A stretch of DNA of 64,000 nucleotides. It comes from an uncultured Ohtaekwangia sp. GTDB lineage: Bacteria; Bacteroidota; Bacteroidia; Cytophagales; Cyclobacteriaceae. Below are positions 1 to 64,000 of this stretch, one piece after another. A model generated the notes under the pieces. The model made no database searches. It saw only the letters and a list, made by a program, of their open reading frames with translations, and was not told the DNA's origin. The stretch spans positions 36,676-100,675 of the forward strand of contig CAZBCP010000016.1 in NCBI GenBank assembly GCA_964490505.1, given 5' to 3'. The position numbers were made by a program, and so were the translations under genes. How positions within the stretch are numbered: the stretch's first letter is position 1; the number at the start of each line of letters is the position of its first letter.

Positions 1-1
1 C

Positions 2-877
2 GGAAAGCCTGTTTATCGGTCGTCCTATTTTCCTTTAGGTTCAATCAGTGAAGGCACCGGGTATCTTCGCTATGATGGACAAGGATGTATTAATCCCCTT
101 TACTTTACGTTTACCCCTATAGGGACAATTTATTTAAAGGTCGTTGCCAAACTTCACCCCTCGGGTGCCACAAGTCCTACCCAGGATATTTACTTAATAG
201 TAAAATATCCCGTCGCACCCCCTACGGTAATAACTACCACCGAAACTTTTGCGAGTGGCCCAGAGGACCTGCCCGAAGACTTGACAATACCAGAAAATGG
301 TTCAGTATTAGTTCAGGCAAAAGCATTAAATACCTTAACAGCTTCAAGTTTTACGGTATCAAACCCTGGTTCTCCAAACACTGGCGCATTATACGCTGGC
401 GAGGCAATAATTGTTAAAGCAGGCGCGGTACTAACACCCAACATAACATTAAGGGTTGGGCCACAGTATATCTATTCGCCATCAGCACCCACTTTACAAT
501 CACTTCGAGTTACATCAGCAGAACTTGCTAGTTTTTGCGGAGGTTCCGGCTATAATACCACAGGTAGAAACTCTCCTGCTGCCAGGATAGCCGCTGAAGA
601 AATAGAAGTAATACCAAAGGAGAAGTTTTTTGCTTTTTATCCCAATCCTACCTCCGATCAGGTAACGTTTAAATATTTTATCGAAGAGCGTTCTTCGGTC
701 ACATTAAACATTGTTGATGTGTCTGGAAAGATCGTTGCGCAGCTTATTGATGATTACAAAGACATGGGAGATTACGCTTATCAACTTAATACTTCAGGTT
801 TGCCCGCGGGCTTATACATAGTCAGGTTTGCGTCAAATAAATTAAGCAGGACGGAGAAATTGGTGGTGATAAGGTAA
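2..877 (+). CDS. Secreted protein, 5'-truncated by the window edge, with a T9SS (Por) C-terminal sorting domain
   Basis: Frame 2 is open from nt 2 to the stop at 877; the TTG at 281 in the ORF track is only the first in-frame start. The last ~85 aa (FYPNPTSDQVTF...VDVSGKIV...GLYIVRF...KLVVIR) fit the type-A T9SS C-terminal domain pattern. Confidence 0.75.
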   Translation, partial: GKPVYRSSYFPLGSISEGTGYLRYDGQGCINPLYFTFTPIGTIYLKVVAKLHPSGATSPTQDIYLIVKYPVAPPTVITTTETFASGPEDLPEDLTIPENGSVLVQAKALNTLTASSFTVSNPGSPNTGALYAGEAIIVKAGAVLTPNITLRVGPQYIYSPSAPTLQSLRVTSAELASFCGGSGYNTTGRNSPAARIAAEEIEVIPKEKFFAFYPNPTSDQVTFKYFIEERSSVTLNIVDVSGKIVAQLIDDYKDMGDYAYQLNTSGLPAGLYIVRFASNKLSRTEKLVVIR

Positions 878-1106
878 TGTCAAGAACTTTTTATTTGGGG
901 GATGGAAAGAAAAATGCCACCTATAGAAAGACTTGCCATTGCATTTCTTATGGAAGAAGCTCAAAGCCGGATTTGAGTATACCCAGTTGATTTACCGGTT
1001 AGGCGCCAGATTCGACTAAACAACCCTGGCGCGAGGCGCGCCACGCGACCCTGGATCCGTTGAAAAAATACTCAAAAACAAGAAAGATTTCCTCTCAGAA
1101 GTCTTT

Positions 1107-1124
1107 AAGTCGGGGTGAGAGGAT
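1107..1124. repeat. Distal att-like direct repeat (copy of the tRNA-Pro 3' end)
   Basis: AAGTCGGGGTGAGAGGAT is identical to 12758-12775. The bases immediately flanking it on both sides differ between the two copies. Confidence 0.8.
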
Positions 1125-1429
1125 GAGGAAGGCTCTTTAAATCTTAACTATTTAGATGAATTTCGAGTATTGAGAGAACGAAGGGCACGGATAGGGCATA
1201 GCGGTTTGTAGTGCTTGGGGTAAAGGTAAGAATTGACAGTCCATTACAATCAAATTCAATACGATTTGTGATTTTACGTTAAAAAGACAGGCTGCGCAAG
1301 TGTGACTCATTATTGGGCAGTTTGGTTCTAGCAGTTTGTTTTAATAATTTCACAAGGAGCCCTTCCCTCGGCAACTGCCAAGGGTGAGGGCTTTTTACGT
1401 AAAGACGTAACCACGCCTAGCTCAGACGC

Positions 1430-2224
1430 ATGAATCACACCCCACCAATACAACTTCCTTACGGCACTCATTCAGTAGCATATTACTGTAAGAAGGAACC
1501 TACCAGTGTTGTACTTTTTATTCACGGATTTCTCGGAAATGCTACCTCTACGTGGGATGAATTTCCAGCTCTAATTCGCGAGCGGCGGGATTTTGAAAAT
1601 TCAGACGTGATCTTTTATGGATACGACAGCGAAAAAGGACAAGCAAGTAACAATGCGCTCAAGTTTTATGAGTTTCTTAAAATTGCCCTAGTACAAACTC
1701 CAGGGACAATAAATTATCAACGCCGCGGGTTGCCTGAAAGCTTTCAATACTCAAAAATAATTTTCGTCGCACATTCACTGGGTTCAATTGTTCTACGGCG
1801 GGCGCTGTTAAACGCGAAAGCTGAAAAATGTAAGTGGCTCGAAAAAGAAAAAATGGTGCTCTTTGCACCAGCTCATCGCGGCGCGCGTGTTCAAAAATTA
1901 ATCTTTGATTCGCTCAATAGCTTTGGAAAAGTCATCGCTGGCCTTGGATTTTTTGGAATACCTGTACTAGATGACTTGCGACCTGAGTCGGTCACGATTA
2001 CAAGCTTAATCAAGGATACCGAAGCTTTACTTCAAAAAAATGAGGGAGAATTCACGAAGGCTCATACTGTAATCTGGGCCGGCAACGAGTACGTTGTCCA
2101 CAACGAGAGATTTTGCGAAGATCCAATTGCAAAGGTAATCGGTGACAAAACTCACAGTGAAGTTTGTAAGCCTATAGAAAAAAAATTTCTTGATCCAATC
2201 GAATTTGTTATCAAAGCATTATGA
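1430..2224 (+). CDS. Alpha/beta-hydrolase fold protein (lipase/esterase-like, PGAP1/DUF676-like)
   Basis: VVLFIHGFLGN (oxyanion region), nucleophile elbow FVAHSLGS (Ser116, codon 1775-1777), and a C-terminal DKTHSEVCKP His motif. The stop overlaps the next gene's start (ATGA at 2221-2224). Confidence 0.7.
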   Translation: MNHTPPIQLPYGTHSVAYYCKKEPTSVVLFIHGFLGNATSTWDEFPALIRERRDFENSDVIFYGYDSEKGQASNNALKFYEFLKIALVQTPGTINYQRRGLPESFQYSKIIFVAHSLGSIVLRRALLNAKAEKCKWLEKEKMVLFAPAHRGARVQKLIFDSLNSFGKVIAGLGFFGIPVLDDLRPESVTITSLIKDTEALLQKNEGEFTKAHTVIWAGNEYVVHNERFCEDPIAKVIGDKTHSEVCKPIEKKFLDPIEFVIKAL

Positions 2225-5200
2225 AAGATTTGGCACGAGAATTCAATTTTGACATCATCGTTGGGCAATACCGCTTGACGGGCCAAGCGGAGCAGGCACA
2301 CAAATTATTGAAGGTTTACTTAAGTGGCAGTGAGGGGAATTTGGCTGAGAAGCTTCGCGATCATAGAAGAAAATCTATTGGTGAGGATGAAACCCAATTT
2401 CGAGATGATGTTGATGTATTGCTTGACTTCTATTCAATCATTCAGGTAGGGCAAATAGCAAACTACTTCCCAGCGAATCTTCCTGACTGGTTTAAACAAG
2501 AAATTCTTGAAATTCTCGGTAACGCAGACGTTAGACGATACTACGAGGAATACTATCCCCTTTCGCTTCCCCAAGGATTGCTGCGTGTTGCCCAAGATGA
2601 TTTACATTTCAATGGGGTTGAGAGCGTCGAAGGAACAATACTATTTGAAAAATTTCTTTTGATCGTATCCGCAAACAAAGATGCAGACATAGAGTTGTTT
2701 CTTTGGCTCTTAGACAGCGGTTCGGTTGATGGTTACGTTTTAGATGACTTATGGCGAGTTTTTCAAAATCGAGAATTAATTGACCGTAAGTTGGCTAGCG
2801 ACACTAACCATCCATTAAATCGAGCGCTGTGGGGATTCATAAAGTATATTCAATTTCTTTCCGACTATAAAGCTCTACTGGTTCAGGCGCGACGATTTAC
2901 TTTGCTTCAATCGGCGCTTTGGCAATATCAAGCTTATTGGTTTTCGAAAATGAAAGATCGTCTCGGTGAAATCATTAGTGTCGCTATCGACAACATCATT
3001 CTCGCCGCCAACAACCTCGACCCCGGGGCTTTAATTGCAGGTGATTCCCTTATTTCTGACGAAAGCGACGTGCAAGTTTGGAAACATTCTGTTGAAAAAC
3101 TAAACCTTATCAAGCAGGACATAACGTTTCTTATGAATACGGAACTCGGCATGCCTTATAAGAAATTCATTTTGAGTGCGATCGAAACTAAACGACCAAT
3201 GAATCTTCTTGAAAAGCTTTTAAGGGAAAAAATCGAGAAAGGTGATGTCAAATTTGATATTTATGTTTTAAAGGGATTCGCAAATGATATACTGAGAAAT
3301 GTCTCCGATGTCATTGAGCCTGTCGCCATTCTCCCATTTGACGAAACATTGAAGCTTGACTTAGATAAAATAACAAATAGTTTCCTTGATCTAATCACTT
3401 CGATTAGACAAATACATTCGAATAAGCCGTTCTATATGTCCTTTGAATCGCTGCTATTCTTGTCGAGGGAGATGAATTTGGACCAGCTTAAGAAGCGTTT
3501 TTTAGTCATTGAAAACAATTTTTTCAACGAATATGTAAATCAAAGTAACTATGACGGTGTCGACTTCGAACATACACTTGATAGTGGAAAGGAAATCCCG
3601 GAATCTGGTTTGTTCTATTCATTTTATTCAAACGCTGCATGGAGAAATGGCGAGCTGTTGGTTCAATATATTGATGGCATTCCAGAAGAGTTTAGCAGTG
3701 TATCGAAGGCATATTTGATTGGTGACGGCCCTAAATCATTGAAACTAGAATCAACTTCCTCCAGCGCCTTACCGGAAAATACAACCTTACTTCAGCCATT
3801 TCAGATTCACTACGAAGAGTTGAAACGGAAGCTGACGGAATATGAACTTGCTAACCAAATTTTTGTAATTGATAAGCGAACCCAATTCCAAAGAGAGGCT
3901 AGCGCTGAATTGAACAAGTTCCTTAGCTTTATTGAACAAGCCGGGTTGAAGTGCAAAGTCTTGCAAGTAGACGACCGAATAGACACTACTTACAGACCAG
4001 AGCTGCGTCGACTCCTTAAAGATCATTGGAACAGTGAGGTCTTCAGAACCCTGAGGATTTACGAGGATCCAGATGTCGGTAACGAGCTCATTGATATAAA
4101 TCAAGGAGCTGTTGTGGAACAGATTGTTCAACAGTTTGAGGCTGCTCAAAAAGGTGAACCGGTCCGTGACGTTTTGTTGACTGCGCCAACTGGTTCAGGA
4201 AAGTCCTTGTTGTTCCAAATGCCCGCAATGTATTTAGCTGAGAGATACTCGGCGGTTACGATTGTCATCTCGCCCCTCATTGCACTGATGAAGGACCAGG
4301 TGCTCTCTCTACAGCGCGAGCGCGGGTATCAAGGTGTCGCATTCATGAATTCGGAACTTTCATTGTCCGATCGCGCCGAGGTTATCGATAAGATAAAGTT
4401 TGGTGACGTGTCAATTCTTTACATGTCTCCGGAACTTTTACTGTCATACGAACTATCGACCTTTATTGGTAACCGTACGCTTGGACTTTTTGTCATTGAT
4501 GAAGCACACTTAGTCACGACGTGGGGCCGGGATTTTAGAGTTGACTACTGGTATCTTGGAAATTTCATTCGAAGAATCAGAAAGTTTCACCAATTCAAAT
4601 TCCCCGTCATCGCTGTCACGGCGACGGCAGTCTACAATGGTCCAAATGATATGGTCTTCGAGACTTTAGATAGCCTATCACTTGAAAATTCAATAATGTA
4701 CATTGGCAAAGTAAAAAGAGAAGAGATACATTTTGAGATTTTTGCGGCTAAATTTGGCAGCTCTCATGAAAAAGAAAAGATTTCCCTTACTGCGAAGCGA
4801 GTAACGGAGTTACTCGACGCGGGTGAAAAGATAATAGTTTATTGCCCATGGAAGAGTCAATTAAAGGCAATAAGAGATAGTCTAAGTCCGAAGCATAAAG
4901 AATTAACTGGCGTTTACTTTAGTGATCTAGTTAAAGAAATTAAGAATGAAACGTACGAAGATTTCAAAAGTGGGCGACTACGGGCTATAGTTTCAACTAA
5001 GGCATTTGGAATGGGGGTTGATATTGATGACATAACGGTTGTATATCATCATGCGCCTTCTGGTCATTTGGCGGATTACGTACAAGAAATCGGTCGGCTT
5101 GCTCGCAAAACTAATATGGTCGGTAAGGCTATGACAAATTTCAATCCTAAAGACCTTAAGTTCACCAAAATATTATACGGCTTATCGTCGATAAAACAAT

Positions 5201-6408
5201 TTCAAGTTCGCTTGGTTCTGGAAAAAATTGTGAGGCTTCAGGCTTTGAAGCAACGACGTAATTTACTAATGTCTGTTGATGACTTTCAACATATATTTAA
5301 TTTCGAAGATGTCGACGTTGAACAAAAGGTAAAAAGCACGTTACTACTCCTTGAGAAGGATCTTCTCACCAAGTATAGATATAATGTGCTATTGGCGCGT
5401 CCTAAAAGTTTGTTTACGACAGTTTTCGTCCGTTTAAAGAACGGTGATCGGTCTTCGTTTTTGGCCAAGTACTCCGCCTTTTGCAAGGCAATCCCAAATG
5501 CAAAAATTGAAATGAAAGACTCTTCAGTGTATACAATTGAATTAGATAAAATTTGGGAGAAGTATCATTCAGATGTTAGTTTCCCAGCAATCAAAAAAGA
5601 GTATTTCGACAAGACGCTCTTCGCAAAAGATAATCTTGATATAAGTCCACAACTAAAATTCACCGTGTATTTAAATCAATCCAGCCAAGACTCATTTGTC
5701 GGCATGAACGCTATGTTTGAAAAGGTCGAATTTAGTTTAGCTAAATTCGGTGGAGGCTTTTTCAAGAAGCAAGATCTGGTGAAAAACCTCCACGATGTTC
5801 TAGCCGACAGGGTTCTAGCCAAACGTATTGCCGATCTAATTGTCTCAGTATATTCTAGTCCTGTTACGGGGATCGGTGCGAAACATTCTCAATTTGTAAA
5901 AACCGAGTGTTTTATACAGCAAAAACGTTCGGAGACGGATTATGACTATAGAGTAATTAGTCGGGCCTATCCTAAGGTGAGGTCCACAATCAAGAACAGA
6001 TTCGAGAGAATGTTTGGGAAGTTGAGTGATACGGAACGTGAGCAAGTCTTCTTCCTTCCTGCTGACTATGACAAAAATGTCGGGATGTTTAAGATGGCCT
6101 ATGTACTTGAGGCATTTGGTCTTGGGTCATATGAGGTCAACGGAGGCGAGAAACCTGGAGTCTTCGTTCGTATAAATGATCCCTCAAAGCTAAAACGACT
6201 AGTAAGGGGTGAATATTCAAATAATCTATTGCAAGAAATTGATCGCCAACAGAAAACGTCTGTCCAGATTATGGATTATTTCTTCACTCAACAAATGTCT
6301 GACGCTCGAAGGTGGTCATTTATTGAAGCATACTTTTTAGGAAAACCTACGGAAGAACTGATTGGTGAGAGTCTCTTGCTGGAAGGCGAGGAGGACGACG
6401 ACGCGTAA
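2221..6408 (+). CDS. Giant RecQ-like SF2 helicase (1395 aa) with uncharacterised N- and C-terminal regions
   Basis: Motif I LLTAPTGSGKS (K661). Motif II FVIDEAHLVTTWGRDFR, the RecQ-type DEAH..WG.DFR (D760-H763). Motif III AVTATA. Motif V/VI STKAFGMGVDIDD...YVQEIGRLAR. The helicase core spans ~aa 640-965. About 640 aa before it and ~430 aa after it (acidic tail EGEEDDDA) carry no motif I recognise. Confidence 0.85.
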   Translation: MKDLAREFNFDIIVGQYRLTGQAEQAHKLLKVYLSGSEGNLAEKLRDHRRKSIGEDETQFRDDVDVLLDFYSIIQVGQIANYFPANLPDWFKQEILEILGNADVRRYYEEYYPLSLPQGLLRVAQDDLHFNGVESVEGTILFEKFLLIVSANKDADIELFLWLLDSGSVDGYVLDDLWRVFQNRELIDRKLASDTNHPLNRALWGFIKYIQFLSDYKALLVQARRFTLLQSALWQYQAYWFSKMKDRLGEIISVAIDNIILAANNLDPGALIAGDSLISDESDVQVWKHSVEKLNLIKQDITFLMNTELGMPYKKFILSAIETKRPMNLLEKLLREKIEKGDVKFDIYVLKGFANDILRNVSDVIEPVAILPFDETLKLDLDKITNSFLDLITSIRQIHSNKPFYMSFESLLFLSREMNLDQLKKRFLVIENNFFNEYVNQSNYDGVDFEHTLDSGKEIPESGLFYSFYSNAAWRNGELLVQYIDGIPEEFSSVSKAYLIGDGPKSLKLESTSSSALPENTTLLQPFQIHYEELKRKLTEYELANQIFVIDKRTQFQREASAELNKFLSFIEQAGLKCKVLQVDDRIDTTYRPELRRLLKDHWNSEVFRTLRIYEDPDVGNELIDINQGAVVEQIVQQFEAAQKGEPVRDVLLTAPTGSGKSLLFQMPAMYLAERYSAVTIVISPLIALMKDQVLSLQRERGYQGVAFMNSELSLSDRAEVIDKIKFGDVSILYMSPELLLSYELSTFIGNRTLGLFVIDEAHLVTTWGRDFRVDYWYLGNFIRRIRKFHQFKFPVIAVTATAVYNGPNDMVFETLDSLSLENSIMYIGKVKREEIHFEIFAAKFGSSHEKEKISLTAKRVTELLDAGEKIIVYCPWKSQLKAIRDSLSPKHKELTGVYFSDLVKEIKNETYEDFKSGRLRAIVSTKAFGMGVDIDDITVVYHHAPSGHLADYVQEIGRLARKTNMVGKAMTNFNPKDLKFTKILYGLSSIKQFQVRLVLEKIVRLQALKQRRNLLMSVDDFQHIFNFEDVDVEQKVKSTLLLLEKDLLTKYRYNVLLARPKSLFTTVFVRLKNGDRSSFLAKYSAFCKAIPNAKIEMKDSSVYTIELDKIWEKYHSDVSFPAIKKEYFDKTLFAKDNLDISPQLKFTVYLNQSSQDSFVGMNAMFEKVEFSLAKFGGGFFKKQDLVKNLHDVLADRVLAKRIADLIVSVYSSPVTGIGAKHSQFVKTECFIQQKRSETDYDYRVISRAYPKVRSTIKNRFERMFGKLSDTEREQVFFLPADYDKNVGMFKMAYVLEAFGLGSYEVNGGEKPGVFVRINDPSKLKRLVRGEYSNNLLQEIDRQQKTSVQIMDYFFTQQMSDARRWSFIEAYFLGKPTEELIGESLLLEGEEDDDA

Positions 6409-6667
6409 GTAGAATGAATGATATCACCGCTGGGTCTTGATTCAATAAACAACCCGATTCGTCTGGATTTGTTGTTGTAGTTACTGATGTTGGAATGTGG
6501 GTAACTCAACGGAATGCCATTTGGCCGCACGATCTTTTACGAGTTATCCAGATTTCGACATCGGACCTGGCTCAACCTGACCTTAAAACGACCTCAAAAT
6601 CAACTTTTCAAGTATCAGAATGGCCGAGTTCCGAGGCCCATTCGCGATATGATCAACGTGTCTCTCG

Positions 6668-6757
6668 TACGAATGTGTATACATTCGTACATCTTGCCGA
6701 AACCACAAATCGGGTTTCTGTGTCCTACGAATGCGCCAGCATTCGTACATCTTGCCG
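6668..6757. repeat. Two copies of a 32-nt hairpin-containing direct repeat (TACGAATG-N6-CATTCGTACATCTTGCCG)
   Basis: Copy 1 at 6668-6699 (loop GTGTAT... tacgaatgTGTATAcattcgta) and copy 2 at 6726-6757 (tacgaatgCGCCAGcattcgta). Each has perfect 8-bp arms and the same 10-nt tail CATCTTGCCG. No U-run follows on either strand. Confidence 0.8.
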
Positions 6758-6791
6758 TGACTTAGAAATGATCTCATAGTACTTTAGAATT

Positions 6792-7694
6792 TCACTTCCA
6801 AGGTCCTGGCGCAAGCCATCTTTTTGCTCCTTTTTTAGTACTGATTTGATCTACGACTGGCGATAGGAAATTTGTAACCGCATTCACGATTTCCTCAAAA
6901 GACGCGGGCAGATGCTCCGACTTTAACCTGTTTCTAAAAGCACTCCATTGGAGCTGCTTTTCCTTTATAAAATCGGGACCGAAAACAAACAAGTTCAGAG
7001 GAAGATCAGTGCCTCGTTGGTGGAAGGTCAGTCGAATGGCTTCAGCTAAATGCGTCGATTCAAAATCGAATTGCCGCGAGAGACTCCAGATGTCAAAAAA
7101 ATCTTTCATTCGACTGTTCAGTCTTCCAAGACTTATCGCGGCTTCGAACTTTTCAGCAATGGAACTCTCTCGCGTGTAGCACAATAGTTTCGCTGGCAAA
7201 AAGCCTAACATTGAAGGCAATTCAATTAATTGTGCCGAAGGGTGAACAATATCTCCAAATCCAATATCGATTTGCATTGGTATCTCAGCATTCCCTAAGA
7301 AGCCTTTAAATGTTATTCTGAGGCCGTGACAGTCGGCATCTTCAGTGATACGTTCGACAGTTGATGAGGTCCTATCGAATTCTAATCCGTCAGCCTCTAC
7401 AGGAGTTGCAATGATGTCGTTTATCATTTGAAGGACAGCGCCTTCATCATTCTTGGTCTTCCCCAGCATGTCGATGTCTCTGGTCGGTCTTGTCTCGCTC
7501 GCTTGCCACACCCTAAGCATTAATGCTCCCTTCAATACGAACAATTTCGCATGACTAGACTTACTCCAACGATAAAGGAATCTATCCATGGCAAAGTAGT
7601 GTAACAACTCGTTGAAGGGTCTTTTGTCTTTTCGGGCCTGATCCAATAATCGAGCGTGAATTGACGCAGCAATATTTTTAATGGATTTATTCAT
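6792..7694 (-). CDS. abiEii: AbiEii/AbiGii-family nucleotidyltransferase toxin (type IV TA / abortive infection)
   Basis: N-terminal MNKSIKNIAASIHARLLDQARK..., pol-beta NTase motif LKGALML...RPTRDIDML, length 300 aa. Start overlaps the stop of the upstream AbiEi gene (ATGA). Confidence 0.85.
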   Translation of the reverse strand: MNKSIKNIAASIHARLLDQARKDKRPFNELLHYFAMDRFLYRWSKSSHAKLFVLKGALMLRVWQASETRPTRDIDMLGKTKNDEGAVLQMINDIIATPVEADGLEFDRTSSTVERITEDADCHGLRITFKGFLGNAEIPMQIDIGFGDIVHPSAQLIELPSMLGFLPAKLLCYTRESSIAEKFEAAISLGRLNSRMKDFFDIWSLSRQFDFESTHLAEAIRLTFHQRGTDLPLNLFVFGPDFIKEKQLQWSAFRNRLKSEHLPASFEEIVNAVTNFLSPVVDQISTKKGAKRWLAPGPWK

Positions 7695-8302
7695 ATGATT
7701 GCTTCAAGGTATGGGCGTATTTGCTTTTCAACACGACAAATGCGGGCATACTTAAGAAGGCGTTCTGTATTAATTCGTTGGAGCGACCTATACTTTTTAA
7801 GAGCTTCAAGAAAAACATCCAGCCCAATCTTGTTCCTAAATTTGAAACAGTCAGCAAGGGTTTTTTCAGGATTGTATATTTTGACCATTACACCGTCAAC
7901 ATTATGTTTTTCTATTCCCTCCTCGTAAGCTTTTCCTCTAAATCTATATACCTTAATCGGGGGGTAACTCAGTCGAGGTGTGCGAGATTTTTCTGGAAGG
8001 GCAATTGATACCTCATGGGGAATCTGAGTTGTTAGTCGATGAAACGAAAGAGATGAAATAAGGCATATAACACCGCTACGGATTGAAAGCGCCGTTGTTA
8101 CCAGATCAGGATTTGACTGGGATTGCATCGATTTTAGTCTATAAACCCCCCTTGCCACAAGTTCCAGGCGTTTAGAACGGACGAGGTTGGTGAGAGTTCT
8201 CGCATAAATTCCTGAAGAAATTGCTTCCTTACTTCGAACAACACCACCTTTTTGTTTTATCCAATTCATTGCACGCTCAGAGGCTTTCTCAACGGTTCTC
8301 AT
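7691..8302 (-). CDS. abiEi: AbiEi-family antitoxin/transcriptional regulator (wHTH N-terminal domain)
   Basis: WIKQKGGVVRSKEAISSGIYARTLTNLVRSKRLELVARGVYRL is the typical AbiEi N-terminal wHTH. I place the start at Met18 of the track ORF (ATG 8300-8302), because the upstream 51 nt contain the promoter and operator. Confidence 0.8.
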   Translation of the reverse strand: MRTVEKASERAMNWIKQKGGVVRSKEAISSGIYARTLTNLVRSKRLELVARGVYRLKSMQSQSNPDLVTTALSIRSGVICLISSLSFHRLTTQIPHEVSIALPEKSRTPRLSYPPIKVYRFRGKAYEEGIEKHNVDGVMVKIYNPEKTLADCFKFRNKIGLDVFLEALKKYRSLQRINTERLLKYARICRVEKQIRPYLEAII

Positions 8303-8313
8303 AATGAATAGTA

Positions 8314-8338
8314 TTGTATATACTTGTATACAAATATA
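8314..8338 (-). promoter_or_regulatory. abiE promoter -7 box overlapping an inverted-repeat operator
   Basis: Inverted repeat TTGTATA-N6-TATACAA at 8314-8333. On the minus strand, TATATTTG (8331-8338) matches the Bacteroidota -7 consensus TAnnTTTG. Both lie 12-36 nt upstream of the abiEi ATG. Confidence 0.55.
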
Positions 8339-8450
8339 AGCGCATTTACGCATAATGGTGTGTGCCTTAGCTTTAAAAGCGTAGGCGTAAATGGGGAAAA
8401 CACTCCAATTTGAATTTTCACATATTTAACTTTTTCTTAATTTTAATTGA

Positions 8451-8495
8451 GCCCCTCTGAAATGCCGAAAGTTGCATTTCCGTGGGCTTTTTTTT
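8451..8495 (+). terminator. Intrinsic-terminator-like hairpin + T8 immediately upstream of the small-ORF array
   Basis: GCCC-CTCT-GAAATGC / loop CGAAAGTT / GCATTTC-CGT-GGGC followed by TTTTTTTT (8488-8495). It sits 22 nt before the ATG at 8518, and no plus-strand gene lies upstream of it. Confidence 0.5.
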
Positions 8496-8517
8496 GCTAA
8501 CCCTTAACGTCAAATTC

Positions 8518-8742
8518 ATGGATGAATCCCAAATAGTTGTAAGACTAGATGCAGTCATCAAACTCCTTGCAGTTGGGCTAATCAAAGGAAAGAGCAATGT
8601 CGAGGCAATCGAAATACTAGGGTCAACAGGACTCGATCGGAACACGATAGCTTCGATTATTGGAGTAGCACCAGCCCAAGTAAGAGCGAGGCTGTCAGAA
8701 TTAAAAAAGAGAAATAAGAAAAAGCATGACCGACAAAACTGA
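8518..8742 (+). CDS. Small HTH protein with Lys-rich C-terminal tail (paralog 1 of 6)
   Basis: MDESQIVVRLDAVIKLLAVGLIKGKSNVEAIEILGSTGLDRNTIASIIGVAPAQVRARLSELKKRNKKKHDRQN. It has a hydrophobic helix, a sigma70-region-4/LuxR-like HTH and a polyK tail. The track's GTG at 8482 lies inside the terminator hairpin, so I use the ATG at 8518. Confidence 0.6.
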   Translation: MDESQIVVRLDAVIKLLAVGLIKGKSNVEAIEILGSTGLDRNTIASIIGVAPAQVRARLSELKKRNKKKHDRQN

Positions 8743-8935
8743 ACAAATTTTCGTCAGGGACATTACTCTCATCAAGAATCTCTTGTCGCATATCCTTATT
8801 CAAGGCAAGCAACAAAATGAAGCCATTAAAGCCTTGAGCAATGCTGGCCTTGAGCCAAAAGAAATTGCCGACATACTTGGAACGTCATCTAATAATGTAA
8901 GCGTAGTACTTTATCAATCAAAAAAGAAAAAATGA
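8726..8935 (+). CDS. Small HTH protein with Lys-rich C-terminal tail (paralog 2 of 6)
   Basis: ...IKNLLSHILIQGKQQNEAIKALSNAGLEPKEIADILGTSSNNVSVVLYQSKKKK. Overlaps paralog 1 by 17 nt. Confidence 0.6.
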   Translation: MTDKTEQIFVRDITLIKNLLSHILIQGKQQNEAIKALSNAGLEPKEIADILGTSSNNVSVVLYQSKKKK

Positions 8936-9111
8936 ATTCATTCCAAAACGATACAGTCGCTCAAGACTTAAACGATATCAAAAAACTGCTAATTCTCCTT
9001 TTGCTTAAAAGGGAGGTCACGCAAATTGAAATTTCGAACGCCTTGGGTGTCGACAATAGCGTGATTAGTCGCATGATGTCCGCCAAGAAAAAGACCGGAA
9101 GAAAAAAGTAG
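8932..9111 (+). CDS. Small HTH protein with Lys-rich C-terminal tail (paralog 3 of 6; 59 aa, below the ORF-track cutoff)
   Basis: Hand-translated: MNSFQNDTVAQDLNDIKKLLILLLLKREVTQIEISNALGVDNSVISRMMSAKKKTGRKK*. The ATG overlaps the paralog 2 stop (ATGA at 8932-8935). Same helix/HTH/polyK layout but one helix shorter. Confidence 0.5.
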   Translation: MNSFQNDTVAQDLNDIKKLLILLLLKREVTQIEISNALGVDNSVISRMMSAKKKTGRKK

Positions 9112-9118
9112 ACGATAG

Positions 9119-10021
9119 ATGACGTCTAACGTTTCGGATCATCGATCGAATTCGCCAGAGCAAATTGAATTTGCTGTTAAGATAATTGGTAAATCAAAGC
9201 ATCGACGATTAGTCTTTGATGCCGTCTATTTTGGAAAGAAGGCCTTTAAGACAGTTAAAGAAATAAGCGCCAAAACAAAGTTATCGGAGAAACGAGTCTT
9301 AGAGGAAGGTAAGAAGCTTGCTGATAACGGGATCATAAAACAAGCAAAGAAAGACAAGTCGACGGCATATTCAAAAGATGCCTTTTACTCGGCCAACAAA
9401 AGTAAAATTCGGAGATTCTTAGATGATCCCAAGAAGTTAGGTGGATTTCCAACGAAACGAAATGTTAGTGTCAAAGTCAGCTTCGAGTCGATTCGAATTC
9501 CAACGAAGTCTTTCAAAATCAAAGCCATTACGATCGATGATATAGATTCATTTAGAAAAGTAAGGGGCCTTTATGAATCCACCTTCGATATTTCAGTGCT
9601 GTCCGAAACTCAATTTAAGAACGGAGTTCTCGGAATAATTGGAGAAAGAGGTGTGTTTAAAGATTGGGGAGGTGAGGTCAATGACTTATTAACAACAAGA
9701 GTTAAATACAAAGGCGCAAGAATATCGGCCGCTTTTGCATTTAAAGGTCCGGGAACAAAGGGTAAGCTTACCATAGCAAAGATGGGAAAAAACGGAGATC
9801 AAGTTTTGAGGCTATTCAAAAGTCCTGCTGACTTATTTATCCTGCAATACTGGTCCGAAATAGATCAGCGTGTGATTGAAGAGGTCGAATCGCACGCCAA
9901 AATTGCTTCATTATCGAATTTTGGGAAGGAAGTTCTCTATTGTGTAATCGATGGGCAAGATTCCGCTCGTATAGTTCAAGCTTATCGGGAGTTTTTCAAT
10001 TCAAGTAAAAAACGGAAGTAA
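9119..10021 (+). CDS. wHTH protein with an uncharacterised C-terminal domain (possible Mrr-like PD-(D/E)xK fold)
   Basis: The N-terminal ~90 aa look like a winged helix (VFDAVYFGKKAFKTVKEISAKTKLSEKRVLEEGKKLADNGIIKQ). The C-terminal FKDWGGEVNDLL...AAFAFKGPG...ADLFILQYWSEID has the spacing of an Mrr-type D...(D/E)xK core. The fold assignment is inference only. Confidence 0.5.
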   Translation: MTSNVSDHRSNSPEQIEFAVKIIGKSKHRRLVFDAVYFGKKAFKTVKEISAKTKLSEKRVLEEGKKLADNGIIKQAKKDKSTAYSKDAFYSANKSKIRRFLDDPKKLGGFPTKRNVSVKVSFESIRIPTKSFKIKAITIDDIDSFRKVRGLYESTFDISVLSETQFKNGVLGIIGERGVFKDWGGEVNDLLTTRVKYKGARISAAFAFKGPGTKGKLTIAKMGKNGDQVLRLFKSPADLFILQYWSEIDQRVIEEVESHAKIASLSNFGKEVLYCVIDGQDSARIVQAYREFFNSSKKRK

Positions 10022-10043
10022 CAACGAATTAATTTCAAGGTGA

Positions 10044-10250
10044 ATGAAAAAGGACCCCAGTGAGAAAGAACTTCTTTTTGAGATAAATGAAAATCTCAAG
10101 AGGCTGATCGCAGTTGTCTCAACACAAGGACTAGACGATGAAACTAAGATCAAAATGTTAACTTCAATGAAGTACAGTTCTTATGATATCTCTGAAATGA
10201 CCGGAATCCCTGCACGAAGTATCAGGCGTAAAACCAGTAAACAAAAATAA
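10044..10250 (+). CDS. Small HTH protein with basic C-terminal tail (paralog 4 of 6)
   Basis: ...LKRLIAVVSTQGLDDETKIKMLTSMKYSSYDISEMTGIPARSIRRKTSKQK. Confidence 0.55.
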   Translation: MKKDPSEKELLFEINENLKRLIAVVSTQGLDDETKIKMLTSMKYSSYDISEMTGIPARSIRRKTSKQK

Positions 10251-10253
10251 CGG

Positions 10254-10475
10254 ATGAAAAAGGAACAAGAATCCGAGCCACGACTACCAAGTTTAGCGTT
10301 GGTTTTCGGTTACATTGCTGTCAAAGATTTTCAACGAATCGACGATCGAATAGAGGTCCTTTCAAGACTCGGCTACGGAAATAATGAAATTGCGCTGATC
10401 TGCGGTTCAACAGCCGGGAGGGTGGCAGTATCAAAGAGTATCCTCAAGAAGAAAACAAAAAAGGCCAAAAAATGA
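10254..10475 (+). CDS. Small HTH protein with Lys-rich C-terminal tail (paralog 5 of 6)
   Basis: ...LALVFGYIAVKDFQRIDDRIEVLSRLGYGNNEIALICGSTAGRVAVSKSILKKKTKKAKK. Starts 3 nt after the paralog 4 stop. Confidence 0.6.
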   Translation: MKKEQESEPRLPSLALVFGYIAVKDFQRIDDRIEVLSRLGYGNNEIALICGSTAGRVAVSKSILKKKTKKAKK

Positions 10476-10678
10476 AGTCTCGAGAGATCACGGACGAAAA
10501 AAGACAAACCCTTATGTTGGGTTATCTCTGTGTGGCTACTGAAATCGGATCAAGCATTGAACGAAAGGTACAAATCCTAGATCGGTTCGCGTTAAAGGAT
10601 GCAGAAATTGCGATCATTTGTAATTGCGCCCCACAGTCAGTTTTGAATGCCCGTCAAAAGAATAAAAAGAAGAAGTGA
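10472..10678 (+). CDS. Small HTH protein with Lys-rich C-terminal tail (paralog 6 of 6)
   Basis: ...LMLGYLCVATEIGSSIERKVQILDRFALKDAEIAIICNCAPQSVLNARQKNKKKK. ATGA overlap with paralog 5. Confidence 0.6.
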   Translation: MKSREITDEKRQTLMLGYLCVATEIGSSIERKVQILDRFALKDAEIAIICNCAPQSVLNARQKNKKKK

Positions 10679-10679
10679 T

Positions 10680-11201
10680 ATGGCGAGAACTCCAGCCATA
10701 ATAAAGCTGCCGGATGAATATGCTAATGCATTAAAGTTGGGGCCACCAACTTTCAGTACTATTTTCCAATTCGAGAACGGTCTTCGTATTCTGGTGAACA
10801 ATTATCTGGTAACGCTCTATGGTCAAGACTGGTGGGAGCAGTCGTTAAAAATTAGGATGCGTCCAATATACGACTATGTAGAAGATCAGAAAAACAAACG
10901 AAGTTTTATGCCTTGGATTGGTGACTCACCATCCGTCCAGTTGCTTCCCTTGCATTCGATTACCTTAGGGCACCTTGAGCAAATCGTCATCCATTATCGG
11001 TCCGACTGTGTTCCCGAGTTATTTCCAACATTGGACTTTTTTACCGGGCATCTTTTGGTCATTAAGAAGGTTAGAAATCTTTTTGCACACATGTATCCTT
11101 GTGTAGATAAGCAAGATCTTCAAACGTTAAAGCGAGAAGTTAAGACTCTTACAGAGCACATCGAGGTTAAGATCCGTCAGTATCCATCAATTATCCCATG
11201 A
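10680..11201 (+). CDS. HEPN-domain protein (Swt1-like HEPN, predicted RNase)
   Basis: Rx4H motif R-N-L-F-A-H (nt 11073-11090, KKVRNLFAHMYP). The N-terminal FENGLRILVNNYLVTLYGQDWWE is typical of Swt1-like HEPN proteins. I use the ATG at 10680 (MARTPAI), 1 nt after the paralog 6 stop; the track start at 10647 would overlap paralog 6. Confidence 0.65.
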   Translation: MARTPAIIKLPDEYANALKLGPPTFSTIFQFENGLRILVNNYLVTLYGQDWWEQSLKIRMRPIYDYVEDQKNKRSFMPWIGDSPSVQLLPLHSITLGHLEQIVIHYRSDCVPELFPTLDFFTGHLLVIKKVRNLFAHMYPCVDKQDLQTLKREVKTLTEHIEVKIRQYPSIIP

Positions 11202-12398
11202 GTTTTTTCTTCAACACCCTCATATCCTCACTCACCTTCCTCTCCACGACCTTCGCATAAATCTGCGTTGTCCTAATCGAAGTATGCCCCAACATCTTCG
11301 ATACCGTCTCTATCGGAACACCATTCGTTAAAGTTACGGTCGTAGCAAACGTATGCCTCGCCAAATGAAACGTCATGTGTTTCAAACACCACACACATCC
11401 GCGATCTCTTTCAAGTACGCATCCAACTTCTGATTCGACATCTGCGGAAACAACCGATCAAATCCATACCTTCTATATTTCTCGATCAAAACCAACGCCT
11501 TTGGTAGCAAAGGCACACGGACAGGCAGGTTAGTCTTTTTTCTCGTCATCATTATCCACCAATCTCCATCAATTCCCTTACAAATGTTTTCCGGTTTCAG
11601 TATCATCACCTCGTTATACGCTAAACCAGTATAGCAACTGAACACGAATAAATCCCTCACATAACCCAACCTTTCTACAGCGAATTCCTTTGCTTCTATT
11701 GCCTTCAAATCTTCCAGTGAAAGGAAATGCCTCTCCTTCTTAATAAACCTCGCCTGGAACTTTATAAACGGGTCCTTGTCGATCCATTCATTGCGCAAGG
11801 CAACGCCGATCATCTTGCGAAGTCTCTCAATGTGTTTGAGGATTGTGTTATGTCCACAAGGCCTATCATCATTCGGCTTCTTTAAATTCTTCAAGAACAG
11901 TTCAAAGTCAATCAAAAACCTATAATTCAAATGGCTCAACGGCAAGTCCTGCACTCGAATGACTTCATTTAAGAACCTTTGAATGTATTTCTGGGTGGTC
12001 TCGTAATTCTTCATCGTTCCCCACTCCAGCTTTGACTTCAAATGATTGTTGTGGTAATCTATTAGACCGAGCAAAGTGTGTTCGGTCGGGGCAATACCGC
12101 AGTATAGATTCTTGATCGCTTCGACGGTCACAGGTTGGCGTTGCATCCGAAGCTCCGTGCAAATGTTGGTAAGGTCGGTTCTAATCCGATCAAGATAAGC
12201 ATTGAACTGCCTCACCTCGGGTCGAGTACCGGAAAGACATCCCCTCGACATATCCCAGGAACTCACGTCGACTCTTCTTTTCACCGACACATCTACCGTT
12301 CGTCCGTCTACGCCAATCCTCACGTACACCGGCGTCATTCCATTCGATTCCTTATCACGCTTCACAAAGAATCTAACCGCCAATACATTCGTCATCAT
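11191..12398 (-). pseudogene. Bacteroidota-type tyrosine recombinase/integrase, split by a single frameshift
   Basis: ORF 11382-12398 carries the arm-binding N-terminus plus the core-binding domain and ends ...LKEIADVCGV*. ORF 11191-11394, in another frame, continues LKHMTFHLARHTFAT...LGHTSIRTTQIYAKV, which holds the catalytic R, H-x-x-R and Y. The junction is at the run GGTGTTTGAAAC (minus strand, ~11382-11394). One extra T would restore CGV-LKHMTFHLARH. Confidence 0.75.
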
Positions 12399-12539
12399 AC
12401 TTCACAAGTTTTTAAGTGTCGCACTCTCAAACCATCCAACCCCTCCATTCCCTATCTAACGTAAACCCTCCAAGGGCACGAATAGGGCACAAACTCCTTG
12501 TTACTCTTTGATTCGCTTTGACTTATTAGAAATAAAAAA

Positions 12540-12564
12540 GCCTGCCTACCGGCAGGCAGGTCTC
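12540..12564 (-). terminator. Palindromic element copy 1 (GCCTGCC-TACC-GGCAGGC), acting as a terminator-like hairpin on the minus strand
   Basis: On the minus strand the hairpin is followed by TTTTTTATTT (plus-strand A-run 12534-12539). It lies ~200 nt downstream of tRNA-Pro and upstream of the integrase. It contains the 12-mer CCGGCAGGCAGG (12549-12560). Confidence 0.55.
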
Positions 12565-12757
12565 TAAATCCATAAGATTTAAAAGCTTGCCCCGCCGGAT
12601 GGCGGGGGCCGTTGGTTCTGTTTGAAAAACCTGCGTGTTTGTTTGAAAAACGAAGTCGGGCATCGCCCGACGGAGTCCGCATAACGAGTTTTTGAATCAA
12701 ACTTTGCCTTGCGAACGAAGTCCGCCGTCGCTCGCTGTTCGCGAGCTATGGCGGACG

Positions 12758-12775
12758 AAGTCGGGGTGAGAGGAT
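12758..12775. repeat. tRNA-proximal att-like direct repeat
   Basis: AAGTCGGGGTGAGAGGAT, identical to 1107-1124. It covers tRNA-Pro positions ~59-73 plus 3 nt downstream. Confidence 0.8.
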
Positions 12776-12835
12776 TCGAACCTCCGACCTCTACGTCCCG
12801 AACGTAGCGCACTAGCCGGGCTGTGCTACACCCCG
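12761..12835 (-). tRNA. tRNA-Pro: tRNA-Pro (anticodon CGG)
   Basis: Hand-folded 75-nt cloverleaf: CGGGGTG TA GCAC AGCCCGGCTA GTGC G CTACG TTCGGGA CGTAG AGGTC GGAGG TTCGAAT CCTCT CACCCCG A. The acceptor stem is fully paired, the T-loop is TTCGAAT, and the anticodon loop TT-CGG-GA gives the anticodon. No CCA is encoded. Confidence 0.9.
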
Positions 12836-12870
12836 ATAACTTACATCTACATGCCGATGTTCGTCAGCAT

Positions 12871-12924
12871 GCCGGGCTGCCGCGTCTGCCGAAACTTTAG
12901 TAAAGGCAGGTGCTACACCCCGAT
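12871..12924 (-). other. Partial duplicate of the tRNA-Pro 5' arm, interrupted by a 30-nt hairpin
   Basis: GCCGGGCTG (12871-12879) and GTGCTACACCCCGAT (12910-12924) reproduce the contiguous 12815-12837 of the tRNA gene. Here they are separated by CCGCGTCTGCCGAAACTTTAGTAAAGGCAG (stem CTGCC/GGCAG). Confidence 0.6.
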
Positions 12925-12993
12925 TCCCTCGAAGGGACCCAAAAGTAAGAATTCCCCCGAAAAACTGCACCGTACTTCACGTATCTTACCGTA

Positions 12994-13479
12994 ATGGACC
13001 ACACCTTCTACCTCATTTACTACGTCGCCTGCAGCATCCTCGGCATCATCACCTTCAAAGGCATCCACTCCCCTATTCTCAAATGGATCACCGTCGCTCT
13101 AACATTCCTCTTCGCCCTCAACGTCATCGACCTCATCCTCCAGCTACACCTCGGATTCATCGCCGTCATCTGCTTTGTCCTCGCCTCCATCTTCTTCGTG
13201 CGAGCCATCGCCAAACACGCTTTCCTCAGCCGCGGCGAAAAAACCCTCTTCATCATCTATACCATCATGCTCATATTTAAATTCATATTCGCTGTCCTCC
13301 ACCTCAACGGCGCCGACGAAATGAGCGTGATCTGCTTCGTAATACTCCTTATCACCATCGGACGCTTACTATATTCAAAACTCAAAAAGAAATCCCTCAA
13401 AGGAAAAACCGACATAATCGAAGTCGGCGGCCTCCTCACCTGCTTCTGGCTCCCTACATTTGTCCGTATCTTCATTTAG
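12994..13479 (+). CDS. Integral membrane protein, function unknown
   Basis: 161 aa, with several hydrophobic segments (ILGIITF..., ITVALTFLFALNVIDLILQL..., IAVICFVLASIFFV...). No recognisable motif. Confidence 0.5.
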   Translation: MDHTFYLIYYVACSILGIITFKGIHSPILKWITVALTFLFALNVIDLILQLHLGFIAVICFVLASIFFVRAIAKHAFLSRGEKTLFIIYTIMLIFKFIFAVLHLNGADEMSVICFVILLITIGRLLYSKLKKKSLKGKTDIIEVGGLLTCFWLPTFVRIFI

Positions 13480-14255
13480 TGGTCATGAAAAGAGGTCTAA
13501 CCGTCATCGTATTTCTCTTAACAGCCCTCCCCTCCCTCGCCCAACTCTCCCCCGACAACTTCCAGATCCTCCACAGCGACAGCCTCTTCAAATCTGTCAC
13601 ACTCCGCAACAAGAAATACTTTGTCTGCGAAGTCGACCCGAAAAAATATAAGATCGAAACCTTCAATAAAAACGAAGCCGACCACTCAATACACACGTTT
13701 CAAACTATATACAACCTCCGAAAAGATCTCGTCTTCGCCATCAACGGCGGCATGTACCAGGAAGACCTCTCCCCACTCGGACTGCTCATCGTCAACAATA
13801 AAACAATCCGGAAAGTCAACACCGTAAAAAATGCACACGGAAATTTCTACATGGAACCCAACGGGATCTTCCTCCTCGACAAACAAAACAAACCACAGGT
13901 CGTAACCACCGACGATTACCTAAATAAAACCTTCGAAGCCAGGATCGCCACACAATCCGGCCCCATGCTCGTAACCAATGGTTCTATCAACTCAAACTTC
14001 ACGGACGGATCCGCCAACCTGCACATCCGAAACGGCGTCGGCATAAACGACAATGGACACGTCGTCTTCGTTATCTCCGAAGAGCGCGTAAACTTTTATG
14101 ACCTCGCCCATCTATTCAAAAATTATCTCAAATGCGACAACGCCCTGTACCTCGACGGCTTCGTTAGTCAATACTTCTCCCCTCAACTGCAAGGCACTCC
14201 AAAAGAAGGGGTCAGGCTCGGTGTGTTCATCGCCGTCTCAGCTAAATCTCCATAA
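13479..14255 (+). CDS. Phosphodiester glycosidase family protein (DUF2233/NAGPA-like), secreted
   Basis: Signal peptide; FAINGGMYQ..., ATQSGPMLV.NG, RNGVGI, ALYLDG blocks typical of the family. Confidence 0.7.
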   Translation: MVMKRGLTVIVFLLTALPSLAQLSPDNFQILHSDSLFKSVTLRNKKYFVCEVDPKKYKIETFNKNEADHSIHTFQTIYNLRKDLVFAINGGMYQEDLSPLGLLIVNNKTIRKVNTVKNAHGNFYMEPNGIFLLDKQNKPQVVTTDDYLNKTFEARIATQSGPMLVTNGSINSNFTDGSANLHIRNGVGINDNGHVVFVISEERVNFYDLAHLFKNYLKCDNALYLDGFVSQYFSPQLQGTPKEGVRLGVFIAVSAKSP

Positions 14256-14646
14256 CCACCATCGCAAAAAAGACAAATATCCCCACAAGCCTTACTGTCG
14301 ATGCAATCAGGTAAGACCTTATATAATCATCCGGAAAAGCATTCGCTCTAAGCTTTCGATACGCACTCACGTTGTTCAAAACCACATAACCTATGATCAG
14401 GATCGTGTATGCCAAAAACGCCGACAGCGACGGGATCTCCGTAAACCTCACCGCCAGGTAAAAAGCCAATACCGTCACAACCAGAAAAACATAGTGCCAC
14501 GTCTTGCTTCCACTGAACAGATCTATCAGTAGTACCTTCTTGTCTGCGTCCAATTTCTCCAGTCCACCCGCCGCCACCCTGCGAGAAATGAATACAGCCG
14601 TGACGAATATCACGAGCCCAATCATATATCTATCGAAAATGCCCAT
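14242..14646 (-). CDS. Small integral membrane protein, function unknown
   Basis: 134 aa with about four hydrophobic helices. Convergent with, and slightly overlapping, the 3' end of the preceding gene. Confidence 0.5.
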   Translation of the reverse strand: MGIFDRYMIGLVIFVTAVFISRRVAAGGLEKLDADKKVLLIDLFSGSKTWHYVFLVVTVLAFYLAVRFTEIPSLSAFLAYTILIIGYVVLNNVSAYRKLRANAFPDDYIRSYLIASTVRLVGIFVFFAMVVMEI

Positions 14647-14751
14647 TTGCGCGATGAATTTAATGATGCGAATATCGCCAGTCCTGCTGATTTGCTCACA
14701 TGATTGAGGTATATTAAAGTGCTCAACGTGACCTTAAATTGACATAACATT

Positions 14752-15543
14752 ATGCAGTTCAAAGTCTATCCCCCAGCAAAACAACTCGCCTCGTACATAC
14801 ACGCGTATATGGAGGCCGACTGCAGCGACCAGGCCGGCGAAAACACACTGTTCCCAAACGGCTACTCGGGCATCTTCTTCAACTTCGGGAACACCGGTGA
14901 GATCATCATCAAAGAAAAAGTACAGACACCACGCGTCAGTATCTATGGACAGATCGACAGGCCCTTCGCCGTCACAAACCCACAGGGATTTTACGCGCTC
15001 GGCGTGATCTTCAAACCATCCGCTTTATCGAAGCTCTTCCCATTCGATATGAGCGAGCTGGTTAATACAACAATGGATGGTCAACTGGTCAATAAAGAAT
15101 TTGAAGAACTGTACTCGCGTCTTGGAGAATCTCCCGACATCGCCGGGAAGCTGATGTTGATGAACCGATTTTTCATGACCGCGTTCACTCGCGTAGCCGC
15201 ACCGCCTACACTCGCCGATCACGCACTTCACGTGATGGAGCTTTATCGAAATATCCCGATGGAAAACCTGGCTCGCGAAGTCGGTGTGAGTCAACGTTAC
15301 CTGGAGAGAAAATTCACCAGCGCTGTCGGCCTGTCGCCAAAAACTTTCTCGCTTATCCAACGATTCAAGCGTATCGAACATGAGCTTCGTATGTCGCAAG
15401 GATCATGGGCCGATCTTAAGTTTGCCAATCAATACTACGATCAGAATCATTTCATCAAAGATTTCAAAAGATTCACGGGCCATACTCCCACGATGTACCT
15501 GCTTGAAAATTTCGAGATGGCACATTCTTACCTGGTGAGGTGA
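14752..15543 (+). CDS. AraC-family transcriptional regulator
   Basis: C-terminal AraC HTH (LAREVGVSQRYLERKFTSAVGLSPKTFSLIQRF...NHFIKDFKRFTGHTP). Confidence 0.8.
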   Translation: MQFKVYPPAKQLASYIHAYMEADCSDQAGENTLFPNGYSGIFFNFGNTGEIIIKEKVQTPRVSIYGQIDRPFAVTNPQGFYALGVIFKPSALSKLFPFDMSELVNTTMDGQLVNKEFEELYSRLGESPDIAGKLMLMNRFFMTAFTRVAAPPTLADHALHVMELYRNIPMENLAREVGVSQRYLERKFTSAVGLSPKTFSLIQRFKRIEHELRMSQGSWADLKFANQYYDQNHFIKDFKRFTGHTPTMYLLENFEMAHSYLVR

Positions 15544-15555
15544 GAACCAGCACTC

Positions 15556-16149
15556 CTATTTAAGATCGAGGATCTCCAGCGCCTGTTTTTCGTATGCCGC
15601 AAGGCGTCGCTTATAGTCCGCCTGGTTGCTTACAAGACTGAGATAGTAGTACGCTCCTTCGATCAGCACGAAGATCATATCGGCGGTATTCTCAACATCT
15701 TTTACCGAGATCACTTTGTTGGCTTTGGCTTCCATCAAAGCTTCGGTTAGCATTTGCCTTAAGCTGTCGTGAAGATTTTTGTAGTGGACTTTGATCGTCT
15801 TATTCCGGAAGATCAACGCGTAGCAGCTAAAAAATACGCCGTCGTCGAAGAGATTGTTCCACTCGCGCGAGAACAGGTTCGAAATGATCTTTCGAAGTCT
15901 TGTCTCAGGATCTGTGGTCCCGTTCTGCGGATTGTAAATAAGCCTGTACCGCTCCATGATATATTCGATCAGGCCCAGGATAAGGTCTTGCTTTGTCTCG
16001 AAGTAATGGATCACGAGGCTCGGATTTACTTTAAGCACCGCCGCAACTTTTGCGATCGACGCGTTCTCGAGCCCCTCCTTGCGGGCAACTTTATAAAATG
16101 CTTTAACGATCTCCTTCTGTCGAAGCGGCTTTAAACTCTTACGCCCCAT
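15556..16149 (-). CDS. TetR/AcrR-family transcriptional regulator
   Basis: N-terminal TetR HTH (IVKAFYKVARKEGLENASIAKVAAVLKVNPSLVIHYFETKQDL). Divergent from the susC-like gene. Confidence 0.85.
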   Translation of the reverse strand: MGRKSLKPLRQKEIVKAFYKVARKEGLENASIAKVAAVLKVNPSLVIHYFETKQDLILGLIEYIMERYRLIYNPQNGTTDPETRLRKIISNLFSREWNNLFDDGVFFSCYALIFRNKTIKVHYKNLHDSLRQMLTEALMEAKANKVISVKDVENTADMIFVLIEGAYYYLSLVSNQADYKRRLAAYEKQALEILDLK

Positions 16150-16242
16150 GGTTTACGTTGAGTTGGGTAGGTAACGAAAAGATAACACTAAAAAGTAACC
16201 GACGCGATTTTTTTGTTCGGGAAAAAATGAGTAATTATAAAT

Positions 16243-16260
16243 TGAATGAACGTTCAATCA
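16243..16260. promoter_or_regulatory. Near-perfect 18-bp palindrome in the tetR/susC divergent intergenic region (candidate TetR operator)
   Basis: TGAATGAACGTTCAATCA has 8 of 9 symmetric pairs, with a perfect 10-bp core TGAACGTTCA (16247-16256). It lies 23-40 nt upstream of the susC-like ATG. Confidence 0.5.
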
Positions 16261-16282
16261 AAAAATCCCAACCCAAGTACAT

Positions 16283-19200
16283 ATGTTTAAACCTTTACTG
16301 AAAAAGACAGGGTTAATCCCAATCGTACGTATTACTTGCACAGCAGCCGCACTCCTCCTCGTCAGCACCCTCCATTTGCTGGCGCAGGGAATCACCGTTT
16401 CAGGTACCGTTACCGACAAGGGCGCGCCACTACCCGGCGTCAGCATACTCGTTAAGGGAACCAACATCGGTACTACCAGCGACGGCGAGGGCAAGTACAC
16501 AATCGCAACACCTGCCGACGGCAACATTCTTGTCTTCAGCTTTATCGGCTACAAAACGCAAGAGCTGTCGATCGGCAACCGCACCGAGCTGAATGTAGAA
16601 ATGGAAGAAGACGTGCAGGCACTGACCGAAGTGGTCGTTACCGCACTCGGCGTACAACGCGAGGCAAAAGCGCTCGGCTACGCAACACAAAAACTGGAAG
16701 GCGCAGCGATGACAAAAGCACGCGAACCGAACATCTTCAACTCCATGACAGGAAAGATCGCCGGCCTCCAGATCAACAACCAAACCGACCTCTTCCAAAG
16801 CCCAACCATCCTGCTCCGCGGGGCAAAGCCGCTGATCGTTATCGACGGTGTGCCCAGTGTCGACAACGACCTCTGGAAAGTGAATGCCGATGATATCGAA
16901 TCGATGACCGTATTGAAAGGTGCAACAGCTGCCGCACTCTACGGATCTATCGGCGGCGGCGGTGCTATCATGATCGTAACCAAGCGTGGACAAAACAAAA
17001 CAAAGGTCGACATCAACACCAGCACGATGTTCCAACCGAGCTTCATCCGCATACCGAAAGTTCAACACACTTACGGCAACGGTAACAACGGGCAGTACGC
17101 ATACCAGGATGGCTCCGGCGGCGGACTCGAAGGTGGCGGTTGGATCTGGGGACCGAAGCTCGATCAACCGGGCTTCGTTACAACACAATACGACAGCCCA
17201 CGCGATCCCGATACAGGCGAATTGATACCGACACCTTTCGTTTCGCGTGGCAAGAATAACGTCGAGAACTTCTTCCGCACCGGTATGATCCAAACGACCA
17301 ACGTTGCAGTAAGCGGCGGCAACGAGAACAACAACTTCCGCATATCGGCATCAAACGTTTATCAAAAAGGTATTGTACCCAATACTCAACTCAACAATAC
17401 ATCATTTAGCGTTGCCGGTGGTTTCACGGTATCGACAAAACTTAAGGCCGATGCCTCACTCACTTACAATCGTCAGTACACCGACAACTTCCCTGAAGTG
17501 GGGTATGGACCAAACAACTACTTATACAATCTTGTGCTTTGGATCGGTCCCGATATCGACGTGCGCGACTTAAGAAATGTGTGGGTCCCAGGCAAGGAAG
17601 GCCTGCAACAAAAGAACTACAATATGTCGTGGTACAACAACCCATACTTCCAGGCAACGCAATACCTGCGTGGTTATTACCGCGATAATGTGTTCGGTCA
17701 ATTCAAACTGGATTATAACATCCTTCCTGGACTCGACCTTACGTTAAGAACAGGTGTTAATGAGTTCACACTCAATCGTACTTACAAAGAGCCCAAGAGC
17801 TACGTGAGATATGATTACGTTTCTGATGGAAACTTCTATCTGAGTGGTGAAACCGGTCTGAACCTGAACACAGACTTCATAGCACGTTATAACAAGAAGT
17901 TCGGTGATAACTTTTCATTGACGGTCAGCGGTGGTGGCGCCAATCGCTGGCGATCGAATCGACTCAATAATCAATATACCGACGGACTTGTGATACCTGA
18001 GTTCTATAACCTGAGCAACTCGAAGAAGCCAGTCATAGGTACGAACGAAGACCAGGAAGAAAAAGTGAACAGTCTTTATGGAACAGTAGACCTCGAAGTT
18101 TTCAGGAGTATATTTCTTGGAGCTACGTTCCGCAACGACTGGGTTTCAACACTTTCACCCGGTCATAATTCATTCTTCTATCCTTCAACAACTCTCTCGG
18201 CTGTCATCAGTGATTATGTTGATCTGAGTTCAGCAAGAATATCGTTTTTGAAGTTGCGTGGTTCGTTAGCCCGCGTTGGTGCGGGAAAACTTACAGGTCT
18301 CGCTCCATGGTATAACGACATCTATCCATATCAACACCTCGTTGGTTATGAGCAGGGCCCGATGTGGAACAACCAGCCTTCGCTCAACTGGCCGGGTGTT
18401 CTTCGTGCTCCAAACCTTAATCCTTATACCACGGATACGTGGGAATTTGGTGCCGATGTTCGATTTCTCGATGGACGCTTGGGATTCGATCTCGCAGTTT
18501 ATCACGTTCGTGAATTCAACAAGCTGATCAATCCTCCGATATCTATAACAAGTCTTTATTCCAGCTATGTACTTAACGGTGGTGAGTTCGAGCGAAAAGG
18601 CGGAGAGTTAACGATAACTGGCATCCCTGTAAAGACTCCAGAGTTCCAATGGAATGTTCTGTTGAACCTCAGCAAGAGCCATCGCTATTTGAAGTCAGCC
18701 CAGGGCGCCGACAATATTTATATAAAACCAGGTCATAGAACTGACGAGATCTGGTCGTATGGATTCGCTCACACTCCGGGTGGACAACTGATATTAAGAA
18801 GTGACGGTTTCCCATTGGATGATCCGTATCCACGGATGCTTGGTCACTATGATCCCGATTTTATTTTCGGATTGCAGAACAGTTTCAATTATAAGAGCTT
18901 CTCGCTTAATGTTTCGGTTGATGGTCGTGTAGGTGGCAAGATGTATTCTACTACCAACCAGAAAATGTGGTGGGGCGGCACTCATCCGGAAACCGTAAAT
19001 CATTATCGTGATGAAGCCAATGCCGGCCAGGCGACCTACATCGCACCAGGTGTTGTGGTGGTGGAAGGAGCTGTTCAATACGATGAAGTGGGAAATATTG
19101 TTAGCGACAACCGGGTATACGCGCCCAACACAACGCCGGTTAACTACATCTCGTGGAATATCAATACGAGCAACGCCTTCCTCAATCATTACTACAACCA

Positions 19201-19414
19201 ATCGTTCCTGAAGCTTCGCGAGATCACGTTGACTTATCGTGTGCCTGCGCAGGTCCTCGCAAAGACATTCTTTCAGACTGCTTCGGTCTCGTTTGTGGCA
19301 AGGAACATCGCCGTATTTACAAAGATGCCGAATGTTGACCCGGACGTCGGAAGCGATAACCTCCAGACTCCTTCGACCCGGAATTTCGGATTCAACGTAA
19401 ACTTCTCATTCTAA
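16283..19414 (+). CDS. SusC/RagA-family TonB-linked outer-membrane protein
   Basis: 1043 aa. It has a carboxypeptidase-regulatory-like domain (ITVSGTVTDKGAPLPGVSILVKGTNIGTTSDGEGKYTI), a Plug (LTEVVVTALG...ESMTVLKGATAAALYG) and a C-terminal barrel ending NVNFSF. A SusD-like gene follows immediately. Confidence 0.9.
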   Translation: MFKPLLKKTGLIPIVRITCTAAALLLVSTLHLLAQGITVSGTVTDKGAPLPGVSILVKGTNIGTTSDGEGKYTIATPADGNILVFSFIGYKTQELSIGNRTELNVEMEEDVQALTEVVVTALGVQREAKALGYATQKLEGAAMTKAREPNIFNSMTGKIAGLQINNQTDLFQSPTILLRGAKPLIVIDGVPSVDNDLWKVNADDIESMTVLKGATAAALYGSIGGGGAIMIVTKRGQNKTKVDINTSTMFQPSFIRIPKVQHTYGNGNNGQYAYQDGSGGGLEGGGWIWGPKLDQPGFVTTQYDSPRDPDTGELIPTPFVSRGKNNVENFFRTGMIQTTNVAVSGGNENNNFRISASNVYQKGIVPNTQLNNTSFSVAGGFTVSTKLKADASLTYNRQYTDNFPEVGYGPNNYLYNLVLWIGPDIDVRDLRNVWVPGKEGLQQKNYNMSWYNNPYFQATQYLRGYYRDNVFGQFKLDYNILPGLDLTLRTGVNEFTLNRTYKEPKSYVRYDYVSDGNFYLSGETGLNLNTDFIARYNKKFGDNFSLTVSGGGANRWRSNRLNNQYTDGLVIPEFYNLSNSKKPVIGTNEDQEEKVNSLYGTVDLEVFRSIFLGATFRNDWVSTLSPGHNSFFYPSTTLSAVISDYVDLSSARISFLKLRGSLARVGAGKLTGLAPWYNDIYPYQHLVGYEQGPMWNNQPSLNWPGVLRAPNLNPYTTDTWEFGADVRFLDGRLGFDLAVYHVREFNKLINPPISITSLYSSYVLNGGEFERKGGELTITGIPVKTPEFQWNVLLNLSKSHRYLKSAQGADNIYIKPGHRTDEIWSYGFAHTPGGQLILRSDGFPLDDPYPRMLGHYDPDFIFGLQNSFNYKSFSLNVSVDGRVGGKMYSTTNQKMWWGGTHPETVNHYRDEANAGQATYIAPGVVVVEGAVQYDEVGNIVSDNRVYAPNTTPVNYISWNINTSNAFLNHYYNQSFLKLREITLTYRVPAQVLAKTFFQTASVSFVARNIAVFTKMPNVDPDVGSDNLQTPSTRNFGFNVNFSF

Positions 19415-19431
19415 TCTTAACGAAGAATCAG

Positions 19432-20904
19432 ATGAAAACAATAAAAATATTCGCACTCATAGGTTCGTTACTCTGGGCCAACTCCTGTAAAGACTTCGAC
19501 GAACTGCAGGTCGATCCGAATCGTACGACGGCAGCCAATCCAAGTTTGCTGCTTACTAATCTTGAGGTCACCACTTTCAATAACATAAGTGTTGGAGCTG
19601 CATTAGCGTCACGCATGATGGTGTATACCGATGGCTCGGATGACAACCAGTATTACGGATGGCAACGGAGTTCATACTATCGATATGATTATCTCAGGCA
19701 GGTTGTGAAGATGAATGAAGAGGCTGACCGTGTTGAAGCTCCGAATTACAAGGCACTGGGTCTATTCTTTGCGTCGGTTAACATTCTCGAGATCACGAAG
19801 GTGTTCGGAGATGTTCCCTATTCTGAATCGCTTGCGGGTGGAAATCTTACTCCTGCTTACGACACGCAGGAGTCCATTTACCTGAAAGTGCTGAACGATC
19901 TCGATGAAGCAAACAATTCACTAAGCGCAAATAACGGAACTATCAATGGCGACGTGGTCTTTAATGGCGAGATCGACAAATGGAAGAGGCTCATAAACTC
20001 TTACACGCTCAGAGTCCTGATCAGTCTTTCGAAGCACACGGGCAATACCAGTCTCGATGTCAAGAATCGTTTCAACAAGATCTTCAGCGATCCGATCAAG
20101 TATCCGATCATGACATCGAACGAAGACAATGGTGATCTTGAGTTCCTCGATCAGTCAACGCCGACCAGCTTGCTCGGTAACCGATATCCATTCTATAATA
20201 GCAACAGTTTCAAGACTGCCTATTACATGGAGGAGTCGTTTGTAGATCTCCTGAAAGGTTTTGCTGATCCGCGTTTGTTTGTGATGGCAGGCAAGAAACC
20301 ACAGGGAAGCGGGTTGGCCGATGATGATCCCGATGCATACGGCGGACTGGATGGAAGCGCTCCTTTGTCCGAGAACACCGTTCGTCTCGTGAATGGCGAG
20401 GCTTCGAAGGTAGCTGCACGTTATTACAGCGACCCCGTGAACGAGCCGAGTGTGTTGATGGGCTATGCTGAACTGGAATTTACGCTTGCCGAGGCCGCAG
20501 AGCTTGGATGGATCACCGCAGATGTTGAGGAACACTATCTGAAAGGTATACACGCCTCTCTGGATTTCTATGGTATCGATTCAGACGCGCAGGACGATTA
20601 TGTTTTGGAAAGCGGTGTTGCTTTCAACCCTGGATCGGCTATCGAGCAGATCATCACCCAGAAGTACATCAACTTCTTTTTGCAGGGAGGCTGGGAAGCG
20701 TTCTTCAACCACCAGCGCACAGGATTTCCCGAATTCAGCGTCGATGGTGGTGGCGTGTTGAACAACCAGGTCGTACCGAAACGCTGGATGTATCCCAACG
20801 ATGAGTTCACGCTCAACCTTGCAAGCATACAAGCGGCGGTATCGCGACAGTATCCGACCGGCGATAACATTAATGAAGTTATGTGGCTGTTGAAATCAGA
20901 ATAG
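19432..20904 (+). CDS. SusD/RagB-family nutrient-binding outer-membrane lipoprotein
   Basis: Lipoprotein signal (LWANSC), 490 aa, positioned 17 nt after susC. C-terminal block QKYINFFLQGGWEAFFNHQRTGFPEF is typical of SusD-like_2. Confidence 0.85.
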   Translation: MKTIKIFALIGSLLWANSCKDFDELQVDPNRTTAANPSLLLTNLEVTTFNNISVGAALASRMMVYTDGSDDNQYYGWQRSSYYRYDYLRQVVKMNEEADRVEAPNYKALGLFFASVNILEITKVFGDVPYSESLAGGNLTPAYDTQESIYLKVLNDLDEANNSLSANNGTINGDVVFNGEIDKWKRLINSYTLRVLISLSKHTGNTSLDVKNRFNKIFSDPIKYPIMTSNEDNGDLEFLDQSTPTSLLGNRYPFYNSNSFKTAYYMEESFVDLLKGFADPRLFVMAGKKPQGSGLADDDPDAYGGLDGSAPLSENTVRLVNGEASKVAARYYSDPVNEPSVLMGYAELEFTLAEAAELGWITADVEEHYLKGIHASLDFYGIDSDAQDDYVLESGVAFNPGSAIEQIITQKYINFFLQGGWEAFFNHQRTGFPEFSVDGGGVLNNQVVPKRWMYPNDEFTLNLASIQAAVSRQYPTGDNINEVMWLLKSE

Positions 20905-20916
20905 ACTAAACAACAG

Positions 20917-21786
20917 ATGACAATGAAAATTCAAGCAATATTAGTTCTGATCATTTTTGCATTACTGATCTCCTGCAAAGATGACGACACGATACAGGAT
21001 CCTATCTACGAGTTTGTCTCGTTCAAGGACGAGGGTCCCGTGAATATGAATGAGCTGACCAACAGCACCGAGGGATACCCGGTGGTATTACAACTGTGGG
21101 CATTCCAACCGTATTCGGAAGATCTCACTATTCAATATAGTGTGACCGGCAGTAACGCGGAGTCGGGCGTCGACTTTACTGTTACTCCTGCGAATAGCAT
21201 TGCGCTGAAAGCGGGTAAGCTCACATCGGATACCATTTGGGTGAAGACGATCGACAACGGTGCGGGAAGCGTCGATGCACGGGGCTTCGACCTGGCGATC
21301 ACATCGGTAAGCAAGTCGGACATCAAAATCGGTTTGGGTATTACCGAGCCCAGGCAAAAAATACTAACGTTCAACATCCTCGACGACGAATGCAGTCTGA
21401 CGACCGAGATCTATTCGGCAGAAATGAGCAACCTGATCAACATCGATGGATCTTCAGAAACAACAAAACCCGCAACAGGAGTTTTGGTTGGTGATGAAGT
21501 ATCGATCACGGGTGATCTTATCTGGTACGGCGCGATGGACGAACCGCTGGTTCTTACGCTCACGCCGGAGTTCGAAGGTGCAACGAAGGGCACGGTGACG
21601 TTCGGAACACAGTTCATGGGCACAGCCAACGACGGTTATGAATATACGTTCACTCAGGTAGGAACTGGATCATACGATGTTTGCAGTGGAACGATCTCGG
21701 TCACATACGACACATCATATCGCGCTGTTGGTGAAACGGATTGGGTACCCTGGCAACGGGTAACAAACCTGTTCCATGTGCAATAG
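20917..21786 (+). CDS. Surface lipoprotein with a Calx-beta-like segment (PUL accessory protein)
   Basis: Lipobox LLISCKDD. LTIQYSVTGSNAESGVDFTVTPANSIALKAGKLTSDTIWVKTIDNG resembles a Calx-beta repeat. Confidence 0.55.
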   Translation: MTMKIQAILVLIIFALLISCKDDDTIQDPIYEFVSFKDEGPVNMNELTNSTEGYPVVLQLWAFQPYSEDLTIQYSVTGSNAESGVDFTVTPANSIALKAGKLTSDTIWVKTIDNGAGSVDARGFDLAITSVSKSDIKIGLGITEPRQKILTFNILDDECSLTTEIYSAEMSNLINIDGSSETTKPATGVLVGDEVSITGDLIWYGAMDEPLVLTLTPEFEGATKGTVTFGTQFMGTANDGYEYTFTQVGTGSYDVCSGTISVTYDTSYRAVGETDWVPWQRVTNLFHVQ

Positions 21787-21818
21787 CATTTGTTTTTAGC
21801 GTTAGTGGTTCCTTGAAA

Positions 21819-21867
21819 GCCTGCCCTACCGGCAGGCAGGCCCGCGGCGAAAGTTGCGGGCTTTTTT
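21819..21867 (+). terminator. Palindromic element copy 2 followed by a canonical intrinsic terminator
   Basis: GCCTGCC-CTACC-GGCAGGC, with the 12-mer CCGGCAGGCAGG at 21829-21840. Then comes GCCCGC-GGCGAAAGTT-GCGGGC plus TTTTTT (21840-21867). Confidence 0.7.
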
Positions 21868-21892
21868 ATCGATCTTGTAGAAAAACACGTCG

Positions 21893-23035
21893 ATGAAGTG
21901 CTTACTAGCAATTGCGCTGGCGCTCACCACCCTCCTCGCCTTCTCCCAAAACCCCGAGATCGAAGGCCATAATCAGCTCGCACTGCAGCTTCTTGCGGCG
22001 AAACATAAGCCCGGTGAGAATCTGATCCTCTCTCCATTCAATATCTATTCTAATCTCGCGATACTCAGCACAGGCGCTGCGAGCGAAGCAGAAGAAGAGC
22101 TTCGCAAGGTATTGGGAAGCAAGGATCCCGCGAAAACCGTCGCTTCATTCCAAACAAAATTTCAAAAGGCCACCGACCACAAGGTCATCTCTATCGGAAA
22201 CTCAATATGGGTAAAAAGAGCCCCTGACGTATTGCCTGAATTTAAAGAACGTTTTAAGCGGGACTTCAACGGCGAACAACAAATTATACCGGTGGATCTG
22301 CCCGAGGCAGTAAAAAAGATCAATGATTGGATCAGCGTCAAGACGGAAAACAAGATCAAGGAAGCGTTAACGGTCGATGACCTGGAGACTGTGGAGGGCG
22401 CATTGATCAATACCATTTTATTCAAAGGAACGTGGGTGACACCGTTTGATCCCGAAGCAACCAGGGAAGACAAGTTCGAGCTTTCAAGGGGAGGCACGAC
22501 CCCCGCGATGTTCATGAATAAACACATGGGTCTCGGCTTGTTTCGAGCCGATCGCTTCTCACTTTACGAGCTCCCGTTCAACGATAGCCTGTCATTTGTT
22601 ATATCGACGGGCAATAGGAGTATGCACGTTGATCAGTTGATCGAAGAGATGCTCAAAGATCCACTCGTGATCTCCTATTTCGAAACACAAACCGAGATAG
22701 TTGAACTTTCTCTGCCCAAATTCAAATTCGGATACAAAACACAGCTGATCCCCGCACTCGAAAAAATCGGGGTGCACCAGGTATTTGCCACAGGCGCACT
22801 CAGTAAAATGTTTGCTCATGGCAGTGGACTTTATTTAAATAAGATGATCCACAACGCGGCGATAGAAATGAACGAGAAGGGGGTTGAAGCAGCAGCGGTA
22901 ACCGTAGCGGGCGTGGCAAGATCAATGCCCACAATCGTGAAGATGAACAGGCCATTCGTGTTCTTTATCCTGTCAAAGCCTTCGAACATTATTCTCTTCG
23001 AGGGTGTGCTGGAAGTGCCGGTGAGCATGCCGTAG
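21893..23035 (+). CDS. Serpin-family serine protease inhibitor, secreted
   Basis: NTILFKGTWVTPFDPEATREDKF, and the hinge/reactive-centre loop NEKGVEAAAVTVAGVARSMPTIVKMNRPFVFFI. Signal peptide present. Confidence 0.85.
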   Translation: MKCLLAIALALTTLLAFSQNPEIEGHNQLALQLLAAKHKPGENLILSPFNIYSNLAILSTGAASEAEEELRKVLGSKDPAKTVASFQTKFQKATDHKVISIGNSIWVKRAPDVLPEFKERFKRDFNGEQQIIPVDLPEAVKKINDWISVKTENKIKEALTVDDLETVEGALINTILFKGTWVTPFDPEATREDKFELSRGGTTPAMFMNKHMGLGLFRADRFSLYELPFNDSLSFVISTGNRSMHVDQLIEEMLKDPLVISYFETQTEIVELSLPKFKFGYKTQLIPALEKIGVHQVFATGALSKMFAHGSGLYLNKMIHNAAIEMNEKGVEAAAVTVAGVARSMPTIVKMNRPFVFFILSKPSNIILFEGVLEVPVSMP

Positions 23036-23076
23036 GTTTGTTGTAATCACTTCTATTTAATATCTTAGACTTAAGA

Positions 23077-23120
23077 GCCCACGTCTCGCAGTTTCGACTG
23101 TGAGATGTGGGCTTTTTATT
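23077..23120 (+). terminator. Intrinsic terminator after the serpin gene
   Basis: GCCCACGTCTCGCA / loop / TGTGAGATGTGGGC followed by TTTTTATTT. Confidence 0.7.
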
Positions 23121-23151
23121 TATACCTGGTCCTATACCCCAAAAGAGTTAC

Positions 23152-24396
23152 ATGAAAACATTTTTAACTATCTGTATCGTTTGCAGTGCGCTGCTGAATG
23201 GCTATGCACAAGAAAAAACCGAAATTCTTGAGATCAAGACGACCGGCCTGGACTCCAAAGATTTTCTAAGTCAGGGTAAGCAAACCTTCATCAAGTACAT
23301 CGTGGAACAAATACCCGCAGATAAATTATTCAAGCTAAAAATACTTGATGCCGATGATGCCACCACCGTCGAGGTCGTGAAGTCGCCCAAGTCGGCTGTA
23401 CATAGACTTGTAATCGAAGAAAGAGAGCTTGCCATTCATCTTCAGAAGGATGAAACGGTGGACTACGAGATCACCATTGTCAAAACTTCAAAAGCACCCG
23501 ACAGCACTGATGCCGAAGAACCCGCAGCACCGGCTGCCGTAACCGATAGCACGGATGCGGATAACGTCGGAACTCCCGTCGCGACGCCTTCGTCTACTAC
23601 AACAGCGCCCGAGGAAACCAAGACAATACAAACGACATACAAGTACTTTATCTCGATATCGACGGACGCTGCGTTCAAACCCAACGCTAATTTTATTTTC
23701 TTGTCCGCCATACGATCCGTTGCCGGCACCGCTCAGTCAAGTGAATTCTTCGACATCAACCTGAAATTCAATTATGGCGATAATTGGTTCACACTTTTCG
23801 GTCTCGACCTAAGTTTGTCTCCCGCAGAGACTGATACATCGCAGATGCGCATCAACGAGGGCATGGCGAGCGTGAATCAATTTGTGAACTCAGGGGAAAA
23901 ACTCAGAAGCGGATTTTTGAATCGCGCATTTTTTTATGGCGCTGGTTTAAAGGTCTTCAACAGGCAACCCTATCTTGGTGTTCACGCCGGAAGCCTGGAG
24001 ATCAACGGTCCGCTGTTCTCTTCTTATCTCATTCTTGGTTATTACCGTAACGCTTACGGCGGTAATGCTCTTTGGACCGGAAAAGCGCGCGAATATCCCG
24101 TGCTTTTCAGAAACAATTTCTATTCAGAATGCACATTGGCATTCGACAACAAAAAAGACGTAGCAGGTATATTATCCGATATTCGAATAAAACTTGGGAT
24201 TTTGGCTCCATTCACGAATAGCGACGACGATCAATGGAAGCCCGATTGGAAGGATGTTCAATACCGGCTCGTACTTGAAGTTCCCATCGGTGGCATCTTC
24301 AAATTCGGTGGCGAGCATCATGATTTTGAGGATGAGAAAAAGGGCCTCTTCGGCAAAAAGAAGGGTAAGAAAAAAGGAGTTACCAACACGAAATAA
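23152..24396 (+). CDS. Secreted protein of unknown function with a Thr/Ala/Pro-rich linker and basic C-terminus
   Basis: Start moved to MKTFLTICIVCSALLNGYAQE (signal peptide), because the track's GTG at 23107 sits inside the serpin terminator. Low-complexity stretch PDSTDAEEPAAPAAVTDSTDADNVGTPVATPSSTTTAPEE. Ends KKGLFGKKKGKKKG. Confidence 0.55.
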   Translation: MKTFLTICIVCSALLNGYAQEKTEILEIKTTGLDSKDFLSQGKQTFIKYIVEQIPADKLFKLKILDADDATTVEVVKSPKSAVHRLVIEERELAIHLQKDETVDYEITIVKTSKAPDSTDAEEPAAPAAVTDSTDADNVGTPVATPSSTTTAPEETKTIQTTYKYFISISTDAAFKPNANFIFLSAIRSVAGTAQSSEFFDINLKFNYGDNWFTLFGLDLSLSPAETDTSQMRINEGMASVNQFVNSGEKLRSGFLNRAFFYGAGLKVFNRQPYLGVHAGSLEINGPLFSSYLILGYYRNAYGGNALWTGKAREYPVLFRNNFYSECTLAFDNKKDVAGILSDIRIKLGILAPFTNSDDDQWKPDWKDVQYRLVLEVPIGGIFKFGGEHHDFEDEKKGLFGKKKGKKKGVTNTK

Positions 24397-24434
24397 GATC
24401 GAGGATACTGTCAACTTAAACGGGTGATTGTTCG

Positions 24435-24470
24435 CGTCGTGGACTTTACGACGTTTATACTTTCTTTTGT
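24435..24470 (+). terminator. Terminator-like hairpin
   Basis: CGTCGT-GGACTTT-ACGACG followed by the T-rich TTTATACTTTCTTTTGTTT. Confidence 0.4.
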
Positions 24471-24473
24471 TTC

Positions 24474-26261
24474 ATGAAAACGATCGTCACCCTGATCCTG
24501 CTCATCGCAGCGGCTCCATTATTCTCGCAAGACCTCAATCTCACCTTCCGCGGTTCCAACGAACACAAAGGAACTTCAACTGCCAAACCTCTCGAAAACG
24601 GAAAGGTGAAATGGAAGTTCCAAACCAACGGCGCCATCCGCGGAACCGCCGTTATCAAAGGTCAGACGATGTTCTTCGGCAGCGCCGATGGAAACCTTTA
24701 TGCCATTGATAAGACCAACGGTACGCTCACCTGGAAATTTCAAACCGACGGCGCCATCCCTTCCTGCCCGGCTATCGATCAAAACACCATCTATTTCGCA
24801 AGCCGCGACAACAACATCTACGCTCTGGACCTCAACAATGGAAAGCTGTTGTGGAAAGTGGGCACCGGCAAACTGCTTCCCCATAAATGGGGATGGGAAT
24901 ATTTTCTTGGATCGCCAACCGTTCACAAAGGAAAAGTGTATGTCGGCGCCGGCGACGGCATCTTATATTGTATCGATGGCACGAGCGGAAAGATCGCGTG
25001 GACACTCAAAACCAATGGAAGGATACGCGCGACGCCCGCCATCAAAAACGACATCCTGTTCATTACTTCCTTCGACGGCATTTGTTATGCCATCGATGCA
25101 ACCAGCGGAAGGGAAAAATGGAAGTTTGAAAGCGAAGGGCACTCGCTCGACTCCGATAAGTTTGGATGGGATCGCAACTCGATGGACTCAAGTCCTTCGT
25201 TGTCCGATTCTCTTCTCGTATTCGGGTCGCGCGACGGGAACGTATATACATTGAGTCAGAAGACCGGAAAGCTAAAATGGAAATTCTCATATGGACCAAC
25301 CTGGGCGATCGCATCTGCAGCAATCAGGGACAACACAGTTTACATTGGCTGGTCGGACAACAACACATTTTGTGCGTTGGATCTATCCACCGGCAAAGAG
25401 AAATGGAAATTCATTGCACGACATTACCTGTATTCGAGCCCGCTGTTAGCCGGCGATCGCATCTACGTGGGCTCACACGATCGGAATCTTTACTGCCTCG
25501 ATATAACCACAGGAAAAAAAGTCTGGCAACACAGGTTTCCAGGCAGCGTCCTCTCCTCCCCCATTATTGATAACAACACATTATACATAGGCAACGACGA
25601 CGGTGCGATGTATGCTTTTGTGAACAGCAACGCTGTCGTGCCAATGCGTGCTGTTTATGCAGCTGAGTATGGTGTCGATTTTCGCCTCGCTCCCTACTTG
25701 ATGACATACGGTTATGAATCTCTCGATACCGCTTCGTTAGCAACTTTCCTTAAAGCAAGGATCGAAGACAAAAAAGAGAGCGTTATCGTATTTGCTGCCG
25801 ATCGTGTACCTCTTCATGTTATCAAATCAACGAATAGTGTTTCGCTTCTCCGCCAGTATCTGAACGCCGGAGGAAAAGTAGTGTGGCCGGGAAACATACC
25901 CAACTTATATGTTATCGATAAAGATGGAAATGTTGCAGGTGAAGATCCCAGCATCGCCGAAAATCTTTTGGGCGTGAAATACGAGATCACTCACGACTGG
26001 GGATCATACAATTCGCGCGCAACCGACGAAGGGGAAAAATGGGGCTTGCCGGAATGGTGGATCGCCTCATTCTATATAAGTCCACAGCAAGGCGTCACCG
26101 CGTTGGCGAGGGACGAGTACGGTCGCTATTCGGCGTGGCATAAAAATTTCGGCGGCAACCCAACCTCAGGCTTCATACAATATAGAAGTTGGGAAGTAGG
26201 CCGCTCAGCCCGCGACAACGAGCTCGAAAATATCCGTCTCATTGCGGAATACGGGTTTTAG
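24474..26261 (+). CDS. PQQ-like beta-propeller repeat protein (BamB-like fold) with an extra C-terminal domain
   Basis: Repeated G.LYA.D..TGK..WKF units (GNLYAIDKTNGTLTWKFQTDG, NNIYALDLNNGKLLWKV, GILYCIDGTSGKIAWTL, ...). Signal peptide present. The last ~220 aa are non-repeat. Confidence 0.75.
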   Translation: MKTIVTLILLIAAAPLFSQDLNLTFRGSNEHKGTSTAKPLENGKVKWKFQTNGAIRGTAVIKGQTMFFGSADGNLYAIDKTNGTLTWKFQTDGAIPSCPAIDQNTIYFASRDNNIYALDLNNGKLLWKVGTGKLLPHKWGWEYFLGSPTVHKGKVYVGAGDGILYCIDGTSGKIAWTLKTNGRIRATPAIKNDILFITSFDGICYAIDATSGREKWKFESEGHSLDSDKFGWDRNSMDSSPSLSDSLLVFGSRDGNVYTLSQKTGKLKWKFSYGPTWAIASAAIRDNTVYIGWSDNNTFCALDLSTGKEKWKFIARHYLYSSPLLAGDRIYVGSHDRNLYCLDITTGKKVWQHRFPGSVLSSPIIDNNTLYIGNDDGAMYAFVNSNAVVPMRAVYAAEYGVDFRLAPYLMTYGYESLDTASLATFLKARIEDKKESVIVFAADRVPLHVIKSTNSVSLLRQYLNAGGKVVWPGNIPNLYVIDKDGNVAGEDPSIAENLLGVKYEITHDWGSYNSRATDEGEKWGLPEWWIASFYISPQQGVTALARDEYGRYSAWHKNFGGNPTSGFIQYRSWEVGRSARDNELENIRLIAEYGF

Positions 26262-26302
26262 ATGTCCTTCCCCTAGCTCCAACTTTTGTACCTTGCAGTA
26301 CT

Positions 26303-27877
26303 ATGCGGTGGTACGCTCTTTCCTGCATTCTACTGATCTCGGCCTGTGCCTTCTCACAAAGCGACCTGCCGTCTGATACCAGGCAGGTCGATCAGCTTAT
26401 CGAGCTCAGCGTCAAAGATCAGTGGGTAGATCCATACAGCTCCCTCGATTATGCCGACCAGGCGTTGGATCTCGCGCGACAGCTCAACTACAAGAAAGGC
26501 ATCGCGGCGGCGCAGAATATGCGCGGTTTCTGTTACTGGACATTCGGGGATAATGAGCTCGCGATCGAAGCAGCACTCGAAGCACTCGAAATCGCCCGCT
26601 CCGAAAATTACCCGTTGGTACAGGCCGAGAGCCACTACATCATGGCGAGAGGTTATATGGACCTTCGCGAAAACACTAAAGCACACGAATCGATCGTCAA
26701 AGCCGAGACATTGGCAATACAAGGCAACGACTGGACGCAGCTCTGCAGTATCTACAACTTAAGAGGTGTGCTCTATTATGGCGACGATAAATTCGACAGC
26801 GCACTTTATTTCTATAACAAAGCCTATGAGATCGGTAAGAGCAAACCGGTCGACCCGATCAACCTGCCGCGGATCATTTCAAACATCGGCGAATGTTACA
26901 AGAATGAAAACCCTGCACTGGCATTCAAGTATTTCGACGAAGCCCTGGCACAGGCGAAAAAGACTAACAATAAGATCGCCGAAGCCTCGATCACATCCAT
27001 CATTGGTCACGCGCACGTCGATCAGAAAGATCTTAAGAATGGCGAAGCCGATTTGCAAAGAGCACTCGAACTCGCAAGAGGTCTCGGCCTCCGACGTGTT
27101 ATCCGCCACGCGTATGCAGGACTCGTCGATATTCGGTTGATGCAAAACAAAGGGAACGAAGCGGTTGTTTACCTCAGACGATATTATGCCGTTCGCGATA
27201 GCTTGCTGAACACGTCTAAGATCAGGCAGATCGTTGAGCTTGAAAACAAACACGAGATCCAGCTTCGGGAGAAAAACATTCAGTTACTCGAAAATGAAAA
27301 ACGCCTGCAATCCATCTGGACGAACCTGCTGATCGGTTTAATAATTCTGGTCATCATCGCATCAATCGCGGTTATCCAATGGCAGCGATATCGCTATCGC
27401 AAGAACCGCGAGATGCTGAATCTCGAGATCGACTACCTCACACAACAACACAAGGAGGCCGTCGATAAATACAAAACGTTTCAATTACCAGACACCGGCG
27501 ATAACACTGCATCGTACGACCAGCGGTTGCTTTCGCAAGCTATCGCGATCGTCGAAGCACACATTGGCGACTCGCAGCTGAGTGTTGAAAAGATGGCCGA
27601 AGAGATGAACATGAGCCGGACCAGTCTGCACCGTAAGATAAAATCCATTACCGGCTTTCCGCCCAGCGAACTCATCCGCAGTATTCGCCTTCGAAAGGCC
27701 GCCCGGCTTATCGCCAACCGTGCCGACTCCGCCACACAGATCGCCCTCTCCGTTGGCTTCGAAGACTACTCACATTTTTCCAAGGCGTTCAAAAAGCACT
27801 TCGGGGTTTCACCTTCCGAATACGGCACCTTGCCAGCCGGCAGGCAGGTCTCAGCCGAAGCGCCCGCTAGTGTTTAG
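26303..27877 (+). CDS. TPR-repeat / single-TM / AraC-HTH hybrid regulator
   Basis: Start at MRWYALSCILLISACAFSQ. It has TPR-like repeats, a TM segment (LLIGLIILVIIASIAVI) and a C-terminal AraC HTH (MAEEMNMSRTSLHRKIKSITGFPPSELIRSIRL...FSKAFKKHFGVSPSEY). The last 16 codons run through palindromic element copy 3. Confidence 0.75.
   Translation: MRWYALSCILLISACAFSQSDLPSDTRQVDQLIELSVKDQWVDPYSSLDYADQALDLARQLNYKKGIAAAQNMRGFCYWTFGDNELAIEAALEALEIARSENYPLVQAESHYIMARGYMDLRENTKAHESIVKAETLAIQGNDWTQLCSIYNLRGVLYYGDDKFDSALYFYNKAYEIGKSKPVDPINLPRIISNIGECYKNENPALAFKYFDEALAQAKKTNNKIAEASITSIIGHAHVDQKDLKNGEADLQRALELARGLGLRRVIRHAYAGLVDIRLMQNKGNEAVVYLRRYYAVRDSLLNTSKIRQIVELENKHEIQLREKNIQLLENEKRLQSIWTNLLIGLIILVIIASIAVIQWQRYRYRKNREMLNLEIDYLTQQHKEAVDKYKTFQLPDTGDNTASYDQRLLSQAIAIVEAHIGDSQLSVEKMAEEMNMSRTSLHRKIKSITGFPPSELIRSIRLRKAARLIANRADSATQIALSVGFEDYSHFSKAFKKHFGVSPSEYGTLPAGRQVSAEAPASV
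27828..27852 (+). repeat. Palindromic element copy 3, inside the 3' end of a CDS
   Basis: CCTTGCCAGCCGGCAGGCAGGTCTC, with the 12-mer at 27837-27848. It is translated as LPAGRQVS. Confidence 0.7.
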
Positions 27878-28009
27878 GTCTCAAAAACTGGTCTAGCCGT
27901 TCAAAAGTCCCTTTTTGTCATCAAAATGGCAGAAACTGCCAACCCCTTCCCTTACCCTCCCGGGTACCTTTGCCGTTCTCATTCAAAAAAAATTAAAAAC
28001 ACTCACCCC

Positions 28010-28153
28010 ATGAAACTGGTAACAAGATCGCACCGGGTACTGGCAGTGCTGATGGGCATTGCGGTATTGGCGATCCTCATCTTTCAAATATTGAAAGATG
28101 GACAGCGGCTCGAATTCAAATCATTAAACAAAATAGAATCAATTAAAAAATGA
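28010..28153 (+). CDS. Possible small single-TM protein, translationally coupled to the methyltransferase
   Basis: MKLVTRSHRVLAVLMGIAVLAILIFQILKDG... (47 aa). Its stop overlaps the next ATG (ATGA at 28150-28153). No homology evidence. Confidence 0.3.
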   Translation: MKLVTRSHRVLAVLMGIAVLAILIFQILKDGQRLEFKSLNKIESIKK

Positions 28154-28977
28154 CAGCAAACATGAATCCTAACAAGGCCCTTTGGGAAAAGGGTGACTTT
28201 ACCCGTCTCGCGGCGGGAATGCGTGAAAGTGGTGAAGCGTTGATCGAACAACTTGGCATTACAAAGGAGATGCGAATTCTCGATCTCGGTTGCGGCGATG
28301 GAACTACTGCGATCCCTGCAGCAAAGCTCGGCGCTAATGTATTAGGTGTTGACATCGCACGTAATCTGGTGGAGGCAGGCAATCTCCGCGCAAAGCAAAT
28401 GGGTCTTAACAATATTAAGTTCCAGGAAGGCGATGCTTGCGATCTGATGGAATTGAAGAGCGGGTACTTCGACCAGGTTGTAAGTATTTTCGGGGCGATG
28501 TTTGCGCCGCGTCCTGTTGATGTTGCGAAGGAGATGGTGCGTGTAACGAAATACGGCGGAAAGATCACGATGGGTAATTGGATCCCTGGCGATCCAACAC
28601 TGGTTGCACAGATCCTGAAGATCAGCTCTCAATATACGCCGGCTCCGCCCGCTGGGTTCATCAGCCCGATGCTTTGGGGTGTTGAAAGTGAAGTGACTCA
28701 ACGTTTTGAGATGGCGGGAATCCCCGCGAAGAGGCTGTCGTTCAGCCGCGACAAATACATTTTCAATTTCCCGATCTCTCCGAAAGAGCTGGTGAATACA
28801 TTCAAGACATTCTATGGCCCCACTATGAATGCATTCGAAGCTGCTTCGAAAGAAGGAAAGGCAGAACAACTGCAGCGCGAACTCGAAGATCTTTTCGAAA
28901 GTCAGAACACGAGCTCGACGCCGGGACATTCATTGATCCCCGCGACGTTCCTGCGGGTGACGGCAATTAAGATGTAA
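28150..28977 (+). CDS. Class I SAM-dependent methyltransferase
   Basis: Motif I ILDLGCGDGTTAIPAAKLGANVLGVDI and the post-I acidic residue; 275 aa. Confidence 0.85.
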   Translation: MTANMNPNKALWEKGDFTRLAAGMRESGEALIEQLGITKEMRILDLGCGDGTTAIPAAKLGANVLGVDIARNLVEAGNLRAKQMGLNNIKFQEGDACDLMELKSGYFDQVVSIFGAMFAPRPVDVAKEMVRVTKYGGKITMGNWIPGDPTLVAQILKISSQYTPAPPAGFISPMLWGVESEVTQRFEMAGIPAKRLSFSRDKYIFNFPISPKELVNTFKTFYGPTMNAFEAASKEGKAEQLQRELEDLFESQNTSSTPGHSLIPATFLRVTAIKM

Positions 28978-29022
28978 GATTTAAGATTTGAGATCTGTGA
29001 TTTAAGATTTAAGATTTAAGAT
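28967..29022. repeat. Heptanucleotide tandem repeat (TTAAGAT)n, 8 units
   Basis: ttaagat gtaagat ttaagat ttgagat ctgtgat ttaagat ttaagat ttaagat. It begins 8 nt before the methyltransferase stop and runs into the intergenic region upstream of the MFS gene. Confidence 0.85.
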
Positions 29023-29104
29023 TTGGGTTTGGATAAGACCGCTGTGACTTTTGTCCGGCGGTTTTTTTATTTTCTCGATCGAAAGTGGTTTCTTTCCTTT
29101 TCTT

Positions 29105-30292
29105 ATGAAAATGTCACAAGCCGAGTTCATTGCATTGTCGGCGTGCACGATGACCTTAACTGCCCTCGGGATCGACATCATGCTTCCCGCGTTCGCCGAA
29201 GTCCGGGAACATTTCAACCTCGACCCCAACTCAACCACCACCGCGCAGATCATCTCGTTCTTTTTTATGGGCCAGGTCGCACAGCTTATCTTCGGAACAC
29301 TTTCCGACCGCTTCGGACGCATCGCCATCCTACGCATCGGCTTCCCACTCTATATTATAGGTGGACTCGCTGCTGCATTTGCTCCCACAATCTCCCTTAT
29401 GTTGGCCGCCAGGTTTGTCGCAGGCATGGGCGCATCAGCCGTTTTTATGACAACCATTGCCGGCGTCCGCGATCGTTTCGTTGGCGATAAGATGGCTCGA
29501 ATCATGTCGCTGGTGTTAACGATCTTCTTGTTTACTCCCGTGCTCGCTCCCTTCATGGGCATCGGAATACTCGCGTTTGCCTCGTGGAAGATGGTGTTTT
29601 TAACGCCACCGATCTTTGGAATGATCGTCTTCGTGTGGTCTTTGAGAATGGAAGAATCTCTTCCGCCCGAAAAACGGATCGTTCTCGACTGGAAAACAGT
29701 TAAGGGATCGGTCGGCCAGGTTGTTGGCAACAAGGTGTTTCTCCGGTATGTCGTAATTACAACTACTCTCTTTTCGGGGTTGAGCTCATACGTTGCGAGC
29801 TCAGAGCATATAGTTGGAGAGATCTACGGAAGGCCGGAGCTATTTGTTTGGATCTTCTCGGGCGCCGGGATCCTGTTGTCGCTGTGTACTTTACTGAACT
29901 CCCGCCTTAGTTCGAAATTCGGAGCTCGAAAAACTATAAAGGGGCTTTTGCTGATCTATTTGGTTATCGCAACATTCTTATTCATTTCAACACTTGTTGT
30001 CGGACATCCTTCTCTCGAATTATTTTTTATTCCCGTGGTGATGATGCTGGCGTTGAATCTTGCCGTTGAACCTAACAGCAGTGCGTTAGCCCTCGAGCCG
30101 TTGGGAAACGTCGCGGGCATCGCATCGTCGTTTTATGGAACGTTCTTTTTCTTCATCGGATCGGTCGTCGGGTCGGTGATCAGCAGTCTCTCTTCAACGA
30201 GCGTGGTGCCACTTGTTGTGAGCTTTTTTGTGATAGGCATAATTACCGTACTGCTCGTTTTTGGCGATCGCAGGCCGACTGCCGTCATTTAA
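29105..30292 (+). CDS. MFS transporter (Bcr/CflA-like drug:H+ antiporter subfamily)
   Basis: Start at MKMSQAEFIALSACTMTLTALGIDIMLPAF. GTLSDRFGRIAILRIG is the MFS motif A. About 12 TM segments. Confidence 0.8.
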   Translation: MKMSQAEFIALSACTMTLTALGIDIMLPAFAEVREHFNLDPNSTTTAQIISFFFMGQVAQLIFGTLSDRFGRIAILRIGFPLYIIGGLAAAFAPTISLMLAARFVAGMGASAVFMTTIAGVRDRFVGDKMARIMSLVLTIFLFTPVLAPFMGIGILAFASWKMVFLTPPIFGMIVFVWSLRMEESLPPEKRIVLDWKTVKGSVGQVVGNKVFLRYVVITTTLFSGLSSYVASSEHIVGEIYGRPELFVWIFSGAGILLSLCTLLNSRLSSKFGARKTIKGLLLIYLVIATFLFISTLVVGHPSLELFFIPVVMMLALNLAVEPNSSALALEPLGNVAGIASSFYGTFFFFIGSVVGSVISSLSSTSVVPLVVSFFVIGIITVLLVFGDRRPTAVI

Positions 30293-32867
30293 ACGCCGTC
30301 GACCACGTCAGGCTAACGTAATAAAATCCGCCAACGGCCGGGCCACCGATGAACGAATAATAGTAATTGTTCAAAAGATTGGTGGCTCCCACTTTTGCAG
30401 TGATAGCATCTTTTAAGATACCGGCACTCAGTTGCATATCCAGTGTTGAGTAACCAGATACAGTGCCCGTTGCAAGAGCCGACTGCCATAAAAACTCCGA
30501 CTGCTGACGATAGTTGATATTGAAACCAAACGTTTTATAGATCGTCGGACTTCCTATCGAGAGGTTGCAGATCCACCGCGGTGTATTGAAACCATCTTCC
30601 AATCCATCGCCCTGCTCGCGACGGCCCAACCGTGCGTACGTATAATTTCCTCCCACTTTAAGCTTGCCCGGCAGTTCGTAAGTAATTCCGGCCGTCGCCC
30701 CGTAGTTGTGACTGATCGTCTTCGAGTTGGTCCACAGTCGATACAAGTCCTGCTTCGAATTCTGCTGCAGGTAAAAGGGAATACTGTCCTGCAGGGTTGT
30801 CTTCGGTACGTTAGCATCGATCTGTGCTATCAGGTTGCGATAGATATTATAGTATAGATCAACGTCGAAGTTCAACTTGCCGTCGAGAAGGCTCGCACGA
30901 TACCCGGCTTCGAAGCTCGTCACCTGTTCTGGCTGCAAATAGGTATACGGGTTCTTCTTCAAAAGCTCCTGTTCCGCCACGATCGCATCGCTCGTGGTCA
31001 TCCCATTATTGTTAACATCGTTCTGAACGGCACGCTGAAATGCAGTGATCGAGCTTTGAGTGTAGCTGTTTTCAAATACACCGTCCGACATCACCGGGAG
31101 GCCACCGACGCGCTTTCTTCCACCACTATTAATATTTGAGAATGCTTCGAAGATGCTCGGAAAACGATATCCGTTCTGCACCGAAAAACGAATAGTGTGA
31201 GTCGGCGCCGGTGTAAACACAACCGCCAATCTCGGATTCACTTTAGGATTGTAATACTGGTTCTTCTCCACCCTAAAAACCGCATTTATCTTGATCTTAT
31301 CGTTCAGCAGGAGTTTGGTCGCTTGCACGAAGCCGCCAGCCTTCCAATAAACCAGGTTGTCGCCCGACGTCTCCGGGTTAACAAAATAATTTCCATCCGG
31401 CACGATCACATAATTCCTGTAGTCAACCCCGTACATCAGCCTGAGCTTCGACGCATCATTAAATAATAAACTGGTGACGTCGTGCTGAAACTCCGAGTGA
31501 ATGAGATCTGCTTTTACTCTCAGGGCCGCGCCGTAGTCCCAATTGTTGATGTCCCGAAGCTCGCTGATCTTGTCCTTCATTTGTTGAGTTCCGGGTTGGA
31601 TCCGGCCATTGTCTGCAAAGATCCGTGCGGCCTGCATCGCATCGGCTACCGAAACTCCATTTGAAACACTGGTGTTGAACTGGCTGCTGAAATCTGAGAA
31701 CCAAACATCATCGGACTTAAAGCTGCGATCAACATTCTCTGCCATCGATCTTATATTATACGAATCGCCCGTATTCTCTTGCGTAACATAAGCCTTGAAC
31801 TGGATGGTCGAAGATCTCAATGTGAACACATGTTGCTGCGTTGTGTAGTCATCGAACCGAAAGCGATTTGTACGCTGATAGATGTTATTCTGATGAGCGC
31901 CGCGCCATGTATAAGATAGTGTAAGCCTGCCACCCGGCTTATAGAAAAGTGACACGTCTCCTTTTAGATTCTTTAAACCATAATCCGTGACCTCTTTCTC
32001 GGCATAACCGGTCCTGCTTACTACATATTGCTTCCCACCCATCGTCATCGTCCTGCGATTACTCGATTCATCACCATATTGATTAACGACATCCGCACCG
32101 GGGTTGAGCGTGCCGGTAAGGCCGGTAGATGTATTCGCGGAAGGATTAAGATCGAGCCGATTGTTTGCGTACCAGTCGGTCCCATTCATGAACGTTCCGT
32201 TGATCTTGAACGCCCATTTATCATTGAATGCTTTCGCGATCCTTAGATTAGTCTCGTTAAATAAAGTCGCATCGGAGTCCGACGATCCTACATTATTGAC
32301 TCCCACTTTTTGATTGATACTGATACCTTGATGCTGGAACGGATCTTTTGTTATGAAATTAGCAGTACCATTGATCGCATTCATTCCATACATTGCCGAC
32401 GCCGACCCAGGTATTAACTCAACATTCAGGATATCGAGATCATTCGGGCCTAACGAATTGGCGATGGGCGCACCGATGTGCGGTGCCTGGTTATCGACAC
32501 CATCCACCATCTGAACAAACCGAACGTTGGTAGTATGTGCAAAACCTCTTGCATTGATCACCTTAAATCCGAGACTGGGTGTGATCACCTGAACACCCTT
32601 GAAATTCCCGATCGCATCGAAGAAACTGGGCTGTGCCGATTGTCGGATCGTCTGTAGATTCATCCGCTCGATGCTTACCGGCGCCTGCAGGATCAATTCC
32701 TCACGTCGCGTTGCCGTCACCACCAGCTCATCAAGGACCTTCGTTTTTAATGAATCAGCTTCCTGGGCTATCGCTGAAATGGACTGCAATAGGAAAAGGA
32801 AGAGCAGAGATATTTTCACATAAGGAAGTTCGCAATAAAATCCAGAATCAAGATACCCTCCGCTCAC
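30285..32867 (-). CDS. TonB-dependent receptor
   Basis: Signal peptide, then the Plug (LDELVVTATRREE...) and a C-terminal barrel ending YYVSLTWSTAFK. The true start is probably the GTG at 32819 (VKISLLFLFLLQSISAIAQE). Confidence 0.85.
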   Translation of the reverse strand: MSGGYLDSGFYCELPYVKISLLFLFLLQSISAIAQEADSLKTKVLDELVVTATRREELILQAPVSIERMNLQTIRQSAQPSFFDAIGNFKGVQVITPSLGFKVINARGFAHTTNVRFVQMVDGVDNQAPHIGAPIANSLGPNDLDILNVELIPGSASAMYGMNAINGTANFITKDPFQHQGISINQKVGVNNVGSSDSDATLFNETNLRIAKAFNDKWAFKINGTFMNGTDWYANNRLDLNPSANTSTGLTGTLNPGADVVNQYGDESSNRRTMTMGGKQYVVSRTGYAEKEVTDYGLKNLKGDVSLFYKPGGRLTLSYTWRGAHQNNIYQRTNRFRFDDYTTQQHVFTLRSSTIQFKAYVTQENTGDSYNIRSMAENVDRSFKSDDVWFSDFSSQFNTSVSNGVSVADAMQAARIFADNGRIQPGTQQMKDKISELRDINNWDYGAALRVKADLIHSEFQHDVTSLLFNDASKLRLMYGVDYRNYVIVPDGNYFVNPETSGDNLVYWKAGGFVQATKLLLNDKIKINAVFRVEKNQYYNPKVNPRLAVVFTPAPTHTIRFSVQNGYRFPSIFEAFSNINSGGRKRVGGLPVMSDGVFENSYTQSSITAFQRAVQNDVNNNGMTTSDAIVAEQELLKKNPYTYLQPEQVTSFEAGYRASLLDGKLNFDVDLYYNIYRNLIAQIDANVPKTTLQDSIPFYLQQNSKQDLYRLWTNSKTISHNYGATAGITYELPGKLKVGGNYTYARLGRREQGDGLEDGFNTPRWICNLSIGSPTIYKTFGFNINYRQQSEFLWQSALATGTVSGYSTLDMQLSAGILKDAITAKVGATNLLNNYYYSFIGGPAVGGFYYVSLTWSTAFK

Positions 32868-33158
32868 ACAACGGCATTACCCGCACAAACGGCTTTTAAT
32901 GCGAGACAAACTGCGCTTCCTGGATAGAGAAGTCTGTGAACCCTTAGCACCGGGTCGGTCGAGATCCGTATCGCCGTCACTACCCAAAAACTTGCGAGGA
33001 AAAAGGACGAAAAGCTCGGCGCCGATGTACTGGAGATACCGTAGCCGTGTGGAAAACTTCGCCACTTTCTGTGTAATTGAAGACAAGGCGATCCGCATAA
33101 CGATTTCGATTGACCACAAAATTCTTCTGGCACAATAATAGCATCGGCGTTTGTCGAT

Positions 33159-33638
33159 ATGAAAACCAATTACATTCTCGTCATTCTCGCCGGCTTAACC
33201 GTAACGATATCACAAAGCTTCGCTCAAAGCCTCGCCGTTAGCGACGAAGAGCTCATGAAATATGCAATAGCCATCGACTCTGTCAACGAAATGTCGGCTT
33301 CGGTACGACTGGAGCTTGCCGACATGGTGAAGCAGGGTAACGTCATGAACGCCAACCGTTACAACGACCTCAACAAGATCATCAGCGACGACGCCAAACT
33401 TGCTGAAGCCAACGCCACTCCCGAAGAGATAGCTTTCGTAAAATCGGTAGTCGCGAAAAAAGAGGAAGAGATGAGTCGCATCAACAGTACATACCAAACC
33501 CTGGCAAAGGAATACGTCACTCCATCGGTATTCAACAAAGTAAAGAAGGCCCTGAATACCGATCCAAACCTGAAGAGACGCTACGACTCCTTGATGATCG
33601 AACTTGGCAAGGACGACCCGTCTGCCGATCAGGAATAA
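33159..33638 (+). CDS. Secreted helical protein (DUF4168-like, tentative)
   Basis: Signal peptide MKTNYILVILAGLTVTISQSFAQ. Helical, with repeated ...EE..KYA/FV... segments. Confidence 0.45.
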   Translation: MKTNYILVILAGLTVTISQSFAQSLAVSDEELMKYAIAIDSVNEMSASVRLELADMVKQGNVMNANRYNDLNKIISDDAKLAEANATPEEIAFVKSVVAKKEEEMSRINSTYQTLAKEYVTPSVFNKVKKALNTDPNLKRRYDSLMIELGKDDPSADQE

Positions 33639-33691
33639 GATAGAGTCTGCCAGTCAGGGGAATTTCGTAAACTTGCCTAACAGCCAGGTTT

Positions 33692-34090
33692 ATGAAGATC
33701 AGCGCTACCATCTCCAACTCACTCAATCAGAACAACATCACCGTCGTTACCAACGATCAATCAAAGTCAATTTCAATTGCTTCGAAGCCGAGCGGCTTCG
33801 GCTCATCCGTGAATGGCGGCGAGATGTTGATGCTTTCGTTAGCCGTTTGCTACTGTAACGACATCTATCGGGAAGCCGAAAAGAAAAATATCGAGATAAC
33901 AAGCGTGGAAGTGGAGGTTAGTGCAAACTTCAGCCGCGATGGCGAGCCCGGGTTTAACTTTCAATACACACCAAAGATCGTGTCCCCGGCTCCGGCCGAT
34001 CGGATCCGTCAACTCATCGAGCACACCGATAGTATCGCCGAGATCCACAAAACTCTTCGGCAGGGCGTCGAAATAAAATTGGTCCGGTAA
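33692..34090 (+). CDS. OsmC/Ohr-family protein
   Basis: GGEMLMLSLAVCYCNDIYREA and C-terminal ...IAEIHKTLRQG blocks; 132 aa. Confidence 0.65.
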   Translation: MKISATISNSLNQNNITVVTNDQSKSISIASKPSGFGSSVNGGEMLMLSLAVCYCNDIYREAEKKNIEITSVEVEVSANFSRDGEPGFNFQYTPKIVSPAPADRIRQLIEHTDSIAEIHKTLRQGVEIKLVR

Positions 34091-34095
34091 TTACC

Positions 34096-35055
34096 TTAAA
34101 CGGTTACCACAACGTTGCCTTTCTTGCGACCCGTTGCCACATAACGATGTGCTTCAACAATATCGTCGAGAGAATACTTCCGATCGACAACAACTTTTAA
34201 ACGGCCGGCTTCCACAAGATCTTTGAGCTCGTTCAATTCGATGGCTTTCTCGCCAGGACTTCCTCCTTTTGGGAAACGTAACTTCGAAGCAAACATCATC
34301 CCCGGCGTCTTCATTACCAAAGTGATGTTTGCATAATATCCGTTCTCGACAATATGCTTTCTGCAGACCGGGAACGGGATCTTATCGATGGCTACAAAAA
34401 ATATATCGTACTTAAGGAGCTGACCGTAAAAATCCGGTTTTGTGTAATCGAGAACATGGTCGGCACCCAATGATCTGACGAGGTCTGCATTTGCCCCGCT
34501 ACAAACTGCTGTCACCTCTGCCCCGAAGTACTTTGCCAGTTGTACTGCATACGTGCCCACGCTGCTCGAGGCTCCATAGATCAATATCTTATCGCCAGCC
34601 TTTATTTCGCATTGACGCAAGTAATTCAATGCGGTACAAGCACCGATCGGTATGGCAGCGGCTTCTTCATACGATATGTTGTCAGGTTTTATAGCTACCG
34701 GTCCATCTTCGCGAATGCACTTATATTCGGCGTAAGCGCCCATACCTGTAAGCGTAGAAGCAAACACCTTATCGCCTATCTTGAATTGTTTAACCTTCTT
34801 GCCTATCGCCTCAACATCGCCCGAAAGCTCAGCGCCAAGCACCTCGTTTCTCGGGCCAGTAATGCCCAGGGCAAGTCGGGCAGGTATGTAGAACGACCGG
34901 GGAATATCGAAACTGCGGATCCTGTAATCGGCTACTGTTACCGTTGTGGCACGAACTCTAACGAGTATCTCATTGTCTTTAGGGACAGGCTTCGCGATCT
35001 CACTGATTCTAAGGACCTCCGGGGAACCGTACTTCTTGTAAATAACCGCTTTCAT
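34096..35055 (-). CDS. NAD(P)-dependent medium-chain dehydrogenase/reductase (quinone oxidoreductase-like)
   Basis: MKAVIYKKYGSPEVLRISEIAKPVPKDNEILVRV... and the Rossmann motif ILIYGASSSVGTYAVQLAKYFGAEVTAV. Confidence 0.85.
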   Translation of the reverse strand: MKAVIYKKYGSPEVLRISEIAKPVPKDNEILVRVRATTVTVADYRIRSFDIPRSFYIPARLALGITGPRNEVLGAELSGDVEAIGKKVKQFKIGDKVFASTLTGMGAYAEYKCIREDGPVAIKPDNISYEEAAAIPIGACTALNYLRQCEIKAGDKILIYGASSSVGTYAVQLAKYFGAEVTAVCSGANADLVRSLGADHVLDYTKPDFYGQLLKYDIFFVAIDKIPFPVCRKHIVENGYYANITLVMKTPGMMFASKLRFPKGGSPGEKAIELNELKDLVEAGRLKVVVDRKYSLDDIVEAHRYVATGRKKGNVVVTV

Positions 35056-35816
35056 GGCGAAAAGATATTGATTTAGGCGCTGTGCTCAATATGTAACGAC
35101 ATTACGAATACTTGAACTTTCTCAGTAAAAACCCGGATAAAAAAATGACATGAAACTGTTCGTCGTAATTCAAGAAAGGCATCGTGTTAACGCGCACATC
35201 ATCACTAAATCCATAATGGTATTAAATACACTTCTATATATATCGTGTTTACTCGATCAGGTGATTTATTCGAGTTTATGTAAAAAATTATTTCAATTAA
35301 CAAGGGTGGACATCGTTTGATATTAAGCATTGCTTTTATAAATTAGTTTAAACACATCGTAGTATATCGTTACTCGATGGATTACTGTTCTATCGTATTG
35401 ATGATGAGACGTACGTCATCAATGTGGTTGGATCAAGTGTATATATAACACTTGATTATTGTTTTACCAGTCCTTTGTCTATATGGGATTAATTTTACGT
35501 CAACACCAGTTTATCTTCAACGACCATCCTGGCTTTTGTCGCTTCCGGCATCTCATTTACAACGAAGGTCTATTCGACATAAATCAATACAAAGGTGTGC
35601 CGGTTACATGGGGGCATAAATCAAAATGGCATGAGCGACCGGCCACCTTTTTTAATGAACTATACATAGAGCTTAACGTGCTGCTCATCCACCAAGTGAT
35701 CAGCCGGCAAGATAATGGCAAAAGGGTAGTGTGGTAAGATGTGTTGTTAAGTTCGGTTTATACGTCGGCCGAACAAGAACAGACATCGAACCACTACCCT
35801 GAGCCATTTTTAGAAA

Positions 35817-35853
35817 GGACCCTATAGGAGACGCTTATAGGGTCCTTTTATTA
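35817..35853. terminator. Bidirectional-looking intrinsic terminator
   Basis: AAA-GGACCCTATA-GGAGACGCT-TATAGGGTCC-TTTTATTA: a 10-bp perfect stem flanked by A-rich and T-rich runs. Confidence 0.7.
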
Positions 35854-35913
35854 TATCAATATTAGTTATAATTTTGTATAACATACAATGTATAACTAAC
35901 GTATAAATCAAAA

Positions 35914-36243
35914 ATGGCCGTCAAAAACATTGGTGAATTTGAGGAGCTCGTTCTCCTTGCCGTATGCATACTCGATGGCCGCGGGTACGGCATTTCGGTG
36001 AAAAAAGAAGTGGAGAAACACACCGGGCGGTCCATACTTCTCGGAGCTGTGCATATCACGCTCTACCGGCTACAAGACAAAGGACTTTTGAAATCGGAAA
36101 TGGGCGGAAGCAGCGCGCAGCGCGGCGATCGAAGGAAAAGGCTTTTCAAGATCACGAAAAAGGGAATGGATCACCTGAGAGCTGCCCAGGATGTCCGACA
36201 AAAAATGTGGGGATTGATACCGCAATTAAATACCGGCGCGTGA
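35914..36243 (+). CDS. PadR-family transcriptional regulator (module 1)
   Basis: GEFEELVLLAVCILDGRGYGISVKKEVEK...GAVHITLYRLQDKGLLKSEMG...RRKRLFKIT. Inverted repeat GTTATA-N6-TATAAC at 35865-35882 upstream. Confidence 0.9.
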   Translation: MAVKNIGEFEELVLLAVCILDGRGYGISVKKEVEKHTGRSILLGAVHITLYRLQDKGLLKSEMGGSSAQRGDRRKRLFKITKKGMDHLRAAQDVRQKMWGLIPQLNTGA

Positions 36244-38963
36244 TGCTCAGATCTTTCATCAACATGGTCATTTCCCGGTTTGTCGACAGGCAATTACACG
36301 AGGAATTCATTGGCGACCTGGAAGAGATCTATGAGGAACGGCGTGCTTCGAAAGGAAAACTTGTTGCCGATACGATGTATTGCCTCGATGCGATCCACCT
36401 GCTGATGGGATTCTCATCGACAACTGAACGAAAGAAAAATACTAACCCGGTTTTTATGGGAAACATGCTGAAGATCGCGTGGAGGAATGCTCTACGCCAG
36501 AAACAATTCACGATACTCAACCTGCTCGGCCTTACACTCGGTATCGCTACGTGTGTCGGCATTGGCCTATATGTTTATAACGAAACAACATACGATACCT
36601 TCCATGTTAATGGCGAAAGGATTTACCGCGTAAATCAACCGATGATCTGGGGAAATTGGGACGAGCAATTTCCTGCAACGGGTCCCGGGGTAGCCCTTGC
36701 CTTGCGCGATGAGATCCCGGACTTCGAAGAAGTTACACGGATCTATTCGAATGGTGAAAGCACGATCCGCGTAACCGTGGACGATCGACCAAAATTATTC
36801 ATAGAGACGCGGTACAACGGAGCGGATGAAAATTTCTTCAAGGTCTTTAAGTTTCCTTTTGTTGCCGGCGATCCGAGCACAGCTTTAAAAGAACCAAACA
36901 GTCTGGTGATTACCGAGAGCACTGCACGCCGCTATTTCGGGAATGACGATCCGATCGGGAAGACTGTTGATGTGAAAACTTCAAAAGGAAATTTTATACC
37001 CTACACAGTCAAGGGTGTTATGAAAGACATTCCTCAGAAGTCACACCTGCAGTTCGACATACTTTACTCGCTCGCGTCCGAGCAAATGCTGAAAGACAAC
37101 GGCGCTACCTGGATCTGGACTGCCTTTGGAACTTATGTGCTGATGAAGGATGGCGCCGACGTATCGACAGTAACTGAAAAACTTCAAAGCATTCCCCCAC
37201 GACGTGCCGCCGAAACAACGCAACGTGTCTTCAATCAAAACTTTGAAGCCTTTACGAAAGGGAAACCGTGGACCTTGGTCCTGCAACCGGTCAGGGAGAT
37301 CTACCTCGCAACACCGCCCTCGCCTGGCTTCCATCGCTTCGGACCTATGGGCAATCGCCAATTTGTTGTCGTGTTCAGTGTCGTAGGCTTACTGGTACTT
37401 ACACTGTCATGCATCAACTTCATGAATCTTGCGACAGCAAGATCAGGTAATAGAGCAAAGGAAGTCGGCATCCGAAAAGTACTCGGTTCACAGCAGGGCA
37501 CCCTTGTGAGGCAGTTCATTGTTGAATCTACATTGTATGTTGCCATTGCAACGATCGTTGCTTTTATTATCGTTCAACTTTCGTTGGGAACATTCAACAG
37601 CGCTACCGATAAGAAGCTCGACCTGCTTACTCACTTCACAGACCCGCTCTTCATTGGAGCCGTGATCGTTTTCATATTAGCTCTTGGTGCCATCGCGGGA
37701 TTCTATCCGGCATTTTATTTGTCCGCATTCCAGCCCGCCGAGACACTGAAAGGAAAAGTGAGAGCAGGATTTCGAAGAAAAGGTTTGCGTAATGTGCTTG
37801 TTGTATTCCAATTCACGGTGTCGATCGTTTTGATCATTTGCACCTTCTTCGTTCAGCGACAGCTTTCCTATACAAGCACGATGGACGTTGGCTTGTCGAA
37901 AGATCATGTGCTTGAGATCCTTCATGTCGATCAGTTAGGCAATAACCTCAGTGTACTGAAAACGAAGCTACAGCAAAACCCGGCGTTCACCCACGTGGCT
38001 ACGTCGTGGCAGATACCTCCAATGGTGTGGGACGGCGATCGCTACCGTGCCGACGGTCCCGATAAGCCTGTGATCGATATCAACTACATGCGTTGCGATG
38101 AAGATTATCTTCCCCTGCTCGGCGTTGAATTCATACTGGGCAGGAATTTCGATCCGCGAAATCCGAACGACAAGCATAAGATCATCCTGAATGAAGAGGC
38201 CGTTCGGCAGCTTGGCTGGGGAACAAGAGAGCAATGGAAAGCGGATTCGCCACTCGGAAAATTTGTCGTGCAATCCTTTGGCGATGAGGCGAAGCTGGAA
38301 GTGATCGGCGTCGTTAAGAATTTCCATTTTAACGGGGTGCGGCAAAATATCACACCGCTCCTGATCATGCATGATGGAAATGACCTGCATTGGAGCTACT
38401 CGTGGGGACAGCGTTTCCTCTCAATGCGGCTGAATCCATCCTCGTACGAGAACGGAAACGATCTTGCGGGAATAGTTGAAAGCGTTAAGCAGGAGGTAGA
38501 GCGGATCGAGCCCTCGTTGATATTCCAATATAGTTTCATGGACGAGGAATTCGAGAACACATTTCGTTCGGAACAACAGATGAGTGTCGTGCTGAACCTC
38601 TTCACAGGACTGGCGGTGATCATCGCTTGTCTCGGATTATTCGGCCTCGCAGCATTCTCCGCAGAACAAAGATTGAAAGAGCTTGGCATACGCCGCGTGA
38701 TGGGCGCCAAAGTTCATGAGATCATCTTATTGTTCTCGTCGGAGTTCACGAAGCTGGTGTTGCTTGCTGTGGTGATTGCCGTACCGATGGCGTGGTACCT
38801 TGCCGATTATTGGTTGAGTTCCTTCCCGTTCCGGACCCCGATCGATGTGTGGGTATTTGTTCTTGCATCCGGATGTGCATTGGCGATCGCGGCTGCAACA
38901 GTGAGCTACCAGGCTTTCTCGGCAGCGACCGCCAACCCGGTCGATAGCCTGAGGAATGAATGA
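36243..38963 (+). CDS. MacB/FtsX-type ABC transporter permease with N-terminal prefix domain (orphan permease, module 1)
   Basis: The start ATG overlaps the padR stop. The prefix has the FIGDLEEIYEER motif. There are two FtsX 4-TM bundles (KEVGIRKVLGS..., KELGIRRVMGA...) separated by large periplasmic domains. No ATPase gene is adjacent. Confidence 0.85.
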   Translation: MLRSFINMVISRFVDRQLHEEFIGDLEEIYEERRASKGKLVADTMYCLDAIHLLMGFSSTTERKKNTNPVFMGNMLKIAWRNALRQKQFTILNLLGLTLGIATCVGIGLYVYNETTYDTFHVNGERIYRVNQPMIWGNWDEQFPATGPGVALALRDEIPDFEEVTRIYSNGESTIRVTVDDRPKLFIETRYNGADENFFKVFKFPFVAGDPSTALKEPNSLVITESTARRYFGNDDPIGKTVDVKTSKGNFIPYTVKGVMKDIPQKSHLQFDILYSLASEQMLKDNGATWIWTAFGTYVLMKDGADVSTVTEKLQSIPPRRAAETTQRVFNQNFEAFTKGKPWTLVLQPVREIYLATPPSPGFHRFGPMGNRQFVVVFSVVGLLVLTLSCINFMNLATARSGNRAKEVGIRKVLGSQQGTLVRQFIVESTLYVAIATIVAFIIVQLSLGTFNSATDKKLDLLTHFTDPLFIGAVIVFILALGAIAGFYPAFYLSAFQPAETLKGKVRAGFRRKGLRNVLVVFQFTVSIVLIICTFFVQRQLSYTSTMDVGLSKDHVLEILHVDQLGNNLSVLKTKLQQNPAFTHVATSWQIPPMVWDGDRYRADGPDKPVIDINYMRCDEDYLPLLGVEFILGRNFDPRNPNDKHKIILNEEAVRQLGWGTREQWKADSPLGKFVVQSFGDEAKLEVIGVVKNFHFNGVRQNITPLLIMHDGNDLHWSYSWGQRFLSMRLNPSSYENGNDLAGIVESVKQEVERIEPSLIFQYSFMDEEFENTFRSEQQMSVVLNLFTGLAVIIACLGLFGLAAFSAEQRLKELGIRRVMGAKVHEIILLFSSEFTKLVLLAVVIAVPMAWYLADYWLSSFPFRTPIDVWVFVLASGCALAIAAATVSYQAFSAATANPVDSLRNE

Positions 38964-41336
38964 TCAGTGATTGACTTTTGTAACTGAGAATTGCCCGCCG
39001 CTCGTGGCCGCACTTCCGTCTTTTGAAATGCCTTCAACGATGATCGTGTAGGTGCCCGGAATATCGGATGTATAGAATTCGATCTCTTTTGTTTCACTAT
39101 TCCTGGTAATCACTGCGGGGTTCCAGTAGAGCAATGTTCTTGGGTCGGGAAGGCGTTTCTCCTTCTCTCCTGCTTTGTCGTAGCGTGGCGAATAGAACTC
39201 ACGTTGCAAGCTGATCCCATCGTAGTCGACCGTGAGTGCGCGACGGTCGATCGGAAAACCGCCGAGATCATTATTATAAGTATAGAAGCTCATGAGTCCC
39301 GGCATAGAGAGGATGCCTTCGTAATACTCACGGGCTAGTACTTCGAGGCGTTTTATTTTCAATGGATCGAACGCCATCACCTCGTCGACATTGAATATCG
39401 GAACGCCATCCATGAGGATCATTGGATCTTCACGGAACAACGACTTGTTGATCCTGTCGATAACCATGAAATGAAAACCGTCTTTCTTCTTTCGTACCAT
39501 CACACCCGGAACATATTCCCTAAGCACTTCTTCCATGATGGGGAAACGAGTGTAATCATCAAGGTTATAAACTTCATCGGCAGGGCCGTAGAACTGGAGG
39601 CTGTCGATACCTGGCGGAACAAACTGGTTTACCTGGTCTCGGAAATAAACATCCTGGACTTGCATCGAGACGCTTCGGTCGAGTAGTTGTTTGCCGACCA
39701 ATGACGGTATGTTCAACGATGGAAGTTTCAAAGAAGAATATTGCTCCGAAAACGGATTGATCAATTGAATGCGATACGTGCTGTCGATACGGTGGTTGGT
39801 CTGCACAAAGATCTTCTTCGTGCCATAGAAATCCTTGACCTCGAATTGTATCTCGCCTTTTGCATCGGCCCGGGATCCGTACGGTCTCACAAATATCTGC
39901 GGCCACGCGAGGTATGCGAGAACGCCCTGCGCAGGCTGGCCATTCTCGCCGGTTACGGTCCCGCGAATAATGTGATTGCGAACTTCCGGGAGGTAGCTCA
40001 TCGTTACCGGTTTGCTCAACACATCATTCCATGTAAAGCGACGCCAGCCGTGCGTCAACATGAGGTTATCGGTAGCCCGTGCGGCCGTGGTATCCGTGGA
40101 AGAAAGATAGTATTCAGGCGACTCTACAGTTCCCTTAAGATCGGACGACAGCCATAAGTAGTCAAAGAGGTTTGCGTTGCCAGGCGAAGGCAGCGAATCG
40201 TTCTTGAAAACAGAAACCGAAAGATTCGCATCGGCAGTCGATGTGACCCTTAGCTTCACGCGTGAACGATTGTCGTAAGAAACTACTTCTGTTCTTGCGT
40301 CGATGTCCATTGTTTGTTGCGGGCGCTTGAAATAAAGTCTTTCCGCGGCAGGCTTAAGATTTCGATCGAACAAAGTAAAATGAGTGATGCCAACGGGAAG
40401 GCTGGCCTTATTTATTTTAAAAGAGATCTTTCCCTGTTGAAGTGTTTGGGCATCTTTCATCAGAATGTTCTGGCGGCTTTGAACAAAGAGATATACCGGT
40501 GCGTAATTATCCTGTTGCGACGAGGCCGATACGTCGACGGTGATGGCATCACTGTTCTCTGATAATTTCAGGACATAGCCGTTGTCTTTTGCTTCGCGAA
40601 GTGTGTATGTGCTGCGGACACCCCGATCGTCGGTGATAACAGCCCGGTACTTCGAAGTACTGGAAGGTGTAATATAGAAACTACCGATACCAAACTTTAG
40701 TGGGCGAATACGCGCAACCGTATCGTTCTTCTCATCCAGTATCGCGCCGCGGAATGAAATGCCTTTGCCGGATTGATCTACAACGCGAAAGGCGACTTTA
40801 CTTCTTAGGCCAACAACAAGATCGCCACCCTCGGGAAAGAACTGGGCATCGTAAGAATTTACGGCTCTCGACGACGACACAGCTTTCACAAAAGTATTGA
40901 TGATGGAAACAGTCGAGTGAAAATAATAATCGGGACTAAAGTTCTTCATCCAATTGGTGTAAGCCCTGATCGTATAGTTGCCAGCGCTCAATGCAGCGGG
41001 AACGAACATGGAACCGGAGCCGATCCCGTCTTTCATTTGGATCTTTCGTTGAAGAACGGGCTCGTTGATCTCGTTCAGCATCTCAATGTATACAACCTTA
41101 CTAAGATTGAGCGGCTTGTTGCTGTATGCATCCACGCAATAGATCTTGAACCACATGAGCTCGCCGGTGAGATATGTACTGCGATCGGTGCGCACATAAA
41201 CTTTCTCCTGGAACGCCTGCTTTCGGTACGCGTCGAATTTCTTTGTGATGCTGTCGTCAGGAAAAGACTGGGCTGTTGTCCTCGCAGCTATCAGAACACA
41301 AACAATGGCGACGAAAAAGATCTTGAATGAATTCAT
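38964..41336 (-). CDS. Large secreted protein of unknown function (MG2/carboxypeptidase-regulatory-like N-half, Plug-like C-terminal motif)
   Basis: Start at MNSFKIFFVAIVCVLIAARTTAQS. VYVRTDRSTYLTGELMWFKIYCVD resembles an alpha-2-macroglobulin MG2 motif. ILMDGVPIFNVDEVMAFDPLKIKRLEVL resembles a Plug motif. It is the last gene of the TBDR/DUF4249 operon. Confidence 0.5.
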   Translation of the reverse strand: MNSFKIFFVAIVCVLIAARTTAQSFPDDSITKKFDAYRKQAFQEKVYVRTDRSTYLTGELMWFKIYCVDAYSNKPLNLSKVVYIEMLNEINEPVLQRKIQMKDGIGSGSMFVPAALSAGNYTIRAYTNWMKNFSPDYYFHSTVSIINTFVKAVSSSRAVNSYDAQFFPEGGDLVVGLRSKVAFRVVDQSGKGISFRGAILDEKNDTVARIRPLKFGIGSFYITPSSTSKYRAVITDDRGVRSTYTLREAKDNGYVLKLSENSDAITVDVSASSQQDNYAPVYLFVQSRQNILMKDAQTLQQGKISFKINKASLPVGITHFTLFDRNLKPAAERLYFKRPQQTMDIDARTEVVSYDNRSRVKLRVTSTADANLSVSVFKNDSLPSPGNANLFDYLWLSSDLKGTVESPEYYLSSTDTTAARATDNLMLTHGWRRFTWNDVLSKPVTMSYLPEVRNHIIRGTVTGENGQPAQGVLAYLAWPQIFVRPYGSRADAKGEIQFEVKDFYGTKKIFVQTNHRIDSTYRIQLINPFSEQYSSLKLPSLNIPSLVGKQLLDRSVSMQVQDVYFRDQVNQFVPPGIDSLQFYGPADEVYNLDDYTRFPIMEEVLREYVPGVMVRKKKDGFHFMVIDRINKSLFREDPMILMDGVPIFNVDEVMAFDPLKIKRLEVLAREYYEGILSMPGLMSFYTYNNDLGGFPIDRRALTVDYDGISLQREFYSPRYDKAGEKEKRLPDPRTLLYWNPAVITRNSETKEIEFYTSDIPGTYTIIVEGISKDGSAATSGGQFSVTKVNH

Positions 41337-41337
41337 T

Positions 41338-42492
41338 TCACTGGGGCCAGAAAGAGGGTTTAAAATTATCGCCACCAAGTACACGACAATCTGCACAGAT
41401 GGCCGGTGCTGCACTATAGCCTACCGGTGGTATACCAACCTGCGATATATAAACAAGATCGCCGACAAGCTCAGGCTGGTCGATCGGGATGAATTTTGTT
41501 TCGCAAACGAACTCGTATGGATCTACGGCCTGGAGAGCTCCCGGAAGATCCTGGAATTTTACGAAGATCCTTTTCTCCGCAACATATCCCGCGGAAAAAT
41601 AACCAAGCACTGTCTCATCCGGGTTGCTATCGTTATGAACATTACCAACTACCTGCGAGGGAAGCGGATCGAATAAGCCGCCGAGATTTTCTGTGGTCTT
41701 CCTTATCTGGTCCCAGAACTCGAACTCGTCTTGCGAGATCGACCGCTGCTGAACGTTAATGCTATACATACGAGAAAGTGTCCTGGAACCACGTGGAATG
41801 AAGTTGATCGGAAACATTGTAACTACATCCGTGCTTAGGCGCTTGGTGGATACGGTAAGGATCTCAGTCGAATTGACCGATCGCCAGCAAGTATATACCT
41901 GTTCACTCGGGTCGCGATAAACGGGTCGAAAACCATCCTTCTTGAAATCGGAAACGTAAGTTACCCGATACTCCCAGGTCTCGGTAAACAAATATTTATA
42001 ATAGTTGGTCTCGTTGAGAGGGTCGTGGCTGTTAACATAAAATCTGGTCCCGCGGTTGTCACCTGTAACTTCGCCGCGGAACACAACGCTGTCGAGAACG
42101 GCGGCGTGACGCAGTTCAACATAATCGGAACTATAAGATGCACCTTTCGAAGTCACGATATTAAGTTTATACGTCTTCGAAGGATCGATGGAAAGATTGT
42201 CGGCTTCGTAAACACCTTTACCAACTTCGGCGAGCGGGAGTGATTCGCCACCGTCGGTTACGATAGAGACATTGGCGCCTTCTTCGGGTGGATAGGGAGA
42301 GCTGGAATCAAGCGACACCGAGTGGTTGATCTTCACAGTTGCCGATGTGGACGTCGCGTTGAGGAATCCATCAACAACCAAAAAGTCTGCATTTGTAAGC
42401 GACGATGGCGGGGGATATGGTTCAACGCAAGCACCCATCATGAACAAAGCGAAAATAAAAACTGTTTGTACTCTAAACCTCCGGACTCTCAT
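41338..42492 (-). CDS. DUF4249-like lipoprotein (paralog B)
   Basis: N-terminal ...GACVEPYPPP. Conserved blocks are shared with the upstream paralog (TWEYRVTYVSDFKKDG, SRMYSINVQQRSISQDEFEFWDQIRKTTENLGGLFDPLPSQVVGNVHN, CADCRVLGGDNFKPSFWP). The position downstream of a TBDR is typical for DUF4249. Confidence 0.6.
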   Translation of the reverse strand: MRVRRFRVQTVFIFALFMMGACVEPYPPPSSLTNADFLVVDGFLNATSTSATVKINHSVSLDSSSPYPPEEGANVSIVTDGGESLPLAEVGKGVYEADNLSIDPSKTYKLNIVTSKGASYSSDYVELRHAAVLDSVVFRGEVTGDNRGTRFYVNSHDPLNETNYYKYLFTETWEYRVTYVSDFKKDGFRPVYRDPSEQVYTCWRSVNSTEILTVSTKRLSTDVVTMFPINFIPRGSRTLSRMYSINVQQRSISQDEFEFWDQIRKTTENLGGLFDPLPSQVVGNVHNDSNPDETVLGYFSAGYVAEKRIFVKFQDLPGALQAVDPYEFVCETKFIPIDQPELVGDLVYISQVGIPPVGYSAAPAICADCRVLGGDNFKPSFWPQ

Positions 42493-42501
42493 CTTAAAAA
42501 A

Positions 42502-43653
42502 CTACTTTAAAGGCCAGTCATCCGGCCGCTTATTATCTCCTCCCAATTTCCTGCAGTCGCCGCACTTTTCGTTGGTGACTATATAACCTTGCACCGGCGT
42601 ACCGAATTGCTTCACCCAAACTTCATCTGCCCTGATCTTATCGAGTTCCCACAAGTACAAACTGCGTCCTCCACAATCGAACGTGTATGGATCCACAACG
42701 GCAAGACTGGAGGGCAAGTCGAGGTGACTCACATAGATGAGTTTCTCGTCGGGATAACCTGCGCTGAAATATCCGAGCACCGGAACTTCGGTATCGTTGT
42801 CTTTATGAACGTTACCCAAAACCTGTGCAGGCAGGGGATCGAATAAGCCACCGAGATTCTCTGTGGTTTTCTCCATCATCTCCCAGAATTCGAACTCATC
42901 GCGAGAGATTGCGTACTGTCGCACTTTGATCCTGTACATACGGGAAAGGCTCCGGGAGCCCTTCTTTATAAAATGGATGTTATACTTGCTCACAACATCC
43001 TCGGCCAGCTGAGTTGTAGAGCTGATCAGGATATCGGTTGACGAACGATGATCCCAGCAGAAATACACGAACTCACCCGGCCCACGAAGCACCGGCATAT
43101 AAGCACCGTCTTTCTTATAATCGGACCATACCGGCACATTGTATTCCCATGTCTCTGCGAAAGCCCAACGATAGTAATGTGTATTATTCTCGGGATCGTG
43201 ACCGGCGACATAAAAATGAATGCCGTCGGTCGTCGGTTCCCACCACACACTGTCGAGCTCCGGCGATCGCAGCAGTTGAACAGCATCAGAGCTGTATGAA
43301 TCTCCCGACGCCGTCTTGACCCTTAAATTGTAAACGGCATTGTCGTTGAATGTCAGATCGGTCGCTGTATAAACGCCGGGTTGGTTTGCGTCTTCTTCTT
43401 TGAGAACATATTCGGTTCCGTCGCTGCCAACGATAACTACATCGGCGCCGGCTTCCCTTGCGGGCTGAGATGGCTCGGCCAATGGAATGCCACGCGTGAG
43501 CTTTACCGTAGCAACGCGGGTAGTTCCATCGATGTAACCATTGATCACCATTTGGTTTCCAGTGCCGGTTCCTGCCGGCGGATAATAAGGTTCAACACAA
43601 GCTACCGGCAGCGTTATCAAAAACACACGTATCAAAACTGCCCTGCGTTTCAT
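42502..43653 (-). CDS. DUF4249-like lipoprotein (paralog A)
   Basis: ...VACVEPYYPP; TWEYNVPVWSDYKKDG; SRMYRIKVRQYAISRDEFEFWEMMEKTTENLGGLFDPLPAQVLGNVHK; CGDCRKLGGDNKRPDDWP. Confidence 0.6.
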   Translation of the reverse strand: MKRRAVLIRVFLITLPVACVEPYYPPAGTGTGNQMVINGYIDGTTRVATVKLTRGIPLAEPSQPAREAGADVVIVGSDGTEYVLKEEDANQPGVYTATDLTFNDNAVYNLRVKTASGDSYSSDAVQLLRSPELDSVWWEPTTDGIHFYVAGHDPENNTHYYRWAFAETWEYNVPVWSDYKKDGAYMPVLRGPGEFVYFCWDHRSSTDILISSTTQLAEDVVSKYNIHFIKKGSRSLSRMYRIKVRQYAISRDEFEFWEMMEKTTENLGGLFDPLPAQVLGNVHKDNDTEVPVLGYFSAGYPDEKLIYVSHLDLPSSLAVVDPYTFDCGGRSLYLWELDKIRADEVWVKQFGTPVQGYIVTNEKCGDCRKLGGDNKRPDDWPLK

Positions 43654-43658
43654 ACAGG

Positions 43659-46442
43659 TCAGAACTTGAAGTTGTATGTAATCGTGGGGATTGGCTGCGC
43701 AAATACTGAAAGTTTATACCCGCGAATAAGTCCTTCGTGGGCTACAAAGAATACTGAATAGGCATTGTTGCGACCTGTGAGGTTATAGATCGCGAACGAC
43801 CACGAGCTATGTGCTAGCTTCCTGATCTTGTGATTGCCTTCGATGTTGATAGAAAAGTCGGTGCGGAAATAATCCGGTATGCGATATTGGTTACGGTCGG
43901 AGTAAAGAACTCTTCGAACGCCGTCCAGATCGTATTTAGAGATCGGAAGCGTGATCGGACGACCCGTGCTGTATACGACGTTGAGTGAAAGATTTACACG
44001 CCGGCTGAATTTATAGTTTGTGATCACGTTAACAGCATGTGGTTTATCGTAGTTGCTACGATACCACGCACCGTGGTTGATCGCTTCGGAAGAAAAGTCT
44101 GTTTTTGCCTGGAGGAACGAACGCGAATAAGTGTAGCTGATCCAACCATTGAGTTTCCCCGAAGGTTTCTTCAACAGGAATTCAACACCGTAGGCTTTTC
44201 CGCGCGCATCAAGAACATCGGTCTCGATATGATGGTTGAGGAACAATTGCGCACCGTTCTTATAATCGGTCGTATTGTTCATGTATTTGTAGTAAGCTTC
44301 CGCAGAGAACTCAAGCGTGTTGCCCTTCAGATTTTTATAGTAACCGATAGAATACTGATCGCCGACCTGCGGCTTCACATACGGATCGCTGAGCTTCCAG
44401 ATATCGGTAGGTGTGATAGCCGTTGTATTCGACAACATCTGGATGTACTGACGCATACGGTTGTAGCTGAACTTCACTGACGATGATGGTGAGATGATAT
44501 AACGTGCAGAGAATCTCGGCTCCGGTCCATGATACTTCGAGATCGGCTTACCAGCACCATAGCTCACCGAGTTAACGATGTTCGGTTCCGTTCTCGGGGC
44601 ACCTTCAACATACTGATTCACATCTCTCGGGCCGAGGTACTGATACAAGGAATAACGGATACCTAAGTACAATGAAAGCTTCGGGGTGATCTCGTAGTTG
44701 TCGCCGATGTAAACGGCGCTCTCCAATGCCTGTTCGGCATCAAGCTTATCAGGAATAACCTTCGATGAATCGCCGTCGGGTTGATAATTGCCGGGAGCCA
44801 GGAAATAACGCGTAACGGCGACACCTGCATGTAACGCATGCTTCGAGGCCAACAGGTAATTAAAGTCTGCCTTCGCATTGTACTGCCTTACTTTGAAATT
44901 CATCGTAAAGGCATTGGTTGGATTCAGATTACTTCCAAGACTGTACGTGTACTGGCTCGCAGCACCGGTTACCGTGCTATAGAAGTTCGGATTGAAAACG
45001 TGTTTCCACTTTATCGATGCATTGCGGTCGCTGTAGCTGTAGGCTGTATCGCTTGCGAGCTTGAACTCATCCTGGCTCAGGTAACCCGAGAGGGTCAAGC
45101 TGTTGTGCTCATTGATCTTATGATTGATGTTAGCCGTGAGATCGTAGAATGAAGCGGCGCTGTTGCGAAGCTTCGGGTTATCGACCTTCTTCATGATCCA
45201 GTCGGAGTAGGTAGAACGAGCCCCGATAATGAACGAAGACTTGTCTTTGATAAGCGGACCCTCTACGGTGAGGCGGCCGGTGATCGGGCTCAGGCCACCC
45301 GACACGCTGAACTTCTTCAGATTACCGTCGCGTGCGCTCACGTCGAGGACCGATGAAAGGCGGCCGCCATAATCGGCAGTAACGCCGCTCTTATAGAGCT
45401 CCACGTTCTTGAGCACATCGGGGTTGAATGTCGAAAAGAAACCGAACATGTGCGAAGGGTTGTAAACCACCGCGTCGTTGAAGAGGATCAGATTCTGGTT
45501 GGTGGCGCCGCCGCGAACGTTGAGGCCGACAGTGCCTTCGCCAACGGTTTGAACACCGGGTAGGGTCAACACCACTTTCATGACGTCGGCTTCGCCGAGG
45601 ACGAGCGGCATTTGCTTCATCACTTTGATGTCGAGCTTTTCGATACCCATTTCGACGCTGGTGACCTTCACGTCGCGCTCTGATTGAACAAGTACTTCTT
45701 TTAATGGAGTGATATCTTCTTCGAGGTCGATGTCGAGGCGGCCGTTGCCATATAACATTACCTGGCGTTGTGTGGTCTTCATGCCCACGCTCTTGATCTT
45801 GATCTCGTGGCGGCCTTTTGAAAGTGTTAGTGAGTAGCGGCCGAGCTGATCGGTTGAAACGCCGATCATCGGGTTCTCGATATATACAGAGGCACCGATG
45901 ATGGCTTCGCCGGACTTTATATCACGAACCGTTCCGCTGATCGCTGCCGATCCTTGCAGGTTGTTTGTCTTGGTGCCGATCGGCGTGATCTTCTCCTCTA
46001 CCTTCTTGCGAAGCTGTTCCTGTTTCTCGTAGTCGCTGTAGTCGAATGACTGGGTCTCTTCGGTCTTCGCGGTTGCCTGTGCTTCGTTAAAGAAGTCGAC
46101 GGGAAGTGATGTCATTAGTTGTCGGTCTTTCACGACATAGACATCGGTACCATAGACGCTGTAGTGAAGTTCGGTTCCGTTGAATGCCTGGTCCAGTACT
46201 TTTTCGAGAGGATCGTTGTTGGCGTTAACATTAACTACGATGCTGTCGGTTTGAAGGTGGTTGTAAAAAAAACGGAAGGATGTTTGTTGCTCGATGCTGT
46301 TGACGAGGTTGTCGAAGGTAGAATTGCTGAAGTTGCCGGTGACAGTGTTGCGCTGTTGGGCGAAGGCAAATGTTGTCGCGAAAAGCAGCAATGCTGCGAT
46401 TACCCAATGACAGCTCTTGATCGTTTTATTTGAGGTGATCAT
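43659..46442 (-). CDS. TonB-dependent receptor with N-terminal STN-like signalling domain and carboxypeptidase-regulatory-like domain
   Basis: STN-like FDNLVNSIEQQTSFRFFYNHLQTDSIVVNVNANNDPLEKVLDQAFNGTELHYSVYGTDVYV. CarbopepD_reg ISGTVRDIKSGEAIIGASVYIENPMIGVSTDQLGRYSL. Plug and barrel, ending ITYNFKF. Confidence 0.85.
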   Translation of the reverse strand: MITSNKTIKSCHWVIAALLLFATTFAFAQQRNTVTGNFSNSTFDNLVNSIEQQTSFRFFYNHLQTDSIVVNVNANNDPLEKVLDQAFNGTELHYSVYGTDVYVVKDRQLMTSLPVDFFNEAQATAKTEETQSFDYSDYEKQEQLRKKVEEKITPIGTKTNNLQGSAAISGTVRDIKSGEAIIGASVYIENPMIGVSTDQLGRYSLTLSKGRHEIKIKSVGMKTTQRQVMLYGNGRLDIDLEEDITPLKEVLVQSERDVKVTSVEMGIEKLDIKVMKQMPLVLGEADVMKVVLTLPGVQTVGEGTVGLNVRGGATNQNLILFNDAVVYNPSHMFGFFSTFNPDVLKNVELYKSGVTADYGGRLSSVLDVSARDGNLKKFSVSGGLSPITGRLTVEGPLIKDKSSFIIGARSTYSDWIMKKVDNPKLRNSAASFYDLTANINHKINEHNSLTLSGYLSQDEFKLASDTAYSYSDRNASIKWKHVFNPNFYSTVTGAASQYTYSLGSNLNPTNAFTMNFKVRQYNAKADFNYLLASKHALHAGVAVTRYFLAPGNYQPDGDSSKVIPDKLDAEQALESAVYIGDNYEITPKLSLYLGIRYSLYQYLGPRDVNQYVEGAPRTEPNIVNSVSYGAGKPISKYHGPEPRFSARYIISPSSSVKFSYNRMRQYIQMLSNTTAITPTDIWKLSDPYVKPQVGDQYSIGYYKNLKGNTLEFSAEAYYKYMNNTTDYKNGAQLFLNHHIETDVLDARGKAYGVEFLLKKPSGKLNGWISYTYSRSFLQAKTDFSSEAINHGAWYRSNYDKPHAVNVITNYKFSRRVNLSLNVVYSTGRPITLPISKYDLDGVRRVLYSDRNQYRIPDYFRTDFSINIEGNHKIRKLAHSSWSFAIYNLTGRNNAYSVFFVAHEGLIRGYKLSVFAQPIPTITYNFKF

Positions 46443-47136
46443 ATTGTTCTGCTACCCGGCTGATATCACGAATCCGATCGGAACCAAACGCCAGCCTGTT
46501 GTCACGGATGAATTTTTTGAGTTCTTTTTTCTTGTCTTCAAACACTTTCAGCACCGATCCTTTTCCACGTACTGAAATGAACTTGCCGTCCTTATATATA
46601 TAGTACAGTTTCTTCTCTTCGAACTGGTTGAAAACCGAGTAGTCGACGACACGGCTTTGGAGCGATTTCTTGTGTCGCACATAGACTTTAACATCTCCAT
46701 CATAAGCTAATTCATAGTGACCTTCGGGCAAAGGGGTGTCGACCAAATGAACGAAATGATGGTCCTGGATGGTGAACTCGGCGACCTTCTCGTTGACGAG
46801 CATTACTTTTTTAATGCTGAATGCGTTGTCGATGATGACCCGGTCGAGGCTAAGGTCGTAGAGGATGGGGACGTTGGTATGGTATTCGCCGTCGTATACG
46901 ACGGAGCCGTCGAGCCACTCGTCGATGAAGTAAGGATGTTCGTTCTGCTGCGAGATGTATTCGGTGTACGCGCTCCCGTTATACAGGTGAGATTGCGGGC
47001 CGATGGCTTTTGAATAACTGGCGATGGAATTCTTTCGGGCCTCGGCGAGAAAGGAAGAGTCGCTCTTTAAGGTTTGTCCCAGAGATAAAACGCTGCAAAT
47101 CAATCCACAGCACAATAAGAGAAGAGGCCGCACCAT
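46426..47136 (-). CDS. Secreted protein of unknown function (first gene of the TBDR operon)
   Basis: Signal peptide MVRPLLLLCCGLICSVLSLGQ; 236 aa; 17-nt overlap with the TBDR start. Confidence 0.5.
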   Translation of the reverse strand: MVRPLLLLCCGLICSVLSLGQTLKSDSSFLAEARKNSIASYSKAIGPQSHLYNGSAYTEYISQQNEHPYFIDEWLDGSVVYDGEYHTNVPILYDLSLDRVIIDNAFSIKKVMLVNEKVAEFTIQDHHFVHLVDTPLPEGHYELAYDGDVKVYVRHKKSLQSRVVDYSVFNQFEEKKLYYIYKDGKFISVRGKGSVLKVFEDKKKELKKFIRDNRLAFGSDRIRDISRVAEQYDHLK

Positions 47137-47339
47137 AGGTCTTTCCTAAAACTAACCGCAATCGGTGGATATGCCTCGCTGCGGACCAAAAAAATATTCC
47201 GAATGGCAGAATTTAGGGACGAATGGGGTGAGTTATTGGGGTTAGGGATAGTATACAATGTCGTTGGGGAATTCATATCTTCTGCCGTATTGCCTCATAT
47301 TAACCCCGCTCCTTTTATTGGATGTAACCCACGCCGAAA

Positions 47340-49943
47340 TCACTCTACTTTCAATCCCTCCACCGGATTCGATTTGAAGATCCTTTGCACCTGCGTCAGC
47401 ACCATCGCGACCAATACAAGCACCAGCAAACACACCGAAATAGTAACACCCAGTGTGTCGATCGGCATGTGATACGCATACGCCAGCGAGATGATCGTCT
47501 TGCCAATGAAATGACCCAGCGGACCACCGACAACCAATGCCACCGCAAGCAGCACAATATATTGACGAGTGATCGTGGTGCCAATATTCTTGACACTCGC
47601 GCCCAAAACTTTCCGGATGCTGAACTCACGAACACGTCCGTCCACATTCAACGTCATCAATCCATACAATCCCAGCACGGCAAGAATAACAGCTACCGAT
47701 GCGATCATTCTCCAAACTTTTCCATGCACTAAAATGAATTCGAGATATCCACCCCAAACATCTTCCTGGAACCCACCAGAGAACGGAGTCTCAGGAAACA
47801 GTCTCTTCCAATTGGACTGAAGTCCATCGTAAGCTGCCAGTTGTGATCCATCTTTTACTTTCATAGACAGGTAGCGATAATCACTCTTGTCGGCAACCCG
47901 GAAGAATGTGGGACGCACCTTCTGATAAAAACTGTAGCTGTGGAAATCTTTTACAACACCGATCACCTGGTATTGAACGCTGTCTACTTTGAAAACCTGC
48001 TTCATTGCATCGGTCCAACCCATGCTGTTTACGAACGTCTCATTAACAACTACAGATTGCTTGTCACTGTTCTCATGAGTATTGAAAAAACGCCCGTCCT
48101 TAAGCTCGATGCCCATCGTTTGAAAATAGCTCGGCTCCACGTCGAGCTCATCGGCTTCGTATTCATGTTCGGGCGTGTGAAACACGGTCGTCTTGTGACT
48201 CTTACCGAGATGATGAACGGAGCCGGATACCGAAACAACATTTGGATCCTGCGACATAGCCGCGGCCAATTCTTCATACGATAACTGATCGGGCATCAGT
48301 GCGTACATTGCTTCACCCTGCTCGTAACCCCAGCTTCGATTAACAGTGTACAATGCATTGCTGGTGAACATCACTGCAGTCGTGATAAATATGCATGCAA
48401 AGATCAATTGCACACACAAGAAGATCTTTGTAAGAGGATTCTTAGTTCCAAATCTCACCGCTCCACGAAAAATACCGACAACCTGGAATCGTGAAATGTA
48501 AAATGCAGGATAAGCACCCGACGCGATACCGGTCAGGATCAAAAATGCAGGAAGATACATCCAGAGGTTCGGGTCAGTAAATCGAAAGCCCATGTCGAAA
48601 TTATTCAGGCTTTCGAACCAGGGTATAAAGCCAATCCCACCGATAAAAATACCGATCGCAAGGGCAAACATGGTAACGACAATGTTTTCAGTAAGGAATT
48701 GAACGATGACCACACGCTGCGTGGCACCAATCGACTTACGCACACCTATCTCTTTCAAACGACGCGCCGCCGACACTATGGCTATGTTGATATAGTTTAG
48801 ACTGGCAAGCACTAACAAAAGTGCACCAACGATCGCGATATAGATCACGGACTTATAATTGTCGCCAGAGCTTCTCGATATATCATCTTTGATATTGCCG
48901 GCGCGTTCGTGCAAGGTGGCAAGCGGCTCGAAGGAGAATGAAGAAACAGCCCAGTCTTCGGTAACTGCCTCGTTCTGCATCTTACGGTATTTGTCCATGC
49001 CTTGAGCGACGGTACTTAAATCGGCAGGATTTACCTGGATCAGCGTCGCATTCACGAGCGCGCTCCAGTCGTGAAAGTCATAACCCGGATCGGACGCTTT
49101 CAGGTTTTCGAAGTTCACCAGGAAATTGAACGCAATGGTCTTTGCCAAAGGGAATTCTTTCGCTACGCCGGTGATCTTGAATTCTTTGTCGTGATCGTTA
49201 TCGAACTTAACGAGCAACGTTTGACCGACCGGGTTTTCTCCACCGAAATATTTCTCCGACATCTCTTTGCTGATGATGACGCTGTTGATATCACCAAGTG
49301 ACGATGCGGTCCCGTACTCGAGTGGAAAGGTGAACATCTGGAGGAACGACGGGTCGGTGAACCGGATCTTTTCATTATACACGATATCACCGTGCTTGAT
49401 AACAACATTCCGGTCTTCGACCCGACATACATTTTTTATGTGGGTAAAATCCTGTCGAAGCATTTCTCCCAATGGCCTTGGCGTACGTCCCTGTTGCATC
49501 GCCACGCCGTCGCGGTCAGTAAAGAATGTTACGAGATGTACTTCATCTTTAAGCTTATGAAATTGGTCGGTACTGTAAGTCCAGCGGGCAAAACCATAAC
49601 CCAGTATGCAGATACCTATAGCCATCGCAAGCCCGGCTATGTTGATGAATGAGTTCAGTGGATTTCGCATCAGTCCCCTGATCGAAACGGTGAAGTAGTT
49701 TTTGAACATGCTGAACTGGTTTAGTGGACGGATGTTACCGAGGTGTTTGATCAATACGGGCCGGAAGAGTTTCAGCATTTCTGCTGTGTAGATCTGTTTG
49801 GCTTTCCGATAGGATAGTCGCTCCACGTTTTCATAGAAGATCTCTTCCATGTCGCCTTCGATCTCTTCGAGATATTCTTTTTTTAAGAAGAACCGAAGGA
49901 GTTTAACAGGCCGCTTCGGTGGCTTGATATCACCGGTTCTCAT
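47340..49943 (-). CDS. MacB/FtsX-type ABC permease with prefix domain (orphan permease, module 2)
   Basis: Prefix LEEIEGDMEEIFYEN; FtsX signatures KEIGVRKSIGA... and REFSIRKVLGA...; 4-nt overlap with the upstream padR. Confidence 0.85.
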   Translation of the reverse strand: MRTGDIKPPKRPVKLLRFFLKKEYLEEIEGDMEEIFYENVERLSYRKAKQIYTAEMLKLFRPVLIKHLGNIRPLNQFSMFKNYFTVSIRGLMRNPLNSFINIAGLAMAIGICILGYGFARWTYSTDQFHKLKDEVHLVTFFTDRDGVAMQQGRTPRPLGEMLRQDFTHIKNVCRVEDRNVVIKHGDIVYNEKIRFTDPSFLQMFTFPLEYGTASSLGDINSVIISKEMSEKYFGGENPVGQTLLVKFDNDHDKEFKITGVAKEFPLAKTIAFNFLVNFENLKASDPGYDFHDWSALVNATLIQVNPADLSTVAQGMDKYRKMQNEAVTEDWAVSSFSFEPLATLHERAGNIKDDISRSSGDNYKSVIYIAIVGALLLVLASLNYINIAIVSAARRLKEIGVRKSIGATQRVVIVQFLTENIVVTMFALAIGIFIGGIGFIPWFESLNNFDMGFRFTDPNLWMYLPAFLILTGIASGAYPAFYISRFQVVGIFRGAVRFGTKNPLTKIFLCVQLIFACIFITTAVMFTSNALYTVNRSWGYEQGEAMYALMPDQLSYEELAAAMSQDPNVVSVSGSVHHLGKSHKTTVFHTPEHEYEADELDVEPSYFQTMGIELKDGRFFNTHENSDKQSVVVNETFVNSMGWTDAMKQVFKVDSVQYQVIGVVKDFHSYSFYQKVRPTFFRVADKSDYRYLSMKVKDGSQLAAYDGLQSNWKRLFPETPFSGGFQEDVWGGYLEFILVHGKVWRMIASVAVILAVLGLYGLMTLNVDGRVREFSIRKVLGASVKNIGTTITRQYIVLLAVALVVGGPLGHFIGKTIISLAYAYHMPIDTLGVTISVCLLVLVLVAMVLTQVQRIFKSNPVEGLKVE

Positions 49944-50278
49944 ATTGCCTTCAGTTGATGAGCAAGTTGAGGGATCGAGTCCCAGAGGCCCGCACGTATG
50001 TCCTTCATTTCCGAAAGCGTCTTATGCGCGTAAGGTGTTGCAGTGTAGATGCGCTTGCGTTTGCCGCCCCGTTTTTGTGTTGCTTCGCCAAATGCGGAGG
50101 TGAGGAAGCCCTTCTCTTCCATTCGTTTCAGGGCCGACTGGATCGAACCGACGCTGAGGTTTTCGCGGAGCCGTGCCTCGAGTTCGCGTTTTATTTCTAC
50201 GCCGTATGCCTCTTCCTGGAGGGCAGCCACGGTCAGGAGCACCAATTCTTCGAATTCGCCGAGCTTGGTTTTTTTCAT
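49940..50278 (-). CDS. PadR-family transcriptional regulator (module 2)
   Basis: GEFEELVLLTVAALQEEAYGVEIKRELE...GSIQSALKRMEEKGFLTSAFG...GGKRKRIYTAT. Confidence 0.9.
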   Translation of the reverse strand: MKKTKLGEFEELVLLTVAALQEEAYGVEIKRELEARLRENLSVGSIQSALKRMEEKGFLTSAFGEATQKRGGKRKRIYTATPYAHKTLSEMKDIRAGLWDSIPQLAHQLKAI

Positions 50279-50368
50279 GGAAAACAGGATTTGAACGATA
50301 TTACTCGCAATTGCAGTAATTATACGGAATTATTTCCCTCGTGATTGCAGTTTTTATCAGAAAGTTGA

Positions 50369-51310
50369 TTAGAAATCTGGCAGGGTGATCATTTTACCTT
50401 TTTCTTCATCCCATAATTTCAATCGCAGGCAACGGATGATCTCGGCGGGACTGAGCGACGTCTCCCGCGGATGTTGAAGTTCCGGCAAGGCTTCCATCGT
50501 TTCGGGCAACCGATAAAAAGGAATGCGTGGGTTAACGTGATGGACGTGATGAAAACCAATGTTTGCGGTGAACCACTGCATCAACGGGTTCATTTTGATA
50601 TAGCTCGAAGAGTTCAAAGCAGCATCGAGGTAGTCCCAATCTTTGTTGTCTTTCAAAACAACCTGCGGAAAATTATGCTGGGCATAAAAAAGATATCCAC
50701 CCAACGCATACATGATCACAGATGGGATCAGTAAAGAAAAAAATAACATTGAGAACCCACCGAGAATATACAACCCCACTCCTATCGTAATGTGGACAAC
50801 GGCTGCAACCCCACAGTCCCAATACTTCTTCGGGTTCTCGAAGAAGGGCCACAAACAAAATGAAACGAAAAAGATCGGGATGTATGCGAATGCGATCATT
50901 AGCGGATGGCGGATCACGAGGTACTTGATACGCCCGGACCTTGGCAGGCTTTCAAACACTTTGGTGCTGATCACGGGAAAGCTGCCGACAACAAATGTTG
51001 AGAACTTTGAATTATTGTGATGATGATGCTCATGACTCTCGTCCCATATACTCACCGGTGCAAGCGCGACGATCCCGAACAATGTCATGAAGGCCTTCAC
51101 GACAACGGATCTTCTGAATATTGCCTCGTGCTGAAAATCGTGATAGATCACGAACATCCTCGTCATCAGGAGAGCAGCAAGTACACTCGATATCGTTTTG
51201 AGGTAAATGTTTGCGAACAGCACCGTTCCTGTGTAAGCTGCAGCAATCAGCAGTAGTGTGCTGAGAAAATAATACCAACTACGAACACGATCTTCGGTCG
51301 TGAACGGCAT
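50369..51310 (-). CDS. Membrane fatty-acid desaturase
   Basis: Three His boxes: HDFQHE, HEHHHHN, HHVHH. Multiple TM segments. Confidence 0.8.
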   Translation of the reverse strand: MPFTTEDRVRSWYYFLSTLLLIAAAYTGTVLFANIYLKTISSVLAALLMTRMFVIYHDFQHEAIFRRSVVVKAFMTLFGIVALAPVSIWDESHEHHHHNNSKFSTFVVGSFPVISTKVFESLPRSGRIKYLVIRHPLMIAFAYIPIFFVSFCLWPFFENPKKYWDCGVAAVVHITIGVGLYILGGFSMLFFSLLIPSVIMYALGGYLFYAQHNFPQVVLKDNKDWDYLDAALNSSSYIKMNPLMQWFTANIGFHHVHHVNPRIPFYRLPETMEALPELQHPRETSLSPAEIIRCLRLKLWDEEKGKMITLPDF

Positions 51311-51336
51311 GGTTTCCAGTATGAGATTCCTGTTGT

Positions 51337-51771
51337 TTATGATTTCGACTGAAGAACTTTAGAATCCTGGGGGAGATGTTCGATGGGGAATTTTTTAGAT
51401 ATCTCTATGGTGGCGATGTAATCGTCCATGCCGTTCGAATATTTCGAATCCCTGAAAAGGTGCATGTACATCTTGTCATCGCGCGTTATCACCTGGTGAA
51501 GTGCAACACGATCTGTAAATGAATTGGACGGCTCCGCTTTTATTTCCATCATTTCGCCAGCCGAAAGCCGGCTTTTAAGATTATCTATTTCTTCAATTCC
51601 GTAGCCGTGATCGATCGTTCCCAGGATACTCCACTCTTTCATTACGCCAGGGGTGTTCCGCTTTACCATCTGGTAGGTGAACGCCATGTGCCTTTTCACA
51701 TCACGTTTTACCTCCGACGTGGTTTTGTTGCCGTTCAGCCCGGAGAAGAAACCAAGGATTTTATCGATCAT
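51337..51771 (-). CDS. Hypothetical protein
   Basis: 144-aa ORF, co-directional with and 26 nt upstream of the desaturase. No recognisable motif. Confidence 0.45.
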   Translation of the reverse strand: MIDKILGFFSGLNGNKTTSEVKRDVKRHMAFTYQMVKRNTPGVMKEWSILGTIDHGYGIEEIDNLKSRLSAGEMMEIKAEPSNSFTDRVALHQVITRDDKMYMHLFRDSKYSNGMDDYIATIEISKKFPIEHLPQDSKVLQSKS

Positions 51772-51849
51772 ATATAGAAAGATACAATTTTTTACAATTT
51801 CGGATCTGGAGATTGGTTAATATTACCTGCAAATAGAAAATAATAGATA

Positions 51850-52197
51850 ATGTTCCAACGCAGCAATCTTGGCGAATTCGAAGAGATCGTCATGCTCACC
51901 ATCGGCGTGCTGGGCGAGAATGCATACGGCCTGGCCATCAAGGAAGAGATCGAATCACGCCTCAAGCGTGCAGTTAGCATGGGCGCCCTGCACACTGGCC
52001 TCTATCGCCTCGAACAAAAAGGATTTCTGAAATCAAAGCTCGGTAAGCCAACTAAAGTAAGAGGCGGTAAACCGAAACGGTTCTTCGTTGTAACGTCGGG
52101 CGGTCAGCGCGCATTAAAGAAAGCCATGGAAAGTCGTCAGCAACTCTGGAAAGATATTCCTGAAGGAGTGTTCAAACTATTTCCCTCACAACCGTGA
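51850..52197 (+). CDS. PadR-family transcriptional regulator (module 3)
   Basis: GEFEEIVMLTIGVLGENAYGLAIKEEIE...GALHTGLYRLEQKGFLKSKLG...GGKPKRFFVVT. Confidence 0.9.
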   Translation: MFQRSNLGEFEEIVMLTIGVLGENAYGLAIKEEIESRLKRAVSMGALHTGLYRLEQKGFLKSKLGKPTKVRGGKPKRFFVVTSGGQRALKKAMESRQQLWKDIPEGVFKLFPSQP

Positions 52198-54812
52198 ACG
52201 AACCTCCAAAAATACTAGAATGGTTGCTCGACAAGTGTTGTCCCGATAGTCGCCCCGACCTTAAAGGCGACTTTCTCGAACTGTATGAATATCGTGCTGA
52301 CGAAAAGGGCAAACGTTTTGCTAATCGGAAGCTGCTTCTCGATATCATCAGCGTTATCCCATTGAATTTTATCATTAAGGAAACCAACAACCATAAACCC
52401 ACTGGTATGCTCAGTACTAATCTCAAGATCGCCAGGAGAAACCTCGCGAAGAACAAGATCTACGCAGCCATCAATGTACTTGGTCTTGCGGTGAGTCTCA
52501 CCATCTGTATCCTGATCGCACTATTTATCCGCGACGAGATCAGCTTCGATAAACATTTCGAAGGTGGAGACAAGGTCTATCGTATCGCGGGTGACTATTC
52601 GCAGGGCGGTGCCGAGCGTGTAATGAGCGCGCAAACAACATACCTCGTAAAACCATGGATAGAAAATGATGTAGAAGGTATCGAGGCCATTACACGTCTC
52701 GATCTTACATTCGATGTAGTCAAGGTTGGCGACAAGGACTATGCTGAAACACACATCATCTTCGCCGACTCGACATTCTTCGACGTGTTCCGGCTGCCCT
52801 TCCTGAAAGGCGACCCGACGACGGCCCTCGATCGGCCCGAGAATGTTGTAGTGGATAAGACCACCGCTATCAAATACTTCGGGACAGACGACGTACTGGG
52901 GAAGACCATCGAGATGAAGGACAGGCAATGGATGATCACCGGCGTGTACAAAGACCTTCCCGTGAACACTCACTTCGGATGTCATCTCGTGTTCCCCATC
53001 TCCGCTGCTAAGACCTGGTATGCCGATTGGATACTGCACAATGCATCTGGTACAAGTCTTTACACTTACATCCGTGCAAAAGACAATCTCGATCAAGATG
53101 CTTTTGCCGCATCGGTAAGCAAACAGGTTGGAAAGAACTGGGGTTTCGGAGAAGGGTCCGCCCCGAAATACAAACTACAACCTCTCTTATCGATCCACCT
53201 GGAATCGAATATCAACCAGGAGCTCGATGTGAATGGTAGCCTCACCACCGTGTACATCTTTTCGATCACGGCAGTGGTAATTTTTATTCTTGCTTTCATC
53301 AATTATATCAATCTCACCACGGCAGCTTCATTCACGCGAAGTAAAGAAGTGGGGATGAAAAAAGTACTGGGCTCCACAACAAGAATGCAGGTATCGCAAT
53401 TCCAAACTGAATCCTTCCTTGTGGCAACATTCGCGATGATCGTTGCAATGATACTGGCCAGGCTGTCGATGCCGGTCTTCAATGAATTGAGTGGAAAGAA
53501 CTTAAACTTCAATCCTTTTATGGACCTGGCGATCGGTGGTGGTTTGCTTGGAATTTTGTTGGTCGTAGGTTTCGTGGCTGGGGCCTCTCCTGCCCTTGTG
53601 CTGTTGCGAACCTCGACCATCGGGATGCTTACCGATAAGCTGGAGCTGAAAAGTCGAAAATCGTATGTTCGAAGTGGGCTGATCGTTTTCCAATTTTCTA
53701 TGTCGATCACGCTCATTGTCTGTACTTTGATCGTCATGGACCAGATATCGTTCATGAGGAATAGCGACCTCGGTATCGACCCTGAGTCGGTAGTGATCAT
53801 TCCAATACCGACGTTGGACATCTCGAAGAAAGTCGAGCTGATGAAAACCGAAATGGAGCGCAACCCGTCGGTGATCGGCGTGGCAGCATCTTCTAACAAC
53901 GTGACCCAGCGTGTTGGTGGATGGCGCGGCTATAAGCCGGATCCGAGCGCGAAGGATGGTATCAGTTGCCCAAGCATGTCTGTTTCATTCGACTTCTTCG
54001 AAACGATGAAGGCGACAATGGTCGACGGTCGTTCGTTCAAAAAAGAATTCCCTTCGGATGTGGCGACAGGCTACATCTTAAATGAATCGGCGGTTCGGCT
54101 GTTCAACATGGAGGATCCTGTCAACAAAGATCTGCTTGGATACAAATTCAATGGCAATCAATGGTCTGAGTGTCACGGAAAGATCATCGGTATCGTAAAA
54201 GATTTCCATTTCGCTTCGTTACATGATAAAGTACAGCCCGTTGTATTCTATCTCGCGTCGGAACTAACGGAGCCACTGGGAAGTATGGAAGTCCGCGTTA
54301 AAAGCGAAGATCTCCCTAAGACCATCGGATCGTTGAAAGAGGTCTGGGACAATGTTGCCGGCGGTCGTGATTTTGAATTTGAATTCATGGACGAAGCCGT
54401 GGCGCGACATTACAAGGCAGAAGATCGTTTCCTGAAGATCTTCACGACTTTTTCCATGCTTTCGATCATGCTTGGCGGTCTTGGATTGTTCGGGCTTACC
54501 GCATTCATGGCAAAAAGACGAACGAGGGAGATCGGCATCCGTCGCGTGATGGGCGCTTCGGTTCCGACGCTCATCCGGATAATGTCGGGCGACTTCCTGA
54601 AACTGGTACTGATCGCCAACATTATTGGCTGGCCGATAGCCTGGTATTTTATGAACCGATGGCTCGGGAACTTTGCCTATAAGGCGCCGATCTCACCTGT
54701 GGTGTTTGTCGCTACTGGTATTGTCGTGTTGCTTATCGCCTTCCTTTGCGTGCTCTATCACTCGCTCAAAGTTTCAAGGGTTAACCCTGTGAATTCGTTG
54801 AGGAGTGAATAA
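52194..54812 (+). CDS. MacB/FtsX-type ABC permease with prefix domain (orphan permease, module 3)
   Basis: Prefix LKGDFLELYEYR; FtsX signatures KEVGMKKVLGS... and REIGIRRVMGA...; 4-nt overlap with padR. Confidence 0.85.
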   Translation: MNEPPKILEWLLDKCCPDSRPDLKGDFLELYEYRADEKGKRFANRKLLLDIISVIPLNFIIKETNNHKPTGMLSTNLKIARRNLAKNKIYAAINVLGLAVSLTICILIALFIRDEISFDKHFEGGDKVYRIAGDYSQGGAERVMSAQTTYLVKPWIENDVEGIEAITRLDLTFDVVKVGDKDYAETHIIFADSTFFDVFRLPFLKGDPTTALDRPENVVVDKTTAIKYFGTDDVLGKTIEMKDRQWMITGVYKDLPVNTHFGCHLVFPISAAKTWYADWILHNASGTSLYTYIRAKDNLDQDAFAASVSKQVGKNWGFGEGSAPKYKLQPLLSIHLESNINQELDVNGSLTTVYIFSITAVVIFILAFINYINLTTAASFTRSKEVGMKKVLGSTTRMQVSQFQTESFLVATFAMIVAMILARLSMPVFNELSGKNLNFNPFMDLAIGGGLLGILLVVGFVAGASPALVLLRTSTIGMLTDKLELKSRKSYVRSGLIVFQFSMSITLIVCTLIVMDQISFMRNSDLGIDPESVVIIPIPTLDISKKVELMKTEMERNPSVIGVAASSNNVTQRVGGWRGYKPDPSAKDGISCPSMSVSFDFFETMKATMVDGRSFKKEFPSDVATGYILNESAVRLFNMEDPVNKDLLGYKFNGNQWSECHGKIIGIVKDFHFASLHDKVQPVVFYLASELTEPLGSMEVRVKSEDLPKTIGSLKEVWDNVAGGRDFEFEFMDEAVARHYKAEDRFLKIFTTFSMLSIMLGGLGLFGLTAFMAKRRTREIGIRRVMGASVPTLIRIMSGDFLKLVLIANIIGWPIAWYFMNRWLGNFAYKAPISPVVFVATGIVVLLIAFLCVLYHSLKVSRVNPVNSLRSE

Positions 54813-54884
54813 AATAGTAAGGTTTTCTTCGGGCACGGTCATCAGGTAAGCCTTACAGAGGTTTGACCCTAGCACGATTTTTGA

Positions 54885-54917
54885 AAGTCATGGCATGACT
54901 TGAGTGATGCCATCACT
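54885..54917. promoter_or_regulatory. Two adjacent related palindromes upstream of the GH43 gene (candidate operator)
   Basis: AAGTCATG-G-CATGACTT (54885-54901) and AGTGATG-C-CATCACT (54903-54917). Both fit GTSATGSCATSAC. They lie ~90-120 nt upstream of the ATG at 55006. Confidence 0.5.
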
Positions 54918-55005
54918 TATTTAGACACCCCATGCAACCGCATTTGTTGCACAATTACTACCCCTGAAAATTTCTTATTAGGATTACTCTTGCCAAATTC
55001 GTTAT

Positions 55006-56046
55006 ATGAAATACCTCATCGCCCTTATCGTATTCTCCGGAATCGCCATCGCTCAAGCGCAAGATCGCAAGCCAGTTTCGGAACCCCTCATCTCTACCAT
55101 TTATACGGCCGATCCATCGGCGCACGTATTCAATGGAAAAATCTACATCTATCCCTCGCACGACATAGAATCGAATACACCGCAGGACGATGAAGGCGGC
55201 CACTTCGATATGAAAGACTATCACGTTCTTTCAATGGACGCGATCGGTGGAAAAGTTACCGACCATGGCGTTGCCCTCGACATTAAAGATGTACCCTGGG
55301 CAGGCAGACAAATGTGGGCACCCGATGCAGCATTCAAGAATGGAACATATTATCTCTATTTCCCCGCAAAGGATAAAAGTGATGTCTTCAGGATCGGTGT
55401 CGCAACCAGCAAAAGCCCAACAGGCCCTTTCAAAGCAGAACCCAATTTCATTGAAGGAGCTTACAGCATCGATCCATCTGTCTTTACCGATACCGATGGA
55501 AAGTCCTACATGTATTTCGGTGGTATCTGGGGCGGACAACTTCAGCGTTGGGCAACCGGCTCGTTCGATGCTAATGGATCAAAAACCGATCTGAAGCAAG
55601 ACGACAAACCTGCGATCGGCCCACGCATGGCAGTTATGTCGAAGGATATGTTACACTTCGACGGTGGCGTGAAAGAACTTCAGATCCTGGATCAAAACGG
55701 TCAACCCCTATTGGGTAAAGATCACGACCGTCGCTTTTTCGAAGCGCCGTGGATGCATAAGTATAACGGCAAGTATTACTTATCGTATTCAACCGGCGAC
55801 ACACACTTCATTTGTTATGCAACATCGACCAGCCCCGCGGGTCCATTTACATACCAGGGTGTTGTGTTGAAACCAGTTGTCGGTTGGACCAACCACCATT
55901 CGATTATTGAATTCAAGGGTAAGTGGTATCTGTTCTATCACGACAGCGTGCTATCGGGAGGAAAGACCCACCTGCGATCGGTGAAAGTAATGGAGTTGAA
56001 ATATAATCCGGATGGAAGTATCGTCACGATGGATGGGTATAAGTAG
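55006..56046 (+). CDS. Glycoside hydrolase family 43 (beta-xylosidase/alpha-L-arabinofuranosidase type), secreted
   Basis: YTADPSAHVFNGKIYIYPSHD, MWAPDAAFKNGTYYLYF, SIDPSVFTDTDGKSYMYFGG, FFEAPWMHKYNGKYYLSYS: the GH43 five-bladed propeller catalytic blocks. Confidence 0.85.
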   Translation: MKYLIALIVFSGIAIAQAQDRKPVSEPLISTIYTADPSAHVFNGKIYIYPSHDIESNTPQDDEGGHFDMKDYHVLSMDAIGGKVTDHGVALDIKDVPWAGRQMWAPDAAFKNGTYYLYFPAKDKSDVFRIGVATSKSPTGPFKAEPNFIEGAYSIDPSVFTDTDGKSYMYFGGIWGGQLQRWATGSFDANGSKTDLKQDDKPAIGPRMAVMSKDMLHFDGGVKELQILDQNGQPLLGKDHDRRFFEAPWMHKYNGKYYLSYSTGDTHFICYATSTSPAGPFTYQGVVLKPVVGWTNHHSIIEFKGKWYLFYHDSVLSGGKTHLRSVKVMELKYNPDGSIVTMDGYK

Positions 56047-56099
56047 ACGAGGTGACGAGGGGACGAGGTGACGAGGTGACGAGATGACGAGGGACGATC
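56047..56099. repeat. Octanucleotide tandem repeat (ACGAGGTG)n, ~6.5 units
   Basis: acgaggtg acgagggg acgaggtg acgaggtg acgagatg acgaggg acgatc. It fills the whole gap between the convergent GH43 and FGE-family genes. Confidence 0.85.
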
Positions 56100-57033
56100 A
56101 GTCGCGAACAACTCTGAAGCCGATATTGGAAGTCCCCGTATCGACACTTGATCCCTGGCGGGCGGTCGAGTAATAGTTCGAGCAATAATTCTCCGCACAA
56201 AGGAACGATCCTCCTTTTGTAACACGCATTTCTCCTTGTGACGCGAAGTAGTCGCCCTTGTAAACATCGGTGGTCCACTCCCACACATTACCGATCATAT
56301 CGTAAAGGCCATACTCGTTAGGAGGATAACTTTTAACGGGCGACGTTCCATCGAAACCGTCTTCCTTCAGATCATGAACCGGAAAAACCCCCTGGTAAGT
56401 ATTCGTGATCAGTTTACCTTCCGGTGTCGATCGCGTCGCATCTCCCGACGCCAGTTCCCATTCAGCTTCTGTAGGTAAACGACTTCTATCCCAATCGCAA
56501 TACGCAAGCGCATCTTCGTATGCAATATGGATCACCGGATGATCCCATCGGTTGGTGAGATCACTGCCGGGACCCTCGGGATGTCGCCAGTCGGCCCCAT
56601 CGACGTATCTCCACCACCTGGAATAATCATTGAGTGTAACAGCAATCGTTGGACGAACGAATACCAACGAGCCAGCAACCAGTAAGCTATCGGGGATCGC
56701 TGGTGTTCCCTCGGGAAGGTCCTCTTTGAGATCATTCCAGGATGGTTTACGTTCTGCAACAGTTTTATACCCGGTTGCATCAACAAACTTTTTGAATTGT
56801 TGATTCGTGATCTCAGTTTGTGAAATATGAAATCCGCCCGACGGGATCCAAATCATTCCTTCATGATGTTCAGCAGTTGTCGAACAACCTGCCAATAAGA
56901 AAAGGATTATTGCCCAGCGTAGATGATCGAGATTATTCCACCGAGGAATAAGATGAACATAACGGCCAGCAATCCCGAAACCTGCCTGCCGGCAGGCATG
57001 GCTCCCTTTTGTGTGTTCTTGAATTCTTTCCAT
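56098..57033 (-). CDS. Formylglycine-generating-enzyme (SUMF1/FGE) family lipoprotein; start uncertain
   Basis: GNVWEWTTD, RVTKGGSFLC, FRVVRD blocks. Lipobox LFLLAGCS. There is no ATG/GTG/TTG between Met(57033) and the lipobox, so the only canonical start overlaps the upstream transporter gene by 127 nt. Confidence 0.7.
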   Translation of the reverse strand: MERIQEHTKGSHACRQAGFGIAGRYVHLIPRWNNLDHLRWAIILFLLAGCSTTAEHHEGMIWIPSGGFHISQTEITNQQFKKFVDATGYKTVAERKPSWNDLKEDLPEGTPAIPDSLLVAGSLVFVRPTIAVTLNDYSRWWRYVDGADWRHPEGPGSDLTNRWDHPVIHIAYEDALAYCDWDRSRLPTEAEWELASGDATRSTPEGKLITNTYQGVFPVHDLKEDGFDGTSPVKSYPPNEYGLYDMIGNVWEWTTDVYKGDYFASQGEMRVTKGGSFLCAENYCSNYYSTARQGSSVDTGTSNIGFRVVRD

Positions 57034-57929
57034 ACGAATACCCCCCACAGTGCTGCTACCAGAGTGGCACCCTGGCCCAGTCCATAAGATACAGCGGCTC
57101 CGGCTTTTCCGGCAGCGATGAGGTTGAAAGAATTTCCAACACCCCAAATCAGTCCACCGAGTATGCCCACCATGTGTGTTGAGAAGCTTCCGGCGAAGTA
57201 TGCCGAGTAGCTCGTGGGCTCGCCGCTGATCGGTCGCTTGAATAAGATCGTGTTGAAGAGAAAATTGCTGACGAAGATGCCGATCGAAAAAATTACGACG
57301 GCTGTATACGGAGTCATCAATCCGGGAGCCGGGTCTTTGAAGTTGTCGAGGTCCATCGCCGAAGCAATGAAGCGATAGAAGAATGACATTAGTACGCCGG
57401 CGATGATGGATACGATGAGACCCTTGCTCGAAACTTTCTGTTCTCCCGAAGCGGCGCGCTTGTATGCAATGGAGTTGATGATGATGGCGGCGGTGATCAT
57501 AGCAACACCGGCAAACAACAGGGCGGGGTCTCCCTTTTGTGATCCGGAATAGTTGACGATAACGCCAAGTACTAACGCGATGCCGATACCGACAGGAAAC
57601 GCGACCGACATGCCAGCGATGGCTATCGCAGTAGAAAGCAAGATATTTGCGGCATTAAATACTACTCCGCCTATAAATGCACTGGTGATGTTGCTGCTAT
57701 CGGCTTGTGAAAGATCTTCGAGGAAGGCACGACCCGCCGTGCCATTGCTGCCCAATGTGAATGCAAATATCAAAGACAGTAAAAGTATTCCGATCACATA
57801 GTCCCAATAGAACAATTCGTAGCGCCACGTTTTTCCTGCGAGCTTCTGGGTATTGCCCCACGAGCCCCAGCAGAACATGGTGATGATACAGAACACAACA
57901 GCTAGCGAATAGTCTTCGACGATGAACAT
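56907..57929 (-). CDS. GRP-family (glucose/ribose porter, RbsU-like) sugar transporter
   Basis: About 10 TM segments. N-terminal MFIVEDYSLAVVFCIITMFCWGSWGNTQK. Sits directly downstream of ribokinase. Contains an in-frame copy of the palindromic element (AMPAGRQV). Confidence 0.6.
   Translation of the reverse strand: MFIVEDYSLAVVFCIITMFCWGSWGNTQKLAGKTWRYELFYWDYVIGILLLSLIFAFTLGSNGTAGRAFLEDLSQADSSNITSAFIGGVVFNAANILLSTAIAIAGMSVAFPVGIGIALVLGVIVNYSGSQKGDPALLFAGVAMITAAIIINSIAYKRAASGEQKVSSKGLIVSIIAGVLMSFFYRFIASAMDLDNFKDPAPGLMTPYTAVVIFSIGIFVSNFLFNTILFKRPISGEPTSYSAYFAGSFSTHMVGILGGLIWGVGNSFNLIAAGKAGAAVSYGLGQGATLVAALWGVFVWKEFKNTQKGAMPAGRQVSGLLAVMFILFLGGIISIIYAGQ
56977..57001 (-). repeat. Palindromic element copy 4, inside a CDS (and inside the overlapping FGE-family reading frame)
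   Basis: Minus strand CCATGCCTGCCGGCAGGCAGGTTTC. It includes a perfect 16-nt palindrome TGCCTGCCGGCAGGCA (56983-56998). Confidence 0.7.
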
Positions 57930-57941
57930 AACAATGAGGGG

Positions 57942-58853
57942 TTAGTGGCCGAGGAATTTTATGACTTCATCTTTAGTGGGTATTGAGGGTTGCGCACCCA
58001 TCTTCGTCACGCAGATTGCCGATGCGGCACTGGCAAACTTCACAGATTCGAGCATATCTTTTCCGGATGAGAGGCTGGCGACGAGTGCGCCACAGAAAGT
58101 ATCGCCTGCAGCGGTAGTATCTACTGCTTCGACTTCGAAAGCGGGAATACGTTTTGTGAACTGCGGTGTTCTTACGATCGATCCTTTTTTTCCAAGTGTC
58201 AATATTACGGTGCGTGCACCCATCGATATCAGTTGGTCGATGATCCCTTCTTCGCCGAGCGCGGCAATGGTTTGACCGGAGACCCGTTCAATTTCGGATT
58301 CATTAACGACGAGTATGTCGACCAGCTTCAGGAGGTCGACGCCGATCTCGCGTGCGGGCGCGACATTCAACAAAACAGGCGTGCGGTGCCTGTTGGCTAA
58401 CTCGATTGTTTTTTGAACTGTTTGAAAAGGGATCTCCATTTGGAGAACGACCATCGAAGCTTGCGAGATCTCGTCGTCGAGTTCCTCGATGTGAATGGGA
58501 AGCAGCTCGTGATTGGCGCCGGGTGTAACAACGATGCAATTCTCGCCTTCGTCATTGACGAGAATGACAGCGGTGCCGGTTGGAGCATAGCCGACGACGA
58601 GTGCATTTGAGACGTCGAGACCTTCGGTCTTGAAGTATGCGAGCGTATTGCGGCCGTTGGGGTCGTTGCCCAGGCATGTAACGAATTTTACGTTGCCGCC
58701 GAGGCGTTGTGCGGCCACGGCCTGGTTGGCGCCTTTGCCACCCATGGCTTGCATGAAGGATTTTCCGCTGATGGTTTCGCCTGCGTTTGGAAATCGCGCG
58801 ACGCTGGTGATGAGGTCGGTGTTAGAGCTTCCGATGACGAGGATTTTCTTCAT
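57942..58853 (-). CDS. rbsK: Ribokinase
   Basis: [42 protein letters not shown] (PfkB family signatures with the ribokinase-type N-terminus). Confidence 0.9.
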
Positions 58854-58870
58854 CGGAGATAAAGATACAC

Positions 58871-59116
58871 TTATAAAGGAAACTCAGTCCCAGGTTTGTT
58901 TGCTTCATCACCATTCCTGGCAAGCTTTTCGGCCTCCAGTTTTGCTATTTTTCGCTCGTTGATCTCTCTTACCAATTCACCCGGGCCGTAGATTTTTGTT
59001 TTACCAGTAAATGTATTTTCGCTGATCCATTTCTGGAACTCAGCCCTTCTCTCCCGTTTGAATTCTAGCTTGAGTATACCTTTATCGAAGTCTTCAAAAA
59101 ATTCCGCAAATTCCAT
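58871..59116 (-). CDS. Hypothetical small protein
   Basis: 81-aa charged/helical ORF, 11 nt downstream of the 105-aa ORF. No motif recognised. Confidence 0.4.
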
Positions 59117-59127
59117 ATATGTGGGGT

Positions 59128-59445
59128 TTAAGCGTTAGGATCTGTTGATCTATAATGTTTACAAAATTGATCTACGATCACATCCACGGTCGGTTTTCTT
59201 ATTCTAACAACAACGATATCAACGTCGTCGCCTTCTTTAATCGTAACTTCAAGGGGCTTCGACTCACGGGTAAAGCCAACATATTCGTAAAACCTTCCAG
59301 GACCAGGAACACGATCGGCTACGGAATAGCCTTCAATCATATCCTCAACCTCCCCAAAAGTTCGAATGCCTGCTTCGCGCAAGTCAAATAAATCAATCTG
59401 CCTGTAATCGTAATGAAATTGGAACATGCACCGAAGATGGTGCAC
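59128..59445 (-). CDS. Hypothetical small protein
   Basis: 105-aa ORF that forms a compact two-gene unit with 58871-59116. No motif recognised. Confidence 0.4.
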   Translation of the reverse strand: MHHLRCMFQFHYDYRQIDLFDLREAGIRTFGEVEDMIEGYSVADRVPGPGRFYEYVGFTRESKPLEVTIKEGDDVDIVVVRIRKPTVDVIVDQFCKHYRSTDPNA

Positions 59446-59508
59446 GTTTATTTAAATAGAATGATTCCTATGCTTTTCTGCAGAAAGAGATCAGGTTTTC
59501 CTGATTCG

Positions 59509-62160
59509 CTATTCATGTCTTATCGAATCCACCGGGTTTGCATTCGCGGCGCGAAGAGATTCTATTCCGACCGTCAGGTATGTCAATAACAATATAAACA
59601 ACCCTGCCCCTGCAAACACCGACCAATGAATTGACGTTCGATAGGCGAAACTCTCCAACCATAACGTCATGGCGTAAAGCGACAATGGTATCGCGACAAT
59701 GCAAGCAATCAACACCAATCTTACGAAACGGTTTGTTAGCAGAACGAGGATCTGTCCAACCGATGCGCCGAGCACTTTTCGTATCCCGATCTCTTTTGTC
59801 TTCTGCTCCGCAGTGAACGATGCCAATCCGAACAAACCTAAACATGCGATCACCACAGTAAATACCGTAAAGTAGTTCGAGAGCCTCGACATCTTCCTTT
59901 CATGACGGTACAGCCTCTCAAACTCCTGGTCCATGAACCAATAATAGAACGCATAGCCGGGGTAGATCTGTTTCCACGTACGCTCTATCTCGGCAATGGT
60001 ATGCATGATATCGGTGGGCGCAAGTTTCACATTCAATGTTTCAGTGCCCTTGTAATAACCCGAGAGCACAAGAGGTGATATACTCTCCCGCACCGATTTA
60101 TATGGAAAGTCCTTCACCACGCCGACAATTGTGCTGAACCTCAGCTCACGTGCGTCGACATAATTAAAGTTTGGAGCTACACTTATCTCCTGGCCGACTG
60201 CCTCCTGTAGCGTGAGATGTAATGCCTTCAATGCGGATTCGTTTACTATACAATTGTTGGTGTCAGCTGGTGTAGAGAACGAAAGGTTGCGACCGGCGAT
60301 CAACTCGATACCAAACATCGATAAAAAGCGCTCATCAACTTTCAATACATCTAAATTGGTCCTGTCGTCACCTTTCGACTTAACAACGAAAGGGTACGTA
60401 ATGAAACCAAAATTTTCCTGGCGTGGAATGTGATCGCTGAAAGAAACATCGACAACATTTTTGTTCCGCATCAGAATATTTCGAAGCTCGGATACATCAC
60501 CACCGGTCCGGATCGTGATCACCTGGTCGGTATGCGAATTAAGCTTTCCTTCCTGGATAAATGCCAGCTGACTTTGAACGACCATAGCGCATATGATCAG
60601 GATCATGGTAACACTGAACTGGAACACGACAAGGATTCGTCTGAAGCTTTCAGCACCACTACCGGCCGTTACCGTTCCTTTCAATACATCGGCAGGCTTG
60701 AATCGCGAAAGATAGAACGCGGGGTAGCTGCCTGAAAGAATTCCAAGGACCAATACAACCATCAACAGGATCACAAGGGAATCGTCCTGCACGACGGTCG
60801 ACAATGTGAAAGTCTTGCCGGTGATCTGGTTAAATGATGGCAGGAATGTCGCGATAATCGCCATAGCGATCAAAAAAGCGATGGTCATCATTGCAATGGA
60901 TTCGCCAAGGAACTGCCATACCAGTGATATTCTCCGGACACCGAGTGTCTTCCGTAAGCCCACTTCTTTTGCACGACGCAGCGATCGGGCCGTAGCGAGA
61001 TTCATGTAGTTGATCGCGGCTACGATCAATATCAGAATACCAACCGATGCGGAAATATAAACATAGAGCCGGTCGCCGGGCGATTCGAGCTCAACGAGAA
61101 ATCCGTTGGTAAAATGAATGTCGGTGAGCTTTGTGAAGACAGCCTTCCCGTTACCATGCCTATGCTCTCGCACGATCGGTTCCATTATCGCCTTTATGGC
61201 TGGGAGATCACTTTCATCGTTGATCTTGATAAATGAATACGTGAAAGCATCGCCCCAGGAATTCACGCGCTCTTCATTATCGCGCTTCCACAGTGGATTC
61301 AAAACCCGGTTGCTTGCGATGAATGCCGGATGAAAATGTGTGTTCGGAGGATAGTCTTTCATTACTGCTCCGACGATAAGAGGAAAATCCATTCCCGTTC
61401 GCGAATAAATGATCTCCTCCTCGATCGGGTCTACATTGCCAAAATACTTTTGTGCAGTGCTTTCGCTAATGATCACTTTACTCGGATCTCTCAAGATGTG
61501 CCAGGCATCGCTTCCATGGATTACTTCCAACGAAAAAATATCGGTGTAGGAAGAGTCGACCCAAAAGACCTGTGCTTCTTCAAACATCTTATCCTGCTTC
61601 GGGTATTTCACCAATCCCGGCCAGCCGAATTTGGAAAATCTCGTGTGAGCCTTGATCGCGGGACTTCCTTCGCTGAGTGCCTCCACCCAGAGACCTGGAA
61701 GGCGGGCATCGGTCTCTTCTGCGCCATCGCTCATTCTTTTATAGGAATTACTGATGCGGTATATCTTGTCGGCGTCTTTATGGATCGTATCGTATGAAAG
61801 TTCATCGTTTACATAAAGCCAGATCGCAATGAAGCTCACAAGGCTCAGAACGAGGCCGGCAACGTTGATAATTGCCGAGGTGCGACTACTCCGCATGCTT
61901 CGGAAGAAGATCTTGAAGAAATGAAGAATGGAATCAATGAAAGAAATACCAGGTGATCTGACGTCGCGGTCTTTGCGATTGCCTGATGTAATTGCGCGGA
62001 TCACATCGAACCAATAGTTGATGCGGGCGCGGAAGAGCCCTTTTTGTTCGATGTTCTCATGAAACTGTTCGTCGAGGTCGCCTTCAACTTCCTCGATAAA
62101 TGAAACGTGACAGAATCGGCGAAGGAGTGCTTTTGCCAATCGTGATGGGTGATGTTTCAT
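59509..62160 (-). CDS. MacB/FtsX-type ABC permease with prefix domain (orphan permease, module 4)
   Basis: Prefix IEEVEGDLDEQFHEN; FtsX signatures KEVGLRKTLGV... and KEIGIRKVLGA...; 11 nt downstream of padR. Confidence 0.85.
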   Translation of the reverse strand: MKHHPSRLAKALLRRFCHVSFIEEVEGDLDEQFHENIEQKGLFRARINYWFDVIRAITSGNRKDRDVRSPGISFIDSILHFFKIFFRSMRSSRTSAIINVAGLVLSLVSFIAIWLYVNDELSYDTIHKDADKIYRISNSYKRMSDGAEETDARLPGLWVEALSEGSPAIKAHTRFSKFGWPGLVKYPKQDKMFEEAQVFWVDSSYTDIFSLEVIHGSDAWHILRDPSKVIISESTAQKYFGNVDPIEEEIIYSRTGMDFPLIVGAVMKDYPPNTHFHPAFIASNRVLNPLWKRDNEERVNSWGDAFTYSFIKINDESDLPAIKAIMEPIVREHRHGNGKAVFTKLTDIHFTNGFLVELESPGDRLYVYISASVGILILIVAAINYMNLATARSLRRAKEVGLRKTLGVRRISLVWQFLGESIAMMTIAFLIAMAIIATFLPSFNQITGKTFTLSTVVQDDSLVILLMVVLVLGILSGSYPAFYLSRFKPADVLKGTVTAGSGAESFRRILVVFQFSVTMILIICAMVVQSQLAFIQEGKLNSHTDQVITIRTGGDVSELRNILMRNKNVVDVSFSDHIPRQENFGFITYPFVVKSKGDDRTNLDVLKVDERFLSMFGIELIAGRNLSFSTPADTNNCIVNESALKALHLTLQEAVGQEISVAPNFNYVDARELRFSTIVGVVKDFPYKSVRESISPLVLSGYYKGTETLNVKLAPTDIMHTIAEIERTWKQIYPGYAFYYWFMDQEFERLYRHERKMSRLSNYFTVFTVVIACLGLFGLASFTAEQKTKEIGIRKVLGASVGQILVLLTNRFVRLVLIACIVAIPLSLYAMTLWLESFAYRTSIHWSVFAGAGLFILLLTYLTVGIESLRAANANPVDSIRHE

Positions 62161-62171
62161 GAGTGATGCAG

Positions 62172-62504
62172 TTAGCTTTTTTGCAGGATGATCTCACCGA
62201 GTTGCGACCACATATTGCTGCGGAGTGCCTGTGCTTTTTGCAGAGCTTTGATGCCAAACGATGTGAGGGTGAATAATCGTTTTCGTTTGCCTCCCCGCAC
62301 GAGCGATGCTTCGCCGAATTTGGATTTCAGGTAGCCTTTTTCTTCGAGGCGATGGAGAGCGGTGTGTACGGCGCCGATGTTCACCGGGCGTCTCGTTTGT
62401 TTTTCGATCTCCTTGCGGATGGCTACGCCATAAGCTCCGTCGCGCAGTATGCCTGTTGCAAGCAATACGATCTCTTCAAATTCCCCGAGGTATGTTCCCT
62501 TCAT
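62172..62504 (-). CDS. PadR-family transcriptional regulator (module 4)
   Basis: GEFEEIVLLATGILRDGAYGVAIRKEIE...GAVHTALHRLEEKGYLKSKFG...GGKRKRLFTLT. Three TTGGATA repeats upstream (62509, 62516, 62536). Confidence 0.9.
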   Translation of the reverse strand: MKGTYLGEFEEIVLLATGILRDGAYGVAIRKEIEKQTRRPVNIGAVHTALHRLEEKGYLKSKFGEASLVRGGKRKRLFTLTSFGIKALQKAQALRSNMWSQLGEIILQKS

Positions 62505-62605
62505 TAACTTGGATATTGGATACTGGTAATGGGCATTGGATATTATTCATAAATGTATATAAAATATAGTATTAAAAAAATCTATATCGTATGGCATGCG
62601 TTCTT

Positions 62606-62920
62606 GAAAAGTCTTTCGCAGCCCCCTTTTGATCCTGGTTTGTGTCATTCACACCTGTGCCGGGTACTTCTTTGGATTCTGGTCAAGCAAGGCGCTCCGC
62701 CTGCCGATCGCAATTGCCGGACGGTAACGTTAGAAATAGGATTGCAAAACGGCGGACTCGGTTCGGGGTCTCGCATTAACGATGGGCAAGCTTGCAACCG
62801 TAGGCCCCGGCGCCGGCAGTGTTTGGGCCGCTGATGAACATTACAGGATCGACACTTGCGCTTTGGTGGCGTTCAAAAACTAAAGACAATCCAGAAACTA
62901 CTCCTTCACAAACTTCCTAA
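62606..62920 (+). pseudogene. Decayed 3' remnant of a bile-acid:sodium symporter (BASS) family transporter gene
   Basis: Family-typical C-terminal blocks are readable only by switching frames at least three times: PLLILVCVIHTCAGYFFGFWSSKALRLP / RTVTLEIGLQNGGLGSG / GLALTMGKLATVG / PAPAVFGPLMNITGSTLALWWRSK. The N-terminal two-thirds of such a protein is absent. Confidence 0.55.
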
Positions 62921-64000
62921 TCGCCTGCTTGTCCGCCGTCTTCAGTTTCAGGATATAAAAACCCGGAGCGAGGTCTTTAACCAGCAGCTCAGCCTTATCG
63001 ACAAATAAATCATTAAATACCGTATTGCCACGCACGTCTAAAATGGAAACAGCTGCGCTCTTGCCTTTCCAATCAATAAACAATTTGTCTTTCGAAGGAT
63101 TGGGGAAGACGTAGAGGTCGACATCTGCCTCAAACCCTGTTACAACCGGGATAACTACATCGACCTCATTCGATGTCTCACTCTTACACTCATCAACGGT
63201 GACATCGACAGAGTATGTTCCATCTTCCATTGCTTTTAACGCGGAGGATGTTGCTCCTTCAATGGGCGACCCATTCAAGTACCACTGGTTGCCTTCGGCA
63301 GCTGAGGATTGAAGTTTCCTAGTTGTCTCATCGTACGCAATGACAGGACTTTTGGGCGTGATGCATATCGTTCTTGAGCTCTCTATTTCTTCAATCCCTT
63401 CGTTGCCGTCTTGTGTTGCTGTGATAGTAACTCGACCTGGCCCGAGGATCTCAACAGTTGTACCTTCAATTGAAATTTTATCTGTCGAAGAAGTGTTAAA
63501 AATAATCGGCAACTCAGACGTAGCGGAGGCAAAAAGTTCGAATGATCCATCTGCTTCGTTTTTATCGCTTGGCTCAAAGGTAATATCCTGAGTGAACTTC
63601 AAGACTTCAGTCACAAAGAGTTCCGAACCATATAGCTCACTATCCAATAGCATGTAGATCTTGTCATTCGAAGCTATCATCGCATTCAAATACTGATCAG
63701 TAACTTTTTCAGTAAGCAGTTGTGTGCCTGCTGTTCTCCAGAGGCCGTCCGGCAAGTTGAAGTATACTATATCGTGGGATTTTATTAGCAGCGGCCGGTT
63801 CCCCGAATTCGACGATGACTTGATTAAACTCGTCCCCTTCGTTGTTCCGTCGGTAACCCACAGTTCCGTACGAACGTTCTGAAAGACAACAATGAAGTAT
63901 AATTTGCCTGCGCTAACGACCATTGAGTAAATAGAAACTTGATTTCCCTCAACCTCATCAAACTTTTTTACAACTGTAGTACCGGCAGCTGTCCCATCTG
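62898..64000 (-). CDS. ELWxxDGT-repeat protein with T9SS C-terminal sorting domain, 5'-truncated by the window edge
   Basis: The frame stays open from 63923 to the window end. TELWVTDGTTKGTSLI and GLWRTAGT repeats. C-terminal VFPNPSKDKLFIDW...GFYILKLKT...RKFVKE is a T9SS sorting domain. Confidence 0.75.
   Translation of the reverse strand, partial: DGTAAGTTVVKKFDEVEGNQVSIYSMVVSAGKLYFIVVFQNVRTELWVTDGTTKGTSLIKSSSNSGNRPLLIKSHDIVYFNLPDGLWRTAGTQLLTEKVTDQYLNAMIASNDKIYMLLDSELYGSELFVTEVLKFTQDITFEPSDKNEADGSFELFASATSELPIIFNTSSTDKISIEGTTVEILGPGRVTITATQDGNEGIEEIESSRTICITPKSPVIAYDETTRKLQSSAAEGNQWYLNGSPIEGATSSALKAMEDGTYSVDVTVDECKSETSNEVDVVIPVVTGFEADVDLYVFPNPSKDKLFIDWKGKSAAVSILDVRGNTVFNDLFVDKAELLVKDLAPGFYILKLKTADKQAIRKFVKE

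Follow-up and report, generated by a model that had tools for sequence, protein, structure and literature searches.

A DUF676-type hydrolase cassette and a RecQ-like helicase apparently joined by stop-codon loss in a Bacteroidota island

Introduction

A type III CRISPR-cas accessory cluster named C3a193 was described by Shah et al. 2019 and comprises three members, which lie beside type III-B/D cassettes (PMC6546367). Defence modules are documented in which alpha/beta-hydrolases act as latent death effectors (Evans et al. 2025, PMC12642450); protease-activated modules pair a zymogen hydrolase, which is cleaved twice and is toxic only once licensed, with a caspase-like or serine protease that carries fused sensors (PMC12642450). 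Further likenesses to the locus studied here are the DUF676-type hydrolase domain that serves Lamassu LmuA as a defence effector, the RecQ-type SF2 core of DpdF and PsyrT, and the shared logic of Hachiman HamAB and Mokosh, in which an SF2 helicase is encoded beside a degradative enzyme.

Here we analyse a locus within a 64-kb stretch of DNA (hereafter the window) from a soil Bacteroidota genome, in which a first-pass annotation had seen a hydrolase and a giant RecQ-like helicase forming a candidate two-gene defence module. The locus most likely consists of two separately inherited defence-island modules, a hydrolase-partner cassette and a helicase, of which the partner and the helicase were joined by a recent stop-loss fusion.

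Results

The hydrolase open reading frame and the large one at 2221..6408 (+, 1395 aa) were both found where the first-pass annotation had placed them, together with the motifs AHSLG/Ser116 and GSGKS/DEAH/TTWGRDFR/QEIGRLAR. The translational coupling it had proposed is borne out by an ATGA at 2221-2224, in which the hydrolase stop overlaps the start of the 1395-aa ORF. Over 1000-6756, the window agrees without a single difference with an independent Logan assembly made from its source run (about 18x), and consequently the 1395-aa ORF is not an assembly frameshift.

The locus lies in an 11.7-kb island between 18-nt direct repeats, with a GC content of 0.416 against 0.481 outside. The proximal repeat copy (12758-12775) covers the 3' end of tRNA-Pro; we estimate from the lengths that about 0.001 such repeats would be expected by chance in 13 kb. 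The tyrosine integrase of the island is broken by a frameshift: a 338-aa ORF carries Arm-DNA-bind_5 and Phage_int_SAM_5 (Pfam) and the catalytic HLARHTFAT...Y segment runs on in a different frame as a 67-aa ORF. The tRNA island beside AbiE of the earlier annotation is thus confirmed by the tRNA-Pro(CGG), the repeats, and the Pfam and PADLOC matches of AbiEii and AbiEi (Table 1). These two genes constitute a known defence or toxin-antitoxin pair adjoining the large ORF. Apart from the tRNA, Rfam, promoter and terminator scans of the island returned nothing relevant, a sigma-70 promoter scan being inapplicable to Bacteroidota, and no internal terminator was detected by the terminator scan between the hydrolase, partner and helicase parts. 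Neither cas domains among the island ORFs (Pfam, PADLOC) nor a CRISPR-like array within the window (TRF) were found.

Table 1. Features of the island and of the hydrolase-partner-helicase locus, in window coordinates
Feature	Position	Strand	Basis or remark
Distal att-like direct repeat AAGTCGGGGTGAGAGGAT	1107..1124	.	left island boundary; exact 18-nt copy of 12758-12775
DUF676-type alpha/beta-hydrolase, 264 aa, predicted effector	1430..2224	+	Pfam DUF676 E 4.7e-7
Partner domain, aa 1-321 of the 1395-aa ORF	2221..3183	+	homologous to the all-alpha, free-standing protein encoded after the hydrolase elsewhere
Fusion joint: GAA (E322), then in-frame 12-nt spacer ACTAAACGACCA	3184..3198	+	sequence read and ends of partner homologues
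Helicase family-specific N-terminal region, aa 327-640	3199..4140	+	starts at putative ancestral Met327; alignment to free-standing relatives
RecQ-like SF2 ATPase core, aa 641-964	4141..5112	+	GSGKS, DEAH, TATA, QEIGRLAR; Pfam DEAD and Helicase_C
Helicase family-specific C-terminal region, aa 965-1395	5113..6408	+	alpha/beta; no known fold match
AbiEii	6792-7694	-	Pfam AbiEii E 4e-43; PADLOC AbiEii E 3e-89
AbiEi	7691-8353	-	Pfam AbiEi_4 E 6e-10; PADLOC AbiEi E 7e-73
Tyrosine integrase of the island	11191..12398	-	frameshift-broken near 11385-11400
tRNA-Pro(CGG)	12760-12835; with repeat copy 12758..12835	-	ARAGORN; Rfam tRNA 63 bits

The hydrolase belongs to the DUF676 putative serine esterases (PF05057), scoring 30.0 bits against a gathering cutoff of 20.3. 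It carries the motif AHSLG at aa 114-118 with the nucleophile Ser116, HGF at aa 32-34 and His242. H115-S116-L117-G118, H242 and the HGF oxyanion motif are invariant in an alignment of 17 homologues, in which Asp231 is nearly so. The catalytic triad is probably Ser116-Asp231-His242, with Asp59 as an alternative candidate acid. No signal peptide or membrane segment was seen by eye in the sequence of the hydrolase or of its partner, and the hydrolase is predicted to be cytoplasmic. Its homologues fall into 49 clusters of 38-59% identity, for the most part from Bacteroidota, and it matched no family of PADLOC, PHROG or NCBIfam.

The gene that accompanies this hydrolase was surveyed in 19 loci representing 10 lineages (<95% identity), the window copy excluded, and partner homologues were located in these loci by tblastn. 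The partner lies directly 3' of the hydrolase on the same strand in all 10 lineages, with a spacing of -4 to +14 nt (for L099, -4 nt by the alternative start call and +50 nt by an ATG-only start call), and is always a free-standing protein of 313-401 aa. The window shows the same arrangement (partner overlapping or within about 15 nt, same strand) by virtue of the ATGA overlap. Identities of hydrolase and partner to the window copies covary across the lineages (Spearman 0.90, n=10). As judged from gene order and homology, the hydrolase and a predicted all-alpha protein of ~325 aa form a recurring two-gene pair conserved in Bacteroidota. This cassette is without a name: both members are absent from PADLOC v2 and PHROGs, and the partner from Pfam too.

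At least 5 of the 10 cassette lineages, as well as the window, have the pair amid Lamassu, R-M, DarTG, STING, ParDE or AbiE genes or on mobile elements. Among the neighbours are Lamassu LmuB/LmuC in L007, prok_STING and a resolvase in L009, a type I R-M system and two DarT/Macro pairs in L010, and ParDE in L004, while L008 has a 455-aa LmuA-like DUF676 protein next to the cassette (PADLOC LmuA E 2.9e-26). Gene neighbourhood thus suggests a role in defence for both hydrolase and partner. The cassettes of L001 and L005 sit among ordinary genes, mostly AraC regulators, dehydrogenases and transporters.

Compared with the modules of Evans et al. 2025, as they are described, the cassette likewise combines a small cytoplasmic lipase-like alpha/beta-hydrolase with a single adjacent regulator gene in defence contexts; however, its partner is all-alpha and lacks a protease signature. 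Unlike Lamassu LmuA, the window hydrolase is a bare 264-aa catalytic domain with no match to the LmuA model of PADLOC. It has no LmuB/LmuC partner, LmuB being absent from the island ORFs (Pfam, PADLOC).

The large ORF had been read in the first pass as a single giant helicase with unrecognisable flanks. The RecQ-type core stands, whereas the N-terminal third proved to be the usual partner of the hydrolase, fused in frame: aa 6-317 are homologous to the gene just 3' of the hydrolase in Flectobacillus major (L001; 40% identity, E 1e-73), a Chitinophagaceae MAG (L004; E 2e-65) and Taibaiella (L005; E 1e-27). This comparison rests on pairwise BLASTP and a partner alignment, a MAFFT alignment mixing partners with helicases having misplaced the partners. 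An AF2 model of the partner, made from a 3-sequence alignment and of low confidence (pLDDT 63), is all-alpha; it gave only noise in Foldseek against PDB (E > 0.9), and the domain had no matches in Pfam, PADLOC or PHROG, peptidases included. A word-index homologue search with the partner domain, too insensitive a method, returned 2 proteins only.

Since its N-terminal third is the partner and the helicase is separate elsewhere, the 1395-aa ORF joins two genes in frame in a way that is unique to this genome. Codon GAA (E322) takes the place of the stop codon that ends most partner homologues, and the helicase ATG follows after the 12-nt spacer. In six close partner lineages, the protein terminates 4 or 5 residues past the equivalent of Phe316, in four of them after 5. 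With the stop position reading GAA, partner and helicase are predicted to be translated as a single 1395-aa protein, and a GAA at that position, an in-frame spacer and an ATG can be accounted for by one stop-loss substitution. A frameshift origin was rejected by eye: the in-frame YKKFIL fits the C-terminal consensus of the partners, unlike the readings of the two remaining frames, which makes substitution of the stop codon the simpler explanation. The independent assembly shows no variant at the joint. No second copy of the fusion turned up among 5.8 billion clustered proteins; in the word-index search with the full ORF, again too insensitive, the only full-length match was the ORF itself and the remainder covered the core only. 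The fusion thus apparently arose by loss of a stop codon between two separate defence-island genes, probably recently and by a single substitution rather than as an evolved architecture; as the arrangement is known from one genome only, we infer both its age and the ancestral stop codon.

The part of the ORF that starts at Met327 is a member of a large family of free-standing RecQ-like helicases of 1030-1250 aa. Relatives of 1030-1100 aa start at ORF aa ~327, and residues 2-23 of free-standing relatives align at ORF aa 330-347 (in P0058, residue 5 corresponds to aa 331). The N-terminal region differs among subfamilies, the 1200-1250-aa class being alignable only from about aa 590. At E<1e-30 the family has 2001 representatives (50% clustering), the top 150 all at E<1e-120.

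The core contains the motifs of RecQ-type SF2 helicases (GxGKS, DEAH, TxxGxDFR, QExGRAGR-like), namely GSGKS at 658-662 (with Lys661), DEAH at 760-763, TTWGRDFR at 766-773 and QEIGRLAR at 955-962, and aa 641-963 match Pfam DEAD (E 1.7e-20) and Helicase_C (E 7.6e-18). Its closest PDB relatives are the cores of RecQ (E 3.7e-34), RECQ5, WRN and RECQ1, ranging from E 1e-34 to 1e-28. Scores of 188.0 bits with TIGR00614 recQ_fam (cutoff 219.8) and 204.5 bits with the RecQ equivalog TIGR01389 (cutoff 640.2) fall below the RecQ cutoffs, Pfam detected no RecQ_Zn_bind, RQC or HRDC domain, and aa 965-1100 contain one Cys. These scores and the low-GC, att-bounded island agree with the earlier assignment of a helicase that is RecQ-type in its core and not the housekeeping RecQ. 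The alignments with DpdF (PADLOC E 1.4e-65) and PsyrT (E 7e-53) are confined to the shared core, aa ~648-1010, and the family-specific N- and C-terminal regions of the window helicase are unrelated to either. The DpdF equivalog NF041063 reaches 131 bits where the cutoff is 550, the PsyrT profile is covered over positions 38-383 of 689, and neither Dpd components nor a PsyrA antitoxin were detected among the island ORFs by Pfam and PADLOC.

A much longer match is that of PADLOC C3a193 ('poss. alt. Cas3', PDLC01089), which spans aa 594-1375 of the large ORF (E 5e-185; profile positions 221-981 of 983) and recognises the C-terminal region (aa 965-1395) alone at E 1.9e-55. The helicase part is therefore of the same sequence family, although its N-terminal ~270 aa are unlike the first 220 positions of the profile. 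To our knowledge, no function has ever been shown for C3a193, and all that was previously known of this helicase family was a 'possible alternative Cas3' of three members. The first-pass statement that no named system applies holds, PADLOC being silent on hydrolase and partner and assigning the helicase only to C3a193, which is uncharacterised. The C-terminal region, also described as unrecognisable, is indeed without a fold match, yet it is covered by the C3a193 profile. Its AF2 model, from a 41-sequence alignment, is confident (pLDDT 88.9, pTM 0.84), and Foldseek searches of PDB and BFVD gave no match under E 0.02 (TM below 0.2); a nuclease or other effector fold is consequently not claimed for it.

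We sampled the neighbourhoods of 80 helicase loci with 8-kb flanks, 78 of which have a helicase gene call. At least 28 adjoin or lie within type I R-M, BREX, AIPR or UvrD-like genes. Type I R-M genes occur at 13 of the 78 loci, three of them arranged hsdM-hsdS-[helicase]-hsdR; BREX (including PglX-[helicase]-PglZ) and AIPR occur at 4 each, and a UvrD-like gene is at +1 in 7. Bacillota loci have a sigma-70-like gene upstream, and the relatives are patchy in distribution, plasmids included. These surroundings point to a role of the helicase in defence. No cas genes were found among the recurrent neighbour clusters of the 78 loci. The C3a193 cluster lies beside type III cas genes, whereas the settings in the window and the 80 loci are instead of type I R-M, BREX, AIPR or UvrD-like kind, and no type III CRISPR-cas cassette adjoins the window helicase. 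One relative, P0080, has an N-terminal extension with a PLD-like motif read by eye, which Pfam did not recognise. A phage origin of the family was considered and is unsupported, as a phage collection gave matches to the generic RecQ core only.

Hydrolase plus RecQ-like helicase had been put forward as a candidate module, with co-occurrence in other genomes named beforehand as a point on which it would stand or fall. The two do not co-occur elsewhere: no helicase was found within 6-10 kb of the hydrolase in any of the 10 lineages, nor hydrolase or partner in the 8-kb flanks of the 80 helicase loci, and this part of the proposal falls. As to Hachiman and Mokosh, the window effector is a serine hydrolase and not a nuclease, and the pairing is not conserved. 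The best 25 of 38 PADLOC matches for the large ORF include no HamA/HamB or Mokosh model, so that a HamA (DUF1837) or PLD protein paired with a helicase of HamB or MkoA type is not seen here.

Discussion

We favour a locus in which two modules would ride the integrative island at tRNA-Pro. The first would be the cytoplasmic Ser/His hydrolase of DUF676 type with its tightly coupled all-alpha partner, and the second a free-standing helicase of ~1070 aa, with a RecQ-type ATPase core between regions specific to the C3a193 family. Before the stop-loss, the helicase gene would have lain 12 nt 3' of the partner gene in the same frame; once the partner stop had become GAA, both would be read as one protein. 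The hydrolase may be a latent death effector of lipase/esterase type that the partner restrains or licenses, and the helicase a separate, nucleic-acid-directed ATPase acting in defence or as an accessory to R-M or BREX. The 12-nt in-frame spacing suggests that co-transcription of the helicase with the cassette preceded the fusion, an order of events compatible with functional coupling and with island compaction alike.

The fusion could instead be adaptive and the three parts functional, the helicase sensing or moving on nucleic acid and the fused partner relaying its state to the hydrolase. The parts are on the same strand, linked by the ATGA overlap and the in-frame joint without an internal terminator, both proteins retain all their catalytic motifs, and the helicase family is modular elsewhere (sigma-70-like gene, AIPR and UvrD-like neighbours, P0080 extension). 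Selection may also maintain the fusion, since both halves are fully intact. Nevertheless, the modules never come together in the 10 hydrolase lineages or the 80 helicase loci, the fusion is a singleton, and a single substitution is enough to create it; we consider such a system unlikely. The bolder proposition, a functional fusion that ties a RecQ-like translocase covalently to the regulator of a lipase-type suicide effector in a new defence architecture, with the cassette itself, independently of the fusion, a new two-gene anti-phage system of Bacteroidota, is a rather long shot. Were it true, a helicase that recognises foreign DNA would itself unleash killing aimed at membranes or esters.

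Unlikely, too, is a cassette that is not anti-phage at all, that is, a toxin-immunity or addiction pair, or an enzyme of lipid or ester metabolism together with a chaperone or regulator. The ordinary neighbours in L001 and L005 would agree with it, as would the silence of the PADLOC and PHROG models, but the cassette is amid defence genes or mobile elements in at least half of the lineages and in the window, and both proteins appear by eye to lack a signal peptide or membrane segment.

We hold it to be very unlikely that the locus is a product of decay, in which an eroding island acquired a neutral or harmful stop-loss fusion disabling partner, helicase or both. The broken integrase, the uniqueness of the fusion and the otherwise strict separation of hydrolase and partner into two genes are what decay would leave. 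The 4.2-kb large ORF is nevertheless free of frameshifts, internal stops and lost motifs, disabling the partner would be counter-selected if it restrains a toxic hydrolase, and free helicase could still arise by translation from Met327. Finally, despite RecQ-type core motifs and RecQ proteins as top PDB matches, we reject as next to impossible that the helicase is the housekeeping RecQ of the organism, on account of its sub-cutoff scores, the missing domains, the location in a low-GC island with att repeats, and the patchy, partly plasmid-borne relatives.

On the two-module reading that we prefer, the DUF676 hydrolase and its all-alpha partner make up an unnamed, strictly conserved cassette of Bacteroidota defence islands, and the helicase represents a very large RecQ-like family (>2000 representatives, 50% clustering), often nested in type I R-M or BREX operons, with a confidently modelled C-terminal region that has no structural relative in the PDB and BFVD searches. 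Fusion events of this kind are thought to generate new multidomain immune proteins, and the locus offers a clean natural case in which a single stop-loss substitution appears to have fused two defence genes. Annotators should also take from it that a very long multidomain ORF within a defence island may turn out to be an isolated read-through.

Structure and homologues of the hydrolase cassette

The first-pass annotation had placed two ORFs overlapping by an ATGA (2221-2224) within a tRNA island, and both their limits (Table) and their motifs were recovered, namely AHSLG with Ser116 in the hydrolase, and GSGKS (658-662), DEAH (760-763), TTWGRDFR (766-773) and QEIGRLAR (955-962) in the large ORF. 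Over 1000-6756, an independent Logan assembly (~18x) of the one soil-metagenome run in which the sequence occurs shows 0 differences, hence the long reading frame is not an assembly error. Pfam assigns the small protein to DUF676, putative serine esterases (E 4.7e-7, above cutoff), and detects DEAD and Helicase_C domains in the large protein (aa 641-963), for which the nearest solved structures are the catalytic cores of RecQ, RECQ5, WRN and RECQ1.

Hydrolase homologues fall into 49 clusters (38-59% identity), for the most part from Bacteroidota. In every genomic context retrieved, the next gene codes for a 313-401-aa protein without a Pfam match, at a distance of -4 to +14 nt except for a single case (+50 nt) with a looser start call. 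This partner protein is a homologue of the N-terminal ~317 residues of the large ORF, as seen in Flectobacillus major (40% identity, E 1e-73), a Chitinophagaceae MAG (E 2e-65) and Taibaiella (E 1e-27). A reciprocal metagenome scan with the partner alignment revealed nine further loci, all with the hydrolase directly upstream of a free-standing partner. The cassette set comprises 19 loci representing 10 lineages (<95% identity). Where the hydrolase is closer to its window copy, so in general is the partner (Spearman 0.90 for the two identities).

HGF(32-34), H115-S116-L117-G118, His242 and Asp59 are invariant across 17 hydrolase homologues, and Asp231 nearly so; given this conservation, the hydrolase looks catalytically competent. 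The partner is modelled as an all-alpha protein with 19 predicted helices, at low confidence (pLDDT 63); the model has no fold match, and the sequence matches nothing in Pfam, PADLOC or PHROG.

Elsewhere, the cassette lies beside Lamassu LmuB/LmuC (locus L007), prok_STING with a TrwB-like protein and a resolvase (L009), type I R-M and two DarT/Macro pairs (L010), or ParDE (L004). Second, longer DUF676 proteins are encoded a few kb away in L004 (388 aa, 18719-19885) and L008 (455 aa, 9574-12434), the latter matching PADLOC LmuA (E 2.9e-26) and being followed by a 498-aa unknown protein. In two lineages, the cassette ends a long same-strand row of LmuC, LmuB and three unknown proteins of ~470, ~800 and 210-225 aa (L007, 1-6982). 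This trio, found again upstream in L091-L094, may have a link to the cassette or form a further uncharacterised system of its own.

A separate and widespread helicase family

An exhaustive search with aa 196-1395 returned 2001 representatives at E<1e-30, the best 150 all at E<1e-120. The closest relatives are free-standing proteins of 1030-1100 aa, whose residues 2-23 pair with ORF aa 330-347 and whose alignment extends to ~aa 1384. Residue 5 of one of them, P0058 (50% identity), corresponds to aa 331, which equates its Met1 with Met327. A second size class (1200-1250 aa) is alignable only from ~aa 590 onward, in agreement with the match to PADLOC profile C3a193 (aa 594-1375, E 5e-185). The helicase is not a true RecQ, as it scores under both NCBIfam RecQ cutoffs and has no Zn-binding, RQC or HRDC domain. 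Its C-terminal 431 aa yield a confident alpha/beta model (pLDDT 88.9, pTM 0.84) without counterpart in PDB or BFVD, and phage genomes gave only generic RecQ-core matches. One homologue, P0080 (1350 aa, Logan contig), carries an additional 237 aa at its N-terminus (HEKVGIF...GSPNET) resembling, by eye only, a PLD-type nuclease motif (HxK...GSxN) on which Pfam is silent.

A one-genome-per-species scan detected 566 relatives, the best 80 of which, examined with 8-kb flanks, belong to Bacteroidota, Bacillota, Collinsella, Saccharibacteria and one archaeal MAG. The first-pass annotation had proposed hydrolase and RecQ-like helicase as a candidate two-gene defence module. This pairing does not recur: neither hydrolase nor partner is encoded at any of the 80 helicase loci, the helicase is absent from all 19 cassette loci (0/10 lineages), and the real partner of the hydrolase is the all-alpha protein.

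No universal neighbour of the helicase emerged among the loci examined. Type I R-M genes occur in 13/78 loci, three of which (L030, L034, L037) have the order hsdM-hsdS-[helicase]-hsdR on one strand. BREX PglX/PglZ are found at four Collinsella loci, with the order PglX-[helicase]-PglZ in L074. Directly upstream lies AIPR at four loci and a sigma-70-like gene at five Bacillota loci; directly downstream, a UvrD-like 577-aa gene at seven. On Enterococcus faecium plasmid pW142 (L100), the sigma-70-like gene precedes the helicase with an overlap, and a type I R-M system carrying an hsdS shufflon is adjacent. The survey indicates that this family behaves like a mobile gene that associates with defence islands and changes its companions; relatives nested within R-M or BREX may represent an unrecognised accessory of these systems or a separate system.

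Origin of the 1395-aa ORF

Two intact modules, independently distributed elsewhere and both typically found among defence genes, are joined in the window. Close partner homologues terminate 4 or 5 residues past the Phe316 equivalent (...KSF-LNNIK*, ...KSF-FYESK*, ...KQL-LNENE*, ...EVF-FNMNE*, ...KQL-LNQN*, ...VNF-FNEV*), while the window reads ...KKF-ILSAI-E-TKRP-MNLLEK.... The GAA codon at 3184-3186 occupies the stop-codon position of most partner homologues; between it and the downstream ATG (3199) corresponding to Met1 of free-standing helicases lie 12 nt (ACTAAACGACCA). Because this spacer is divisible by three, a single TAA-to-GAA (or equivalent) change would be enough for fusion. A frameshift origin is less likely, the other two frames, read by eye, being unlike the partner C-terminal consensus. 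No second fusion of partner and helicase was found among the proteins searched.

We consider the joining of two modules by stop loss to be the probable explanation, its structural part being close to certain and the defence roles of cassette and helicase moderately likely. Recruitment of the helicase as a sensor for the cassette is best argued for by the 12-nt operonic spacing, but total absence of co-occurrence elsewhere makes it unlikely. Decay of the locus, to which the frameshifted island integrase lends some support, is more doubtful still.

Under the stop-loss account, the hydrolase would be a cytoplasmic lipase/esterase-type effector whose activity the all-alpha partner would check or license, and the helicase a nucleic-acid-acting ATPase, either a separate defence or an R-M/BREX accessory. 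The same logic applies to hydrolase-type LmuA effectors and to alpha/beta-hydrolase death effectors licensed by a protease (PMC12642450), although the window hydrolase, a DUF676 member, is no LmuA and has no protease link. The helicase part belongs to the sequence family of C3a193 (cluster 193 of Shah et al. 2019, three members beside type III-B/D cassettes annotated 'poss. alt. Cas3' with no experiment; PMC6546367) but does not share its CRISPR context. It is not a member of RecQ, DpdF or PsyrTA, its likeness to DpdF and PsyrT being confined to the RecQ-type core, nor, among the best 25 of 38 PADLOC matches, of Hachiman or Mokosh. Neither cassette nor helicase family bears a defence-system name in PADLOC v2 of 2023, Pfam, NCBIfam or PHROGs. 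Overall, the locus falls short of a new category. It brings together a cassette of effector and regulator and a helicase associated with defence islands, fused in a one-off event, and is of use chiefly for its two candidate systems and as a clean case of how genes fuse within such an island.

The tRNA-Pro island

The T9SS sorting domain of a flanking ORF identifies the host as a member of Bacteroidota. The 11.7 kb between the direct repeats form a small integrative defence island (GC 0.416 vs 0.481 in the rest of the window), in line with the island proposed by the first-pass annotation.

Table. Features of the island and its borders
Feature	Position	Strand	Remarks
ORF with T9SS sorting domain	281-877		flanking
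18-nt direct repeat, exact	1107-1124 and 12758-12775		second copy over 3' end of tRNA-Pro(CGG)
Hairpin, GC-rich, imperfect, then TTTTT	1357-1395	+	35 nt upstream of hydrolase start
Hydrolase ORF	1430-2224	+	264 aa; within island
Large ORF	2221-6408	+	1395 aa; within island
35-nt direct repeat, imperfect	6665-6699 and 6723-6757		between helicase and AbiEii
AbiEi/AbiEii			within island
Five small paralogous ORFs, HTH-like	8482-8935 and 10044-10678	+	68-86 aa
300-aa ORF	9119-10021		N-terminal wHTH, CasR/Csa3-like; flanked by the five paralogues
PDC-M34B homologue	10647-11201	+	184 aa; PADLOC E 9e-12; candidate defence component
Tyrosine integrase	11191-12398	-	adjoins tRNA; broken by frameshift

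The integrase is in two pieces: a 338-aa ORF stops at ...KEIADVCGV*, and a 67-aa ORF in a different frame carries the remainder, the catalytic C-terminus (KHMTFHLARHTFAT...Y). This implies a 1-nt indel in a GTGTGTGGTG tract. The island may thus be immobilised. The 35-nt repeat is exactly where the independent contigs of the source run break off, with alternative low-depth branches, indicating that this element is repeated in the metagenome and that support for the join to AbiE comes from the MAG assembly and the att repeats. No PDC-M34A match was found among the neighbouring ORFs scanned, a subset of those of the island. The five small paralogues share an 'EIAxIxG....V' HTH-like motif and a Lys-rich tail, one matching Sigma70_r4_2 weakly. 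The hairpin, not reported by a simple terminator scan, is preceded by ~230 nt without ORF and may either terminate a transcript arriving from upstream or belong to a leader.

Follow-up and report, generated by a model that had tools for sequence, protein, structure and literature searches.

Paired small helix-turn-helix genes ahead of nuclease-type effector genes: a candidate toxin-antitoxin or phage-defence module in an uncultured Ohtaekwangia sp.

The stretch of 64,000 nucleotides from an uncultured Ohtaekwangia sp. analysed here, referred to as the window, contains a compact array of six very small genes and two larger ones, which raises the question of whether the array is one duplicated unit, what its proteins might do, and whether it corresponds to any known system. 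All eight open reading frames (ORFs) were found on the plus strand at 8518-11201, as the initial annotation had reported, and the junctions from s1 to H8 (-17, -4, +7, +22, +3, -4, and +1 nt) match those claimed earlier exactly. The junction data bear out the proposal that the small genes and the two genes for effector-like proteins form a tightly coupled operon, composed as follows.

abiEi-s1 intergenic region, 8354-8517, no strand assigned: presumed promoter/operator region; abiEi is divergent
s1, 8518-8742, plus strand: 74 aa; mini-HTH protein with basic tail KKRNKKKHDRQN; extra copy of the s1/s2 type, paralogue of s2
s2, 8726-8935, plus strand: 69 aa; four-helix HTH protein, sigma-70 region 4 / LuxR-like; tail SKKKK
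s3, 8932-9111, plus strand: 59 aa; short three-helix HTH protein; tail KKKTGRKK
L4, 9119-10021, plus strand: 300 aa; winged helix and conserved C-terminal alpha/beta domain; presumed effector
s5, 10044-10250, plus strand: 68 aa; mini-HTH protein, tail RRKTSKQK; third, accessory small gene in the second unit
s6, 10254-10475, plus strand: 73 aa; mini-HTH protein, tail KKKTKKAKK; first of the conserved pair before H8
s7, 10472-10678, plus strand: 68 aa; mini-HTH protein, tail KNKKKK; second of the conserved pair before H8
H8, 10680-11201 (or from 10647), plus strand: 173 or 184 aa; HEPN protein of the Abi2/Swt1 clade; presumed RNase effector

Close spacing is also found in the wider family, in which 162 adjacent gene pairs have a median spacing of 1 nt, with overlaps in 43% and a mode of -4. 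In the abiEi-s1 intergenic region, an inverted-repeat search identified a hairpin with 13-nt arms at 8453-8486, followed by a T-run; a promoter scan of the region gave nothing above shuffle expectation, Bacteroidota promoters lying outside the coverage of the scan, and the arrays show no conserved operator in their upstream regions. An 11.65-kb island of lower GC content, integrated at a tRNA-Pro gene, carries the array as cargo and is bounded by an 18-nt direct repeat (1107-1124 and 12758-12775). The description of the locus as a "tRNA island" is wrong: a single tRNA-Pro (12760-12835), the only tRNA in the 64-kb window and the sole match in an Rfam scan of 8000-13000, is the integration site. 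The adjacency to AbiE holds, with AbiEi/AbiEii next to the array, and the island additionally carries a large helicase system, the helicase of which matches C3a193/DpdF.

The small ORFs might be regarded as products of chance or of faulty gene calling in A-rich spacers, because they are short and because s1 is missing from the public gene calls. These calls include seven of the eight array ORFs, among them s3, the ORF previously said to need finding by hand. The chance reading is exceedingly improbable, the conservation data having already refuted it. The lack of conservation and of purifying selection that would have betrayed spurious ORFs is not what was found: protein-level conservation extends across phyla (E down to 2e-23), dN/dS is 0.055-0.29 for the small ORFs (0.078 for L4), and Shine-Dalgarno motifs lie upstream of homologues in other phyla. 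Small ORFs of the family adjoin homologues of L4 and H8 across about 20 phyla of bacteria and archaea, with an ORF no more than 1.5 kb away in 73 of 80 L4 loci (about 20 phyla). Within 1.5 kb of L4/H8 homologues the family is enriched 41-fold, its density falling from 0.87 per kb near these anchors to 0.021 per kb at greater distances. Furthermore, individual counterparts are readily recognised: s1 shares 48% identity (E 2e-16) with an ORF at 6241-6459 of locus L003, s2 shares 46-51% with orthologues in L001 and L003, and s5 shares 49% (E 8e-18) with L001 3586-3786. Orthologues of s6 hold the corresponding position in L002, L007, L010, L033, and L069 (55-64% identity), and those of s7 lie directly before H8 homologues (53-69%).

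The initial annotation regarded s1, s2, s3, s5, s6, and s7 as paralogous HTH proteins of 59-74 aa with lysine-rich tails, and each element of this description is sustained. Paralogy exceeds chance in BLASTP comparisons (s1-s2, 42% identity and 3e-9; s6-s7, 3e-6; s2-s6, 6e-4; s5-s6, 2e-3); s3 resembles the other window paralogues weakly and gives weak HTH matches, with clear orthologues in other loci. The assignment of the HTH to the sigma-70 region 4 / LuxR kind agrees with matches to Sigma70_r4_2 in 35 of 116 family members (best 1.9e-8), to HTH_23 in 35, and to GerE in 11, and the family profile matches the NarL C-terminal domain, RhlR, and SigR region 4 in the PDB. Singly, the window proteins fall below the Pfam cut-off; s2, for instance, matches Sigma70_r4_2 at 3e-4 and GerE at 0.039, scoring 20.8 bits against a cut-off of 25.7. 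The basic tail is a family trait, since at least five K/R occur in the last 12 residues of 53% of 223 members and of 4% of control ORFs, and the tails are equally basic where the downstream gene is absent. The core of the mini-HTH proteins is acidic to neutral, and the lysine and arginine residues are in the tail.

Gene-neighbourhood comparison does not uphold a conserved "3+1" unit. The prevailing arrangement is two small genes and one large gene, with zero to six small genes overall, and neither of the supposedly duplicated triplets is a copy of the other, the two belonging to different, effector-specific subfamilies. Genes of the s2 and s3 types lie upstream of L4, and those of the s6 and s7 types upstream of H8. 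Of the 136 family members assignable to a window paralogue, 64 match the s2 type best, and no other subfamily is as common as this one upstream of L4 homologues; s2-type followed by s3-type is the commonest assignable order there, and the s3 type holds position -1 in 24 loci, the top class among those assigned to a window paralogue. The s6-s7 pair directly precedes H8 in 46 of 65 metagenome loci, and s6 then s7 occurs before H8 in five of six other genome or long-contig loci; 8 of 44 loci have a third small gene ahead of the s6-s7-H8 unit. Unit 1 would thus comprise s2-type and s3-type genes with L4, s1 being an extra s2-like copy, and unit 2 would comprise s6, s7, and H8, s5 being an extra copy.

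Composite arrays of an L4 unit and an H8 unit recur, for example, in Nitrospirota, in Bacteriovoracaceae, and on a short contig binned as Thaumarchaeota, and arrays composed by the same logic occur at loci L010, L012, L033, L069, L095, L096, L112, L142, and L167. HEPN_Swt1, Hypoth_Ymh, NOV_C, NucS_C, Mrr, and TIR proteins are encoded within or directly beside other arrays. Related arrays hold different nuclease-type effectors in the "large" slot, and from phylum to phylum an effector retains the small-gene pair that is cognate to it. The nearest neighbours of the arrays (n = 132) represent 121 Pfam families, many of them housekeeping, with some methylases, recombinases, and PIN proteins; recognisable defence genes are a minority. 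Bacterial and archaeal L4 proteins share 40-59% identity, and the module travels as a self-contained cassette.

L4 had been described as a 300-aa winged-helix protein with a possible Mrr-like PD-(D/E)xK domain, of which the former part stands and the latter is not demonstrated. Its N-terminus (about residues 7-110) is an ArsR/MarR-like winged helix, for which Foldseek gives a probability of 1.00 to HlyU, TubR, SrnR, NolR, CzrA, and MarR proteins (target-normalised TM 0.6-0.7), in addition to weak sequence matches to ArsR and CasR/Csa3 HTH. The C-terminal domain (about residues 130-290) is a highly conserved alpha/beta domain with the motifs FxDWGGExxD, AFAFKG, GKNGDQIQRLF, QYW, and IDGxD, and has an AF2 model (pLDDT 89, pTM 0.86; pLDDT 87 for the whole protein). 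Its invariant residues (E163, D182, E186, D189, K209, Q228, and R231) form an enzyme-like set, with putative catalysis. Clustering of the family gives more than 1279 groups at 90% identity and 1083 at 50%; the domain is always C-terminal, is preceded by other N-terminal regions in viral contigs, and ends in a basic C-terminus in 45% of homologues. The C-terminal half gave no Pfam, NCBIfam, or PADLOC match, Mrr_cat included, and Foldseek found no significant PDB or BFVD neighbour (none with E <0.008 or TM >0.38). The best PDB matches are weak (E 9e-3, TM 0.35, to Rpb5 N-terminal domains and Cap4), as are those in BFVD (E 8e-3), which include "restriction endonuclease" entries at probabilities of 0.98 and 0.80. 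As the domain has neither a Pfam model nor a significant structural neighbour, the label "Mrr-like" is unproven. The hhalign probability was 0.6% against an Mrr protein and below 1% for all the Mrr, NucS_C, and NOV_C targets; with a single sequence per target, the test is weak. D189 and K209 are invariant, yet L4 has AFK where a PD-(D/E)xK enzyme has (D/E)xK, and the canonical triad is thus incomplete; E163 or E186 might supply the acidic residue from another position. The secondary-structure elements succeed one another as helix, three strands, helix, strand, which is compatible with a restriction-endonuclease core.

The assignment of H8 to the Swt1/Abi2 clade of HEPN proteins with an intact Rx4H motif is confirmed: the motif reads RNLFAH, with R132, N133, and H137 invariant in 20 diverse homologues, and is accompanied by FENGLR. 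H8 matches the PADLOC candidate PDC-M34B (1.9e-11) and, in BLASTP (2e-6), a 266-aa protein of locus L002 (3762-4562) that passes the Pfam HEPN_Swt1 cut-off (34.6 vs 27.5 bits) and likewise matches PDC-M34B. A scan of the eight array proteins and of related proteins, small and large, gave no match to the PDC-M34A partner. Among the 20 homologues, 14 match Abi_2 and six match HEPN_Swt1; H8 itself lies below both gathering cut-offs (HEPN_Swt1, 13.0 vs 27.5 bits; Abi_2, 14.6 vs 25.6 bits) and, judged by sequence, represents a distinct sister family to the curated Pfam families. Translation of H8 may begin at the ATG at 10647, giving 184 aa, a -32 nt junction with s7, and the basic N-terminus typical of the family (79% of homologues).

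The best explanation of the array is that it comprises two concatenated toxin-antitoxin- or abortive-infection-like modules of one widespread unnamed class, a reading to which we give about an even chance. Briefly, each module would be a pair of paralogous mini-HTH genes, encoding stand-alone domains like GerE or sigma-70 region 4, followed by a translationally coupled gene for a nuclease-type effector. The paired small proteins would act jointly, probably as a heterodimer, binding DNA, repressing the operon and/or keeping the effector inactive in the manner of type II antitoxins. Infection or another stress that halts synthesis of the small proteins or displaces them would free the effectors, whereupon H8, a presumed HEPN RNase, would cut RNA and L4 probably DNA, arresting the cell or the invader.

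No named system was found to match the array, in agreement with the initial annotation, and no published description of the module was found in the literature. The layout typical of type II toxin-antitoxin systems is present, in that a mobile, self-contained cassette places a gene for a small DNA-binding protein ahead of an enzyme-like gene to which it is coupled. Type II and tripartite systems (PaaR2-PaaA2-ParE2, omega-epsilon-zeta) are likewise compact mobile operons in which small DNA-binding genes overlap the downstream toxin gene, the tripartite ones having two small genes and one toxin, and type II modules are similarly scattered among unrelated neighbours. By contrast, the small proteins here, with putative antitoxin roles, belong to a single sigma-r4/LuxR-like mini-HTH family as basic-tailed paralogues, they range in number from zero to six, and the units are chained in tandem. 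GerE is a 74-aa dimeric regulator, and stand-alone LuxR and sigma-70 region 4 proteins similarly consist of a helical HTH domain of about 70 aa; the proteins described here differ in their K/R tails, tandem paralogy, and linkage to effector genes. AbiD and AbiF (Abi_2, HEPN_Swt1) and component B of PDC-M34 share the RNxxxH motif and sequence similarity with H8, although AbiD and AbiF each function as a lone gene and H8 almost always follows the s6/s7 pair. [quoted passage not shown] The HEPN partners here are instead mini-HTH pairs, and neither an RT nor an msr/msd-type ncRNA was seen in the island.

Against the toxin-antitoxin-like reading stand the minority share of recognisable defence genes among the nearest neighbours, the lack of a visible conserved operator, and the putative status of catalysis by L4. 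The basic tails are an odd feature for proteins that block a nucleic-acid-binding cleft and count against simple inhibition by the small proteins; their occurrence on L4 and H8 as well fits nucleic-acid co-binding better. The small proteins may accordingly be targeting or sensor subunits that assemble through their tails with L4 and H8 on nucleic acid, the complex marking or recognising foreign DNA or RNA and recruiting or activating the nuclease as a form of nucleoprotein surveillance. This tentative alternative, possible if on balance improbable, draws on the K/R-rich termini of all three component types (small-protein C-terminus, H8 N-terminus, L4 C-terminus), on the DNA-binding-type winged helix of L4 itself, on the structural role suggested by the presence, for each effector, of two separate small subfamilies in fixed positions, and on the precedent of type IX retrons. 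However, a small-gene number of zero to six is unusual in a machine of fixed stoichiometry, and a search for small HTHs fused to effectors found none.

The structure of L4 bears on another reading, which we consider unlikely: L4 would be a type IV-like restriction enzyme of Mrr architecture that depends on methylation or on some other modification, the small HTH proteins C-protein-like controllers, and H8 an attached abortive-infection RNase. L4 resembles Mrr in its length of about 300 aa, its N-terminal winged helix / C-terminal alpha-beta layout, and its conserved acidic and lysine residues, with E163, D189, and K209 in the expected elements; the weak Foldseek matches point the same way, and an Mrr gene lies beside an L4 homologue in locus L005. 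The weakness of all Foldseek matches, the absence of an Mrr_cat match, the low hhalign probabilities, and the alanine at the acidic position of (D/E)xK argue otherwise; moreover, obligate small-HTH partner genes are not a feature of Mrr, and C-proteins are encoded by single Xre-type genes, not by pairs of sigma-r4-like paralogues. A purely regulatory array, in which transcription factors or nucleoid-associated proteins control genes of the island or the host and L4 serves as a ligand-binding regulator, would accommodate the HTH in every array protein but H8, the many cassettes among housekeeping genes, and the putative status of L4 catalysis. It is nevertheless very unlikely given the intact, invariant HEPN motif of H8, the HEPN, TIR, Mrr, NucS, and NOV_C proteins of related arrays, and a patchy cross-domain spread with high identity and no fixed neighbours, which is typical of selfish or defence modules and not of proteins that regulate one particular pathway. 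Returning to the reading as two concatenated toxin-antitoxin- or abortive-infection-like modules, the module type, present in many bacteria and archaea, looks like a new type of toxin-antitoxin or phage-defence system.

The array at 8518-11201 comprises eight ORFs, all running head to tail on the + strand, which encode six small helix-turn-helix (HTH) proteins with basic tails and two presumed effectors, the 300-aa protein L4 at the end of the first unit and the HEPN protein H8 at the end of the second.

Genes of the array
8518-8742, + strand: s1, small HTH protein, 74 aa
8726-8935, + strand: s2, small HTH protein, 69 aa
8932-9111, + strand: s3, small HTH protein, 59 aa
9119-10021, + strand: L4, winged-helix protein with a C-terminal domain, 300 aa
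10044-10250, + strand: s5, small HTH protein, 68 aa
10254-10475, + strand: s6, small HTH protein, 73 aa
10472-10678, + strand: s7, small HTH protein, 68 aa
10680-11201, + strand: H8, HEPN protein, 173 aa

The junctions (-17, -4, +7, +22, +3, -4, and +1 nt) are exactly those reported in the initial annotation. Seven of the eight ORFs are present with identical boundaries and without a name in public gene calls, which miss s1 alone. Approximately 20 nt upstream of s1 is a hairpin (8453-8497), whose 13-nt arms are 85% complementary and which a T8 run follows on the + strand. It looks like a terminator, yet no + strand gene lies upstream of it; an insulator, attenuator, or operator role is possible. 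Across 62 regions upstream of arrays, no conserved operator or palindrome was found by eye.

The small proteins of the window are paralogous in BLASTP comparisons (s1-s2, 3e-9; s6-s7, 3e-6; s2-s6, 6e-4; s5-s6, 2e-3). When 116 family members were scanned individually against Pfam, Sigma70_r4_2 was matched by 35 (best 1.9e-8), HTH_23 by 35, HTH_3 by 13, and GerE by 11, and no dedicated Pfam family was found; the family profile matched the NarL C-terminal domain, RhlR, SigR region 4, MepR, and similar HTH structures in the PDB with E-values of 1e-5 to 1e-3. From these Pfam and PDB matches, the small proteins are therefore stand-alone HTH domains. Read by eye, the subfamily named after s2 (s2-type) looks four-helical and the s3-type three-helical. 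The core of each small protein is acidic to neutral (pI 4.9-7.9) and its last dozen residues are strongly basic; the basic tail is a trait of the small-HTH family. An origin of the lysine tails as a by-product of the initiation region of the next gene was rejected, because the tails are equally basic where no gene follows. A search for fusions between a small HTH protein and an effector (Rosetta-stone links) found none.

Homologues of L4 and H8 form more than 1279 and at least 112 clusters at 90% identity, respectively, all of them unnamed or "hypothetical". Tandem small genes adjoined them already in the first neighbourhoods inspected: the products of two genes directly before the H8 homologue of one such locus (L002) are 60% identical to s6 and 55% to s7, and those of small genes beside L4 homologues are 51% and 46% identical to s2, 48% to s1, and 49% to s5. 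E-values between the small proteins of the window and their orthologues in other loci are as low as 2e-23. Because a homologue search with s2 alone, whose word index is not fine enough for a query of 69 aa, returned just s2 itself and one fragment, the family was traced locally on fetched loci with an HMM that started from the six window proteins and was iterated over all ORFs of 40 aa or longer in the L4 loci. These were sampled with one genome per species, which gave 127 relatives, and the 80 loci kept span approximately 20 phyla, including archaea (Nitrososphaerota, Bathyarchaeia, Halobacteria, and Woesearchaeota) and bacteria (CPR bacteria, Planctomycetota, Nitrospirota, Acidobacteriota, Chloroflexota, Proteobacteria, Leptospira, and Bacteroidota). 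A family member lies no more than 1.5 kb from L4 in 73 of the 80 loci, and the density of small-HTH genes within 1.5 kb of L4 or H8 is 41-fold that farther out (0.87 versus 0.021 per kb). Neighbouring family genes are separated by a median of 1 nt, 43% of them overlap, and -4 is the commonest value. Since the small ORFs have dN/dS values of 0.055-0.29 between pairs of related loci, where L4 in the same pair has 0.078, the lack of purifying selection that the initial annotation had named as a possible refutation is not observed. Chance ORFs are excluded as an explanation of the small genes.

Instead of the duplicated "3+1" layout proposed earlier, what is conserved is an effector-specific "n + 1" unit, in most cases 2 + 1. 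Contiguous small genes directly upstream of L4 number zero in 22 loci, one in 18, two in 21, three in 11, four in 6, and five in 2, and the longest run of small genes is six (L080). The commonest assignable order before L4 is s2-type, s3-type, L4, and among the classes assigned at position -1 the s3-type leads (24 loci). Before H8, exactly two contiguous small genes are found in 24 and three in 8 of the 44 non-identical loci, and an s6-type, s7-type pair lies directly upstream in 46 of the 65 loci with enough sequence among 80 metagenome loci. From these effector-specific counts and orders, it follows that each unit of the window has one additional small gene, an s2-like copy (s1) in the first and an accessory gene (s5) in the second, and that the two triplets are not duplicates of each other, s2-type and s3-type genes preceding L4 and s6-type and s7-type genes preceding H8. 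A second recurrent family, of MarR-like winged-helix proteins (approximately 95-170 aa, 16 members; L003 4687-4998, L007 3319-3750, L024 4727-5448, and 13 others), sometimes replaces and sometimes accompanies the mini-HTH genes upstream of L4 homologues; where it stands in for them, its proteins have approximately 100-140 aa.

Chained arrays like that of the window recur outside it (L010, L012, L033, L069, L095, L096, L112, L142, and L167). The order is s s s L4 s6 s7 H8 in L010, a 3.7-kb contig binned as Thaumarchaeota, of uncertain taxon; L012 belongs to Nitrospirota; in L033 (Bacteriovoracaceae) the H8 unit comes first; and in L112 and L167 a second unit, whose last gene encodes a HEPN protein of 255-268 aa, comes after the H8 unit. 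L012 and L013, two different contigs of the same Nitrospirota MAG, each have at one end the array s s L4 s s H8, with L4 split into 242-aa and 59-aa ORFs, and represent either an assembly-breaking repeated element or a degraded copy. In L029, L052, and L084, the small-HTH array is on the opposite strand, divergent from L4; co-transcription is thus not obligatory.

In H8, R132, N133, and H137 (RNxxxH) and E32, N33, and R36 (FENGLR) are invariant among 20 homologues. H8 matches PADLOC PDC-M34B (1.9e-11) and a 266-aa protein that passes Pfam HEPN_Swt1, and sub-threshold matches of its homologues are to Abi_2 (14 of 20) and HEPN_Swt1 (6 of 20); because of these matches, H8 is assigned by sequence to the Abi2/Swt1 clade, as a separate family. 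PDB sequence-profile searches with H8 and L4 returned nothing meaningful, the matches to dynein light chain and uS8 being at chance level. The family is known only as component B of PDC-M34, an uncharacterized PADLOC candidate; unlike in the full PDC-M34, component A is absent here. The N-terminal start is K/R-rich in 79% of H8 homologues. If H8 started instead at an ATG at 10647, its N-terminus would be basic (MPVKRIKRRSD), as in the homologues, and it would overlap s7 by 32 nt, with the same A/G-rich DNA encoding basic residues in two frames.

The AlphaFold2 model of L4 (pLDDT 87) consists of an ArsR/MarR-like winged helix and a C-terminal alpha/beta domain. In a Foldseek search with the whole protein, matches of the winged helix (probability 1.0; HlyU, TubR, CzrA, and others) dominated the results, and the C-terminal domain was therefore modelled alone (pLDDT 89, pTM 0.86). 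This domain is extremely conserved, with the motifs FxDWGGExxD ... AFAFKG ... GKNGDQIQRLF and the invariant residues E163, D182, W183, G184, G185, E186, D189, R201, K209, G210, D227, Q228, R231, Q243, D278, and D281. In 1083 representative clusters at 50% identity it is always C-terminal, and in four IMG/VR contigs (L089 5848-6531, L090 5428-6486, L091 5434-6504, and L092 5023-6336) it lacks the winged helix and stands behind unrelated N-terminal regions of 50-300 aa; it behaves as a mobile domain. In L089, an integrase and two paralogous genes of approximately 220 aa immediately precede it. The domain has no Pfam, NCBIfam, or PADLOC match; the PDB sequence-profile search with L4 gave no relative; and Foldseek against PDB and BFVD gave no significant neighbour, the best weak matches (E approximately 0.01, TM at most 0.38) being Rpb5 N-domains, Cap4, and phage proteins labelled restriction endonuclease. 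A restriction-endonuclease-like core would be compatible with the order of secondary-structure elements in the model and with where E163, D189, and K209 lie. The winged helix recognized in the initial annotation is confirmed by the Foldseek matches, and its "Mrr-like nuclease" is a reasonable lead that the results do not establish: hhalign revealed no relationship of the domain to the Mrr, NucS_C, and NOV_C proteins of related loci, and alanine occupies the canonical (D/E)xK acid position.

The array is carried by an element whose att sites are the two copies of a perfect 18-nt direct repeat, AAGTCGGGGTGAGAGGAT, at 1107-1124 and 12758-12775, the second of which is the 3' end of tRNA-Pro(cgg) (12760-12835, - strand). 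This repeat and a drop in GC from approximately 48% outside to approximately 40% inside delimit an 11.65-kb integrated island. The earlier description of a "tRNA island" is to be corrected, in that this tRNA, with the island at its 3' end, is the only one in the window; the proximity to AbiE holds, the genes being ordered DUF676-like gene, helicase, AbiEii, AbiEi, array, and integrase.

Further genes of the island
1430-2224, + strand: DUF676 (serine-esterase-like) gene, 4-nt overlap with the helicase gene
2221-6408, + strand: DEAD/DEAH helicase, 1395 aa; PADLOC C3a193 "possible alternative Cas3" 5e-185, also DpdF/PsyrT models
11191-12398, - strand: tyrosine integrase, split in two frames (338-aa ORF, then 67-aa ORF)

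The DUF676 gene and the helicase are likely a separate two-gene defence system. The helicase and abiEii genes converge, and the gap between them holds two imperfect direct repeats of 35 nt (6665-6699 and 6723-6757), each including the palindrome TACGAATG...CATTCGTA; these repeats may be bidirectional terminators or a binding site. The 338-aa integrase ORF holds Arm-DNA-bind_5 and a SAM-like domain, and the 67-aa ORF, in another frame, the C-terminal part of the catalytic domain; the integrase is probably a frameshifted pseudogene, and the island may therefore be immobilized. An Rfam scan of 8000-13000 returned nothing but the tRNA. A T9SS sorting domain and a SusC/SusD pair mark the host as Bacteroidota.

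Inside or directly beside related arrays, a DUF2240-like N-terminal region is fused to HEPN_Swt1 (266 aa, PDC-M34B 2e-35) and also to Hypoth_Ymh, a HEPN family according to the 2013 HEPN survey (PMC3710099), and NOV_C, NucS_C, Mrr, and TIR_2 are further occupants. The outer neighbours follow no pattern. As many as 121 Pfam families are represented among the 132 nearest flanking proteins; many of them are housekeeping proteins (LepA, EF-G, LytB, PheT, SucC, and LigA), and a minority are methylases, recombinases, PIN or GIY-YIG proteins, or proteins with a PADLOC match. Cassettes that are self-contained and horizontally mobile behave in this way, as toxin-antitoxin (TA) modules do.

The genes are co-oriented and tightly coupled, effector-specific pairs of small HTH paralogues are kept across phyla, the HEPN catalytic motif of H8 is intact, L4 has an enzyme-like conserved domain, and the mobility is cassette-like. 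On the model of type II and tripartite TA systems and of Abi systems, we consider with moderate confidence that the small proteins are antitoxin-like: two of them would act jointly, probably as a heterodimer, bind DNA, and either repress the operon, restrain the effector, or do both, and upon infection or stress their loss or displacement would release the presumed H8 RNase and the probable L4 DNase. The main rival, in which the small proteins are nucleic-acid-tethering or sensing subunits and not inhibitors, appears unlikely; in its favour are the basic tails on all three component types and the precedent of type IX retrons, which use a HEPN and a winged-helix protein as dual effectors. A C-protein-controlled, Mrr-like restriction system and a purely regulatory array are less likely readings.

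With the antitoxin-like reading, the array is classified as a TA/Abi-type module with a putative HEPN toxin, in which the paired mini-HTH partners, the chained units, and the uncharacterized effector domain are new. Scans of all eight window proteins against Pfam, NCBIfam, PADLOC, and PHROGs returned weak HTH matches and PDC-M34B for H8 and nothing else; no match above threshold was obtained in Pfam, NCBIfam, or PADLOC for L4 or the six small proteins, which the libraries used do not name. The 2013 HEPN survey and a 2013 defence-systems review describe no tandem mini-HTH genes with Swt1/Abi2 HEPN proteins, and no description of such arrays was found in the full-text literature searched, including that on PDC-M34, DUF7342, and DUF2240, although coverage of subscription papers is thin and an earlier description is possible. 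We tentatively propose, as a possibility somewhat short of an even one, that the arrays are unrecognized pan-prokaryotic modular conflict systems, in which paired or arrayed paralogous mini-HTH proteins with basic tails are constant, nuclease-type effectors, including the new enzymatic domain of L4 with neither a Pfam model nor a solved structural neighbour, are interchangeable, and units can be chained into multi-effector arrays. If true, a widespread immune or addiction module, with more than 1,000 clusters of the L4 C-terminal domain at 50% identity and L4 homologues in approximately 20 bacterial and archaeal phyla, would have been missed by current annotation. It would add a new effector domain and an unusual regulatory or neutralizing principle, two paralogous mini-HTH proteins per effector versus a single antitoxin, and the chaining of units would co-express DNA-directed and RNA-directed effectors. 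Tandem HTH genes of less than 100 aa with basic tails would further provide a genomic signature for finding more effectors.
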